NCBI GenBank assembly: GCA_949840475.1 | Contig: CATKXA010000001.1 | Location: 1 to 39,255 of the forward strand | Length of the DNA: 39,255 bases | Origin: an uncultured Thermoanaerobacterales bacterium | GTDB taxonomy: Bacteria > Bacillota > Clostridia > Christensenellales > UBA1242 | Reading direction: 5' to 3' | Part shown: positions 1-39,255 of the stretch, piece by piece | Position numbering within the stretch: the stretch's first letter is position 1 | Layout of the letters: each line of letters opens with the position of its first letter | The notes under the pieces: model-generated | The model's database searches: none | Told to the model about the DNA's origin: nothing | Seen by the model: the letters and a program-made list of their open reading frames with translations, nothing else | Translations under genes and position numbers: made by a program

Positions 1-539
1 CTATGGTCAAAGTATTGCTTGAAAAAGAAACTATTTATAGTGATGAAGTTGACATGATTATGAATGGTAAGAGTGCAGAGGAAATAATCGAGGCTATTGA
101 TAAGAAATATAAAGATAAAGAAGATAACAAGAAAAAAGAAGCAGAAAAACTAGCTGAACAAGAAAAAGCTCGCGAGCTTGCAAAGTCTAGTGCAGACCTT
201 AATTTAAGCTATGTTGATGCTCTTTTGAAAGAGGCTGAAGCACGCTCTAAAAAGTTAAACGAGCTAGCAAAAGAGGCTGAGGCTTCGCTAGAAAATAAAG
301 AATCTATTGCAAAAGAGAGCCAAAACAAAGAAACTTCTAGCAAAGAAAAGCCTGTAAAAACTAAGTCAGAAAAGGCTGAAACAAGCGAAAAAACTGGTTC
401 GGCTAGCGGGGTAGCTCCTAAAAAGACTACTGCTAAAAAATCAGAAGGTAAAGCTACAAGTGTTAGCGAGGCGGACGGGCAAGCTAACGCTAAAACAACT
501 TCAAGTACAAAGAGCAAAAAGCAAGACAAAAAAGACTAA
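1..539 (+). CDS. ftsH: FtsH-like protease, C-terminal end (truncated by window edge) with long Lys/Glu/Ser/Ala-rich tail
   Basis: The ORF is open to the window start. The first ~30 aa (LLEKETIYSDEVDMIMNG) resemble the conserved C-terminal helix of FtsH and the rest is low complexity. The call rests on this short stretch only. Confidence 0.5.
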   Translation, partial: MVKVLLEKETIYSDEVDMIMNGKSAEEIIEAIDKKYKDKEDNKKKEAEKLAEQEKARELAKSSADLNLSYVDALLKEAEARSKKLNELAKEAEASLENKESIAKESQNKETSSKEKPVKTKSEKAETSEKTGSASGVAPKKTTAKKSEGKATSVSEADGQANAKTTSSTKSKKQDKKD

Positions 540-558
540 GTAAATTAAAGGGAAAATT

Positions 559-1143
559 ATGACACTTAAGAAATTTGGAATTATCAGTTCTGTAATAGTA
601 TCTATATTAGTAGTTATAACTATTGTGCTTAGCTGCGTCAAAGTTAATTGTGGTTTAATGTTGAGTGCACCTAGCAAATTTTTGCTATACAATGAAACAT
701 CTGTGTCTATAGCATTAACTGAAAAAAACAATCCTGGCGACTTTAAAAAGATGAACGAGCTTTATAACCAGATGACAAATTTAAGTATTATCAATTACAT
801 GGTCAACAATAAAGCTATAAAGTCAAAACCTGGTCAAGACCTTGACGACAAGTATAGTAGGTGGATTGGAACAAACAAGTCTGAAAATGTTTGTTTAGAG
901 CTTATTTATGACGACAAGCAGACAATCATTGTTGAGGTTGACGGAGATACTAAAATTATTGAGTTTTATGGCCTTATAATGATTGTTAACAACAACGTTA
1001 TTGGCAGTGAAGTTGCTATTTACTTTTCAACTTCAGAAAGTGATACAAAGAGCTACTCACAAAACCCAATACTAGTGAACGCAAAACAAAATAAGTTATA
1101 TAAGTTTATTCAAGAGGTTTCTAATAAACTTGCAGATAAGTAA
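559..1143 (+). CDS. hypothetical membrane-anchored protein (194 aa)
   Basis: ATG preceded by AAAGGGAAAA. One N-terminal hydrophobic helix (IISSVIVSILVVITIVLSCV). Followed by a strong hairpin terminator. No recognisable motif. Confidence 0.6.
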   Translation: MTLKKFGIISSVIVSILVVITIVLSCVKVNCGLMLSAPSKFLLYNETSVSIALTEKNNPGDFKKMNELYNQMTNLSIINYMVNNKAIKSKPGQDLDDKYSRWIGTNKSENVCLELIYDDKQTIIVEVDGDTKIIEFYGLIMIVNNNVIGSEVAIYFSTSESDTKSYSQNPILVNAKQNKLYKFIQEVSNKLADK

Positions 1144-1145
1144 AA

Positions 1146-1176
1146 TAAAAAGCCATAGCAGTTGCTATGGCTTTTA
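1146..1176. terminator. hairpin terminator between convergent genes
   Basis: AGCCATAGCA..TGCTATGGCT stem flanked by an A-run and a T-run. Lies between the 194-aa ORF and ychF. Confidence 0.7.
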
Positions 1177-1178
1177 CA

Positions 1179-2276
1179 TTATACATTAAATCTAAATAGC
1201 ATTACGTCGCCGTCTTCAACGATATACTCTTTGCCTTCAATACGTACCTTTCCTTTTTCTTTTGCTTTAACATAACCACCGCAATCTACAAGCGTTTGAT
1301 AGGGAACGACCTCTGCTTTTATAAAGCCTTTTTCAAAGTCTGTATGAATTTTGCCTGCTGCTTTTGGGGCTTTAGAGCCTTTAGTGATTGTCCACGCTCT
1401 GACTTCTTTTTCACCAGCCGTTAAGAAAGAAATTTGACCAAGTGTTTTATAACCAATTTTAATAATTCTGTCTAGTCCGCTTTCTTTTAAGCCAAGGTCC
1501 TCTAAAAACATTTCACGTTCTTCTGGCTCTAGCTCAGTTAGCTCTTGTTCAACTTTAGCACTTATTACTAATACCTCAGCGTTTTCAGCTTTTGCATACT
1601 CTTTAACCTTTACGACATTTGGTATTTGGTCTTCTGGTTTAGAGATATCGCTCTCAGCAATATTGCAAGCATATATAACTGGTTTTGTTGTTATTAAAAA
1701 CAAACTGTTTGCAAACTCTTGCTCTTCGCTTGTGAGCTTTGCAAGCCTTGCAGGTTTTCCGTCATTTAAGTACACTTTTAGTTTGTTTAAAACCTCTATT
1801 TCAAAGCTAGCCTCTTTGTCGCCTTGTTTTTTACGTTTTTCTGCTTTTTCTAGGCGATTATTTAGGCTTTCAAGGTCAGATAGTGATAGTTCTAGGTTAA
1901 TAGTTTCAATATCCCTTATTGGGTCGATTGAGCCGTCTACATGTGTTATATTAGCGTCTTCAAAACACCTAACCACATGCACTATTGCCTCGCATTCTCT
2001 AATGCTTGCCAAAAATCTATTGCCTAGACCTTCGCCTTTTGAAGCCCCTTTAACAAGCCCGGCTATGTCAACAAACTTTAAGCTTGCATGAGTTATTTTT
2101 TGTGTATGATACAATTCGCCTAAAACATCAAGGCGGTGGTCAGGAACAGCAACTATGCCAACATTTGGTTCTATTGTACAAAACGGATAGTTTGCACTTT
2201 CTGCACCAGCTTTTGTTATAGCGTTAAACAATGTACTTTTCCCAACATTTGGAAGTCCAACAACACCTAATTCCAT
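1179..2276 (-). CDS. ychF: ribosome-binding ATPase YchF
   Basis: N-terminal P-loop GLPNVGKSTLFNA. Length of 365 aa and C-terminal GKEYIVEDGDVMLFRFNV are typical of YchF/OLA1. Confidence 0.95.
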   Translation of the reverse strand: MELGVVGLPNVGKSTLFNAITKAGAESANYPFCTIEPNVGIVAVPDHRLDVLGELYHTQKITHASLKFVDIAGLVKGASKGEGLGNRFLASIRECEAIVHVVRCFEDANITHVDGSIDPIRDIETINLELSLSDLESLNNRLEKAEKRKKQGDKEASFEIEVLNKLKVYLNDGKPARLAKLTSEEQEFANSLFLITTKPVIYACNIAESDISKPEDQIPNVVKVKEYAKAENAEVLVISAKVEQELTELEPEEREMFLEDLGLKESGLDRIIKIGYKTLGQISFLTAGEKEVRAWTITKGSKAPKAAGKIHTDFEKGFIKAEVVPYQTLVDCGGYVKAKEKGKVRIEGKEYIVEDGDVMLFRFNV

Positions 2277-2455
2277 ATTTACTCCTTTTGCACGCTATTA
2301 TACACATTTTTTTTCAAAAAATAAAGCAAAACTTGATATGAAATTGAATAGTAGAGCATAAAATTATATTGTTTTATGCTTCATTGCTTATTAAAAAGCC
2401 TGCGATTTTTGTAAAATAATTTATTGTATTTAGAGGCAATAGTGAGCAATTTAAC

Positions 2456-2483
2456 TTGACTTTATTGTGTAATAGCATAAAAT
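2456..2483 (+). promoter_or_regulatory. sigma-A-type promoter upstream of uppP
   Basis: TTGACT, 16-nt spacer, TAAAAT. Sits about 18 nt upstream of the AGGAG RBS. Confidence 0.55.
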
Positions 2484-2500
2484 TAGTCTAGGAGCTGATT

Positions 2501-3289
2501 ATGGTTATTCTTTATGCGTTGATTTTAGGAGTGCTTCAAGGACTTACAGAGTTCTTGCCCATTTCTAGTAGCGGACATTTGTTGCTGTTTGAAAATATCT
2601 TAGGTATTTCTGGCGACAATATGTTTTTCAATGTGCTTATGCACTTTGCAACACTAATAGCTGTTGTTGTTATTTTTTGGAAAGATGTGGTTGAGCTTAT
2701 TAAACACCCATTTGGCAAAAGAATGCAGGCTATAGTTATAGCCACAATCCCAACTGTTATTTTGGCTCTTGTTGTTAATTACTTTTTTGACGAGTTTGCT
2801 CTTTCAGCATTTTTAGGCTTTGGATTTTTAATATCTGCTGTTGTTATAACCGCGACTTCGATTATGCAAAAAAAGAGGTCGCTTAACTATAGATTTATAG
2901 AAGTAAACAAGAAAAATGCTTTATTGATTGGTATTGTTCAAGGGCTTGCTGTGTTGCCTGGTATTTCTAGGTCTGGTAGCACTATTTGTGCAGGGCTAAT
3001 GCTTGGCGTAGAAAGAGAAGAGGCTGCAAAATTTAGCTTTTTAGTTAGTATTCCAGTCATTATTGGTGGCATGATCTTTGAGCTTATTGGTGGCATTAAA
3101 AGTGGCTTTGGAGAGGTTAATGGACTTGCTTGCTTTGTAGGCTTTGTGGCTGCGTTCGTTGTTGCACTATTTACTATAAAGCTCATGATGAAGATAGTTA
3201 AGAAAGGCAAGTGGTGGGGCTTTGCTATTTACTTGTTTATCCTTGCAATCTTTGTTATTTTAAACCAGTACGTATTATGTTTGTTCTAA
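2501..3289 (+). CDS. uppP: undecaprenyl-diphosphate phosphatase
   Basis: Polytopic membrane protein with the diagnostic motifs LQGLTEFLPISSSGHL and PGISRSGSTI. Confidence 0.93.
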   Translation: MVILYALILGVLQGLTEFLPISSSGHLLLFENILGISGDNMFFNVLMHFATLIAVVVIFWKDVVELIKHPFGKRMQAIVIATIPTVILALVVNYFFDEFALSAFLGFGFLISAVVITATSIMQKKRSLNYRFIEVNKKNALLIGIVQGLAVLPGISRSGSTICAGLMLGVEREEAAKFSFLVSIPVIIGGMIFELIGGIKSGFGEVNGLACFVGFVAAFVVALFTIKLMMKIVKKGKWWGFAIYLFILAIFVILNQYVLCLF

Positions 3290-3290
3290 A

Positions 3291-3322
3291 AAAATAAGAC
3301 CAAAATTTTGGTCTTATTTTAA
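3291..3322. terminator. bidirectional terminator
   Basis: ATAAGACCAAAATTTTGGTCTTAT palindrome flanked by an A-run and a T-run. Serves uppP (+) and the small ORF (-). Confidence 0.75.
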
Positions 3323-3341
3323 ATCTTAAAGAAAATTTAGC

Positions 3342-3473
3342 TTATTTACATTTTCTGCCATTGCTGCAAGCTTTAGTCTTTTTAGATGATGACTTACCGC
3401 AATCTGACGCAGAGTTAGATGCACAGTCTGATGACTTAACATTCTTTTGCTTACTTTCTTCGCGTTTATTCAT
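3342..3473 (-). CDS. small Cys/Ser/Lys-rich peptide (43 aa), below the ORF-track cutoff
   Basis: Manual translation gives MNKREESKQKNVKSSDCASNSASDCGKSSSKKTKACSNGRKCK. AAGGAG lies 8 nt upstream of the ATG and a terminator follows directly. Sits immediately downstream of the ABC-like gene. Confidence 0.45.
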   Translation of the reverse strand: MNKREESKQKNVKSSDCASNSASDCGKSSSKKTKACSNGRKCK

Positions 3474-3527
3474 ATTTTTCGCTCCTTTTTAAGATTTATA
3501 CTCATAGTATGAGCAAAAAATATATTT

Positions 3528-5258
3528 TTATACACTGTTTAAATAGTTACTATCAATGGTTAGTGGTTGTTTGTTTAATTTGACTCTGCCAGTGCTTAAT
3601 TCTTTGACATTGCCCTTTTCTATGAAGTAATGTTTGTCTAAGATATCGTCAATAGGGTTAAGGGCAGAGAAGACTATTATTGTGCGTTCGCTTTTTAACT
3701 TGCTTAGCAACTTTTTGATTGTTGCTTGCTCTTTATCAGATAAGCCAATAGGGAACTCGTAAACCATAAATACTTCACTCTTTGTAAGTAGTGCTCTAGC
3801 TAAGCCTAGCAAAAACTTTTGTTGCAAGTTAAGTGCATTAGGTGTTACGCTTAGGTTTGTTTGGTAACCTTCAGGAAGGGCCATAATAGTGTCATGAACT
3901 CCAACTTTTTTACAAGCTTCAATAATCTTCTTTTTGTTTTGTTCAACAAATTTCAAGTTTTCCATTATTGTATCATTGAAAAAGTATGGTTTGCTTGTTG
4001 CGTAGCTCATGTTGTGCTTGTATGTTTCTACATCAAAGTCGTAAATATTGATTGTGTCTAGCGTTATTGTTCCGCTGTCTGGTCTTACTGCACGGCGTAA
4101 CATATAGAATATTGCACGCTTACCGCAGTTTCTAGTACCCTCTATTAGAACAATTTGATTTTTAGCAATCTGCGTGTTTAAGATTTTTATATTTCCAAGC
4201 GACTTATCTATTTTGTCTTCTGATGAGTATGATACGTTTGAAAAAGTGATAGCACCCTCGATTTTATCTGTTGAGTTTTTACCGAACTCAATCATGTCTT
4301 TTTCGCTCATATCAAGCAAGGTTTTAACACGTAATGCCGCGATACTTGTGTTTTCAAGGTCGTTAAATAGCCCGAAAAATTCTGTCATTTTAGTAATCGC
4401 TGCTGTTAGGTACGGCGTGATTACGAAGTATAGTGATAAGGTTACCACATTGTCAGACACCAATTTTACTAAGTATAGCGTTGCTAGCAAGATTATGAAT
4501 GTGTAAAGTAAATATACCCAGTTGTCACGTAAGCTCTTTAGGTGCGTACGTTTTTTGTAGTTTTTAACAATTTTATCTACTCTATTAAAATATTTTTCAT
4601 GTAGTTGAGTGCCGAGGTTCAAGTCCTGCGATAAATGACGATTGTCTACCATATCTGCGAAAGTTTCAGTTAGTTTATCACGTTCTTCGTAAATTTCATT
4701 AGTCTTTTTACCAATGAGAGCATTGAGTAATTTGATTAAGAAAAATACTAAGATAGCTACACCAAAAATCAACAAGCCTATCAAAATATTGGTTGAAAAG
4801 ATTATTACAAGTGTAATGACTGCTCTAATTAGATAGGCACTCTTGTATGCTGAATAGTCGCAAAAGTCAGAAAGCGTTACAATATTATTGGTAATAGTGT
4901 TAACCATTTTTTCTTTTGAAGTGTATTTAAAGTTCGCCTCATCTGCATTAAAGACTTTATGGAACAGCCTTTCTTGAATTCTTGGGTAAACATAACCAAG
5001 CTGATTGATAGACAGCCTATATTCAAACTCCCAAGACAGTTGTGCGATAAGGTCTATAGCAAAAACAATGCAAAGCTGTATCATTGCACCTTTATAGTCC
5101 GCAATATTGAGTGATGTAATTACATTTGCAGCAGGAATTGCTGAAATTACGCCACAGATACTAGGTATTACTGCTGTTACCCAAGTAAAGAACCAGATCG
5201 TTTTATTTGGGGTCGCTACTTTATACCATGTTTTTAAACTCTGAGTGATTTTAGCCAA
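3528..5258 (-). CDS. ABC exporter-like protein (6-TM domain plus nucleotide-binding domain) with degenerate ATPase motifs
   Basis: TTG start 7 nt after AAGGAG. The N-terminal half is a type-I exporter TM domain. The C-terminal NBD has GTRNCGKRA for Walker A, LNLQQKF for the LSGGQ signature, and VFMVYEFPIGLSD for Walker B. Confidence 0.8.
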   Translation of the reverse strand: MAKITQSLKTWYKVATPNKTIWFFTWVTAVIPSICGVISAIPAANVITSLNIADYKGAMIQLCIVFAIDLIAQLSWEFEYRLSINQLGYVYPRIQERLFHKVFNADEANFKYTSKEKMVNTITNNIVTLSDFCDYSAYKSAYLIRAVITLVIIFSTNILIGLLIFGVAILVFFLIKLLNALIGKKTNEIYEERDKLTETFADMVDNRHLSQDLNLGTQLHEKYFNRVDKIVKNYKKRTHLKSLRDNWVYLLYTFIILLATLYLVKLVSDNVVTLSLYFVITPYLTAAITKMTEFFGLFNDLENTSIAALRVKTLLDMSEKDMIEFGKNSTDKIEGAITFSNVSYSSEDKIDKSLGNIKILNTQIAKNQIVLIEGTRNCGKRAIFYMLRRAVRPDSGTITLDTINIYDFDVETYKHNMSYATSKPYFFNDTIMENLKFVEQNKKKIIEACKKVGVHDTIMALPEGYQTNLSVTPNALNLQQKFLLGLARALLTKSEVFMVYEFPIGLSDKEQATIKKLLSKLKSERTIIVFSALNPIDDILDKHYFIEKGNVKELSTGRVKLNKQPLTIDSNYLNSV

Positions 5259-5362
5259 ATGTTTTCTCCTTAAAGTTAGTTTGTGCTAAACTTGATTTTA
5301 TATAAATAAATATATAATGTAAAGTAAATTTATATTTTTTATCAAATTATGACGTTTTTATA

Positions 5363-5391
5363 TTGCACACGGCATATATTTGTGGTATACT
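5363..5391 (+). promoter_or_regulatory. sigma-A-type promoter upstream of comEB
   Basis: TTGCAC, 17-nt spacer, TATACT, with TG two bases upstream of the -10. Confidence 0.55.
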
Positions 5392-5457
5392 TTATAAGTC
5401 AATTTATGGGCAGATAATTACGGTATTTCAAGCTTTTAGCTTTTAAAAGGTGGAATA

Positions 5458-5928
5458 ATGGATAACAAAAACATAACTAAATGGGATATTCGATTTATGG
5501 ACCTTGCACAAACAGTTGCTGAGTGGAGCAGTTGTTTAAGACGCAAGGTTGGTGCTGTTATTGTCAGAAATAAGCGAATACTTACCACTGGTTATAATGG
5601 TGCCCCTGCGGGCATTGCGAGTTGCGTTGACCGCGGAGAATGTTTAAGAGATAAGTTAAACATTGCAAGTGGAACAAGGGCAGAAATGTGCTATGCAATT
5701 CATGCAGAACAAAATGCAATAATCCAAGCTGCAAAAATGGGCATTAGTGTTGAGGGTGCAACTATTTATGTTACACACCAACCATGTTCTGTTTGTACTA
5801 GAATTTTAATAAATTCAGGTATCAGTAGAATTGTTTATAAATATGCTTATCCAGACAGCTTTTCATTAGAGTTATTAAACGAAGCTAAAGTAGAACTTGT
5901 GCATTTGCCAGAGGAGAAACAAGGGTAA
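5458..5928 (+). CDS. comEB: dCMP deaminase (ComEB family)
   Basis: Zinc-binding motifs HAEQNA and PCSVCTRILINSGI. Length of 156 aa. Confidence 0.9.
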   Translation: MDNKNITKWDIRFMDLAQTVAEWSSCLRRKVGAVIVRNKRILTTGYNGAPAGIASCVDRGECLRDKLNIASGTRAEMCYAIHAEQNAIIQAAKMGISVEGATIYVTHQPCSVCTRILINSGISRIVYKYAYPDSFSLELLNEAKVELVHLPEEKQG

Positions 5929-5931
5929 AAC

Positions 5932-8900
5932 ATGAAAAAGTTTTTATCGTACATTGTTACCTTTGTTGTAATGTTCTTCATTTCAGCAGCTGTAACAGTG
6001 TCAATGTCAATGTCGGGAGGGGGTTCACTCTTATTGCCTAGCCAAGACGATACGCAGGCAAGTGGCTCTTCCTTTTTTAATGGCATTTTAAAGACTTTTG
6101 AAGAAAATAAGCAGTTTAATGTTATGGGTAACCTAGAGATTAAAACTGAAGATCAAGTAATTCCAGTTAGCCTTTTTGTTAATATTGACTTAGAAGACGC
6201 AAGCAATATTAAAGTCGAAGGCTTTGTAATAGCAAATATAGACCAAAAGTATACTGTTGAGTTTTCTCTATACAATAACTGTTTATACCTATCGTTTGAA
6301 GATATAAATGTAAAATTAAATATCAATGGCTTTAGCGAGCTAATTGATACATTAAGTAATATTTTAGGCACTGGTAATCAAAATGACACTTCAAGCTTTG
6401 TTGAAGATTTGATGCCAACACTAATGGGTGCGTTAGACAATTTAAAAGAAACCGTTACTGCTGATGGCGAGAAACTAGTAGAAATTACTATAGACAATTT
6501 AGTGTCAGCACAAATTCTTCTAGACAAGGACGAAAAACTAAAAAAAGCAAGCCTTGAAACTATAGACTTAGACGGCGTTAGTTTAACTGCTGTGCTTGAT
6601 ATAACATTTGACGAAGAAATCGTCATAACCAATCCAGAAAAGAGCATTCCTGTTAGAGAGTTCTTTGACGTATATGAGCTTTATAACTTAAACTTTGGCT
6701 CAGGCAATTTATTTAATAGCTTTGATTATCAGATTGGCATCAATGCTTTAAACTCTTGCCAAAGTTTAAATGGTTATGCAGTTATAGATAATGGCTTAAG
6801 CATGGTTGGAAACTTAAATGGCTTTGTGAGCCAAAGCTTTAGACTTGACTTTATAGATAACCAGTTATTTGTAAATGTTGGCGACATACGTGTTAAACTA
6901 GATATTGCTAGTCTTGATAGATTGCCTGCCAGCGAGCAAACTAAAGCTGGCATTGGCATTTTAAGTTCTATGCCTAGCATTTCTACAGATATTAGTATAG
7001 ACAGCATTCTAAGTTTGTTAAAACAATCAAAGGTGTGCTTAAGTAAAAATCAGGTACTTTTAAAAACAAACCTTAATGCACTTGGCATTAACTTAGAGGC
7101 CGAGATTGTACTTGCTTTAAATAATTACGAGATTGAAAATATAAGCATTGTTGCGAGCCTAGAGCAAAATGAGTTTAATATAAACTTATGCAAAGCTTCG
7201 CACCAAAAACCAGCCAGCATAGACGGTAATAAGTATCTTGATGTTGTGAACTTTGTAGAAAGCACGATGGAAAACTTTACTTTGAGCGAGGGCAATATCT
7301 TTGCAAGTATTGAGGTGCTTAGTGGCAACAAGCAATATTTAGCCAATGCAAATATATTTGTGTCTGCGATAAATCAATACTTTAGTGCTGATATGAATAT
7401 AGCTGGCGATATGGCATTTGATGCAAACATTGCTATGCAAAATGGTAGACTATTCTTGAGGTCAAATGGCACTGCTCTTAGCGTTGAAACTGAAAGAGTT
7501 TACCAGCTTGTTAAATTCTTGGCAAACAGCAATATTATTAAAAATATCAATGTAGAAGACTTGAGCAAACTTTTAGGAACTTCAAGCGATTTAGTTGGCG
7601 GTTTTGATATAAATGACCTAAAGTGTATAAAAACTCTCAGTGTAGATGCTAGCCAAATAAAGCTTGTTGTGGACGGTGACGTTTTTGGCTCACATAGCGA
7701 CATCACTCTAATAATAACACTTGAAGATTATATTGTTAGCGAAATCGAGCTTATGGGCATTGAAATAGAAGATACTAAAGTAAATGCTAAGTTCAACTTA
7801 TATGGTGGCGAGGTTGAGCAAAAGTATTATAATCCTAATGATTATGCTAACCTAGACAGCGTGGTATCACTATCTGAAGCTGCAGTTAAAACTTTGTACC
7901 AAGATGGTATTAAAGGTAGCATTTATGCCAATTTTGAGTTGTTTGGCGAAATCAACGAGTTAAAACTTGAGTATGGCTTTAACTTTGATAACTGCAACTT
8001 AAATGGATATATTGTTACAAACTTCAAAGGTTTAGATATTAATTTATACTTTATTGACGGAACTTTCTATGCAAACATAATCGGCTTAAAAGTATATGTT
8101 GAGTTCACAGAATTTGGCGACCTTATAAATTACTTATCACGTGAGTTCGGATTAGAGCTTGACGGCTTTGATATTAATAACCTTTTACAAAGCTTGAAAG
8201 ATGTAGACTTAAGCCAGATTATTCTAGGATACATTGGCGGAGAAAAGAGTGTTGAACTTAATCTTGCTAATGATATCACTATCTTTGTTAACTTTGATGA
8301 ATTTGTTAACCAGGTAATAGTTAGAGTTAAAAATGTGTATGTTGAACTAAATGTGTTTAGTTATGACAGCAGCGAGATTGATAATTTAAATAAAGATGAA
8401 TTTGGTCATTATAGTATAATTAAAGATACTGTCAGTGCAATTAAAAATACTCTTAGCGAAAATCAATTTAGTATTAATGCTATAGCAAATGTATATGAAG
8501 ACAATATGCTAACATATAACGCCAATGTTGATTTAGCTGTTGATATGAGTGAAGCGTTTAAAGCAAGTGCTAATGTTTCGCTTACTGGTAAACAAAATAT
8601 TAGTTTAAATGTTAATTATATTGATAGTAAGTTATTTGTTAACTATAACAAACTAAAATTATCTGCAAGCAAACAAAGCATAAGTGAGCTACTAGCATTA
8701 GTTATGCAAATGCTTGGCATCGATGCTTCTAATGTTGGCATTTTAGATAATGTAATTAGTGGCATGGATGTAGACATGAGTGTTTTACAAAGCATTATGC
8801 CTAGCATGGATATGAAAAACCCACTTAATATGCTTACCGTTATCAAAAACATAAGCATTGTTAACAATCAGTTTATCATTACACTAAACGGCGATTTAGT

Positions 8901-11067
8901 AAGTAGTGGTGCTGGCGATATGACTGTTAAGCTAAGCATTAATGCAAACGGAATTGAAAGCATTGAGCTTAACAATATTTATGCAGGCAATGCAAGCGAA
9001 CGCTTTGACTTAAAAATCTTATTCAATGAATTTAATGGCGTGAGCGAGGCTTTTGAGCCTGATAGTTATATTGACATTTCAAACAGCGTAGATTTGCTCA
9101 AAGCATTTATCAATACTGCACAGCTCACTGATTACCATATTGCTGGTCAAGCAAAGCTAGCAATAGTTGGTATCTCTGCTGCAAGCCTATTTATAGACGC
9201 TAGAATAAAGCTTGACGAGAACAAAGTTCCAACTATAGCTGTTAGCATAAGTAATTATCCAATAGTTGCGGGTATTACTAACGAGTTCACAAATGGCGGT
9301 ATTTCTAAAAAGCGTACTATAACAATTTACTATCATGACGGTGCACTATATCTTAAAACCTTTGATGCTAAAGTACTTGGTGCAAGCGAGTATACTAAGG
9401 TTACAAAAATCACACTTAATGATCTTGTAAACGATATGTCATACTATATGCAATGGCTTTTGGGCTTTAAAGACAATATCCAAAGCAAGATTGACGAAGC
9501 AATTAAGAAGAGTCAAGAGTATGAGGGCGAAACAGACATTAGCAATATCTTGCTTGGTTACACTTTTGAAGACAATGTACATAAGCTTCAAATCAACCTA
9601 GCAGAAATTGCTCATAACGACGACCTTGGAACGCTTTCACTTGAGCTTGGAACTAAAAATGATGAGCAAACTAAAAACAAAGAGTTTATCTATGAGCTTG
9701 GTTTAAAAGTTAATTTCTTTGGCAACTTACTCGCACTCGAAACAGATAAGGACAACAAGCTATACTTAACAGATATCTATGAGCCAGTTGACTTGACTGA
9801 GGCTATGGATTATATCAATTCTTATAGCTTTGGCTTTAATGCTGAATACAAACGTGAAGGAAATGGCGAGTTTGTTCAAACCAATGCACAAAATATAACA
9901 ATAACTTTAAATAGCGATGGCGAGCTAAGTTATTTAACAGGAGTTGTTGGTCAAGGCTTAAGCTTACCAATACTTTCTAAAGTACTAGATGACGGCAATA
10001 AAATAACTTACTATACTTTCGCCGGCTGGTACACTTCGGACGGACAAAAGTTTACTGGTAGCAGTTATCCAAAGTCTGACATTACATTGTACGCTAGATA
10101 TAATATAGACTATATTAAATATTATTATTATATTAATTATATATATAATGGAAATGTTGACTCTGTTAAAGTGCTTGAAGGCTCACTTGTTGACCTATTG
10201 ACTTTGGCAAACATGTATCAGGAGCTTGGCGACGATTATATCGAATACAGCTTTGCTGGTTGGTACTTAAACGAGAACCTTTCTGGCGAGCGAATCCATA
10301 GCTTAGAAATTAATGAAAATATTAACCTATACGCTAAGTGGAAAGAAGAAAGAAGAGTATCTAAAAAATTACTAACTATTTACGACAACGGCACACTAGT
10401 GTTTAGTGATAAACTGGTAGTTGGCGACGTTGTTAAGTTGCCTAATGGCATTGCTAAAGACGCAAACACAAAACTATATTTAAACAGCGATTATACTGAT
10501 GAATATACTTTAATCGTAATGCCAAATGAAGATTTAACACTACATGTAAGAAACAAGTATGTTTTGCATGTTGCAAGTGAACATGGAATATTGGTTGACG
10601 ATTATCTAGAACTTTATCAAGGCGAAAACTTTGAACTAGTTAACCAAAACGACTTTGTCAAAGACATATACGGCGTAAGCAAAACCACTGGAGTGTTTGT
10701 TGGTTGGTCATATGCTGGTAATATTATGCCAAACAGCGACTTAACTATTACAGCGAACTGGGACATTGATGTTAAGCAATATTTTACAGTAACTATCCAT
10801 AATGACTGGTATAGACCAGCAGGCTGGGTTACAGACGGCAACATTCAAACATCGTTTGAAAACACTATTACCTTGCAGCCTATGCTAGAGGGCTCTGAAA
10901 TAGACTTATCTGCATATTTTATGACTATCAAAGTTAAATACGGAATAAACTATACATATAAAATCACTGGTTTTTCTGAAAGCACAAAGGGTAGTGGAAC
11001 TAAAATAACAAGCATTGCTAGCTTAGATAAAAATTATGATTTGTATGCAGTATGGAAAAGAGCATAA
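5932..11067 (+). CDS. giant N-terminally membrane-anchored surface protein (1711 aa) with C-terminal Listeria-Bacteroides-type repeats
   Basis: Starts 3 nt after the comEB stop. N-terminal hydrophobic helix. The C-terminal ~390 aa hold about five repeats, three or four ending in aromatic motifs (YTFAGWYTSDG..ITLYARY, YSFAGWYLNEN..INLYAKW, FVGWSYAGN..LTITANW, ..YDLYAVWK). A terminator follows. Confidence 0.85.
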   Translation: MKKFLSYIVTFVVMFFISAAVTVSMSMSGGGSLLLPSQDDTQASGSSFFNGILKTFEENKQFNVMGNLEIKTEDQVIPVSLFVNIDLEDASNIKVEGFVIANIDQKYTVEFSLYNNCLYLSFEDINVKLNINGFSELIDTLSNILGTGNQNDTSSFVEDLMPTLMGALDNLKETVTADGEKLVEITIDNLVSAQILLDKDEKLKKASLETIDLDGVSLTAVLDITFDEEIVITNPEKSIPVREFFDVYELYNLNFGSGNLFNSFDYQIGINALNSCQSLNGYAVIDNGLSMVGNLNGFVSQSFRLDFIDNQLFVNVGDIRVKLDIASLDRLPASEQTKAGIGILSSMPSISTDISIDSILSLLKQSKVCLSKNQVLLKTNLNALGINLEAEIVLALNNYEIENISIVASLEQNEFNINLCKASHQKPASIDGNKYLDVVNFVESTMENFTLSEGNIFASIEVLSGNKQYLANANIFVSAINQYFSADMNIAGDMAFDANIAMQNGRLFLRSNGTALSVETERVYQLVKFLANSNIIKNINVEDLSKLLGTSSDLVGGFDINDLKCIKTLSVDASQIKLVVDGDVFGSHSDITLIITLEDYIVSEIELMGIEIEDTKVNAKFNLYGGEVEQKYYNPNDYANLDSVVSLSEAAVKTLYQDGIKGSIYANFELFGEINELKLEYGFNFDNCNLNGYIVTNFKGLDINLYFIDGTFYANIIGLKVYVEFTEFGDLINYLSREFGLELDGFDINNLLQSLKDVDLSQIILGYIGGEKSVELNLANDITIFVNFDEFVNQVIVRVKNVYVELNVFSYDSSEIDNLNKDEFGHYSIIKDTVSAIKNTLSENQFSINAIANVYEDNMLTYNANVDLAVDMSEAFKASANVSLTGKQNISLNVNYIDSKLFVNYNKLKLSASKQSISELLALVMQMLGIDASNVGILDNVISGMDVDMSVLQSIMPSMDMKNPLNMLTVIKNISIVNNQFIITLNGDLVSSGAGDMTVKLSINANGIESIELNNIYAGNASERFDLKILFNEFNGVSEAFEPDSYIDISNSVDLLKAFINTAQLTDYHIAGQAKLAIVGISAASLFIDARIKLDENKVPTIAVSISNYPIVAGITNEFTNGGISKKRTITIYYHDGALYLKTFDAKVLGASEYTKVTKITLNDLVNDMSYYMQWLLGFKDNIQSKIDEAIKKSQEYEGETDISNILLGYTFEDNVHKLQINLAEIAHNDDLGTLSLELGTKNDEQTKNKEFIYELGLKVNFFGNLLALETDKDNKLYLTDIYEPVDLTEAMDYINSYSFGFNAEYKREGNGEFVQTNAQNITITLNSDGELSYLTGVVGQGLSLPILSKVLDDGNKITYYTFAGWYTSDGQKFTGSSYPKSDITLYARYNIDYIKYYYYINYIYNGNVDSVKVLEGSLVDLLTLANMYQELGDDYIEYSFAGWYLNENLSGERIHSLEINENINLYAKWKEERRVSKKLLTIYDNGTLVFSDKLVVGDVVKLPNGIAKDANTKLYLNSDYTDEYTLIVMPNEDLTLHVRNKYVLHVASEHGILVDDYLELYQGENFELVNQNDFVKDIYGVSKTTGVFVGWSYAGNIMPNSDLTITANWDIDVKQYFTVTIHNDWYRPAGWVTDGNIQTSFENTITLQPMLEGSEIDLSAYFMTIKVKYGINYTYKITGFSESTKGSGTKITSIASLDKNYDLYAVWKRA

Positions 11068-11073
11068 TAATAA

Positions 11074-11104
11074 AACATCCGCTTTTAAAGGTGGATGTTT
11101 TTTA
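11074..11104 (+). terminator. terminator after giant gene
   Basis: ACATCCGC..GTGGATGT stem followed by a T-run. Confidence 0.7.
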
Positions 11105-11188
11105 TTTGCAAAAATGTTTTAATAAATATTATGTCGTTTATTTGGTTAAAAATTTAATAAAATATTAAAATTTTACACAATTTAAACG

Positions 11189-11217
11189 TTGACAAACAAA
11201 TAATAGTATGATAATAT
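11189..11217 (+). promoter_or_regulatory. sigma-A-type promoter of tRNA-fMet
   Basis: TTGACA, 17-nt spacer, TAATAT. The -10 ends about 15 nt upstream of the tRNA 5' end. Confidence 0.65.
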
Positions 11218-11232
11218 AAAAAAGTTCGATAT

Positions 11233-11309
11233 CGCGGGATAGAGCAGTCCGGAAGCTCGTCGGGCTCATAACCCGAAGGTCACAGGTTCAAATCCTGTTC
11301 CCGCAACCA
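11233..11309 (+). tRNA. initiator tRNA-fMet (CAT)
   Basis: Cloverleaf read by eye. C1:A72 mismatch at the top of the acceptor stem. Three consecutive G:C pairs in the anticodon stem (GGG CTCATAA CCC). Encoded CCA end. Confidence 0.9.
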
Positions 11310-11320
11310 AAAGGCATATA

Positions 11321-11345
11321 AGGACGCATCTTGCGTCCTTTTTGC
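11321..11345 (+). terminator. terminator after tRNA-fMet
   Basis: AGGACGC..GCGTCCT stem followed by TTTTT. Confidence 0.7.
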
Positions 11346-11857
11346 ATGTCTTGGACTTGGTCATTTATGAAAATAAACTCCCGTCGTCCTCGCATTTAAA
11401 AGAACACAATCTGCAAACCTTCTCAGCCTTTTGGCAAGCCGATGAAATTGAGCTGTAAATTTTAGATTAATACATGAACCAAATAAGAAAACTCAGCTAT
11501 TAGCTGGGTTTTTCTTTTGTTTGGTTTGCAGATAGGTTTTGGCGTAAAACGAGTTACACGTACGATACTTATGAACCTAATATATAGTTTGTAGAACAAA
11601 GAGTAGCAGATTTGATTATATTTTGGAGATAAAGTTTTATAATTAATATTTAATTTTTATTTATGCTCATTAGAAAGTAGTAGTATTTATAACTGGAACA
11701 GACATAATTAGTTTTTAGTTCTTGATCGTCGACAAAATTCTTATAAAAACGCGTAAAAACATATAATTAACTCTAATCTTTATCGTTATGATTTTTAGGG
11801 TTTTGTAATGCGAAATTTCATATGTTATAATAAATAAAAAAGGGAGTCTACGAATAA

Positions 11858-11971
11858 AGGTATACTTATAAAAAATTTCAACAACTCCAAAGACTCTCAC
11901 TGCTTCATAAAGATGGGATAATAACAGATGAAGAATTTAGCAGAATGAAATCAGATATTTTAAACGATTAA
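11858..11971 (+). pseudogene. SHOCT-domain C-terminal remnant (no start codon)
   Basis: The open frame KKFQQLQRLSLLHKDGIITDEEFSRMKSDILND* matches the short C-terminal SHOCT pattern. It has no ATG/GTG/TTG near the frame start. A hairpin terminator (ACACACC..GGTGTGT) follows. Confidence 0.4.
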
Positions 11972-12019
11972 TCAGAACACACCATAATAGGTGTGTTTTA
12001 TTTTTACCTATAAACTAGT

Positions 12020-12048
12020 TTGACAAAGATGTTAAAAGGTTTTATATT
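12020..12048 (+). promoter_or_regulatory. sigma-A-type promoter of the YhhN-family gene
   Basis: TTGACA, 17-nt spacer, TATATT. The TTG that the ORF track uses as a start codon is part of this -35 box. Confidence 0.6.
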
Positions 12049-12073
12049 TAAAGAAATAGATATTGGAGAAAAT

Positions 12074-12784
12074 ATGGTTCAAGGAATAGTTTTTACAGTT
12101 ACTGCTGTTATATGTTTGGCTCTCATGATTGCATTTTTGGTAGTTAGGATAAAAAGGGGAGCAAATGATTTGTCTGTTTGTTTAAAGACAATGGCGTCGC
12201 TTGTGTTTGTGTTTGGGGCTTTGATTGCTATATATTTGAGTGGCTTGTTTTTAGCAAATATTTTAATTGTGATGGGTCTTATTTGTGCAATGCTTGGGGA
12301 CGTGGCTCTTGATTTAAAGTACACTCACGTTGATTATAAAAAGCAATACCTTAATGCTGGAATGGTGTGTTTTTGCTTGAGCAATGTGTTTTACATTATT
12401 GCAATCAGTTTTATGTTTAATTCCGCACAAAACTTTTGGCTTTTTGCGGGTGGAATGGTGCTTGTGGCACTAGTGTTTGCAATAATAGTATTTCTTATGG
12501 CAAAGCCACTAAAGCTTGATTTTAGCGGTTTTAAAGCGCTTACATTTGTTTATTCATTTCTAGTAAGCCTTACCAGTTTTTTGAGCCTTGGCATTTGCTT
12601 TTTTGTAAGCGGGTTTGCAATTTTTGCATGTGGGGCAATACTTGTTTTAATTTCAGATTTAGTGTTATCTCTTATGTACTTTGGTGGCAAAGATAACAGC
12701 AAAGTTTTATGTATTGTGAACCATAGTTTATATTACATTGGTCAGCTACTAATCGTTGCATATTTGTTCTTTCAAATGGTATAA
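12074..12784 (+). CDS. YhhN-family membrane protein (lysoplasmalogenase-like)
   Basis: ATG after GGAGA. Polytopic membrane protein with MLGDVALDL and LISDLVLSL motifs that resemble the two conserved Asp motifs of YhhN/TMEM86. Confidence 0.65.
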   Translation: MVQGIVFTVTAVICLALMIAFLVVRIKRGANDLSVCLKTMASLVFVFGALIAIYLSGLFLANILIVMGLICAMLGDVALDLKYTHVDYKKQYLNAGMVCFCLSNVFYIIAISFMFNSAQNFWLFAGGMVLVALVFAIIVFLMAKPLKLDFSGFKALTFVYSFLVSLTSFLSLGICFFVSGFAIFACGAILVLISDLVLSLMYFGGKDNSKVLCIVNHSLYYIGQLLIVAYLFFQMV

Positions 12785-12813
12785 AAAAACCGCTCAACGA
12801 AGCGGTTTTTTTA
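12783..12813. terminator. bidirectional terminator
   Basis: ACCGCT..AGCGGT stem flanked by an A-run and a T-run. Lies between convergent genes. Confidence 0.7.
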
Positions 12814-12826
12814 TTGATTTTTTATA

Positions 12827-13711
12827 TTAGTTATCTTTTAGAAACTTTAGTATGTCGTTATAAACTTCAGCTTTGTTTGTTTCGTTTAATATTTCGTGGC
12901 GACCTTCGTCATAGAGTTTTATTTTTGCGTTTACTCCATTTTTTAGGTAAAGCTCATGCAAAGACTTTACATATTTGCCGTAATTTCCTACGGGGTCTTT
13001 AGTGCCGGCAACAAGCAAGATGCTTTTATCTTTACTTATATTTTTAATGCCAGAGTTTAAATTTTTGAGGGCATTGAACATAGATTTATAAAAGCTATAT
13101 GGAAAACTCTTTCCACAGTACTCATCTTGCAAGTATTCGTCAAATATTTGCTTGTCGCGAGTGAGCCAGTTCCCGTTTTCAAACTTCTTAGCAAAAGCTT
13201 TAAAGCTTAGTCTTTCTACGGCATAGGCTTTATTTTCTTTATTTCCAAAAAGGCTTGCAAGGTTGGAAAGTGAACTTGCCATTTTGTAAATTAGACTATC
13301 GCCATTAGAAGTTCCGACTAAAACGTACTTTTTTGGAACGGAAAGTACTTGCACAAGTTTTTGCGTTAAAAACGAGCCGTAAGAGTGACCAATGATATAT
13401 ATAGGTAGGTTATAAGTTTTGTCTAAGTAGTCGCATATTAGTTTTTGATCTTTAATTGTATTGTTAAATATATCGCCTGTATCGTAGCCCTGTTTCAATG
13501 GGGACACTGCACTATGCCCGTGACCTCTAAGGTCGCTAACAAAAACAATAAACCCTGCATCTGTTAAAAACTCAGCAAAATGTTTATACCTTAGTCCATG
13601 CTCTTGCATTCCGTGAATTATTTGCACAACGCCGATTGGCTCAGTATTAGGAGTAAATAAGTAGCAGTTAAGCTTTGTATCCTTATAGCCTGTGAAAGTA
13701 AAATTTTCCAT
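12827..13711 (-). CDS. alpha/beta hydrolase (lysophospholipase / monoacylglycerol-lipase-like)
   Basis: HGMQEHGLRY oxyanion region, nucleophile elbow GHSYGS, C-terminal His (GRHEI). The start overlaps the LysR stop (TAATG). Confidence 0.85.
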   Translation of the reverse strand: MENFTFTGYKDTKLNCYLFTPNTEPIGVVQIIHGMQEHGLRYKHFAEFLTDAGFIVFVSDLRGHGHSAVSPLKQGYDTGDIFNNTIKDQKLICDYLDKTYNLPIYIIGHSYGSFLTQKLVQVLSVPKKYVLVGTSNGDSLIYKMASSLSNLASLFGNKENKAYAVERLSFKAFAKKFENGNWLTRDKQIFDEYLQDEYCGKSFPYSFYKSMFNALKNLNSGIKNISKDKSILLVAGTKDPVGNYGKYVKSLHELYLKNGVNAKIKLYDEGRHEILNETNKAEVYNDILKFLKDN

Positions 13712-14598
13712 TATTTAATCTCCTTTTTTATAAGGTTAATAAACTTAAGCTTAGCTGGGTTGGTTTGGTTTTTGTCATGTACAATGCTGATGATACGTTT
13801 TTCCATAATAAAGTCAGTGTTTAGTATGAATAATTCTTCGTTTGACAGCTCTTTTTTAAAGTAATCAGCGTTAACAACGCCAACAGCTATACCGCGTTTA
13901 ATAAGGTCGATAACAAGCCCATAGTTTTCCATTTCATATTTTGGGGTAAGATATATGCCAAACTGATTAAAATAGCTGTCAATATTTTGCCTTGAGGTGT
14001 GGTCGGTACCAATTAGGGCAAGAGGAAGTCTGGCAAAGCCCTCTTTTGTTAGAGGATTCTTAATAAATTTGTTATAGAACTTTTTGTTTCCAACAACGCT
14101 GTAATTAACCTCAAATGATGTTACGACAGTGGAGTCTACTGGCAATGTTTGGCTGTCTAGAATTATTAGGTCAAGCTCGTTATTTTTTAGCTGAGTTATT
14201 AGATTGTTCTCATTGTCGCGGTTGACTTTAATTTCAACATTTGGGTGTGCCTGTGTGAACTCGTTTAAGCTATTGCTTAAAAGTATTGTTATATTAGAAG
14301 TCGTTGTTCCTATTCTGAGTGCCCCGTCCTTTAGCTTTTTTATATTATGAAAATATGAATATAGGTCGTTCATTTCGCTGATTAGTGGAAGAACTTTCTG
14401 GTAAATATGCTTACCCTCATAAGTAAGCTCAACACCTTTGTTCTTTCGTATAAATAGTTTGCCCCCAAGCTCGCTTTCGAGCATTTTGATGCTTTTTGTT
14501 ATCGCTGGTTGCGAAATAAATAAGCTTTCCGAAGCCTTTGTAATATTACCGTGCTTGGCGACAGCTATAAAAATATTGAATAAATTGAGGTTTGCCAT
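13711..14598 (-). CDS. LysR-family transcriptional regulator
   Basis: N-terminal HTH (FIAVAKHGNITKASESLFISQPAITKSIKMLE) plus a substrate-binding domain of typical length. Confidence 0.93.
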   Translation of the reverse strand: MANLNLFNIFIAVAKHGNITKASESLFISQPAITKSIKMLESELGGKLFIRKNKGVELTYEGKHIYQKVLPLISEMNDLYSYFHNIKKLKDGALRIGTTTSNITILLSNSLNEFTQAHPNVEIKVNRDNENNLITQLKNNELDLIILDSQTLPVDSTVVTSFEVNYSVVGNKKFYNKFIKNPLTKEGFARLPLALIGTDHTSRQNIDSYFNQFGIYLTPKYEMENYGLVIDLIKRGIAVGVVNADYFKKELSNEELFILNTDFIMEKRIISIVHDKNQTNPAKLKFINLIKKEIK

Positions 14599-14693
14599 AA
14601 CTACAGATTATTACCACCATAAAAACTATATATTTTACATTATAACAGCACCTATGTATAATAGCAAGTGAAAATGAATGAGGGAGGAAAGTT

Positions 14694-15032
14694 ATGGAGC
14701 AAATTAATATTGATTTTCAAATTTTGGGTTTTGTGTTTAATAGACTAAGAGCTCAAGAGGGAGTTGAACTAGGAACAGTTACAAGCATGCTAGACAGCAA
14801 AGCAATCTTTAAAATACTATTCAATTCCAATTATAAAAAAGATATGGGCATTGAACTAACTGAGTTAGAAACATCTGTTTGGAACGAGGTTGGAAGCTAT
14901 ATAAGAATGTTTGTAAGGCAAAAGTATGAAGAGGCAAAAGCGAGCTTAAATTTTGACAAATTGCCTTTTGAAAACATGTCAAACAAGACAAGCAAGGACT
15001 ATGTTGTTAAGAGGCAAATACGTTTAGTATAA
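14694..15032 (+). CDS. hypothetical protein (112 aa)
   Basis: GGGAGG RBS 6 nt upstream. Divergent from the LysR gene. A terminator follows. No motif recognised. Confidence 0.6.
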   Translation: MEQINIDFQILGFVFNRLRAQEGVELGTVTSMLDSKAIFKILFNSNYKKDMGIELTELETSVWNEVGSYIRMFVRQKYEEAKASLNFDKLPFENMSNKTSKDYVVKRQIRLV

Positions 15033-15034
15033 AT

Positions 15035-15066
15035 AAAAAAAGGAATTTTAAATTCCTTTTTTTTGT
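15035..15066. terminator. bidirectional terminator
   Basis: AGGAAT..ATTCCT stem flanked by an A-run and a T-run. Confidence 0.65.
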
Positions 15067-15873
15067 TTAGTTACTTTTAGTTTCTAGTGCTTTATAAAGC
15101 TCACTAGTGGATACTATTTTGATTCCCATTTTTTCAATATCGGCAATTGTGTCCTTAATAGCATTTGCTGTGTTTTGACCGCCATGTGAGCCAACATGTC
15201 CAATAACTATTGCATAACCATTTTCTTGTGCCATTTTTGCACCCTCGAGCAAGTGATGCTTAACGCCCTCGTAGCTTCTATTGCCTTCTGGTTCTAAAAA
15301 CTCGCTTCTACCAAGATAGACAATATTCTTTTCTTTTGCGACCTTGTCACAAGTGGTGTTTAAATGGGTTCGGCTATCTACAAAGAATAGGTCATGCTCT
15401 TTTGCATAGTCATAGATATATGATACTGTTTTAGGGTTTTGACAGACGCCAGAGCCAATATGGATATTAAAGCCTTTGGCTCCGTCAACACTCTTTAGTG
15501 CCTTTTCTAGTTTTTCATAAACTACTTCCTTTGAGTCGTAACTGCCAATATAGTAGTTTCCGTACCAATGAAATGGTAAGTTTACATGTGCCTGCATAGG
15601 CATGTGCAATATTATTTCTTTTCCTGCCTTTTTAGCCATTTCTACATTGAGTGTTGTGTTGTCAACGTCGGGCATGATTGCACAAGTGATAGGTGCATCA
15701 ATAGACAGCATTGTTTCAACGCCAGATTGCTCAAAGCCACCAAAGTCATCAATAATAATAGCTAGCATTGGCTGACTATTGTCTGCTTTTGCAACCAAAG
15801 AGTTTATAGGGGCAGATATAAAGCCCGCAATTGTTAAAATAATAAAATTTAAACATACAATAAACTTTTTCAT
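15067..15873 (-). CDS. divergent polysaccharide deacetylase family protein (YibQ-like), secreted
   Basis: N-terminal signal peptide. The IIIDDFG motif and overall length resemble the divergent polysaccharide deacetylase family. Confidence 0.75.
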   Translation of the reverse strand: MKKFIVCLNFIILTIAGFISAPINSLVAKADNSQPMLAIIIDDFGGFEQSGVETMLSIDAPITCAIMPDVDNTTLNVEMAKKAGKEIILHMPMQAHVNLPFHWYGNYYIGSYDSKEVVYEKLEKALKSVDGAKGFNIHIGSGVCQNPKTVSYIYDYAKEHDLFFVDSRTHLNTTCDKVAKEKNIVYLGRSEFLEPEGNRSYEGVKHHLLEGAKMAQENGYAIVIGHVGSHGGQNTANAIKDTIADIEKMGIKIVSTSELYKALETKSN

Positions 15874-15955
15874 ACCAGTAGTATGCTATGTTTATATATG
15901 TTTTATACATTGACCTTTGTTTGACAAAAATATTTGTTAATAGTATAGTAGGCAT

Positions 15956-18172
15956 ATGAAATTAAATGGCGAAATAAAAGATGTTATATTTAGGAACAAC
16001 GAGAGCGGATATACAATCGTAGAACTTTTTGTTGGTGGCAAAAGCCAAGTTGTTACTGGCAAGTTTCCTGCGGTATTTCAGGGTCAAAATGTTGAGCTTG
16101 AGGGAGATTATCAGATAAACCCTAGATATGGCAAGCAGTTTGTCGCAAGCCATGTAAAGGTGTTTCAGCCAACAAATACAGACAGCATAATAAAGTATCT
16201 TTCTTCGGGTCTAATTAGCGGAGTTGGCATAGTTACAGCGACAAATATTGTGAACATGTTTAAAGACAAGACCTTAGAGGTAATAGAAAGTGAGCCAATG
16301 AAGCTTGCAGACGTTAAGGGTATAAGCCAAAGAAAAGCTTTAGAAATTAGCAATACTTATCAAGACATTAAAAAGATGCAACAAGCTGTTATGTTTTTGC
16401 AAAACTATGATATTAGTGTCAACATGGCAGTAAAAATTTATGAGGTATACGGAAATAAGACTGACCTAATGCTTGTAAAAAATCCATATAAGCTAATTGA
16501 AGACGTAGACGGCATTGGCTTTAAAACTGCGGACAAGATAGCTTTTAATATGGGTGTTAGTAAAGATAGTGAGTTTAGAATGCGTGCAGGGGCATTGTAT
16601 TGTTTGAATGAGTTTTCAGAAAAGCAGGGCAGTACTGTTGTGCAAACAAATAAGCTTGTTGAAATGTGCTTAGGGTTACTTGAGCTTCCGAGCGATAAAG
16701 AGGGAGATATTTATAGTATTCTCTCTAGCCTAGAGATTGAGGGGCTTATAAAGGCTACGACTATAGAGGACGAGCCAGCTCTTGCTATTGCTAAGCTTTA
16801 TAATATGGAAAAGTATATTGCAGGCAAGCTTAAAATGTTGCAAAACTCTTGTTTGGAACTTAATGCAGACTTTGAAAGTGAGCTTAGCGAGTTCGAGCGA
16901 ATAAACAATATTGAGTTTCATGACAGCCAAAAGAAAGCAATAATATCTGCAATAAGAGAAGGTGTTGCAGTGATTACTGGTGGCCCGGGTACTGGTAAAA
17001 CTACACTCATAAAGGCAATACTTTACATCTTAAACAATCACAACCAAAAATCGTTATTATTAGCTCCAACGGGCAGGGCTGCCAAAAGAATGGAAGAGCA
17101 AACAAAGCATGAAGCATCAACAATTCATAGAGGCTTAGAAATGGCGTACAACAAGGGTAAGCTTGGTTTTGTAAGGAACGAGCAGAACCCGCTAGAGTGC
17201 GATGTAATAATTGTGGACGAAGTTAGTATGCTAGATATTTACATAGCATCCTCGCTCTTAAAAGCAATTAAACTTGGTACAAGGCTTATATTAGTAGGGG
17301 ATAAAGACCAGCTGATGAGCGTTGGTGCGGGCAATGTTTTAAAGGATATAATTAGCTCAAAAGAAATTGCAACGTTTGAGCTTTCGCAGATTTTTAGACA
17401 GTCAAGCGAGAGCATGATTATTATGAACGCCCATAAAATAAACAATGGGGAAATGCCAGAGTTGTCAAATGAAAGTCAAGACTTTTTCTATAGTCCTACC
17501 TTTGTTGCGAGCGAAGTGGCCAATGAAATAACAGAGCTTGTTTCAAAGAGAATCCCAAGCTTTAATAAAGAACTAATAAGTGAAAACATACAAGTAATCA
17601 CTCCAATGAAAGTTGGTGAGGCGGGGGCAAATAATATCAACATGTTGCTTCGTGAAAAGTTAAACCCAAAGGCAACAGAGAAGCCAGAGCTTGAAGTGCA
17701 TAAGACTATTTTTAGAGTTGGCGATAAGGTTATGCAAACTGCAAACAACTATGAACACGAATGGATAAAGAGTGAAAACGACCACATAGTTTCCGGTATG
17801 GGTGTGTTTAATGGCGATATGGGTTACATTGACCAAATAAACACCCAGAGCGGAGAGGTATATGTTACTTTTGATGACGGGCGTAGAGCGGGTTATAGTA
17901 TTGTTGAGCTTGAGGACTTGGTGCACGCGTACGCCATAACTATTCACAAAAGCCAAGGCAGTGAGTTTGATGCCGTTATTATTCCTATCCTTGGTGGTAA
18001 TCCTATGCTCTACAACAAAAATCTGCTGTATACCGCAGTAACTAGGGCAAAAAAGATGGTTGTACTTATTGGCAAGAAAAACAATATTTATCACATGATT
18101 AAGAATGAATATTTAGTAAACAGAAATACATTGCTGAAAAGGTTTTTAACAATGCCGAATATTTTGTCATAA
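15956..18172 (+). CDS. recD2: ATP-dependent RecD-like DNA helicase (SF1B)
   Basis: Walker A GGPGTGKTT, Walker B IIVDEVSM, and C-terminal YAITIHKSQGSEF and YTAVTRAK motifs. Has the RecD2-type N-terminal extension. Confidence 0.93.
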   Translation: MKLNGEIKDVIFRNNESGYTIVELFVGGKSQVVTGKFPAVFQGQNVELEGDYQINPRYGKQFVASHVKVFQPTNTDSIIKYLSSGLISGVGIVTATNIVNMFKDKTLEVIESEPMKLADVKGISQRKALEISNTYQDIKKMQQAVMFLQNYDISVNMAVKIYEVYGNKTDLMLVKNPYKLIEDVDGIGFKTADKIAFNMGVSKDSEFRMRAGALYCLNEFSEKQGSTVVQTNKLVEMCLGLLELPSDKEGDIYSILSSLEIEGLIKATTIEDEPALAIAKLYNMEKYIAGKLKMLQNSCLELNADFESELSEFERINNIEFHDSQKKAIISAIREGVAVITGGPGTGKTTLIKAILYILNNHNQKSLLLAPTGRAAKRMEEQTKHEASTIHRGLEMAYNKGKLGFVRNEQNPLECDVIIVDEVSMLDIYIASSLLKAIKLGTRLILVGDKDQLMSVGAGNVLKDIISSKEIATFELSQIFRQSSESMIIMNAHKINNGEMPELSNESQDFFYSPTFVASEVANEITELVSKRIPSFNKELISENIQVITPMKVGEAGANNINMLLREKLNPKATEKPELEVHKTIFRVGDKVMQTANNYEHEWIKSENDHIVSGMGVFNGDMGYIDQINTQSGEVYVTFDDGRRAGYSIVELEDLVHAYAITIHKSQGSEFDAVIIPILGGNPMLYNKNLLYTAVTRAKKMVVLIGKKNNIYHMIKNEYLVNRNTLLKRFLTMPNILS

Positions 18173-18181
18173 TTTGAGAAG

Positions 18182-18214
18182 CTCCTTTATAAAATTTTAT
18201 AAAGGAGTTTTTTT
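18182..18214 (+). terminator. recD2 terminator hairpin that contains the yabP Shine-Dalgarno
   Basis: Perfect 13-bp arms CTCCTTTATAAAA/TTTTATAAAGGAG, then T7, then the yabP ATG. Confidence 0.7.
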
Positions 18215-18484
18215 ATGGAAGTTAAAGTTAATCCGTCACATATGGTGACTATAGACAATAGAAAAAAGATGATGATAACGGCAGTGATAGAAGTGGTTAG
18301 TGCCACCGAAAAGTGTGTCATTGCAAAAATTACAGATAAGACGATGTATATAATGGGCAGAGATTTAAGAATTGCAAAGCTTAGCTTAGAAGAGGGCCTT
18401 TTAATACTTGAGGGAGAAATTGAAAACTTAAAGTACCAAGAAACAGCTTCATCAAGGTCATTTTTTAAAAAGGTATTTAAGTAA
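18215..18484 (+). CDS. yabP: sporulation protein YabP
   Basis: 89 aa with the pattern VTIDNRKKMMITAV..V.S......I.......MYIMGRDLRIAKLSLEEGLLILEGEIENLKY, typical of YabP. Confidence 0.85.
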   Translation: MEVKVNPSHMVTIDNRKKMMITAVIEVVSATEKCVIAKITDKTMYIMGRDLRIAKLSLEEGLLILEGEIENLKYQETASSRSFFKKVFK

Positions 18485-18852
18485 TGAGTAGCGGTGTTAC
18501 ATTATTTTTAATGCTACTGTTTATTACGGCTGGCTTTTTAAGTGCTGTTTTTTGCGAGGCTTTGAAGCTTGTGAAGCTAACAGGAAAAAAGAGTTTTATA
18601 GTTATAAATATTGTTGATTTTTGCATGTGTTTAATATCTGGCTTTGTGTTTATAATGTGCATATTTGGACTATGTGGCGGGGAGTTTAAATTGTACCAAG
18701 TTATTTGCTTTGGTGTTGGTATGTTGTTTGAGCAAATTTTTGTTGCAAATTTAATTGCTATGCCTATAAAAAAAGTGTATACTATGCTTAAAATAAGAGC
18801 CGTGAGGAGGAAACAGCGAAATGACAAAAGCGGGGTTAGCTCAAAAAGTTAA
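18484..18852 (+). CDS. yabQ: spore cortex biosynthesis protein YabQ-like membrane protein
   Basis: Small polytopic membrane protein immediately after yabP (ATGA-type overlap). Called mainly from conserved gene order. Confidence 0.6.
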   Translation: MSSGVTLFLMLLFITAGFLSAVFCEALKLVKLTGKKSFIVINIVDFCMCLISGFVFIMCIFGLCGGEFKLYQVICFGVGMLFEQIFVANLIAMPIKKVYTMLKIRAVRRKQRNDKSGVSSKS

Positions 18853-19102
18853 AATTATCTGTGTTTGTGCAACAATACTTTTGTTTGTGCTAGCTGTTAT
18901 TATTACATGTCAGTATGTAAAAATCGGAAGATTATCAAGTCAAAGTGCAATGCTAGATAGAAAGATAAACGAATTATCTATAACCAAGTCTAAGCTCGAA
19001 GAAGGCATTGAAATTCGTTCGTCTGACGCATATGTTGAGCAACAAGCTCGTGAGAATTTAGGCATGATAAAAGACGGCGAAGACGTTATAATAATAAAAT
19101 AA
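18821..19102 (+). CDS. divIC: septum formation initiator (FtsB/DivIC family)
   Basis: One TM helix followed by a coiled-coil, ending in the GMIKDGEDVII motif. GGAGGA RBS. Occupies the yabP-yabQ-divIC position. Confidence 0.75.
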   Translation: MTKAGLAQKVKIICVCATILLFVLAVIITCQYVKIGRLSSQSAMLDRKINELSITKSKLEEGIEIRSSDAYVEQQARENLGMIKDGEDVIIIK

Positions 19103-19104
19103 AA

Positions 19105-19139
19105 ATAAAAAGGATTAACACTCGGTTAATCCTTTTTTG
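19105..19139. terminator. bidirectional terminator overlapping the last codons of the hydrolase gene
   Basis: AGGATTAAC..GTTAATCCT stem flanked by an A-run and a T-run. Confidence 0.7.
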
Positions 19140-19908
19140 TTAGTATATTTTTAGTAATAGATATTATTTTTTCTAATTCGCCAGGGTTTTTAAAGCGGTG
19201 GTCTGCATTTTCAAAGGCATAGAGAGTGCTGTCATTGTTTAGTTTATTTATAAAATTAATAACAACATTGGGGTCTACGATATCGTCTTTGAGTCCTTGA
19301 ATTATTTCAAACTTGTAATTTTTAGTAGAATAATCATTTAAACTATTGTTTTTAAGTTGAGCCAAGAATGTAGAATCTATATAAAGTGGATTTTCGTACC
19401 CTAAATCAATTTTATTGTTTAAATCTTTTATTGAAAAACCATGAGCGGGTAGAATATTATCACTAAGAACACTATCCATATTAATTGCGGGAGCCCTTAA
19501 AATAATATGACCAAAGCTATCAGTTTTAAATTTTAAATAGTGTAAAAGTAAATAGCCGCCAAAGCTTGTTGCAAAAAATGAAATGGGTATATTCTTGTAT
19601 TTAGTTTTAGTGTAAGCGACTATTGTTTCTAAAGATTTTAAACAATCATAAAAATCAAGAGTTTTGTTCGCTGAGTTTAGTCCGTGGCAAGGCAAATCAA
19701 AGGAAACAACATTAATATTTATTTTAGTGAGCTTTCTGCCTAACGCAAAAATCACAGAGCTTTCTTTATCGCCAGCGAAACCATGAATAGTAATTAGTAC
19801 CTCTTTTGGCTGAAGAGATTCAAATTCTCGAATAGATATGTTTTTGTAGATTGTTTGAGTGATTGCCACTTTTGCTCTCCTTAAATTATCATATTGGTAT
19901 AATAACAT
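19126..19908 (-). CDS. alpha/beta hydrolase
   Basis: HGFAGD oxyanion region, nucleophile elbow ATSFGG, C-terminal ADHRF. Confidence 0.75.
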   Translation of the reverse strand: MLLYQYDNLRRAKVAITQTIYKNISIREFESLQPKEVLITIHGFAGDKESSVIFALGRKLTKININVVSFDLPCHGLNSANKTLDFYDCLKSLETIVAYTKTKYKNIPISFFATSFGGYLLLHYLKFKTDSFGHIILRAPAINMDSVLSDNILPAHGFSIKDLNNKIDLGYENPLYIDSTFLAQLKNNSLNDYSTKNYKFEIIQGLKDDIVDPNVVINFINKLNNDSTLYAFENADHRFKNPGELEKIISITKNILTKKD

Positions 19909-20017
19909 TTAATTTATAATTCACCAAGTCTTATTATGCGATATAAAATATAATATTGCGTCGACAAAAAATGATTAAAATTTTATTAGTAAATTGCAGG
20001 AAAAATATTTGTAGTCA

Positions 20018-20045
20018 TTGACTTTTGATAGTTTTGTGCTACAAT
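20018..20045 (+). promoter_or_regulatory. sigma-A-type promoter of paralog 1
   Basis: TTGACT, 16-nt spacer, TACAAT with an extended TGc. Confidence 0.6.
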
Positions 20046-20073
20046 AAAACTTGTTGTTTTTTTAGGAGATTTT

Positions 20074-20781
20074 ATGGGAACATATTACATTAAAAATTAT
20101 AAAGATGCTAAATCTTTAGTTGAAGATAATAAAAATATTGGCTACACTTTGAGTGACGCTGTTGTTTTGGCTGCACGCCAAGTTAAAGGAGAGCTCGCTG
20201 AGCTTGAGCGTATGAAAGTTGCACTCAGTGATGACCTACATGCCATATCTAAAAAAGATGCTGAGTTCTTCTTTTCTGGGCATAAAGCTTTGCAAAAAGA
20301 AAAGACTCAGGAGTACTTTAGAAATAATCTTAGGACCAATAGTGATGTTTATCATGCTATTGAAACTTCTATCAGCTGTAGAACAGAACAACTAGCACAA
20401 ACCTATGAGTATTACAGAGTACAGTTGAAAAATTTATGCAAAAACTTTACTCGTGAGCTTAGAAGCGGTTGTGGAAAAACTAGGGCTGAGCAGATTGAGG
20501 GCTCCGTTCAAGAGATTATTAATATTGCCAAAGCATACTTAAATTTGGTTAATGATTTGGCTGGTGCCTATGAGTGGAAAAAGAGAATAGACGAAAGCGA
20601 TGCTGTAGATGTTTTTGAAGAGTTAGATGCTTGCGAGGCTGTTATTGCACAGTATACTAGAAAATTAGAAACTTATCCATATAGAAGCTTAGAAACAGCA
20701 AACAAAGTTATTAATTTTTCAAGCATTGTTATAGCCGAAGCAAATAAAGCTATAGAGGGAACAGAGCCAGATGCAAATTAA
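20074..20781 (+). CDS. hypothetical helical protein, paralog 1 (235 aa)
   Basis: AGGAGA RBS with its own promoter and terminator. Collinear similarity to the next gene. Confidence 0.7.
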   Translation: MGTYYIKNYKDAKSLVEDNKNIGYTLSDAVVLAARQVKGELAELERMKVALSDDLHAISKKDAEFFFSGHKALQKEKTQEYFRNNLRTNSDVYHAIETSISCRTEQLAQTYEYYRVQLKNLCKNFTRELRSGCGKTRAEQIEGSVQEIINIAKAYLNLVNDLAGAYEWKKRIDESDAVDVFEELDACEAVIAQYTRKLETYPYRSLETANKVINFSSIVIAEANKAIEGTEPDAN

Positions 20782-20785
20782 AAGA

Positions 20786-20810
20786 CTGCAAGCTTAGCTT
20801 GCAGATTTTT
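20786..20810 (+). terminator. terminator after paralog 1
   Basis: CTGCAAGC tta GCTTGCAG followed by ATTTTT. Confidence 0.75.
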
Positions 20811-20822
20811 AAATTTTGGGTA

Positions 20823-20851
20823 TTTACAAATTATAATAAGTATTATATAAT
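20823..20851 (+). promoter_or_regulatory. sigma-A-type promoter of paralog 2
   Basis: TTTACA, 17-nt spacer, TATAAT. Confidence 0.6.
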
Positions 20852-20880
20852 ACCTGTATACTTATTGGGAGGATGCACAA

Positions 20881-21591
20881 ATGCTAAGCGGTGTAAGAAT
20901 TTTAAGAAATAAGAATAAAGAAGAATTTGCTCAAGACAAAATAAGATTTAAAACTCAAGAATTTGAAGTTATTAAACATAGTGGTATTGAAGCTAATATT
21001 AGAGCAATAGCTGACCTTATCCTTGAAATGAACGATGAAAAAAGTGACTTATATGAAAAAATGGCTAAAATAGACCTAGAATGCGAAAGAAAAGCCATAG
21101 TTGAGTTTAAAAGTCTTGATACTACTGACGCTGCAATGGAAGATTTTATTGCAATTAAAAACAAATACATGGAAGAGTACAATGATATTTATCAAGCAAT
21201 AAAATACGAAATTGAAGCTAGAAACATAGTAATCAATTATGCTAAAAAGCGTTTTATAGATTTTGTAGAGTCAAAAATAGAAGAGGGCAAAAAAGAGGAT
21301 TTGCAATACATTATAACTATAGCTATGCACTTTTTGGAAATAAGCAATGAACTTAGTGAAGTTAGAACAAAAGCAAAAGTTTTAAGAGATGAAGCTAGAA
21401 GGGTTGAGGGCTTGAACGAGCAACTTGATAGTTCAAATCGTAAAAGACTAGAAGGTTATTTAGAAAAACAGTTTGAACTTATGAGTGCACTTGATATTGT
21501 GCCATTTGATTTGGCAACCCGTGCTAAAAGAGTACTTAATAATGCTACAGATAAGCTAGAGCAGTTAAATGCTGAGCCAGAGAGTAATTAA
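20881..21591 (+). CDS. hypothetical helical protein, paralog 2 (236 aa)
   Basis: GGGAGGA RBS. Same length and C-terminal ending (..EPESN versus ..EPDAN) as paralog 1. Confidence 0.7.
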   Translation: MLSGVRILRNKNKEEFAQDKIRFKTQEFEVIKHSGIEANIRAIADLILEMNDEKSDLYEKMAKIDLECERKAIVEFKSLDTTDAAMEDFIAIKNKYMEEYNDIYQAIKYEIEARNIVINYAKKRFIDFVESKIEEGKKEDLQYIITIAMHFLEISNELSEVRTKAKVLRDEARRVEGLNEQLDSSNRKRLEGYLEKQFELMSALDIVPFDLATRAKRVLNNATDKLEQLNAEPESN

Positions 21592-21597
21592 ACTCAC

Positions 21598-21628
21598 AAA
21601 AAAACCGCAAGTTATTTGCGGTTTTTTA
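21598..21628. terminator. bidirectional terminator
   Basis: CCGCAA..TTGCGG stem flanked by A7 and T6. Confidence 0.75.
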
Positions 21629-21697
21629 TTCCCTACACTAAATAACCAAAGGATTTGAGAAATTGTAGGCATAAAATAGCTTATCAAATATTCTAAC

Positions 21698-22123
21698 CTA
21701 AAAGTATGAAACGGTTCCTCCGGTAACCCTTGCACTTACATATTGTATTTTAAAGATTTCTATAAATGAGAATTCAGCCAAACTTACACTTACCGTATAG
21801 ACAATCCCTTCCTTAACGTTACCTATTTTGCAAACCTTTGTGACCATGGTGCTGTGGTTTTTATCATAGTATGTAAATGAAACTTGTAATGAAGAGATAT
21901 CGACTTTAGGCGTTATTTTATAATTTATACTGAATGAAAATTCTTCTGATAAATCCAAATAAAGGTCATTATTCGTAGCAGAACGTGAAAATATTTTATT
22001 ATTTCCATCGCTATTTTCCGTGAAAGAAAAATTGCATGCTGAAAAAGAAAGAGTACAAGATAAAATGCAACAAACAAATATAAAACTTTTAAACCAATTT
22101 TTCTTGAATAATATTTTTTCCAT
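21698..22123 (-). CDS. putative lipoprotein (141 aa)
   Basis: Signal peptide ending in the lipobox-like LSFSAC. The mature part is beta-rich. Confidence 0.6.
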   Translation of the reverse strand: MEKILFKKNWFKSFIFVCCILSCTLSFSACNFSFTENSDGNNKIFSRSATNNDLYLDLSEEFSFSINYKITPKVDISSLQVSFTYYDKNHSTMVTKVCKIGNVKEGIVYTVSVSLAEFSFIEIFKIQYVSARVTGGTVSYF

Positions 22124-22142
22124 ATATAAACCTTTTTAATCA

Positions 22143-22171
22143 ATATTACCTTATTTAATATGTTCCGTCAA
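22143..22171 (-). promoter_or_regulatory. sigma-A-type promoter of the lipoprotein gene
   Basis: On the minus strand: TTGACG, 17-nt spacer, TAATAT. Confidence 0.55.
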
Positions 22172-22349
22172 GGCAAAGAATAAGTTTATTTATTTATCTG
22201 ATATTAAATCTTTTCTGTCGATGTCATTTTTGTTACTGTTTTATACTACATTTTAGTTGGATTCAAGGCTGATACAATATTTTTTGCGGCGGTATAGGAA
22301 GGTAATTCAAAAATAGTGGTATTTGTGCAAGCTTGCTCGATGTTAGTGA

Positions 22350-23306
22350 TTAGTTTTGCACTTTATAGTTTTGAAGATTTTTCCATCTAGATTTTAATCC
22401 CATTTCATCGTTTATTCTTGCAATAAAATGTGATTTAATATTTTTTATTAAACAATCTCTTTCTATTATAAACTCTTGCCAAAAACTAGCAAATTCTAAA
22501 GGTTCTAAAAGATATTTGAAAACTATAAGCAGACATAGAAAATCACTTATGCCATGTTTGGGATAACCATATGGGTTCCTATCAATTCTCATTACATCAA
22601 AAATTTCTAAAGAATAAGGAAGCTTATATCTTGACAATTTCTTACAAAACAACCTCTCATCATGTGCAACGGCATTTCTAAAAGCAGTTATGATTTTTAT
22701 CATAATTTCTAACTGAGAAGATTTTAAGTTGAAATCAGACGCAATTTCAGTTTTTTCTTCTAACTTCATATTAGCATAGAACATTGATACTTCACCTATA
22801 GTCATGGATCTTATTAGTACCCATAAAGGTACATGTCCGTGTTCCTTAACGTAATGCTCTATATAATTACGATACTTTTTATTGTTCTTATCTGAAGCCT
22901 CTTCAATTAATTTATTACAATTATTGATCAGCTCTGCAATTCTAGCCTCTTTAGAAACGTCCTTGTTGAAATTATTTCTGACCAAATATTTTCTATTGTC
23001 TTCGCCATGATATTTGCTAAAAGTGTAAGAAACACTAGATTTTAATTTTGATTCAAATATCATAGCATATTTGTAAACAATATTTCTCAGGTTTTTGTCA
23101 AACTTATACAAAGCAACTATATCGTAATCCGATGCGGAATTTAAAAATTTATTATCTTGGTTTTTAAAGATAAAACTATAACCATTTATTAAGTTATAGT
23201 ATCCTGTTTTTTTAAGCATTTCAATAAATAAGGGTTCGTCATTAAAAATTAAATCTCTTTCTTTAAGAATTTTTATTTGTTCTTCGTATGTACTAAAAGC
23301 TTTCAT
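22350..23306 (-). CDS. Abi_2-family (AbiD/AbiF-like) abortive-infection protein, HEPN-type
   Basis: The N-terminus STYEEQIKILKERDLIFNDE...GYYNLINGY matches my recollection of the Abi_2 family consensus. An Rx4H motif (RNAVAH) lies in the C-terminal half. The gene is visibly AT-rich. Confidence 0.8.
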   Translation of the reverse strand: MKAFSTYEEQIKILKERDLIFNDEPLFIEMLKKTGYYNLINGYSFIFKNQDNKFLNSASDYDIVALYKFDKNLRNIVYKYAMIFESKLKSSVSYTFSKYHGEDNRKYLVRNNFNKDVSKEARIAELINNCNKLIEEASDKNNKKYRNYIEHYVKEHGHVPLWVLIRSMTIGEVSMFYANMKLEEKTEIASDFNLKSSQLEIMIKIITAFRNAVAHDERLFCKKLSRYKLPYSLEIFDVMRIDRNPYGYPKHGISDFLCLLIVFKYLLEPLEFASFWQEFIIERDCLIKNIKSHFIARINDEMGLKSRWKNLQNYKVQN

Positions 23307-23394
23307 AAAATCTCCATAAAAAGAAAATGAGGAGATCCCTAGAGACCTCCCCGCAGTCCTTCAACACAGGTTGAAAGGATCTTTCCACGCAATC
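23307..23394 (-). promoter_or_regulatory. structured 5' leader of the Abi_2 gene with a terminator-like hairpin
   Basis: Two hairpins read by eye. One is CCTTTCAAC..GTTGAAGG. The other is GGAGGTCTCTAGGGATCTCC followed by TCATTTTCTTTTT, directly upstream of the GGAGA RBS. Confidence 0.5.
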
Positions 23395-23423
23395 ATTCTA
23401 ACATACCTTAACAGTGTTGTCAA
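23395..23423 (-). promoter_or_regulatory. sigma-A-type promoter of the Abi_2 gene
   Basis: On the minus strand: TTGACA, 17-nt spacer, TAGAAT. Confidence 0.65.
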
Positions 23424-23632
23424 GACTTTTTAGAATGTTTGCATATAATATTGTATTGCAATTTATTGTTTAAATATACATAAAATCATATAATTTTAAC
23501 ATTTAGATAAATTCTTATTTTTATTTATTATTGTAGTTGTCACCATATGTATTTCTATTGTAAAGAATATATCATTAAATTTGCTAATGTTTCACGCAAG
23601 TAAGTTTTAGCCGATTCTACTTAAAATTACCA

Positions 23633-23662
23633 CAAAAAAACCACCTGCTTCGAGGTGGTTTG
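23633..23662 (-). terminator. terminator of the tRNA-Met/tRNA-Glu operon
   Basis: On the minus strand: CCACCT..AGGTGG stem followed by T7. Confidence 0.75.
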
Positions 23663-23666
23663 TTTG

Positions 23667-23741
23667 TGGTAGTCCCAAGGAGAGTCGAACTCCTCACTTC
23701 GCCGTGAAAGGGCGATGTCTTAACCGATTGACCATGGGACC
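23667..23741 (-). tRNA. tRNA-Glu (TTC)
   Basis: Reverse complement is GGTCCCATGGTCAATCGG...CCCTTTCACGGCG...GGAGTTCGACTCTCC...ACCA. Cloverleaf and TTC anticodon read by eye. Confidence 0.88.
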
Positions 23742-23749
23742 ATGTTGAT

Positions 23750-23826
23750 TGGTAGCGGCTGTGGGATTTGAACCTACGACCTACTGGGTATGAACCAGGC
23801 GCTCTAGCCAACTGAGCTAAGCCGCC
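23750..23826 (-). tRNA. elongator tRNA-Met (CAT)
   Basis: Reverse complement is GGCGGCTTAGCTCAGTTGGCTAGAGCG..GGTTCATACCC..GGTTCAAATCC..GCCGCTACCA. The anticodon arm resembles Bacillus elongator tRNA-Met. A lysidine tRNA-Ile2 cannot be fully excluded. Confidence 0.8.
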
Positions 23827-23847
23827 ATTTGTTTAACATGCTTTCAC

Positions 23848-23876
23848 ATTTTATTATATTTATATGGTTTTGTCAA
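23848..23876 (-). promoter_or_regulatory. sigma-A-type promoter of the tRNA-Met/tRNA-Glu operon
   Basis: On the minus strand: TTGACA, 17-nt spacer, TAAAAT. Confidence 0.65.
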
Positions 23877-23935
23877 CACTTTTTTTACAAATCCATTCAC
23901 TTTTTACATCACTTGTTGCATCGCTATTTGTTCAA

Positions 23936-23966
23936 TAAAAAAGCACTTCAGTTTTGAAGTGCTTTT
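23936..23966 (-). terminator. terminator after the Cys-rich small gene
   Basis: 9-bp stem AGCACTTCA..TGAAGTGCT with flanking A and T runs. Confidence 0.7.
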
Positions 23967-24134
23967 TTAAAAGTTACTGAAAAAGTGTTCACATTTAAAA
24001 TTATTCGCTCTTATTACGTTCATCTTATTTCTTGTGCAATGCCCGACATCAAGTTTTTCTATGCCTTTTCCTCTCAAGCAGTAATGTTGCACAAAATATT
24101 TACATCTTTCGCATTTATTTAAACTCGTATACAT
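23967..24134 (-). CDS. small Cys/His-rich protein (55 aa), probably leaderless; below the ORF-track cutoff
   Basis: Manual translation gives MYTSLNKCERCKYFVQHYCLRGKGIEKLDVGHCTRNKMNVIRANNFKCEHFFSNF. A perfect consensus promoter ends 7 nt before the ATG, there is no SD, and a terminator follows. Confidence 0.6.
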   Translation of the reverse strand: MYTSLNKCERCKYFVQHYCLRGKGIEKLDVGHCTRNKMNVIRANNFKCEHFFSNF

Positions 24135-24141
24135 ATTCTAT

Positions 24142-24170
24142 ATTATAGTACGAGATAATCTTACTGTCAA
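24142..24170 (-). promoter_or_regulatory. perfect consensus sigma-A promoter driving the Cys-rich small gene
   Basis: On the minus strand: TTGACA, 17-nt spacer, TATAAT, then 7 nt, then the ATG. Confidence 0.7.
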
Positions 24171-24183
24171 GTAATTTCTTACT
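24161..24183. promoter_or_regulatory. operator-like half-site array TTACT/AGTAA/TTACT
   Basis: TTACTgtcaAGTAAtttcTTACT forms two overlapping 5-4-5 inverted repeats. They cover the -35 box in the divergent intergenic region. Confidence 0.5.
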
Positions 24184-24215
24184 TTAACTTTCATAATAGC
24201 ATCAAGGAAAGAGTA

Positions 24216-24413
24216 ATGTTTGCAAAAAGATTGAGAGAAATAAGGTTTGGTAGTGGAATTACGCAAGTAGAGCTTGCTAAAGTTTTGAATGTGACTAAAG
24301 CAACTGTTAATGACTGGGAACATGGCAAATGTGAAACCAACTTTGATATGCTTGTAAAAATTGCCAAATACTTTGGAGTTTCAACGGATTACTTGCTAGG
24401 ATTAGAAGATTAA
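24216..24413 (+). CDS. XRE-family HTH regulator (65 aa)
   Basis: The pattern RLREIR...ITQVELAKVLNVTKATVNDWEHG...L.KIAKYFGVSTDYLLGLED is classic for a short XRE HTH. Confidence 0.9.
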   Translation: MFAKRLREIRFGSGITQVELAKVLNVTKATVNDWEHGKCETNFDMLVKIAKYFGVSTDYLLGLED

Positions 24414-24444
24414 AAAACCACGGTCGACGCCCGTGGTTTTTGTT
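24412..24444. terminator. bidirectional terminator
   Basis: ACCACGG..CCGTGGT stem flanked by an A-run and a T-run. Confidence 0.7.
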
Positions 24445-25785
24445 TTAGCCTATTACAAAGAGAGGTTTAACTCTTAGTTTACTTCTATCTGTTCTAAAGC
24501 CTTCGATGCTTCCGTCGGCAGATACCTTAATAGATATGCCATAGTTTGATAGAGTTTTTGCTGCGGCAAGGCGACCACCGCCAATACTACCAGCCTCTAT
24601 CTTAATTATTGCACCTATAGCCAAGATGTTACCCTCATAATCTATTATGCTAGCCCCGTCAATGCCTAAAAGTTCAAGTCTTAGTTTTCTATTGAGGTCT
24701 TGGAACTTATTGTTGCCAATAATTCGCTTTAAGTTACATGTTTTGTTACACTTTTCTTCTTGCAAAAAGTTTTCAAAGCTTGGCAATTCATTATTTGTAT
24801 TTATTTCATGGAAAAACGACTGATTGATTTGGTCTTGGACTTTATAATCATAGCAGTCTTTAGCAAGTAGGTCTGAAGTATCTATATGTTTAAGGACATT
24901 AAACCTTTCGTTGCTATTAACATGCACAATACAGCCACCGCTGCGTTCAAAAGATAAGTCAAGAGCGGATAGGTAGATAGCTTTTCTTACTTCTTCAACT
25001 TCGCCACTCTTTTCTGCAAGTTTTGCTATGATTTCCTCGTGGCTAAAGCAAACCCAAGCACCATTACGTTTTGCAAATAGTAGTTGCTTATCTTTAAAAA
25101 TTAAAACATCGCCTTCTTCAACCAAGCACACGCCGATTTTTGAACCAACGCAAGCATTTGCAAGGTCAATATACTCATAAGGAGCAAGTAGGTCTGCCTT
25201 TGCTGTTTTATTAAAATGCTGGTAACCAAGCAAGTATCCGTCAGCAGAAATGTTTAAGCAGGTATTGATGCCGTCGGACAAAAGAGCACTATAATCACGT
25301 TTTAAAACGTTTTCAATTTTAGTGTTAGGATTGATTGGCCTCGGAGCCTTTTTGTTAGTTATAATAAAGCCGAACTTGGCTTTTCGTCCCTCATAAGTTC
25401 TAAGCCCCCAGCTAGATACCATAGTTAGCAGGCTGTTTAGAGTAGAGTGTGCATTCTTTGTTAGGGCGGAGCAGATTGCTTTTTGAGTAACTTGACTTTC
25501 GATGCCTGTTATAAAGTCCTCTGAAAGGTTGGCTTTAAAAAGAGTGCTCATCTCGTCGATAATAGAGCGGACAAGCGAGATTTCAAAAGACTTGAAAGGC
25601 TGAACTCGTTTAATAATAAACCTTGAAGCGTCTTGCCTATTAAATTTAACCAAAAGGGTACCGCCATTGCCTTGGGCAACGCACGCATCTCTATTGCTCG
25701 ATTCTTCTTCTCCGACAATCTCGGAGCCAGTGAACATAGAGAGTATTGTATTTTCGAGAAAAGATATAAAGCGTTCTCTTTTCAT
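24445..25785 (-). CDS. hypothetical protein (446 aa) with a C-terminal DisA_N/diadenylate-cyclase-like region and an unknown N-terminal region
   Basis: Start moved to the ATG (MKRERF) after GGGG. By-eye matches to DAC motifs are SGGCIVHV (GALIV), IDGASIID..ILAIGA (HDGAxII), GGGRLAAA (GTRHRAA) and KVSADGSI (VVSEETG.IS). No TM helix. Confidence 0.6.
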   Translation of the reverse strand: MKRERFISFLENTILSMFTGSEIVGEEESSNRDACVAQGNGGTLLVKFNRQDASRFIIKRVQPFKSFEISLVRSIIDEMSTLFKANLSEDFITGIESQVTQKAICSALTKNAHSTLNSLLTMVSSWGLRTYEGRKAKFGFIITNKKAPRPINPNTKIENVLKRDYSALLSDGINTCLNISADGYLLGYQHFNKTAKADLLAPYEYIDLANACVGSKIGVCLVEEGDVLIFKDKQLLFAKRNGAWVCFSHEEIIAKLAEKSGEVEEVRKAIYLSALDLSFERSGGCIVHVNSNERFNVLKHIDTSDLLAKDCYDYKVQDQINQSFFHEINTNNELPSFENFLQEEKCNKTCNLKRIIGNNKFQDLNRKLRLELLGIDGASIIDYEGNILAIGAIIKIEAGSIGGGRLAAAKTLSNYGISIKVSADGSIEGFRTDRSKLRVKPLFVIG

Positions 25786-25951
25786 ACTTTGAACCCCTAA
25801 TGTAGATTTTAAATGCAATTTTTCTTATAATTAAATTTATAGTAACATTAAATTGCGTAAAAATCTACCATTTGAACTAATATTTTTGTGTTTTAGTGCT
25901 ATTTTTTGCATTTTCAACAAAATTATCCTAAAAAATATATAAAAATCTTGT

Positions 25952-25980
25952 TTGACCTATGTGAATTAGCAATGTATAAT
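25952..25980 (+). promoter_or_regulatory. sigma-A-type promoter of the hydrogenase gene
   Basis: TTGACC, 17-nt spacer, TATAAT. Confidence 0.65.
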
Positions 25981-26009
25981 AAAATATATTCACACAATAG
26001 GGAAAATAT

Positions 26010-27302
26010 ATGAAAAAAAGACAATTTTCTTGTATAAAAGATTACTGCGAAAGCTGTGCTCACATTATGGCTGAAAAGAATGAGTATCCAATCAACTGCG
26101 ATTACAGCTGTTTATCTATGGATATTACTTGTAACCATGCACACTCTAAACTTTGCAAAAGTTGCGGTCAGGCAATTAATGATAATCAGTTTCAAGACGA
26201 CGTAAAGCTATTAGATAGTGCTCTTTCTAATAAAAAACTAAAAGTCATATGCTTTACTGCACCTTCAGTACGTGTTGCTCTTGGCGATGAGTTTCAGTTG
26301 CCTGTTGGAACAAATGTACAAGGCAGAATGGTTAGTGCTTTGAAAGAATTAGGCTTTCATGCTGTTTTTGATATGAACACTGCTGCAGACTTTACAATAA
26401 TCGAAGAAGCAAATGAGTTTGTTAATAGGCTTAAAACTAACAAAAAGCTACCAATGTTCACAAGCTGTTGCCCGGGCTGGGTAAGTTACTGTAAGAAACT
26501 TTATCCCAAGTTTGTAAAGAATTTGTCCACTTGCAAAAGCCCTCAGCAGATGTTTGGTGCAATGATAAACAATATTTATGCGAACCAAAACAAGTTTGAA
26601 AGCACAGACATGTTTGTTGTGTCAATAGTTCCATGCCTTGCAAAAAAACTTGAGCTTAGGCAAGAGGGCATGAATACAAATGTTGGGCTTGACGTAGACG
26701 TTGCTATCAGTACAAAAGAGTTGGCAAGTTTGATTAAAAGTAAAGGCATAGATTTTGTCAATTTGAAGGAGCAAGATTACGACCAATTTTTTGGCTCATC
26801 TAGCGGAGCTGGGGCTATATTTGGTAACACTGGTGGGGTTATGGAAGCAGTGCTCAGAACGGTAGACAGTGACCAAAATAAAGTGATAAATAAAATAGAA
26901 TACAAAATGGTTAGGGGCTTAAAAGGAATACGTAAAGCCACTATAAATATAGGTGGTAGAGATATCAACCTTGCAGTTGTAACGGGGCTTAAAAATATCA
27001 AGCCGTTAATGGACGAGATAATACTAAATCCTAGTGCATATGACTTTATTGAGGTTATGGCATGTGAGGGCGGGTGCATTGGTGGAGGCGGCCAACCAAG
27101 AGTAAAAGGCATGCCGCTTAATGAAGTTCTAAAAGCACGCTCTAATGGACTGTACTCTTATGAAAAGACACTCAAATGTAGAAAAGCTCACGACAATGAT
27201 GCTGTTAAAGATATTTATAAAAAGTATCTAGGCAAAGTAGGGGGCAAAGAAGCAAAACGATTGTTGCATGTTCATAGAAAGCCTAAAAAGCTGACAAAAT
27301 AA
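26010..27302 (+). CDS. [FeFe]-hydrogenase catalytic (H-domain) protein with an atypical Cys/His-rich N-terminus
   Basis: The three H-cluster motifs are present: TSCCPGWV, VPCLAKKLE and EVMACEGGCIGGGGQP. Confidence 0.9.
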   Translation: MKKRQFSCIKDYCESCAHIMAEKNEYPINCDYSCLSMDITCNHAHSKLCKSCGQAINDNQFQDDVKLLDSALSNKKLKVICFTAPSVRVALGDEFQLPVGTNVQGRMVSALKELGFHAVFDMNTAADFTIIEEANEFVNRLKTNKKLPMFTSCCPGWVSYCKKLYPKFVKNLSTCKSPQQMFGAMINNIYANQNKFESTDMFVVSIVPCLAKKLELRQEGMNTNVGLDVDVAISTKELASLIKSKGIDFVNLKEQDYDQFFGSSSGAGAIFGNTGGVMEAVLRTVDSDQNKVINKIEYKMVRGLKGIRKATINIGGRDINLAVVTGLKNIKPLMDEIILNPSAYDFIEVMACEGGCIGGGGQPRVKGMPLNEVLKARSNGLYSYEKTLKCRKAHDNDAVKDIYKKYLGKVGGKEAKRLLHVHRKPKKLTK

Positions 27303-27330
27303 AAAACACCTATTTAGGTGTTTTTATTTT
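27300..27330. terminator. bidirectional terminator
   Basis: ACACCT..AGGTGT stem flanked by A6 and T5. Confidence 0.75.
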
Positions 27331-27337
27331 GCTTTAG

Positions 27338-27934
27338 TTAAATAGGTTTTCTATCTTCAAGGGCTTTAGTTAAGGTCACTTCGTCGGCGAACTCAAGTTG
27401 AGTTCCGGCTGCAAGTCCTTGAGCGATGCGTGTGACTTTAACACCATAAGCCTTAACAAGGGAAGCAATGTACATTGCTGTTGCTTCGCCCTCAACGTCT
27501 GGGCTGGTTGCTAAAATAACTTCAGTTGTATCGCCTTTAGCGACCCTTGCTATAAGCTCGGCTATCTTAATATCCTTTGGAGCGATATTTGCTAAAGGAT
27601 TAATCGTGCCATGAAGCACATGGTAAACGCCTTTATATGAGTGAGCTTTTTCTATTGCGAGTACGTCCTTAGGCTCTTTAACAACACATATAGTGCTATG
27701 TGAGCGACTGTCGCAGATAGGGCAGGTATCGCCGCTTGCAAAGTTTCCGCAAATAGAGCAGAACTTAATGTTGTTTTTTGCTTCAAGTATAGCTTTGGCA
27801 AAGGTTTCAGCTTGTTCGCTTGAACCAGTCACTATATGGTAAGCATATCGTCCAGCCGTTTTTTTACCAACGCCGGGCAACTTGCTGAACTCATTGATTA
27901 ATCTATCTAAGCTTTCGAGTTTAGTAGTATCCAC
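27338..27934 (-). CDS. recR: recombination protein RecR
   Basis: LPGVGKKTA HhH motif, C4 zinc finger CSICGN..CPIC, and a Toprim region. Confidence 0.95.
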   Translation of the reverse strand: MDTTKLESLDRLINEFSKLPGVGKKTAGRYAYHIVTGSSEQAETFAKAILEAKNNIKFCSICGNFASGDTCPICDSRSHSTICVVKEPKDVLAIEKAHSYKGVYHVLHGTINPLANIAPKDIKIAELIARVAKGDTTEVILATSPDVEGEATAMYIASLVKAYGVKVTRIAQGLAAGTQLEFADEVTLTKALEDRKPI

Positions 27935-28263
27935 TACATCATGCCCCCAAATCTACCGAGTTTTTGAGCCTTTAAATCATCAGCTTTGCTAGAAGCATCT
28001 TGCAAGGCTGCTAAAACTAAGTCTTCAAGCATTTCAACATCGTCAGGGTCGACAACGTCCTTGCTAATAGCTATGCTTACTGGTGCTTTGTTTCCAGTGA
28101 TAGTTACTTTCACCATTCCGCCACCGCTTACACCTTCAACTTCTGTTTCGTCTACTTCTTGTTGAGCTTTCATTGCTTCTTCTTGCATTTTTTGTGCTTG
28201 ACGCATCAATGCTTGCATGTTGGCGTTTCCACCGCCACCCATAAAGCCACCAAATTTTGCCAT
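27934..28263 (-). CDS. ybaB: nucleoid-associated protein YbaB/EbfC
   Basis: Start moved to MAKFGG (GGAGGT 10 nt upstream). The NMQALMRQAQKMQEE...VTITGNK pattern is typical of YbaB. Confidence 0.92.
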   Translation of the reverse strand: MAKFGGFMGGGGNANMQALMRQAQKMQEEAMKAQQEVDETEVEGVSGGGMVKVTITGNKAPVSIAISKDVVDPDDVEMLEDLVLAALQDASSKADDLKAQKLGRFGGMM

Positions 28264-28264
28264 A

Positions 28265-29461
28265 TTATTCATTACCTCCAAATTCGTCTGATTTATTATT
28301 TGATTTATTATTTATCTTTTCGTTTAGTAAGTCAACCAATTCTGTAGACTTATTTGATTTCCCTTTTGCAGGTATTAGTGTTTCTTTTAATGCATCTACA
28401 AGCAAGTCGCCATTATATTTTTCCATATTTATATATTGTTTAACAAATATAGCAAGAAGACTTTTTCTATATGCATCGAACGAGAATGATGAGTCAAAGA
28501 GTTTAATATCTGAGGAGATTTCAAAATCGCTAAGATGTTCGTGAAGATCCTCTTTACTTATCAGACTCAAAATGTTGCGATCATAATCTATTGAAATATA
28601 TGGGAGATAGTTTTCATCAAGAGTAGCTAGCATTATATAAGCAGGTTCGCCTATAATTTTGATAGTGTCAGGTTTAATTAAAGAACGTTCAAAATCTTGT
28701 GGTCTGAAAAGATGCGTATACACATAAGAGCTTGCCCATTTTAAAGCTTTTGCTTTTTTTTCTATCTTTTCTTTTTCAGAAATATAGTCACAGTTGCCAT
28801 AAGTGTCATAACAAGACTCCTCACCACAGTTACCATTGTTGCATTTGGTGCGATGGTATTCATTGTATTCTTCTGAGGCTTGTTGTGTTTTGTTAACAAG
28901 GTCAAGTAAAAGAGAGAGTTCTCTAAGTGCTGGTTCTTCAGAATTTAGCTTTGCATGTTTGAAAACAGTAGCCATGTGAGTTTTTGCGATTTTTTTATCA
29001 AAATCTCTTTGCATGGTTTGAATAGCCGATAGAGGCAAAGCTGCAGATACTACAGAGTCTATAACATTTCTTAATTCAAGTATGCTCTCATTTGTAACCC
29101 TATGAGGAATATTTTCGCTCTCAAACTCTTCATATAGCCCAATTATAAGTGATGCGTTTATTGCTAGGTTTTTATCGTTAGTTTGTTTCAAATAGTTGTA
29201 TAAATTAAAAGCCATCGCAATAAAGTTGTTCATATATACGGAATTTTCAGCATTTAGAAGATTAGGGAGCATTTTAATATAGTATCTTAAATCATTTTTA
29301 AACTGAATTATCTGATCAAGAGTTTCGCTGTCGCTTGATGGGATTGAGTATGCCATCTTTAGTTCTTGTTCAAAGGATTCAGATAGCTTGAAACTATTTG
29401 GTATGTATCCTTCCATGTCTAGTATTTCAGGGGTACGTTTTTTAATATATATTGGTTCCAT
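28265..29461 (-). CDS. hypothetical protein (398 aa) inserted between dnaX and ybaB
   Basis: An AAGGAG built into the last dnaX codons lies 8 nt upstream of the ATG. The stop lies 1 nt before the ybaB ATG. Contains a Cys cluster CNNGNCGEESCYDTYGNC. No family recognised. Confidence 0.75.
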   Translation of the reverse strand: MEPIYIKKRTPEILDMEGYIPNSFKLSESFEQELKMAYSIPSSDSETLDQIIQFKNDLRYYIKMLPNLLNAENSVYMNNFIAMAFNLYNYLKQTNDKNLAINASLIIGLYEEFESENIPHRVTNESILELRNVIDSVVSAALPLSAIQTMQRDFDKKIAKTHMATVFKHAKLNSEEPALRELSLLLDLVNKTQQASEEYNEYHRTKCNNGNCGEESCYDTYGNCDYISEKEKIEKKAKALKWASSYVYTHLFRPQDFERSLIKPDTIKIIGEPAYIMLATLDENYLPYISIDYDRNILSLISKEDLHEHLSDFEISSDIKLFDSSFSFDAYRKSLLAIFVKQYINMEKYNGDLLVDALKETLIPAKGKSNKSTELVDLLNEKINNKSNNKSDEFGGNE

Positions 29462-29466
29462 CTAGG

Positions 29467-30987
29467 TTACTCCTTTATCGTTAGTTTGTCTTTAAAAGTG
29501 TTTGATAATTCAGAAATGTTAAGCTGTTTTTTCTCTATCATTTTGAAGTTATATGTAAGGGCTAGTGAACTAAAGAAATTTGTTAACACTTGTTTGTACT
29601 TATCTCTTACTATTATATCCAAAGTTAGCTGATCGTCAACATAGAAAATTACATTTGCACCATTTAGTTCAACTTTGACAATTTGTCTGACTGCACTTAA
29701 AAGGCTCATTTCTTTGTTTTCTTTTAGATAATTAATTAAAAGACCAAGTACTTCGCTTTCGCCACTAACGCTTGCATTGCTCTGTTTTTCTGGTTCATGC
29801 TGGATTGTTTTTGCGGGCTCTGCTGTTTGTGGCTTTGCACTGATGTTAATATTTGCGTTACCCGTTAGCATTTTTTCTAGGTTTTCTACACGTTTTAAAA
29901 GCGAGTTTTGGCTTAGGGTTTTAATAAATGCAGTTTCTAAAACTATTCTTGGAGAAACGCTGTAGCGTAGTTCAGCTTCAATAGCACTTAGGTTGTTTAT
30001 TGCTGAAATAATCAAGGAATAATTTTCCGATGATGCTTGAGCTTTCATTTTTTCAAAAACGTCTTCACGAGCAACGACCATTGTTTTAGCATTATCCCTA
30101 AGAGTGTTTATTATTAATAAATCTCTAAAGTATTCAATCAAGTCCTTGCTTAGTACAAGTGGGCTTTTGCCAGTAGACAATACTTTGTCTAATTGCTTTA
30201 AACTATCACCCAAGTTCTCAGTTAGTATTGCGTTTGAAAGGTTAATAAGTTCTTGCTTTTCTGTGGCACCCAGTATGTCCATTGTGTCGCTGTAAGTCAA
30301 GTTTGTAGAGGAGTAGGAAATACACCTATCTGCTATGCTCAATGTGTCACGCACGCTGCCTTCGCCCGCTCTCGCTATTACTTCTAGAGCTTCACTTTCA
30401 TAACCAATGTTTTCTTGCTTAAATACTTTAACTAATAGGTTTGTTAAATCTAATGTTGGAACTAGACCAAAATCAAACCTTAAGCATCTAGAAAGGATTG
30501 TTGCTGGTATTTTGTGAACTTCAGTTGTTGCTAAAATAAATACAGCGTATGAAGGTGGCTCTTCTAGTGTTTTGAGCAGTGCATTGAATGCACTAGGGGA
30601 GAGCATGTGCACCTCGTCAATAATGTATACTTTATACTTGCCGTTAACTGGCGGGTATTTGACCTTTTCTCTTAAATCTCTGATTTCGTCTACGCCATTA
30701 TTTGATGCTGCATCTATTTCTAGAATGTCAATATTATTAGAGCTAAGAGCCTTGCAGGCGTTGCAGTTTCCACAAGGGGAGCTGTTAATAGGAGAAGAGC
30801 AGTTTATAGCCTTTGCAAAGATTTTTGCAGTTGAGGTTTTACCTGTTCCACGGCTTCCGCAGAATAAGTAGGCATGACCAATTTTGTCACTCGCAATCTG
30901 GTTTTTTAGTGTTTGAATTATGTGGTTTTGACCTATAACCTCGTCGAAGTTTTGTGGTCTGTACTTTCTATAAAGTGCTAAATACAT
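29467..30987 (-). CDS. dnaX: DNA polymerase III subunit gamma/tau
   Basis: Contains YRPQNFDEVIGQ, GSRGTGKTS, IIDEVHML and SRC motifs, plus a zinc module CGNCNAC. Confidence 0.95.
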   Translation of the reverse strand: MYLALYRKYRPQNFDEVIGQNHIIQTLKNQIASDKIGHAYLFCGSRGTGKTSTAKIFAKAINCSSPINSSPCGNCNACKALSSNNIDILEIDAASNNGVDEIRDLREKVKYPPVNGKYKVYIIDEVHMLSPSAFNALLKTLEEPPSYAVFILATTEVHKIPATILSRCLRFDFGLVPTLDLTNLLVKVFKQENIGYESEALEVIARAGEGSVRDTLSIADRCISYSSTNLTYSDTMDILGATEKQELINLSNAILTENLGDSLKQLDKVLSTGKSPLVLSKDLIEYFRDLLIINTLRDNAKTMVVAREDVFEKMKAQASSENYSLIISAINNLSAIEAELRYSVSPRIVLETAFIKTLSQNSLLKRVENLEKMLTGNANINISAKPQTAEPAKTIQHEPEKQSNASVSGESEVLGLLINYLKENKEMSLLSAVRQIVKVELNGANVIFYVDDQLTLDIIVRDKYKQVLTNFFSSLALTYNFKMIEKKQLNISELSNTFKDKLTIKE

Positions 30988-30989
30988 AT

Positions 30990-31544
30990 CTACTCCTTAA
31001 TTTTGAGTTTTATTCTTTGGATTGTGTTTGTTATGCTACGGGGCTCTTTGCCTAACTTTACTGCAATTTCTGATGTTTTTAAGCCGTCTAAGTAAAGCCA
31101 TAACACCTCGGTTTCAAAACTGCTTAGACCTTTAAGTGCTTTTTCAAGCATCTCGTCACGCTTTTCTTTTGAAATAAATATTTCCTCAGGGTCGACAGAA
31201 ATCCCAAGCTCTGAAATCTCAAACTCGCAATGCTCGCCATTCATTTGAAGTATTGGGCTTGCATTATTGAGTATGCTGTTGCGTTTGGTATTAGAGGCTT
31301 TAATTGCATCAATTATATGCCTTTTAATGCTGGTAGCTGCATAGCTTCTAAAAATATCACTCTTATAGTCGCCGCGGCTTCTATCGTAATGCCTGTACGC
31401 TTCGAGTAGGCCTATCATGCCCTCTTGATAAAGGTCGTCAAAAGTACCGCCAACTAGATAGAACCTTCTACAAATAGAAGTAACCAGCTTGGTGTAGTTT
31501 TCAATAACCTCTTCAACAGATAAATCGTCTTTTTTTTCAGTCAA
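30990..31544 (-). CDS. sigH: sporulation sigma factor SigH-like (ECF-sized sigma-70 family)
   Basis: DLYQEGMIGLLEAYRHYD (region 2) and VLWLYLDGLKTSEIA...TNTIQRIKLKI (region 4) resemble Bacillus SigH. Lies in the mrnC-rlmB-sigH neighbourhood. TTG start. Confidence 0.8.
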   Translation of the reverse strand: MTEKKDDLSVEEVIENYTKLVTSICRRFYLVGGTFDDLYQEGMIGLLEAYRHYDRSRGDYKSDIFRSYAATSIKRHIIDAIKASNTKRNSILNNASPILQMNGEHCEFEISELGISVDPEEIFISKEKRDEMLEKALKGLSSFETEVLWLYLDGLKTSEIAVKLGKEPRSITNTIQRIKLKIKE

Positions 31545-31549
31545 TTCAT

Positions 31550-32278
31550 TTACCTCTTTGTTTGTTGTTGGCGTGCAGCTTCATACATTAATATTCCTGC
31601 ACTGACGCTTGCATTTAGCGAGTTGATTTTTCCTTGCATTGGAATGCTTACAACGCCGTCAGATATCTTTTTGGTAAGAGCACTAACACCATTACCTTCA
31701 GCACCAATAACCAATGCAATGTTGCCGGTTAAATCTGTTTTGTACATTGAAGTGCCGTCCATGTCCGCTGAGAATACGAAGATGTTTTGACCTTTTAATT
31801 TGTTGATAGCGTCGTTGATATTGTTGACCTTGCAAACATTAACATGGCTAGTTGCACCAGCAGAAGTTCTGATAACTGTTTCATTTACAAGTACAGAGTT
31901 GCGGGCTGGAAGGATGATAGCGGTTGCATTTACGCATTCAGCAGTCCTTATAATGCTGCCAAGATTGTGCGGGTCAGACAGTTTATCTAAAACTATGAAC
32001 ATCATTCTTTGGTCTTGATTTTGTGAATCACTAATAACTTGGTCAAGTTCGCTATAAACAAACTCAGTCACAACAGCGATAACGCCTTGATGATGACCAG
32101 TCTTGCTCATGCGGTCTAATGCTTGCTTGTTAAGTTGCTCAATTCTAGCACCTTTGTTTTTTGCAGCTTTGATAATTTCTTTAATAGCAAAATCGTTGCT
32201 TTCGGTTACGCAAATTTTTTCTATTGTTAAGTTTGAATTTAAAATTTCTTTTACAGGGTTTTTACCTTCTATAAACAT
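31550..32278 (-). CDS. rlmB: 23S rRNA (guanosine-2'-O)-methyltransferase RlmB (SpoU/TrmH family)
   Basis: Contains HHQGV, DPHNLGSIIRTA, LVIGAEGNG and SLNASVSAGI motifs. Confidence 0.9.
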   Translation of the reverse strand: MFIEGKNPVKEILNSNLTIEKICVTESNDFAIKEIIKAAKNKGARIEQLNKQALDRMSKTGHHQGVIAVVTEFVYSELDQVISDSQNQDQRMMFIVLDKLSDPHNLGSIIRTAECVNATAIILPARNSVLVNETVIRTSAGATSHVNVCKVNNINDAINKLKGQNIFVFSADMDGTSMYKTDLTGNIALVIGAEGNGVSALTKKISDGVVSIPMQGKINSLNASVSAGILMYEAARQQQTKR

Positions 32279-32668
32279 TTAGTCCTCCGCGATAGTCAGA
32301 TTTAAAATCTGGTCTAATCTTTCATTTTGATTTGTTAAATATAAGAAGCCGATAACTGCTTCTAGTGCTGTGGCATAGTTATAGTCTTGCACAGAATAGT
32401 TTTTTGCAGTGTGGGCTTTGTTTGCATTTCTTGCTCTACGGGCTATGTCTTTTTCATCGTCAGTTAAAATATGCTCGATTTTCTTGAAGGCATTGCTTTG
32501 AAACAGTGCATTGACTTTGTTCTTTGTTAACTGATTAAGCTTGTTAACTTTGTAGTTATAGCTTTGAACCATATTATTTCGCACAAAAAGTGTGTGAACT
32601 GCATCTCCAATAAAAGCGAGAACTAATGGTTGCATGTTCTTAATTTCTAAAGTTTTGTTAGTTTCCAT
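32279..32668 (-). CDS. mrnC: mini-ribonuclease III
   Basis: LAFIGDAVHTLFVR signature. Length of 129 aa. Sits directly upstream of rlmB. Confidence 0.85.
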   Translation of the reverse strand: METNKTLEIKNMQPLVLAFIGDAVHTLFVRNNMVQSYNYKVNKLNQLTKNKVNALFQSNAFKKIEHILTDDEKDIARRARNANKAHTAKNYSVQDYNYATALEAVIGFLYLTNQNERLDQILNLTIAED

Positions 32669-32826
32669 TTTGCTCCCTTATATATAATAAATAAATTATA
32701 ACAAATAATATAAAGCTTTGCAAGGTAAACCTCAATATTTGTGCAACCTGTGAAAAATAAAAATCTGCCATTAAAGAGAATGACAAAAGTTTCATAAGTT
32801 GATTTTGTGTTTCATACACTAATGAT

Positions 32827-33546
32827 ATGAAAAAGTCAAGAAAGTATATTTTTAGTTTACTTAAAAAGGGTCAGATAATTTTTTGTATGGTTGTAGCACT
32901 GCTTGTAATTTCGTCGTGCATTGCGGTGGATATTGGTACAGCCACTGCTAGTAATGGAAAAGAAAGCTTAGACTTTACCATTGTTATTGATGCGGGACAC
33001 GGCGGCATTGACCCTGGCAGCATTGGTTACAAAACCAAGGTAAAAGAAAGCGTTATAAATTTGTCGGTTGCAAAAAAGCTCGAACAAAAGTTGTCCGAAA
33101 TAGGGCTTAGAGTTATCATGACAAGGAAAGACGAAAACGGGCTTTATGGCTTGTCGACCACTAATTATAAAAAACGGGATATGCAAAAAAGGCGTGATAT
33201 TATTGAAAAAGCACACCCTGACGTTGTTGTCAGTGTGCATATGAATAGCTATGTTCGGCACAATCTTAGGGGTGCTCAGGTGTTTTTTGATAAAACAAGC
33301 CCAGTGAGTGAACAGCTTGCACTTTTTATTCAAGACCAGTTTGCAAGCAAACTTGAAAAAAGCGATAAGGGTATTTCTGTTGGGGACTACTATATGCTAA
33401 AATGCACTAAAGCAGCTTCGGTTATTGCTGAGTGCGGATTTTTATCTAACGAAGAGGACGAAAAACTGCTTTTGAATGAGGCTTACCAAGATAAGATTGC
33501 TGAGTGTATCTTTGTTGGCATTGTTGGCTTTTTGAATTTGGAGTAA
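32827..33546 (+). CDS. cwlD: N-acetylmuramoyl-L-alanine amidase CwlD (germination-specific)
   Basis: Signal anchor, IDAGHGGIDPG, VSVHMNS and ECGFLSNEEDE motifs, and CwlD-like size. Confidence 0.85.
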   Translation: MKKSRKYIFSLLKKGQIIFCMVVALLVISSCIAVDIGTATASNGKESLDFTIVIDAGHGGIDPGSIGYKTKVKESVINLSVAKKLEQKLSEIGLRVIMTRKDENGLYGLSTTNYKKRDMQKRRDIIEKAHPDVVVSVHMNSYVRHNLRGAQVFFDKTSPVSEQLALFIQDQFASKLEKSDKGISVGDYYMLKCTKAASVIAECGFLSNEEDEKLLLNEAYQDKIAECIFVGIVGFLNLE

Positions 33547-33549
33547 GCG

Positions 33550-33789
33550 TTAGCGAGATTGCTTGATTTTATATTCGGGATTGCAGAGGTCGGACACCCT
33601 TTTGTCCATAAAGGTGGCTATTTTAAATATTACTCCCATGCTGCAGTTATGCTTTGTCATTACTTTTAGGTATGTGTTTCTACATATCTTACAGCCTTTG
33701 CAAAATTCGCCTACTGTAAGTCTTCTTGTTTTTATAAACTTTGCAATGAGGTCAACATTGATTAAATGTGCCAAATTGTTTTTGTACAT
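33550..33789 (-). CDS. small HTH-like protein (79 aa), divergent partner of an XRE gene (module B)
   Basis: AAGGAG lies 10 nt upstream. The helix pattern LTVGEFCKGCKICRNTYLKVM...VIFKIATFMDKRVSDL fits an XRE-like five-helix HTH. Confidence 0.7.
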   Translation of the reverse strand: MYKNNLAHLINVDLIAKFIKTRRLTVGEFCKGCKICRNTYLKVMTKHNCSMGVIFKIATFMDKRVSDLCNPEYKIKQSR

Positions 33790-33816
33790 TGTGTTTTATC
33801 TCCTTTAACTAAGCAT

Positions 33817-33845
33817 ATTGTACGGTGCGTATTCGCACTAGTCAA
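33817..33845 (-). promoter_or_regulatory. sigma-A-type promoter of the module B partner gene
   Basis: On the minus strand: TTGACT, 17-nt spacer, TACAAT. The spacer is filled by the palindrome GTGCGTATTCGCAC. Confidence 0.65.
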
Positions 33846-33866
33846 GTATTTTATGCGAATAAGCAC
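33825..33866. promoter_or_regulatory. two operator-like 14-bp sites (module B)
   Basis: GTGCGTATTCGCAC lies at 33825-33838. Its inverted copy GTGCTTATTCGCAT (reverse strand) lies at 33853-33866. Identity is 12/14 and the centres are 28 bp apart. Confidence 0.6.
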
Positions 33867-33901
33867 TACAATATTTGTTAAAGATAGATGTAGGTGTGTT
33901 T

Positions 33902-34105
33902 ATGAAAATATTTTGTGAAAGGCTAAAAGAACTCAAGCAAGAGAAAAAGTTGTCTAATGAAAAATTGGCTAAAATTTTGAATGTAAGTAGTTCTACAATT
34001 TCTCGTTGGGAGAACGGAATAATAATCCCAAGCATTGAACATTTATACAACATTGCAAGATACTTCAGTGTGAGTGCAGATTATTTGCTTGGCTTAGAAG
34101 ATTAA
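33902..34105 (+). CDS. XRE-family HTH regulator (67 aa, module B)
   Basis: Start moved to MKIFCERLKEL. Ends in YFSVSADYLLGLED like the other two XRE genes. Confidence 0.88.
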   Translation: MKIFCERLKELKQEKKLSNEKLAKILNVSSSTISRWENGIIIPSIEHLYNIARYFSVSADYLLGLED

Positions 34106-34112
34106 TAAAAGT

Positions 34113-34146
34113 TAAAAAATTCGGCTACGTGGTCGAATTTTTTGTA
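34113..34146. terminator. bidirectional terminator
   Basis: TTCGGCT..GGTCGAA stem (with G:U pairs) flanked by A6 and T7. Confidence 0.6.
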
Positions 34147-34150
34147 ACAT

Positions 34151-34380
34151 TTATATTAAATACTCAATATTGCAGAGGTCTGCAATTTTTTTATGCATAA
34201 AAACAGCGATTTTAAAAATTGCACTAATCCTAAAGTTATTGCCACTAAGCATTCTAAAAATGTGCTTTGACTTATCTTACATTTCTCACAAAATTGTTTT
34301 TTAGTCAAATTATTGTCTTGTATAAACTGATAAATAACCTCAGCTTTTATAAGGCAACGAATATTTTGTTGTTTTGTCAT
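34151..34380 (-). pseudogene. frameshifted paralog of the module B partner gene (module C)
   Basis: The N-terminal 40 aa align with the 79-aa protein. After the T5 run (plus-strand A5 at 34256-34260) the homologous sequence continues in another frame (SAIFKIAVFMHKKIADLCNIEYLI*). Confidence 0.6.
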
Positions 34381-34421
34381 ATTTGGCTCCTTAGACTTTT
34401 AAAAACGTTTGTTTTTACACT

Positions 34422-34450
34422 ATTATACAACAACATTTGTTGTTGGTCAA
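34422..34450 (-). promoter_or_regulatory. sigma-A-type promoter of the module C partner gene
   Basis: On the minus strand: TTGACC, 17-nt spacer, TATAAT. The spacer is the 18-bp palindrome CAACAACATTTGTTGTTG. Confidence 0.65.
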
Positions 34451-34470
34451 TATTTTAACGACAAATGTTG
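34428..34470. promoter_or_regulatory. two operator-like sites (module C)
   Basis: The palindrome CAACAACA-TT-TGTTGTTG lies at 34428-34445. The second site CGACAAATGTTG at 34459-34470 is the inverted copy of CAACATTTGTTG with 11/12 identity. Confidence 0.6.
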
Positions 34471-34492
34471 TAATATGTGTATAGAGGTAGAT

Positions 34493-34702
34493 ATGTATAC
34501 ATTTGCAGAAAGGTTAAGAGAATTGCGACTAGAAAGAAATTTGAGCCAGGCAGAACTTGCGGCTGCTGTAGGCAATAAGATTACAAGTTCAGCTATTGGT
34601 TTATGGGAACTAAACAAAAGAGTACCGAATTTGGAAGCTGTAATTTTACTTGCTCAATTTTTTGGCGTAACGCTTGATTATTTGGCGGGGATAGAGGATT
34701 AA
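34493..34702 (+). CDS. XRE-family HTH regulator (69 aa, module C)
   Basis: Start moved to MYTFAERLRELR (GAGGT 5 nt upstream). Ends in FFGVTLDYLAGIED. Confidence 0.85.
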   Translation: MYTFAERLRELRLERNLSQAELAAAVGNKITSSAIGLWELNKRVPNLEAVILLAQFFGVTLDYLAGIED

Positions 34703-34713
34703 AGGAGAAAATT

Positions 34714-35721
34714 ATGGATAAGATACAAAAAGTTTTTATTGCAGGCGGGACTGGATTTTTAGGGTATGCAGCTGCTGAGCTTTTTCTAGAGCGAGGGGTA
34801 AAGGTTGATTCAATCGCTTTAGCGGGCGAGTTTGACAGCCTAAGTTTTGTAGACAAGCGAATGGGTTTAGTTGTTGGAAACTTGTTTGAAATGAGTGATG
34901 AACAGCTTTATCAGTTATTTAAAGACAAAAACTATGATGCAATAGTATATGCTCTTGGTCCTGATGACAGGGTGACGCCAAAAGCACCAGCATATGAGTT
35001 TTTTTATGAAAGACTTGTTAATAAGTGTTACAATATTTTAAATGCTGCAAAAAAAGCAGGAGCAAAAAAGGCTGTCATACTTAGTTCGTACTTTGCTCAT
35101 TTTGACAAGCTTTTAAGTGGAAAGCTAAGCAAAAAGCATGCATATATTAGAGCTAGAAGAGAGCAACAAAACAAGTGTTTTGGTTTGAGCGACGACAGAT
35201 TTAAGGTTTGTGCGTTAGAGCTCCCATATATTTTTGGGGTGCAAGAGGGCAGAAAGCCTATTTGGAAAGACAGCTTCTTGTCTTACTTTGACGGCTTTAA
35301 GAGTGTCTACTTCCCAAGCGGTGGAGCAACTGCAATAATAGACAGAACTGGAGTTGCTGAAGCAATTTATGCTTGCACAATAAATGGAGAGGGAAAAACA
35401 GCTTACCCAATAGCAACAGACAATATTTCATACAAAGAGATGCTTAAATTAATGCTGTTAGGCTTAAACGATAATAGGAAAGTTGTAACTATCCCTGGGG
35501 CATTATGTGCACTTGGAACATACTCTATGTTAAAAAAGCATAAAAAAGAGGGCAAAGAATCAGGACTATATTATCCAAGTCTTATGAATGGTATATTGAA
35601 CAAAGAGTTTACTATTGATGCTAAAAAGAGCATGGATGCACTAGGATTTGAGGCTCTTAACCTTACTGGGGGCAAGGACGCTAGGCAGTCTATAAAAGAC
35701 ACTATGAAAGCATTAGTTTAG
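34714..35721 (+). CDS. NAD(P)-dependent oxidoreductase / epimerase (extended SDR family)
   Basis: N-terminal Rossmann motif FIAGGTGFLG. AAGGAG RBS lies 12 nt after the XRE stop. Confidence 0.85.
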   Translation: MDKIQKVFIAGGTGFLGYAAAELFLERGVKVDSIALAGEFDSLSFVDKRMGLVVGNLFEMSDEQLYQLFKDKNYDAIVYALGPDDRVTPKAPAYEFFYERLVNKCYNILNAAKKAGAKKAVILSSYFAHFDKLLSGKLSKKHAYIRARREQQNKCFGLSDDRFKVCALELPYIFGVQEGRKPIWKDSFLSYFDGFKSVYFPSGGATAIIDRTGVAEAIYACTINGEGKTAYPIATDNISYKEMLKLMLLGLNDNRKVVTIPGALCALGTYSMLKKHKKEGKESGLYYPSLMNGILNKEFTIDAKKSMDALGFEALNLTGGKDARQSIKDTMKALV

Positions 35722-35767
35722 GTATAGGCAATAAATAGTTGGATATACTTTTAGTAGCAAAAACTAA

Positions 35768-36094
35768 ATGGAAAGCAGAATGGACGATAGTAATTTTTAT
35801 CAAAGAGTATACGAATACGTAAAGTTAGTACCGCTTGGCAAAGTTACGACCTATGGGCAGATTGCGGCAGCGATTGGCAGACCAAAGGCTAGCAGAGTGG
35901 TGGGATATGCGTTGCATAAAAATCCGAACCCACAAGAGATACCTTGCCATAGGGTGGTTAACCGAGAGGGAAAGCTTACTGAAAGTTTTGCTTTTGGTGG
36001 AGCAAAAGAGCAAAAACGTAGACTTGAGGCCGAGGGGGTTGAGGTTAAGAAAAACCGAGTTGACCTCGACAGATATTTGTTTCATTTATGGTAA
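35768..36094 (+). CDS. MGMT-family protein (methylated-DNA-protein-cysteine methyltransferase DNA-binding domain only)
   Basis: Contains VPLGKVTTYGQIAA and the active-site-like IPCHRVV. Short one-domain form (108 aa). Confidence 0.85.
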   Translation: MESRMDDSNFYQRVYEYVKLVPLGKVTTYGQIAAAIGRPKASRVVGYALHKNPNPQEIPCHRVVNREGKLTESFAFGGAKEQKRRLEAEGVEVKKNRVDLDRYLFHLW

Positions 36095-36095
36095 T

Positions 36096-36126
36096 AAAAA
36101 AACCAAGCGTTAGCTTGGTTTTTCTT
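36096..36126. terminator. bidirectional terminator
   Basis: ACCAAGC..GCTTGGT stem flanked by A7 and T5. Confidence 0.75.
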
Positions 36127-36136
36127 AATTCTTTTA

Positions 36137-37015
36137 TTAATCTTTATATCTAGTTACTGCAAGGGCAAGAGCTCCAGGTCCGATATGGCAGGATACGCTT
36201 AGAGATAGTGGGTCAACACTTAGAATTTCTAATCCTTTAAACTCCGCTGTTACTTCTTCTTTAAACTTTTCAGCCATTTCGTAGTTATCAGTATGAGCAA
36301 TGCAAAGACCCATTTTGCCTTTTTTGTTTAGGTCTGCAAATCTTTCAGCAAGGTCTTTTTTAACTGCAGAAATCATTTTTGTTTTTGCTTGGTTCATATT
36401 CATAACCTTAGCAAAAGAGTCTAACTTTTCGCCTTGGATTTGAAGCACTGGTTTGATGCTTAGAAGTGTTGCAATAGCAGCAGCTGCTGGTGTAACACGA
36501 CCGCCTCTTTTTAGATATTTAAGAGTTTGAACAGTGATATAAATACTAGAATCCAATTTGGTAGTTTCTAAATATTCTTTAATTTCTTTAGCGGATTTTC
36601 CGTCTTCTGCAAGCTTTAAAGCCTCATAAACACTAGCTTTTTGAGTGACAGAAATACGTTGGTTATTAACGACTTCTACTTTGCCCTTGTATTCTTTTTC
36701 GTCTGCAAATCTAATCGCAGAAGAGCAAGACTCACTTAAGCCGCTACTCATAGGTATATAAACAATTTGCTCGTAATCTTTCAAGACTTTATTCCAAAGG
36801 TCAGTAACTTCGCCGAGTGATGGTTGAGATGTTGAAATTTTTACATCGCTTTTTAGTTTTTCATAAAATTCTTGTTGAGATAAGTTAATATCCTCGTAAA
36901 AATCTTCTCCGTCGATAATAAATGGCATTGGTAGAACGAACAAGTTATTCTTTGCTTCGCTTTGAGTGATGCCAGAGTTACTATCAGTTACAACGGCTAC
37001 TTTATTTTTATTCAT
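36137..37015 (-). CDS. DegV-family fatty-acid-binding protein
   Basis: N-terminus VAVVTDSNSGI, plus ...STSQPS... and ...GPGALALA. Length is typical of DegV. Confidence 0.9.
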   Translation of the reverse strand: MNKNKVAVVTDSNSGITQSEAKNNLFVLPMPFIIDGEDFYEDINLSQQEFYEKLKSDVKISTSQPSLGEVTDLWNKVLKDYEQIVYIPMSSGLSESCSSAIRFADEKEYKGKVEVVNNQRISVTQKASVYEALKLAEDGKSAKEIKEYLETTKLDSSIYITVQTLKYLKRGGRVTPAAAAIATLLSIKPVLQIQGEKLDSFAKVMNMNQAKTKMISAVKKDLAERFADLNKKGKMGLCIAHTDNYEMAEKFKEEVTAEFKGLEILSVDPLSLSVSCHIGPGALALAVTRYKD

Positions 37016-37132
37016 ATTTTTCCTCTCTTAAAAAATGATATAATCAGAATACTGATTTTTTATATTATAAAAGAAATATGAGTTTTTTACAAATATATAA
37101 TAGCCATATTTTAAATTTACTAAAAAAAGTAC

Positions 37133-37166
37133 AAAAAAAAGAATGGCAATCGCCATTCTTTTTTTT
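37133..37166. terminator. bidirectional terminator
   Basis: GAATGGC aatc GCCATTC stem flanked by A8 and T8. Confidence 0.75.
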
Positions 37167-37169
37167 AAG

Positions 37170-37739
37170 TTATCTCTTAGATTTTTTTGCTACTGGGATG
37201 AAAGATACAATGCTTGCTCCGATAGTTGCGATTAGACCTAAGATTGCACCAGCAGAATGTTTATACATTTCGCTAACCTTAACACCCAAAATTTCGAGAT
37301 TTAGGAATGAACAGTAACAAATTAAGCTGATGATCATGCATAATAGTGAAGCTAAAACTAAAACTTTGCCGATTAAGCCAACATTTTTACCAAACATGCT
37401 TAGAGCAAGGCACACTATAGCTCCAACTGAAAGTATAACTGATACGAAGTGAAGCCAAGCTGCTCCGTTAAGTTTAGCTTTAGTGTCTTCATTTTCTTTC
37501 ATGCCGTACAAAATAGTGTATTTTGTGAAAGCTTCAGTATCGCCTTTTTTAGTTGCTTCAGCGACTTTGTCTTTTGCACTTTCAGCACTTGTAAAGCAGA
37601 TTTCCATTGATGAAAAGCTTGCTTTAGCCTCTTCTTTTTTTGTAGTAATCGCTGGGATAAAGAAAGTAATGATGTTAAGTAGGCAAAGGGCGATAGCTAC
37701 AATACTTAAAATTGTTTTTAAGTTTGATTTTTTACTCAT
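37170..37739 (-). CDS. hypothetical membrane protein (189 aa, about 4 TM)
   Basis: Hydrophobic segments. AAGGAGAA RBS. No motif recognised. Confidence 0.65.
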   Translation of the reverse strand: MSKKSNLKTILSIVAIALCLLNIITFFIPAITTKKEEAKASFSSMEICFTSAESAKDKVAEATKKGDTEAFTKYTILYGMKENEDTKAKLNGAAWLHFVSVILSVGAIVCLALSMFGKNVGLIGKVLVLASLLCMIISLICYCSFLNLEILGVKVSEMYKHSAGAILGLIATIGASIVSFIPVAKKSKR

Positions 37740-37826
37740 AAAATTCTCCTTTTAAATTTTTATTAATTTAATTATAAGAGTTTTAAAAAGATAATGCAAA
37801 AAAATAAATGCACTTTTTAAAAGTTT

Positions 37827-38834
37827 TTAATTTTTATTTTCAAGCAGTTTGCCAATCAGTTTTATTGATTGGTGCGGTTTTAGCACTATGTTTATTTGCG
37901 TAGCTGTGTAATCTATCAAATATATACAAAATTCGCCCGACTTTACTATTTTTTGCACAAAAGATAGCGTACTTTTTGCCTTTTCATTAACATTAGTATA
38001 TATACTGACGAGTTCACAAGGCTTAAAAAGTTCTTTTGGTAAATCTGTTTGTTGCTTGTTAAAGCTAACAACCATTGCACTATAACTTGACGCTTTATTA
38101 GTTAGCATTGTTGCTTTTTTTAAAGCGAGATTAGAACCCATTAAAGCTTGGCTAACATAGTTAGAGTTTAAGTTAGCACCAGCGAGATAATATAAATTGT
38201 TGTAAAAGCCAATGTCGCTTGCTGTGATGCTTAAGTTATTTAAGTTTTTAGTATAGCCATTGTAGTTATCTATTAAAAAATCTAGCCCCAGATTTTTGTG
38301 GGCGTTTTTTATTTTGATGTAACAAGAAAATAGTTTTGCGTTTAGACTTGAACAAATTGCTTTCTCAATTTCGGCATTGTCCTTTTTTAATAGAACTAAG
38401 TTTTTGTGCTTGTTTGTGGCAATGTCACTTAAAATTATAACGACGTTGTCTTGTAGTTGCTCAAGTACTTTATCTTTATTAATCGAGGTAACCAGATAGC
38501 TTGCAGGTGCTCCATAGGCTAAAGCTAAGTCTGTTGGGGTAATATAAGTGCTATTCACATTTACTTTAGCTAATGCTAGTTTCAAAAGTTCAACATTACA
38601 TTCTGCACTTTTTGCATGCAAGGTGGCAGTGTCACTGCTTTGTTTATCTAGTTGTTTATTGATTAATTTTAAAGTCGCAGAGATTTTAGGATTTGACGGA
38701 ACAGAAACTATTATTTCAGCATGTTGCTCGGTCTTTGCTCTTTTAATTAGCTCAGCAATAGTTTTTATCTTGTTTGTATCTAAAAAACTTTTGTCATCAA
38801 TTTTAAAAACTACACGCACTTGTCTTTCCTCCAT
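37827..38834 (-). CDS. hypothetical protein (about 330 aa), start uncertain
   Basis: Long open frame. The ORF-track GTG at 38900 has no SD. The ATG at 38834 also has no SD. The GTG at 38819 has GGAGGA 7 nt upstream and may be the true start. Confidence 0.5.
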   Translation of the reverse strand: MEERQVRVVFKIDDKSFLDTNKIKTIAELIKRAKTEQHAEIIVSVPSNPKISATLKLINKQLDKQSSDTATLHAKSAECNVELLKLALAKVNVNSTYITPTDLALAYGAPASYLVTSINKDKVLEQLQDNVVIILSDIATNKHKNLVLLKKDNAEIEKAICSSLNAKLFSCYIKIKNAHKNLGLDFLIDNYNGYTKNLNNLSITASDIGFYNNLYYLAGANLNSNYVSQALMGSNLALKKATMLTNKASSYSAMVVSFNKQQTDLPKELFKPCELVSIYTNVNEKAKSTLSFVQKIVKSGEFCIYLIDYTATQINIVLKPHQSIKLIGKLLENKN

Positions 38835-38946
38835 ATGTGGTAGTTTATGTTTGGCTGTTAAATTAGGTGTTTTTTTGATTGTCAACAGTTGCAAAAACAC
38901 GCATAATTTGTTAATATCTAATTATCAAATACAAAGCGAGAGAGTT

Positions 38947-39255
38947 ATGTCTAAATTTTCAAGATGTCATAATTGTACGGGCGAGCTGGTTTTTAAGCCG
39001 CAAACTGGTATGCTTGTTTGCCAAAGATGCAACAGCACTTTTGCTGTTAATGAAGATATTAAAAGACCAGTTATTAGGCAATACACACCAACGTATGTGC
39101 CTGAAGTTAATAAGGACTTAAAAACAGACTATATATGTACCGCATGTGGAGCTAAGATTGTTACGGGCAAAGAGGGCGAAGTTAAAAGGTGTTCGTCTTG
39201 TGGTAACACTGCCTTAAAAAAAGAAGAAAGCCCGACCTATATTCCAGATGGGATC
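38947..39255 (+). CDS. double zinc-ribbon protein, N-terminal part (runs off the window end)
   Basis: ATG at 38947 with the frame open to the window end. Two CxxC..CxxC ribbons are present (CHNC..CQRC and CTAC..CSSC). Confidence 0.55.
   Translation, partial: MSKFSRCHNCTGELVFKPQTGMLVCQRCNSTFAVNEDIKRPVIRQYTPTYVPEVNKDLKTDYICTACGAKIVTGKEGEVKRCSSCGNTALKKEESPTYIPDGI

Follow-up and report, generated by a model that had tools for sequence, protein, structure and literature searches.

The stretch of DNA analysed here (39,255 nucleotides, hereafter the window) carries a gene, here called X, whose product combines a C terminus resembling diadenylate cyclases (DACs) with a long N-terminal part of unfamiliar type, and which lies close to genes of the kind found in defence systems. 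The locus raises two questions: whether X is an active cyclic-dinucleotide synthase, and whether it has anything to do with its defence-like neighbors. The preliminary description had regarded X as an orphan in an AT-rich accessory islet, possibly a sensor-coupled nucleotide cyclase or a pseudo-cyclase receptor in a conflict system. The reading frame is judged to be real, as its ribosome-binding site is good and its ATG at 25785 agrees with the N termini of homologs. The parts of the gene are as follows:

24445..25785, reverse strand: gene X, complete, 446 aa plus stop (open reading frame list; full-length homologs begin at the same start; ribosome-binding site)
25794..25797, reverse strand: Shine-Dalgarno-like GGGG, 8 nt 5' of the ATG (direct sequence reading)
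25402..25785, reverse strand: N-terminal segment, residues 1-128 (model 1; alignable family-wide)
25021..25401, reverse strand: middle alpha/beta domain, residues 129-255, a putative sensor or regulatory module (conservation; model 1)
24448..25020, reverse strand: C-terminal domain of predicted DAC (diadenylate cyclase, DisA_N-type) fold, residues 256-446 (model, Foldseek, hhalign, Pfam scores of relatives)
24763..24861, reverse strand: clade-specific helical insert of ~33 aa, residues 309-341, separating DAC strand 1 from the pre-DGA helix
24652..24660, reverse strand: DGA motif, D376-G377-A378 (conservation; hhalign to the DGA of DisA/CdaA)
24571..24582, reverse strand: GGGR loop, G402-G403-G404-R405, corresponding to the G-T-R of canonical GTRHR and to the GGR of PanS (hhalign register)
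24514..24522, reverse strand: S422-x-D424, corresponding to the S-E-E of the CdaA 'VVSEETG' strand (hhalign)

X is not an orphan. Its close homologs, which are 55-78% identical to it and have about 446 aa throughout, number at least 329, and 75 loci of its clade come from species-representative genomes; the wider family comprises 865 representatives of 50%-identity clusters distributed over many phyla. The family is large, broad, and poorly captured by Pfam and NCBIfam. Its architecture may be among the 22 DAC families that a 2023 census by Galperin reportedly distinguishes. A phage or plasmid origin was considered and rejected: the family has no match in IMG/VR and occurs on 3 of 72,556 plasmids, no structural match turned up in BFVD, and the one phage-labelled relative is carried by a single unannotated 6.6-kb 'Bacteriophage sp.' fragment.

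Profile alignments and structural modelling identify residues ~256-446 of X as a genuine DAC domain. A first full-length model relied on an alignment of little depth (pLDDT 73.5, with residues 249-282 and 424-446 poorly modelled), and Foldseek ranked DisA first for it (E~1e-2). It was superseded by a model of the C-terminal part that drew on more diverse sequences (pLDDT 93.8, pTM 0.88). The top 50 Foldseek matches of the latter in the PDB were all CdaA, DisA, DacA, or CdaM, at a probability of 1.00 and with TM scores, normalised to the target, of 0.60-0.65; 8ofh, 6hvm, and 4rv7 (CdaA/DacA, TM about 0.65) led the list. When the X family profile was compared by hhalign to real DAC chains (E = 6e-5 to 2.5e-4; probability 43-65%), the DGA, G-x-R, and Ser all lined up; one alignment shifts the G-x-R by one residue and another puts it in register. 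The four motif correspondences previously drawn by eye all hold, as GGCIVHV, from the SGGCIVHV that had been likened to GALIV, constitutes beta-strand 1 of the modelled fold, and the pairings of IDGA with DGA, GGGRLAAA with GTRHRAA, and KVSADG with VVSEETG are upheld by hhalign. The insert that had been described as ~60 Asn/Lys/Cys-rich residues is really about 33 aa (309-341), is modelled as helices at high confidence rather than as low-complexity filler, and is missing from 81 short-branch (~400-aa) proteins.

Searches with the Pfam DAC profile (DisA_N, PF02457) gave a divided result. Full-length relatives at ~40% identity score 24-28 bits, and two of them (P0296, 27.7 bits; P0299, 28.1 bits) exceed the Pfam gathering threshold of 27 bits. 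The window protein, on the other hand, has no Pfam match at all, even at E≤10, and ten divergent family members have no Pfam DAC match at E≤1. The window protein likewise gave nothing significant against NCBIfam, PADLOC, or PDB sequences, and the faint NCBIfam matches of X fall at the DGA region. Support for the DAC membership of the window protein is therefore transitive and structural only.

The residues expected of a working DAC are conserved. D376, G377, G403, and R405 are each present in 311 of 311 sequences, so the DGA motif is retained as previously stated (A378 in 302/311), and S422 and D424 occur in 310/310 and 308/309 sequences, respectively. Among curated DACs, D, G, G, and R are reported to be the only residues conserved without exception (PMC13640721). 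The complete RHR of canonical c-di-AMP synthases, where it is described as a ligand-binding motif (PMC8573169), is absent from X, which has R405-L406-A407 (Leu406 in 209/311 and Ala407 in 301/311). To call this an eroded RHR is nevertheless misleading, because the GGGR loop is invariant family-wide, with GS.GGGR.AAA as the signature of the family, and keeps the one universal Arg. In PanS, a minimal DAC, the corresponding motifs are DGF and GGR, and their mutation leads to loss of product formation (10.64898/2026.08.10.743927). Because the universal DAC residues are invariant and the active PanS shares the GGR, we predict that X is an active cyclic-dinucleotide synthase under the control of its ~255-aa N-terminal region.

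This N-terminal region is an integral part of the family and as conserved as the DAC half. Residues 1-128 align throughout the family (F64 is invariant in a 23-locus alignment) and are predicted in model 1 to form four beta-strands and then three long helices (pLDDT about 75-90); the middle domain has near-invariant residues at Y131-E132-G133, G172, P202, R240, and W244. The preliminary description was correct that this half is unlike known domains, being neither CdaA-, DisA-, nor DACN*-like. It was matched by no Pfam or NCBIfam model, and the Pfam models for DACNG and DACNH found nothing in the window protein (E≤10), in 42 diverse members, or, at E≤1, in 10 further divergent ones. X lacks TM helices of the CdaA kind (the highest Kyte-Doolittle 19-residue mean is 1.3, and the modelled domains are soluble), there is no Pfam match to the HhH domain that marks DisA, and the DAC domain occupies the very C terminus. 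Two other identities were tried and not adopted: a longin/roadblock fold for the N-terminal part, including the middle domain, drew weak Foldseek matches (E 0.02-2) and a single Robl_LC7 match (E = 0.0098) among 42 members, and an internal DAC duplication as the source of the middle domain, which was not significant by hhalign against the family's own DAC half (E = 0.011, probability 3.8%), is retained as a lead. The architecture of X suggests a sensor role for the N-terminal part.

The explanation that we favor, and consider reasonably probable, is that X is a three-part soluble protein in which a cyclic-dinucleotide-making DAC is gated by the N-terminal and middle domains; with its DAC fold and large N-terminal region, a sensor-coupled nucleotide cyclase is still the best reading of it. 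Two X DAC domains would associate head-to-head, and two NTPs (most likely ATP) would be joined to give c-di-AMP or a closely related cyclic dinucleotide. Such pairing could be blocked by the 33-aa insert and by the N-terminal domains arranged in tandem. The N-terminal and middle domains would gate this activity on a cytosolic cue, which may relate to nucleic acid because some family members are fused to DNA-binding domains (HU in P0140, AlbA_2 in P0141) and because genes of DNA metabolism are among the neighbors of X. In the Clostridia lineage, the product would act on receptors encoded elsewhere in the genome, which would account for the lack of an effector in cis. Because many X relatives belong to Proteobacteria, in which c-di-AMP signalling is not typical, a housekeeping c-di-AMP role cannot cover the whole family.

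Comparison with known DAC systems places X apart from each of them. PanS/mDAC (the Panoptoo/PanDA minimal diadenylate cyclase), which is active experimentally and makes 3'3'-cUA or c-di-AMP, resembles X in its DAC fold, its Gly-Gly-Arg in place of RHR, and its Asp-Gly. However, PanS has ~150 aa and no regulatory domain, whereas X has 400-450 aa with the conserved ~255-aa N-terminal region; PanS has DGF where X has DGA; and PanS is paired with the 2TM-beta effector PanE, while none of the X loci showed a PanE-like partner. CdaG/DS-2C (NCBIfam NF053872, 'DS2_3 anti-phage protein') is linked to defence as well as to CBASS, and DS-2C in purified form produces c-di-AMP. Like X, it is a large soluble protein whose DAC domain comes after N-terminal domains that are uncharacterised, but at ~550-575 aa it is composed of DACNG, DACNH (a DAC-like domain reported to be without catalytic residues), DAC, and a C-terminal helix bundle, and X has no DACNG or DACNH matches and scores 10.8 bits against NF053872 (cut-off 630), a match confined to 33 residues around the DGA. 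DisA is, like X, a soluble DAC, is among the best structural matches, and has a DNA link of which there are hints for X in the HU/AlbA_2 fusions and in the neighbors addAB, rarA, polA, and recR; yet the DAC of DisA is N-terminal and precedes a helical linker and a DNA-binding HhH domain, whereas that of X is C-terminal with nothing after it and, unlike in DisA, lacks the full RHR. CdaA/DacA share with X the fold of the catalytic domain (TM about 0.65) and an acidic residue at the second position past the conserved Ser (D424 of X, the second Glu of 'VVSEETG'), but CdaA has N-terminal TM helices and a cdaA-cdaR-glmM operon, and X has neither.

As to the neighborhood of X, its relatives in the window's gut/rumen Clostridia clade place the gene in a conserved setting. 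IU_nuc_hydro is directly upstream of X in 32 loci (with gaps typically of 11-15 bp), gpmI (iPGM), and not glmM, is directly downstream in 16 loci, an Fe-hydrogenase-like gene is near X in 23 loci, and the subfamily at 40% identity has a smc-ftsY-sigma-X-rarA-polA neighborhood; housekeeping synteny was seen in three subclades. No cdaR (YbbR) or glmM was found among the neighbors in the window, as previously noted, or among those of orthologs, and no radA among the annotated neighbors in the window or the 40% subfamily. Rfam identified three tRNAs only in the window, and no c-di-AMP riboswitch. The GC content of X is 0.389, whereas the window as a whole has 0.346 and AbiD 0.273, so X does not lie inside an AT-rich islet; its GC and GC3 (0.349) resemble those of recR, RecD2, and the Fe-hydrogenase-like gene. 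In this clade, X is thus vertically inherited, housekeeping-syntenic, and compositionally core, and the accessory origin once proposed for the window copy does not agree with its close orthologs. The AbiD/XRE/tRNA islet is strain-specific and not linked to X, as none of the relatives' loci contains a counterpart of AbiD, of a small Cys-rich ORF, or of the ORFs on either side, XRE is oriented convergently rather than divergently with respect to X, and the GC contents differ sharply.

These observations bear directly on the possibility that X of the window is a phage-defence signal generator whose N terminus would sense infection and whose DAC would make a nucleotide alarm that reaches AbiD or some other effector, either close by or in trans. 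We consider this unlikely. AbiD is 1.1 kb from X, defence-associated DACs are now documented, and short-branch relatives do sit inside R-M, McrBC, CBASS, NACHT, and HEPN loci. The window clade nonetheless presents the opposite picture, as the gene is densely conserved by vertical descent and keeps its housekeeping synteny in three subclades; the AbiD, XRE, and small ORF genes are unique to the window genome and far more AT-rich than X; no effector co-varies with X in any locus; no PADLOC model matches X; and the family is absent from IMG/VR and rare on plasmids.

The picture differs for the ~400-aa relatives in other phyla. Among them we found the type I R-M orders HsdM-HsdS-X (L067 and L073) and X-HsdS-HsdM-Fic (L091), the order McrB-McrC-X (L078), a locus with MmeI-type R-M, X, McrBC, and GmrSD (L086), relatives beside NACHT and HsdR-like genes (L088 and L089), and a relative beside AAA_13 and HEPN genes (L090). 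On an Agrobacterium plasmid (L084), a short-branch relative adjoins a complete type II CBASS (patatin/Cap2/Cap3), the same kind of CBASS near which PanDA has been reported. One ~400-aa member from a defence island is Agrobacterium vitis WP_235678681.1. No recurrent partner or effector co-varied with X in about 90 loci, and a shared upstream partner of ~700-780 aa, which had seemed a candidate across phyla, was discarded because the genes upstream encode unrelated proteins (HsdM, McrB, Lon, and, in Clostridia, an unknown one of 745 aa). The idea of a conflict system is strengthened at the family level by the ~400-aa relatives and is unlikely for the window clade. These relatives were probably co-opted into anti-phage islands and would represent a third kind of defence-associated DAC beside CdaG/DS-2C and PanS.

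A more far-reaching version, which we regard as doubtful, would make the whole X family a third, hitherto unreported immune DAC class, its middle domain a degenerate DAC duplicate, and the Clostridia clade a lineage domesticated for cellular signalling. The ~400-aa proteins would then be stand-alone units inserting into R-M, McrBC, and CBASS islands, in which the degenerate duplicate (compare DACNH in CdaG) would pair intramolecularly with the active DAC to give one catalytic site, and such a single-site enzyme would make a non-canonical product (a dinucleotide that is linear or asymmetric) or simply burn NTPs.

Decidedly improbable is the proposal that X is a non-catalytic pseudo-cyclase, whose DAC would only bind a nucleotide (ATP, c-di-AMP, or another dinucleotide) and whose output would pass through the N-terminal domains. 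It is true that L406 and A407 replace the His and Arg of a full RHR, that the near-invariant polar Y131 and E132 of the middle domain could make a separate active or binding site, and that non-catalytic DAC folds exist, as in the DACNH of CdaG. However, pseudo-enzymes normally shed their catalytic residues, whereas the four universal ones of X are 100% conserved and S422 and D424 essentially so across 311 sequences from many phyla, and PanS catalyses with the same DG and GGR set. Finally, that the DAC resemblance is convergent or too weak for homology, X being an unrelated alpha/beta protein, is hardly credible, since despite the window protein's want of Pfam, NCBIfam, and PDB sequence matches and hhalign probabilities of 43-65%, the top 50 structural matches are all DACs, the motifs are ordered and in register, and full-length relatives exceed Pfam's curated threshold.

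The action of DACs in anti-phage immunity was first shown in 2026, for two classes, the minimal PanS and the ~550-575-aa CdaG/DS-2C, both of which were discovered via recognisable DAC signatures. Because the X family is nearly invisible to the Pfam DAC and DACN* models, censuses based on those models may have missed it. As a gated, soluble cyclic-dinucleotide synthase, X would offer an N-terminal architecture new to the regulation of cyclic-dinucleotide synthesis and is a candidate extra source of c-di-AMP in abundant uncultured gut and rumen Clostridia, which would be relevant to host STING-type sensing. Its 'housekeeping' and 'defence-island' branches form a natural pair for studying the recruitment of signalling enzymes to immunity.

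Gene X starts at an ATG at 25785 and encodes 446 aa, within an enclosing minus-strand ORF (24445-25818); a GGGG sits 8 nt upstream of this ATG, and all full-length homologs begin at the corresponding position. X and a divergent Fe-hydrogenase-like gene have a common 224-bp intergenic region upstream of X, and the convergent XRE gene lies 31 bp downstream. X is preceded in the window by dnaX, an unannotated 398-aa ORF, ybaB, recR and the hydrogenase-like gene, and is followed by the XRE gene, a 55-aa Cys-rich ORF, tRNA-Met, tRNA-Glu, AbiD and several unannotated ORFs. Located features are:

5932-11067, plus strand, 1711-aa ORF, followed by a tRNA-Met at 11233-11309
21698-23306, minus strand, AbiD/Abi_2 gene (PADLOC E=1.9e-50) and 141-aa ORF
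23967-24134, minus strand, 55-aa Cys-rich ORF, zinc-ribbon-like (CxxC...C...C...C)
24142-24170, minus strand, perfect sigma-70 consensus upstream of the Cys-rich ORF (TTGACA-17-TATAAT, 12/12)
24216-24413, plus strand, 65-aa XRE/HTH gene, divergent from the Cys-rich ORF, matching PADLOC HTH_VI, RmrA and control-protein models
24445-25785, minus strand, gene X
26010-27302, plus strand, 430-aa Fe-hydrogenase-like protein with only the [FeFe]-hydrogenase large-subunit C-terminal and small-subunit domains plus an N-terminal Cys-rich stretch
28265-29461, minus strand, 398-aa ORF between dnaX and ybaB-recR, with no Pfam match and a short Cys-rich patch (CNNGNCGEESCYDTYGNCDY), overlapping the ybaB start by 17 nt

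The dnaX-ybaB-recR genes form a contiguous cluster in many bacteria. The Cys-rich ORF and XRE gene together look like a small regulatory switch, and the 430-aa protein is possibly a hydrogenase of sensory or atypical type.

X was initially taken for an orphan, but a word-indexed search returned at least 329 homologs, nearly all of 443-448 aa and 55-78% identity, in 'Clostridia bacterium' MAGs of gut and rumen origin, and exhaustively scanning 1.84 billion cluster representatives with HMMER yielded 865 relatives at E<=1e-3 (299 at E<=1e-30). Many of the 865 are 395-420 aa long and match in two blocks because the clade-specific insert is missing there. Relative to these ~400-aa proteins the insert comprises residues 309-341, helical and confidently modelled; an insert in the DAC fold is thus present as proposed, but not one of ~60 aa. 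Species-representative genomes contained 75 X loci, about 60 of them in Clostridia/Christensenella-like MAGs and the others in Bacillales, Deltaproteobacteria, Planctomycetes, Bryobacterales, Prosthecobacter, Omnitrophota, Novosphingobium, Brevundimonas, Wenzhouxiangella and others. The family is rare on plasmids, and no members were found in IMG/VR or among BFVD structures.

By itself, the window protein had no significant match in Pfam, NCBIfam, PADLOC or PDB sequences, its sole trace being residues 363-395 against the NCBIfam 'DS2_3 anti-phage protein' (E=0.11). Weak matches to the Pfam diadenylate cyclase (DAC) model were nonetheless obtained with 6 of 42 diverse relatives, and eight full-length relatives (about 40% identity) scored 24-28 bits across positions 42-105 of the 119-position profile, two of them exceeding the gathering score of 27 bits. 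Genuine DAC sequences for comparison came from PDB chains 3c1y, 7y0d, 9y4s, 7dfx, 8ofo and 6hvl, a DisA sequence serving only as bait to fetch them. When family profiles were compared with these chains by hhalign, three runs reached E-values of 2.5e-4, 8.7e-5 and 6e-5, pairing DGA with DGA, the GGGR loop with GTRHR, and K-x-S-x-D-G with V-V-S-E-E-T-G. The first full-length AlphaFold model (pLDDT 73.5) ranked DisA top in Foldseek, at only E~1e-2, and a model of residues 256-446 from a 45-sequence diverse alignment reached pLDDT 93.8 and pTM 0.88. All 50 Foldseek matches of the latter at E<1e-3 were DAC domains (CdaA, DacA, DisA, CdaM), each at probability 1.00; their TM scores, normalised to targets of ~150 aa, were 0.60-0.65. 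Taken together, the profile comparisons, model and Foldseek results make the predicted DAC fold of the C-terminus, as first read by eye, a secure assignment; by modelled structure and transitive homology, rather than by Pfam score, X belongs to the DAC superfamily.

The preliminary description regarded the loop of X as an eroded RHR motif and raised the possibility of a pseudo-cyclase receptor. One hhalign register equates G403-G404-R405-L406-A407 with G-T-R-H-R, so that the first Arg is kept and the His and second Arg are lost; another run placed the loop one residue off, making the exact GGGR/GTRHR equivalence provisional. In the family alignment, D376, G377, G403 and R405 are conserved in 100% of 311 proteins, as are, nearly or entirely, S422 (310/310), D424 (308/309), K420 (308/310), A407 (301/311) and A408 (306/311), and the most frequent loop strings are [TSEV]GGGRLAAA. 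Judged by this conservation, the GGGR loop is a constrained motif rather than decay. Only D, G, G and R, corresponding to EcPanS D68, G69, G103 and R105, are fully conserved in all curated bacterial DACs (PMC13640721, 2026 preprint). The defence cyclase PanS has the catalytic motifs DGF and GGR, mutation of which abolishes 3'3'-cUA or c-di-AMP synthesis, and in its crystal structure D71, G72, G107 and R108 hold the phosphodiester backbone (10.64898/2026.08.10.743927, 2026 preprint). X therefore keeps precisely the minimum of catalytic residues with which PanS is active, which disfavours a pseudo-cyclase.

The N-terminal ~255 aa can be aligned across the entire family and, on these alignments, are an integral part of the architecture. 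F64, Y131-E132-G133, G172, P202, L221 and W244 are invariant in the 23-locus alignment and R240 nearly so; residue frequencies for this region were computed over all 313 proteins. In the first full-length model, residues 22-59 form four strands, 66-126 three long helices and about 130-250 an alpha/beta domain. In keeping with the earlier failure to recognise a motif, no Pfam model, including DACNG and DACNH by which CdaG/DS-2C is defined, matched this region in the window protein, the 42 diverse relatives or 10 further divergent members. Structural matches to longin/roadblock were too weak to claim, as was a relationship of the middle domain to the protein's own DAC half (self-similarity E=0.011); the latter is of interest since a degenerate DAC-like character has been ascribed to DACNH in CdaG (PMC13640721).

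In the protein, a conserved, non-catalytic-looking region thus precedes a DAC fold whose catalytic core is conserved. By analogy it would work most like a sensor-coupled DAC, a reading we retain: as in DisA, CdaA and PanS, two DAC domains would meet head-to-head and cyclise two NTPs, and the N-terminal domains would set when this can occur. As had been noted, X lacks the TM segment and cdaR/glmM neighbours of CdaA and the HhH of DisA; its domain order also differs from that of DisA. Unlike CdaG/DS-2C it has no DACNG/DACNH and scores 10.8 bits against the NF053872 cut-off of 630, and unlike PanS it is not minimal and has no PanE, although the GGR loop is alike.

X had been placed inside an AT-rich accessory islet. 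However, its GC (0.389) and GC3 (0.349) resemble those of recR, RecD2 and the hydrogenase-like gene, as opposed to 0.273 and 0.238 for AbiD. No homolog of AbiD, the Cys-rich ORF or the ORFs beyond was found in any relative's locus, and in relatives with 71-74% identity (L004-L006, L009, L010) SecA replaces the islet; X thus borders this strain-specific islet and is not a member. The hydrogenase-like neighbour, divergent upstream of X, is kept in 23 loci (L004-L017 and others). The AbiD gene and the 141-aa ORF (GC 0.296), both very AT-rich and missing from relatives' loci, adjoin tRNA-Glu and tRNA-Met, and this stretch was probably inserted at the tRNA genes.

Elsewhere in the Clostridia, one subclade has the order tadA-like gene, ~745-aa protein without a Pfam domain, inosine-uridine nucleoside hydrolase, X and gpmI (cofactor-independent phosphoglycerate mutase), found in L001 (4243-10866), L026-L040 and others; the 745-aa protein's neighbour, the hydrolase, is directly upstream of X in 32 loci, with gaps typically of 11-15 bp, and gpmI directly downstream in 16. 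Co-transcription of a nucleoside hydrolase with a nucleotide cyclase may have functional meaning. Another subclade has rnc, smc, ftsY, a sigma factor and X, then rarA, polA and ruvX. These neighbourhoods are housekeeping synteny, and the reported absence of cdaR and glmM held. Among distant relatives, mobile or housekeeping settings include lon-X-addB-addA in Bacillales and gatA-X-gatB (L074); type I R-M (L067, L069, L073, L091), McrBC (L078, L086) and CBASS (L084) settings also occur. The loci of these relatives include:

L067, type I R-M: HsdM, HsdS, X, AlbA_2/HATPase_c_4 protein, 1136-aa ORF (L067|+3), whose position suggests HsdR
L069, fragments similar to the L067 HsdM and 1136-aa ORF
L073, HsdM-HsdS-X
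L074, 6255-10761, Brevundimonas sp. TWP2-1, gatA (Amidase)-X-gatB
L078, McrB-McrC-X
L084, Agrobacterium vitis plasmid pRvVAT039d, NZ_AP023285.1 12390-18190, X convergent with and 118 bp from a complete type II CBASS (patatin, DncV-like CD-NTase, ThiF/Cap2, MPN/Cap3)
L086, MmeI-type enzyme, X, McrB, McrC, two GmrSD genes
L091, X-HsdS-HsdM-Fic

The gatA and gatB genes are normally adjacent in one operon. Further defence-type neighbours were a NACHT STAND NTPase with an HsdR-like helicase beside an integrase fragment, and an AAA_13 ATPase with a HEPN protein; on a Paracoccus plasmid X is IS-flanked cargo. No partner gene recurred across the relatives' loci examined, and no PADLOC model matches X. 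Two relatives carry N-terminal DNA-binding fusions (HU in P0140, AlbA_2 in P0141), and Schlafen/AlbA_2 recurs with the family in the P0141 fusion and directly downstream of X in the L067 operon (9233-10867, AlbA_2 with HATPase_c_4).

A role in a conflict system, as first proposed, fits the ~400-aa relatives in their R-M, McrBC and CBASS surroundings but does not readily fit the window copy, which is core-like in composition and probably an ordinary cellular gene. Within the window's clade the gene is vertically conserved, core-like in composition and syntenic with housekeeping genes, and on these grounds we prefer a role in cellular signalling through receptors whose genes lie elsewhere. Judging from the fusions to DNA-binding domains and the neighbours active in DNA metabolism, the cue may be nucleic-acid status, by analogy with DisA. 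In the ~400-aa branch, whose hosts according to the literature often have no classical c-di-AMP signalling, the recurrent location in defence islands points to an immune role, which could be comparable to the putative role of DS-2C beside CBASS. Because it has no Pfam or NCBIfam model or name (PGAP calls its members 'hypothetical protein'), the family seems to be uncatalogued, though it may be listed among Galperin's 22 DAC architectures (2023 census). With a part for DACs in immunity only newly recognised, the family could represent a class of DAC enzymes so far overlooked.

Follow-up and report, generated by a model that had tools for sequence, protein, structure and literature searches.

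Two probable copies of a stand-alone XRE regulator cassette with promoter-embedded palindromes in a mouse-gut Clostridia genome

Two adjacent modules, B and C, are probably two copies of a stand-alone regulator cassette, in which each XRE protein would bind its own pair of operators (O1 and O2) and repress a small, divergently encoded partner. The cassette is common in a Christensenellales-like lineage of gut Clostridia; its class is undescribed, mechanistically familiar and chromosomal, and is not that of a prophage. The features of both modules are listed in Table 1, with positions given for the window (the whole stretch of DNA that was analysed, 39,255 nucleotides).

Table 1. Positions of the genes, promoters, predicted operators and hairpins of modules B and C
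Feature	Position	Strand	Sequence	Description
B_small	33550-33789	-		79 aa; XRE-fold HTH with a single domain, FCxxCKIS subfamily
B_small promoter	33845->33817	-	TTGACT-17-TACAAT	-35 at 33840-33845, -10 at 33817-33822; 10/12
O1_B (predicted operator)	33825-33838		GTGCGTATTCGCAC	Within the B_small promoter spacer
O2_B (predicted operator)	33853-33866		ATGCGAATAAGCAC	2 mismatches; abuts the XRE_B -10 TACAAT (33867-33872)
XRE_B	33902-34105	+		67-aa HTH_3 regulator, C-terminal DYLLGLED; monocistronic
Bidirectional terminator-like hairpin	34115-34142			Between the XRE_B and C_small stops; flanked by A/T runs
C_small	34154-34380	-		Position includes the shifted C-terminal half; paralogue of B_small, frameshifted in the present assembly
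O3_C (possible third, weaker site)	34400-34417		TAAAAACGTTTGTTTTTA	In the C_small leader, 28 bp from O1_C
C_small promoter	34450->34422	-	TTGACC-17-TATAAT	11/12
O1_C (predicted operator)	34428-34445		CAACAACATTTGTTGTTG	Fills the C_small promoter spacer
O2_C (predicted operator)	34458-34471		ACGACAAATGTTGT	1 mismatch; overlaps the XRE_C -10 TAATAT (34471-34476)
XRE_C	34493-34702	+		69-aa HTH_3 regulator; likely first gene of an XRE_C-SDR(-MGMT) transcript
Extended SDR gene	34714-35721	+		NAD-dependent epimerase/dehydratase family; likely co-transcribed output of module C
MGMT-family gene	35768-36094	+		108 aa; DNA_binding_1 domain, PCHR motif present
Terminator	36098-36123			3' of the MGMT-family gene

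Gene organization and paralogy of the modules

The preliminary description presented B and C as tandem duplicated units of identical architecture, and the layout of the DNA is indeed the same in both. The identity stops at C_small, which is frameshifted in the present assembly at a T5 run (plus-strand A5, 34256-34260). The in-frame ORF (34156-34380, minus strand) encodes 74 aa, and the homologous C-terminal half lies in another frame that ends at 34154. The gene is nevertheless intact (76 aa) in all four of the other metagenome runs, which carry one extra base at 34255/34256; the arrangement of the two modules is also preserved in strains of at least 99% identity.

The proteins are paralogous between modules, as had been proposed: pairwise alignment gave 42% identity for B_small and C_small (E 4e-22), and 41% for XRE_B and XRE_C (E 1e-11). 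The duplication itself is supported in part. B_small and C_small are sisters in the tree of the small genes, with support of only 87/82; the XRE tree does not resolve XRE_B and XRE_C as sisters, and XRE_C is closer to XREs of other genomes that have a different type of partner (58-63% identity) than to XRE_B. From these comparisons, the two XREs are not demonstrably duplicates of each other.

Both XREs are members of the HTH_3 family (PF01381, gathering threshold 23), with scores of 62.5 bits for XRE_B and 57.4 bits for XRE_C. They consist of the HTH_3 domain alone, and no C-terminal oligomerisation or self-cleavage (S24) domain was found in either. The nearest solved relatives of XRE_B are Pli0006, ICEBs1 ImmR-type proteins and the N-terminal domain of P22 C2.

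The modules are flanked by cwlD, SDR, MGMT and DegV genes. Only 3 nt separate the cwlD and B_small stops, with no significant hairpin between them (z -0.86), and module B has no local output gene; both points agree with the preliminary description. The gap from the XRE_C stop to the SDR start codon, which had been given as 12 nt, measures 11 nt and contains AGGAG. The hairpin between the modules, absent from the preliminary description, has a folding energy of -15.3 kcal/mol (z -4.6) on the plus strand and -9.5 kcal/mol (z -3.0) on the minus strand. An Rfam scan of positions 33000-36300 gave no match, and a search of RNA runs found none that contain this stretch.

Promoters and predicted operators

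Each small gene has a minus-strand promoter close to the consensus, with a palindrome occupying the 17-nt spacer. These two promoters are the top two promoter-like sites of the region; the region has eight promoter-like matches in all, which is not above the shuffle mean of 8.4. The promoters of the XRE genes have no recognisable -35. O1_B reads GTGCG-TATT-CGCAC, with arms of 5 nt and a non-symmetric centre of 4 nt; O1_C reads CAACAACA-TT-TGTTGTTG, with arms of 8 nt. Among the 48 promoter-like sites of the window that score at least 10/12, the arm length of the spacer palindrome ranks first for module C and fifth for module B.

The second copy of each site had been placed about 28 bp away. Measured between their centres, O1 and O2 are exactly 28 bp apart in each module, and the second copy is imperfect and lies at the -10 of the divergently transcribed XRE gene. 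Because of this spacing, the two sites would be on different faces of the DNA, which speaks against a simple cooperative mode of binding. The possible third site O3_C has 3 mismatches to the O1 core and is also palindromic, with 7-nt arms.

The intergenic regions of B and C, 112 nt each, share the promoter scaffold when aligned and differ in their operator cores. The claim that the operators are completely different is borne out. Each motif was found only at its own two sites within 39 kb. For the B motif the chance expectation is 0.14, and at least two matches occurred in 1 of 100 shuffles. The C motif is AT-rich; its expectation is 1.15 and at least two matches occurred in 29 of 100 shuffles, so that the site count by itself gives no support for module C. 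A chance origin of the palindromes was rejected in view of their unique paired occurrence, the equal 28-bp spacing and their recurrence across the family.

The small partner proteins

The small partners form a rare XRE-fold HTH subfamily outside the existing families, with the signature FCxxCKIS. B_small scored 17.7 bits against HTH_26 (Cro/C1-type HTH, PF13443), under the gathering score of 22; the frameshifted form of C_small gave no match to that profile, and some other members of the subfamily have weak precomputed matches to it. No matching NCBIfam family was found for the small partner. An exact look-up of the B_small sequence returned no record and a word-indexed protein search retrieved only the protein itself; the family (33 clusters) emerged by exhaustive HMMER search.

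The AF2 model of B_small (pLDDT 80, core above 90) has five helices, at residues 12-21, 26-33, 37-44, 51-61 and 65-68. Foldseek matched it with a probability of 1.00 to C.BclI, VanUg, CylR2, HipB and SinR-N, at TM-scores around 0.6-0.7. The best profile and fold matches of the family are 3tyr (E 4.6e-6) and CylR2. The model thus indicates that the small partner has the five-helix bundle of the XRE/Cro superfamily, with the HTH at helices 2-3.

No relatives of the small protein were found in 50,697 phage records, PLSDB plasmids or IMG/VR. PADLOC gave only weak and generic HTH matches on the modules (Control_protein, 8e-5; RmrA N-terminal HTH), and membership of a defence system was rejected on this ground. 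The orthologue in L093 has a TGA at an invariant Cys codon, the sole in-frame TGA among 7 genes. Selenocysteine at this position was considered and rejected, as neither a SECIS-like hairpin (-4.8 kcal/mol, z 0.31) nor an Rfam match was found; the TGA is more likely a nonsense mutation.

Distribution of the cassette in other contigs

A divergent 65-70-aa XRE gene, or a remnant of one, lies beside 10 of the 11 FCxxC-HTH genes examined. These ten pairs are the two window modules and P0034, P0019, P0035, P0021, P0015, P0020, P0016 and P0012, the last with a degenerate XRE partner; the eleventh gene, in L023, is an orphan. In nine pairs, on unrelated contigs, a palindrome lies within the spacer of the partner promoter, and each has its own palindrome sequence. 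The spacers of these nine measure 17-18 nt, the promoters score 9-12/12 (10-12/12 in eight) and further copies of the palindrome lie 19-32 bp away. This recurrence supports the view that the palindromes are genuine operators. When winB, winC, L064, L068, L066, L080 and L082b were aligned, the -10 (ATTATA/ATTGTA), the -35 (GTCAA) and the XRE -10 were common; whereas the 17-nt palindromes varied. Many of the cassette XREs are leaderless.

The same -10/O1/-35/O2/-10 layout is also found at XRE genes whose partner is the non-HTH protein DUF6809, and Cys-rich non-HTH proteins occur as partners on the scaffold as well. The two-gene unit is present on eight other contig sets, with housekeeping flanks such as cobW/tmk, DegV/DUF386 and prfA/prmC/ileS. 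These are short contigs of chromosomal type, and no phage genes were found among the called neighbours. The pairing of XRE and partner is conserved across contigs, and the genes downstream are not. The L088 orthologue of the SDR gene (65% identical) lacks an upstream XRE gene, and neither an XRE nor a small-HTH gene accompanies the MGMT/DegV genes of L009 and L010.

Operators and recognition helices appear to vary together. In L066 and L080 the recognition helix of the XRE (YKQKLSRWKTG) is the same, and so is the operator (GTCACA...TGTGAC). L058 and L064, whose XREs are 58-63% identical to XRE_C, have the cores ACATTTGTTG and AATACAGTTGTATT, similar to ACAACATTTGTTGT of module C; and XRE_B, L092 and L095 have S-x-[SA]-TISRWE helices and half-sites containing CGTA in common. 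This correlation comes from a handful of cassettes, and TISRWE-like helices are common among HTH_3 proteins generally.

In L095, it is the XRE side that has the perfect palindrome, and the copy nearer the small gene is imperfect. The operators of L089 persist next to a degenerate XRE. Upstream of the orphan small gene in L023 is a ACAACAATTGTTGT palindrome; it was rejected as a demonstration that the C operator is bound by the small protein, because the same palindrome occurs elsewhere by chance and the recognition helices differ. Decay in several copies (the C_small frameshift of the window, the TGA of L093 and the degenerate XRE of L089) suggests that the cassettes may be dispensable.

Proposed mechanism and alternative explanations

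Two observations make the XRE the likely binder of the operators: the layout also occurs with the non-HTH DUF6809 partner, and the operator tracks the similarity among the XREs. The partner would then be the repressed, possibly feedback-acting element. The proposed cassette has three parts: a 65-70-aa XRE (HTH_3) gene, a [-10]-O1-[-35]...O2-[-10] scaffold and a divergent small partner. A dimer of the module's own XRE would bind the near-perfect O1 and thereby shut the strong partner promoter, whose 17-nt spacer O1 fills. With more XRE, the weaker O2 overlapping its own -10 would be occupied, leading to negative autoregulation. Feedback of the repressed small HTH partner on the XRE is most likely: the partner would either compete for O1/O2 in the manner of Cro or bind the XRE as a MOR-like antirepressor, and both routes would produce a two-state switch. 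Modules B and C would be kept apart by their differing recognition helices and half-sites, with the bidirectional terminator between them. Module C would also drive the XRE_C-SDR(-MGMT) transcript, and module B would act without a local output. The cases of L089 and L023 suggest that the small partner is also a plausible binder of the palindromes.

A true CI/Cro toggle would go further, with the XRE preferring O1, the small protein preferring O2, mutual repression, bistability, and B and C as orthogonal duplicates. We regard this as rather unlikely. In its favour are the XRE-type DNA-binding folds of both proteins, the pseudo-symmetric placing of one operator in or at each promoter, the sister relationship of the small genes, operators that differ wholly between modules, and the swapped sites of L095, which are as expected if each protein prefers its own site. 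However, an oligomerisation or sensor domain is absent from both proteins, and the XREs do not group as sisters. Moreover, DUF6809 and Cys-rich partners on the same scaffold indicate that a second DNA binder is not required; the general mechanism is thus not one of two DNA binders that repress each other. It is very unlikely that XRE_C simply represses the SDR-MGMT operon as an ordinary local regulator, with the small HTHs autoregulated and acting on targets elsewhere and module B a spare. The short gap with a Shine-Dalgarno sequence before the SDR gene, and the overlap of O2_C with the promoter of the XRE_C-SDR transcript, are consistent with such a role; but the pairing of XRE and partner is kept across contigs and the downstream genes are not, and the corresponding genes of L088, L009 and L010 have no such regulator gene beside them.

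Equally improbable is that the modules are functionless, decayed remains of immunity regions whose prophage or ICE has been lost. The preliminary description had stated that there is no prophage around them, and the comparison across genomes supports this: the pair recurs on chromosomal-type contigs amid housekeeping genes, the flanks of the modules lack an integrase, att-like repeats and phage genes, and the small protein is unmatched in the phage, plasmid and IMG/VR collections. The operators and promoters are also near-consensus and conserved among strains, and C_small is intact in the other four samples. These points stand against several that fit a remnant, namely that the XREs score best against the phage repressor families phrog_8, phrog_4 and RstR, that the architecture resembles an immunity region, that the modules lie at a synteny breakpoint and are missing from the closest relatives, and that several copies are broken.

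The repressor-partner cassette would extend a familiar principle, the autoregulated HTH repressor with promoter-embedded palindromes, and the surprise for a specialist is moderate. If it works as proposed, these modules are natural minimal circuits of repressor and partner (about 0.55 kb), with many non-cross-reacting operator specificities on one scaffold, which might provide orthogonal parts for the engineering of anaerobic gut Firmicutes; they might also serve as a model of how repressor-operator specificity diversifies after duplication. The putative role as repressed partner of a small XRE would be a first functional context for two unannotated protein families, Pfam DUF6809 and the HTH subfamily with the FCxxCKIS signature. 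A broader and speculative proposal, to which we give little weight, is that the XREs form modular 'socket' cassettes, in which a fixed scaffold combines fast-diversifying orthogonal operators and helices with exchangeable antirepressor partners (FCxxC-HTH, DUF6809 or Cys-rich proteins, each acting on its own XRE) to give heritable two-state (epigenetic) switches independent of mobile elements. Under this proposal, redox state or metals could act on the switch through the two invariant Cys residues of the HTH partner.

Comparison with known systems

Type II toxin-antitoxin systems (HigA/HipB/Xre-antitoxin) do not fit, since no toxin-family match was found and the partner gene is divergent and encodes an HTH protein. 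The controller (C) proteins of restriction-modification systems and their C-boxes (C.AhdI, C.BclI, C.Esp1396I) are similar in their small size, five-helix XRE fold, paired palindromic operators in their own promoter region and concentration-dependent control; whereas the cassette has two regulators instead of one, and no restriction-modification genes were found around the modules within the window. The CylR2/VanU-type XRE repressors of Firmicutes are likewise stand-alone XRE-fold dimers of about 66-75 aa. They regulate cytolysin or vancomycin-resistance operons and have other partners; whereas the present family is set apart by its FCxxCKIS signature and by its obligatory divergent XRE partner.

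The paralogous XRE clusters of Caulobacter are reported as a chromosomal radiation of small XRE repressors that is shared with phages (PMC10688885), and in this respect they are comparable with the cassette XREs. They belong to another phylum, and are not known to have a divergent partner or operator scaffold in common with the cassettes.

The lambdoid CI/Cro switches (lambda, 434, P22 C2) have divergent HTH genes and graded, multipartite palindromic operators over back-to-back promoters. The preliminary description called the modules CI/Cro-like, and at the sequence level this holds for the divergent HTH genes and for the shared operators that overlap both promoters; it does not extend to the partner, as the scaffold also serves the non-HTH DUF6809. 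XRE_B matches the N-terminal domain of P22 C2 by sequence. The lambda cI mRNA is leaderless when transcribed from PRM, as many cassette XREs are. However, the cassettes lack a C-terminal dimerisation or RecA-sensitive domain, and they are located beside cwlD, SDR, MGMT and DegV genes and not in a prophage with lytic genes to control. The cassette operator is also inside the -35/-10 spacer, and its partner is interchangeable with non-HTH proteins.

The switch of the lactococcal phage TP901-1 offers a precedent for the proposed mechanism: it is reported as a bistable fragment of less than 1 kb with divergent promoters for the repressor CI and the small partner MOR (modulator of repression) (PMC7250872, PMC11149083). 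The CI-MOR units of TP901-1 and phi13 resemble the cassette in layout: a unit of less than 1 kb, divergent promoters, a repressor with a small (about 70-aa) HTH partner, and operators at the promoters. MOR counteracts the repressor there, and the switch is described as bistable (PMC7250872, PMC11149083). The CI of TP901-1/phi13 has about 180 aa with oligomerisation domains, is located in a prophage and controls lytic genes; whereas the repressor of the cassette is a bare HTH of 67-69 aa encoded on the chromosome.

Gene organization of modules B and C

The four small genes form two adjacent divergent pairs, as the preliminary description had it, each composed of a minus-strand small HTH gene (B_small or C_small) and a plus-strand XRE (HTH_3) gene (XRE_B or XRE_C). 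Pairwise alignment showed 42% identity between the small proteins and 41% between the XREs, which bears out the paralogy between modules. B_small is convergent with cwlD, with the 3 nt between stops reported before, and folding of this gap revealed no significant hairpin, in line with the claimed lack of a terminator. The gap between XRE_C and the SDR gene is 11 nt rather than 12 nt. The modules are separated by a strong bidirectional terminator-like hairpin that was absent from the first account; it was missed by the consensus scan because it has few G-C pairs.

Features of modules B and C and of related loci (window positions, or positions on the other contig loci compared, L-numbers)
Feature	Position	Strand	Description
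B_small	33550-33789	-	79 aa
XRE_B	33902-34105	+	67 aa
C_small	34156-34380	-	74 aa in frame
XRE_C	34493-34702	+	69 aa
Terminator-like hairpin	34115-34142		between XRE_B and C_small stops; AAAAAUUCGGCU...GGUCGAAUUUUU; -15.3 kcal/mol, z -4.6
B_small promoter	33845->33817	-	TTGACT-17-TACAAT (promoter scan)
C_small promoter	34450->34422	-	TTGACC-17-TATAAT (promoter scan)
O1_B	33825-33838		GTGCG-TATT-CGCAC, palindrome in 17-nt spacer
O1_C	34428-34445		CAACAACA-TT-TGTTGTTG, palindrome in 17-nt spacer
O2_B	33853-33866		imperfect copy adjoining XRE_B -10, 2 mismatches
O2_C	34458-34471		imperfect copy adjoining XRE_C -10, 1 mismatch
L023	7710-7961		orphan 83-aa FCxxC HTH gene, convergent with cwlD
L050	~7695-8200		Cys-rich CxxC/XRE pair (module A type), downstream of cwlD
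L052	~7730-8300		Cys-rich CxxC/XRE pair (module A type), downstream of cwlD
L081			XRE gene downstream of cwlD
L064	~10750-10843		XRE/DUF6809 scaffold
L066	~12620-12715		XRE/DUF6809 scaffold
L068	~10740-10833		XRE/DUF6809 scaffold
L080	~10760-10855		XRE/DUF6809 scaffold

The identical architecture claimed for the two modules holds for the DNA layout; however, C_small has a frameshift at a T5 run in the window assembly, and its homologous C-terminal half (...RMLSGNNFRISAIFKIAVFMHKKIADLCNIEYLI*) reads in another frame. Contigs with no less than 99% identity to the window were compared from four independent public runs (three mouse-gut metagenomes and one with a coded organism label). All four carry an extra base at 34255/34256 (TATAAAAT or TAATAAAT vs TAAAAAT in the window) that restores C_small to 76 aa, and the modules are in unchanged order. 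The break is therefore private to the window assembly or strain, or a sequencing error.

Promoters and putative operators

The small-gene promoters were the top two matches of the region in the promoter scan, where promoter-like matches overall were not in excess of shuffles. The palindrome-filled spacers (O1) and the second copy (O2) beside the XRE -10 were recovered in both modules, with a centre-to-centre distance of exactly 28 bp in each. No further copies of either motif were present in the 39-kb window; 0.14 matches to the B motif are expected by chance, and the count is less telling for the AT-rich C motif (at least two matches in 29 of 100 shuffles). Among 48 strong promoter-like window sites, module C ranked first and module B fifth for spacer palindrome length, the intervening ranks being taken by AT-only runs. 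Alignment of the two intergenic regions (112 nt each) matched the SD, -10, -35 and XRE -10, but not the operator cores, as claimed before. The sequence data support the reading of the palindromes as operators, and also a divergence of specificity between modules B and C.

Protein families and folds

XRE_B and XRE_C are simple HTH_3 proteins ending in DYLLGLED or DYLAGIED, and the domain search found no sensor or oligomerisation domain in them. Among solved structures, they are closest to N-terminal domains of the ICEBs1 ImmR and P22 C2 type. Among curated families, B_small matched HTH_26 under the cut-off (17.7 bits) and had no NCBIfam match. Exhaustive HMMER analysis of 1.8 billion representatives retrieved no more than 33 clusters (E<=1e-3), 62-92 aa throughout, with the common signature L(T/S)xxEFCKxCKIS and a nearly invariant pair of cysteines in helix 2. 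The AlphaFold model of B_small (pLDDT 80 overall, >90 in the core) has a five-helix XRE fold, and the profile and fold searches agreed. The nearest solved folds (NHTF, C.BclI, VanUg, CylR2, HipB, SinR-N and C.AhdI) are single-domain XRE-fold proteins, which are known to bind palindromic DNA as dimers. Since the small protein falls outside every Pfam and NCBIfam family, this FCxxCKIS-signature subfamily (FCxxC-HTH) appears to be undescribed.

The cassette as a recurrent chromosomal unit

Of eleven FCxxC-HTH genes examined, ten have a 65-70-aa XRE gene as divergent neighbour (a degenerate one in L089): those of both window modules and, outside the window, P0034, P0019, P0035, P0012, P0021, P0015, P0020 and P0016. 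The remaining gene, in L023, is an orphan. In nine of the ten pairs the small-gene promoter has its 17-18-nt spacer taken up by a palindrome (promoter matches 10-12/12 in eight, 9/12 in L001), with additional palindrome copies 19-32 bp away. Each lineage has its own palindrome, including ATGGC-N5-GCCAT, AAGTCTTATAAGACTT, TTACGTATACGTAA and TTGG...CCAA. All eight pairs from outside the window are on chromosomal-type contigs with housekeeping neighbours, such as cobW/tmk, DegV/DUF386/CdAMP_rec and prfA/prmC/L31/ileS; no relatives of the small protein were found in 50,697 phage records, PLSDB plasmids or IMG/VR. The absence of a prophage was thus upheld, and the genome comparison proposed earlier, on whether the modules mark phage edges, indicates a conserved unit that is not phage-derived.

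Some pairs have individual features. The XRE partner of P0012 (L089, 162-392) keeps the N-terminal FCERLKELR and is otherwise degenerate, with both ATGGC...GCCAT operators intact beside it. The L095 switch region (2432-2500) is ultra-compact, only 69 nt, and both genes appear leaderless, with 6 nt from the end of each -10 to the ATG. A leader also seems to be lacking in most cassette XREs of other loci; modules B and C have SD-containing leaders. In the P0020 orthologue of L093 (2501-2728; 11 contigs), a TGA stands at the invariant Cys30 codon (FWERC with TGA read as W), the only in-frame TGA among the seven genes of the contig. Selenocysteine is unsupported here, as neither a downstream SECIS-like hairpin nor an Rfam match was found; the TGA is probably a nonsense mutation.

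Local history of the cwlD junction

The closest relatives are uncultured gut Clostridia MAGs (cwlD identity 57-74%), and all of them lack the B/C modules downstream of cwlD. In L009, L010 and L088, SDR/MGMT/DegV adjoin recR, at the opposite end of the conserved block recR-ybaB-orf398-dnaX-sigH-rlmB-mrnC-cwlD; within 27338-36094 of the window the block is therefore inverted relative to SDR/MGMT/DegV, and modules B and C occupy the new cwlD|SDR junction. The L088 SDR orthologue (65% identity) has no upstream XRE gene, so the XRE_C-SDR link is recent. Cassettes of this general type do occur directly 3' of cwlD in more distant relatives (L023, L050, L052, L081), and this position looks like a repeatedly used landing site. 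Between mrnC and cwlD the window has 158 nt; the eleven closest relatives with both genes (L009-L014, L016-L019, L021) have from about 0.15 to about 3.2 kb. The recR-SDR gap of the human-gut relative L088 (3578-3900) has three direct copies of a ~120-bp repeat (ggctctaagtgcagaaactgcgaaaacctt...).

The claim of tandem duplication was sustained in part. B_small and C_small are sisters in the tree with moderate support (87/82); however, the XRE tree did not resolve the branching of XRE_B and XRE_C, and XRE_C shares 58-63% identity with XREs of L058, L064 and L068, which carry partners of a different type, as against 41% with XRE_B. These data thus do not establish that a whole module was simply duplicated in tandem.

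Candidate reader of the palindromes and proposed regulation

The description of the modules as CI/Cro-like toggles was likewise sustained in part, and the operator layout agrees with it. However, an identical scaffold (ATTATA, 17-nt palindrome, GTCAA, about 6 nt, second copy, XRE -10) lies upstream of XRE genes found in relatives by the cwlD scan, where the divergent partner is non-HTH: a DUF6809 helical protein (L064, L066, L068, L080) or a 48-aa ORF (L082). L066 and L080 have both recognition helix and operator (GTCACA...TGTGAC) in common; in L058 and L064, with XRE_C-like proteins, the cores are ACATTTGTTG and AATACAGTTGTATT, close to ACAACATTTGTTGT of module C; S-x-[SA]-TISRWE helices and CGTA half-sites are common to XRE_B, L092 and L095. 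By these comparisons, the putative operator sequence follows the XRE. As the common denominator of the scaffold, the XRE is most likely the protein that binds O1 and O2, and the evidence favours a cassette built around the XRE, with interchangeable partners. No mention of DUF6809 was found in the literature collection searched, and neither the shared scaffold nor the XRE-DUF6809 link seems to have been described before. DUF6809, a Pfam family of unknown function, thereby gains a first context, as the predicted repressed partner of a small XRE.

In such a cassette, an XRE dimer on the near-perfect O1, between the -35 and -10 of a near-consensus promoter, would shut the partner gene; binding to the weaker O2, overlapping its own -10, would give negative autoregulation. 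The partner would be a small protein whose fold differs between cassettes (FCxxC-HTH, DUF6809 or Cys-rich) and which is in every case subject to this tight control. Module C would also head an XRE_C-SDR(-MGMT) transcript, and module B would be monocistronic on both sides. We infer partner feedback on the XRE; an HTH partner might compete for O1/O2 in a Cro-like manner, or bind the XRE as a MOR-like antirepressor. For the latter route, the TP901-1 switch provides a published bistable precedent (PMC7250872, PMC11149083), and the regulatory principle of the cassette is already known.
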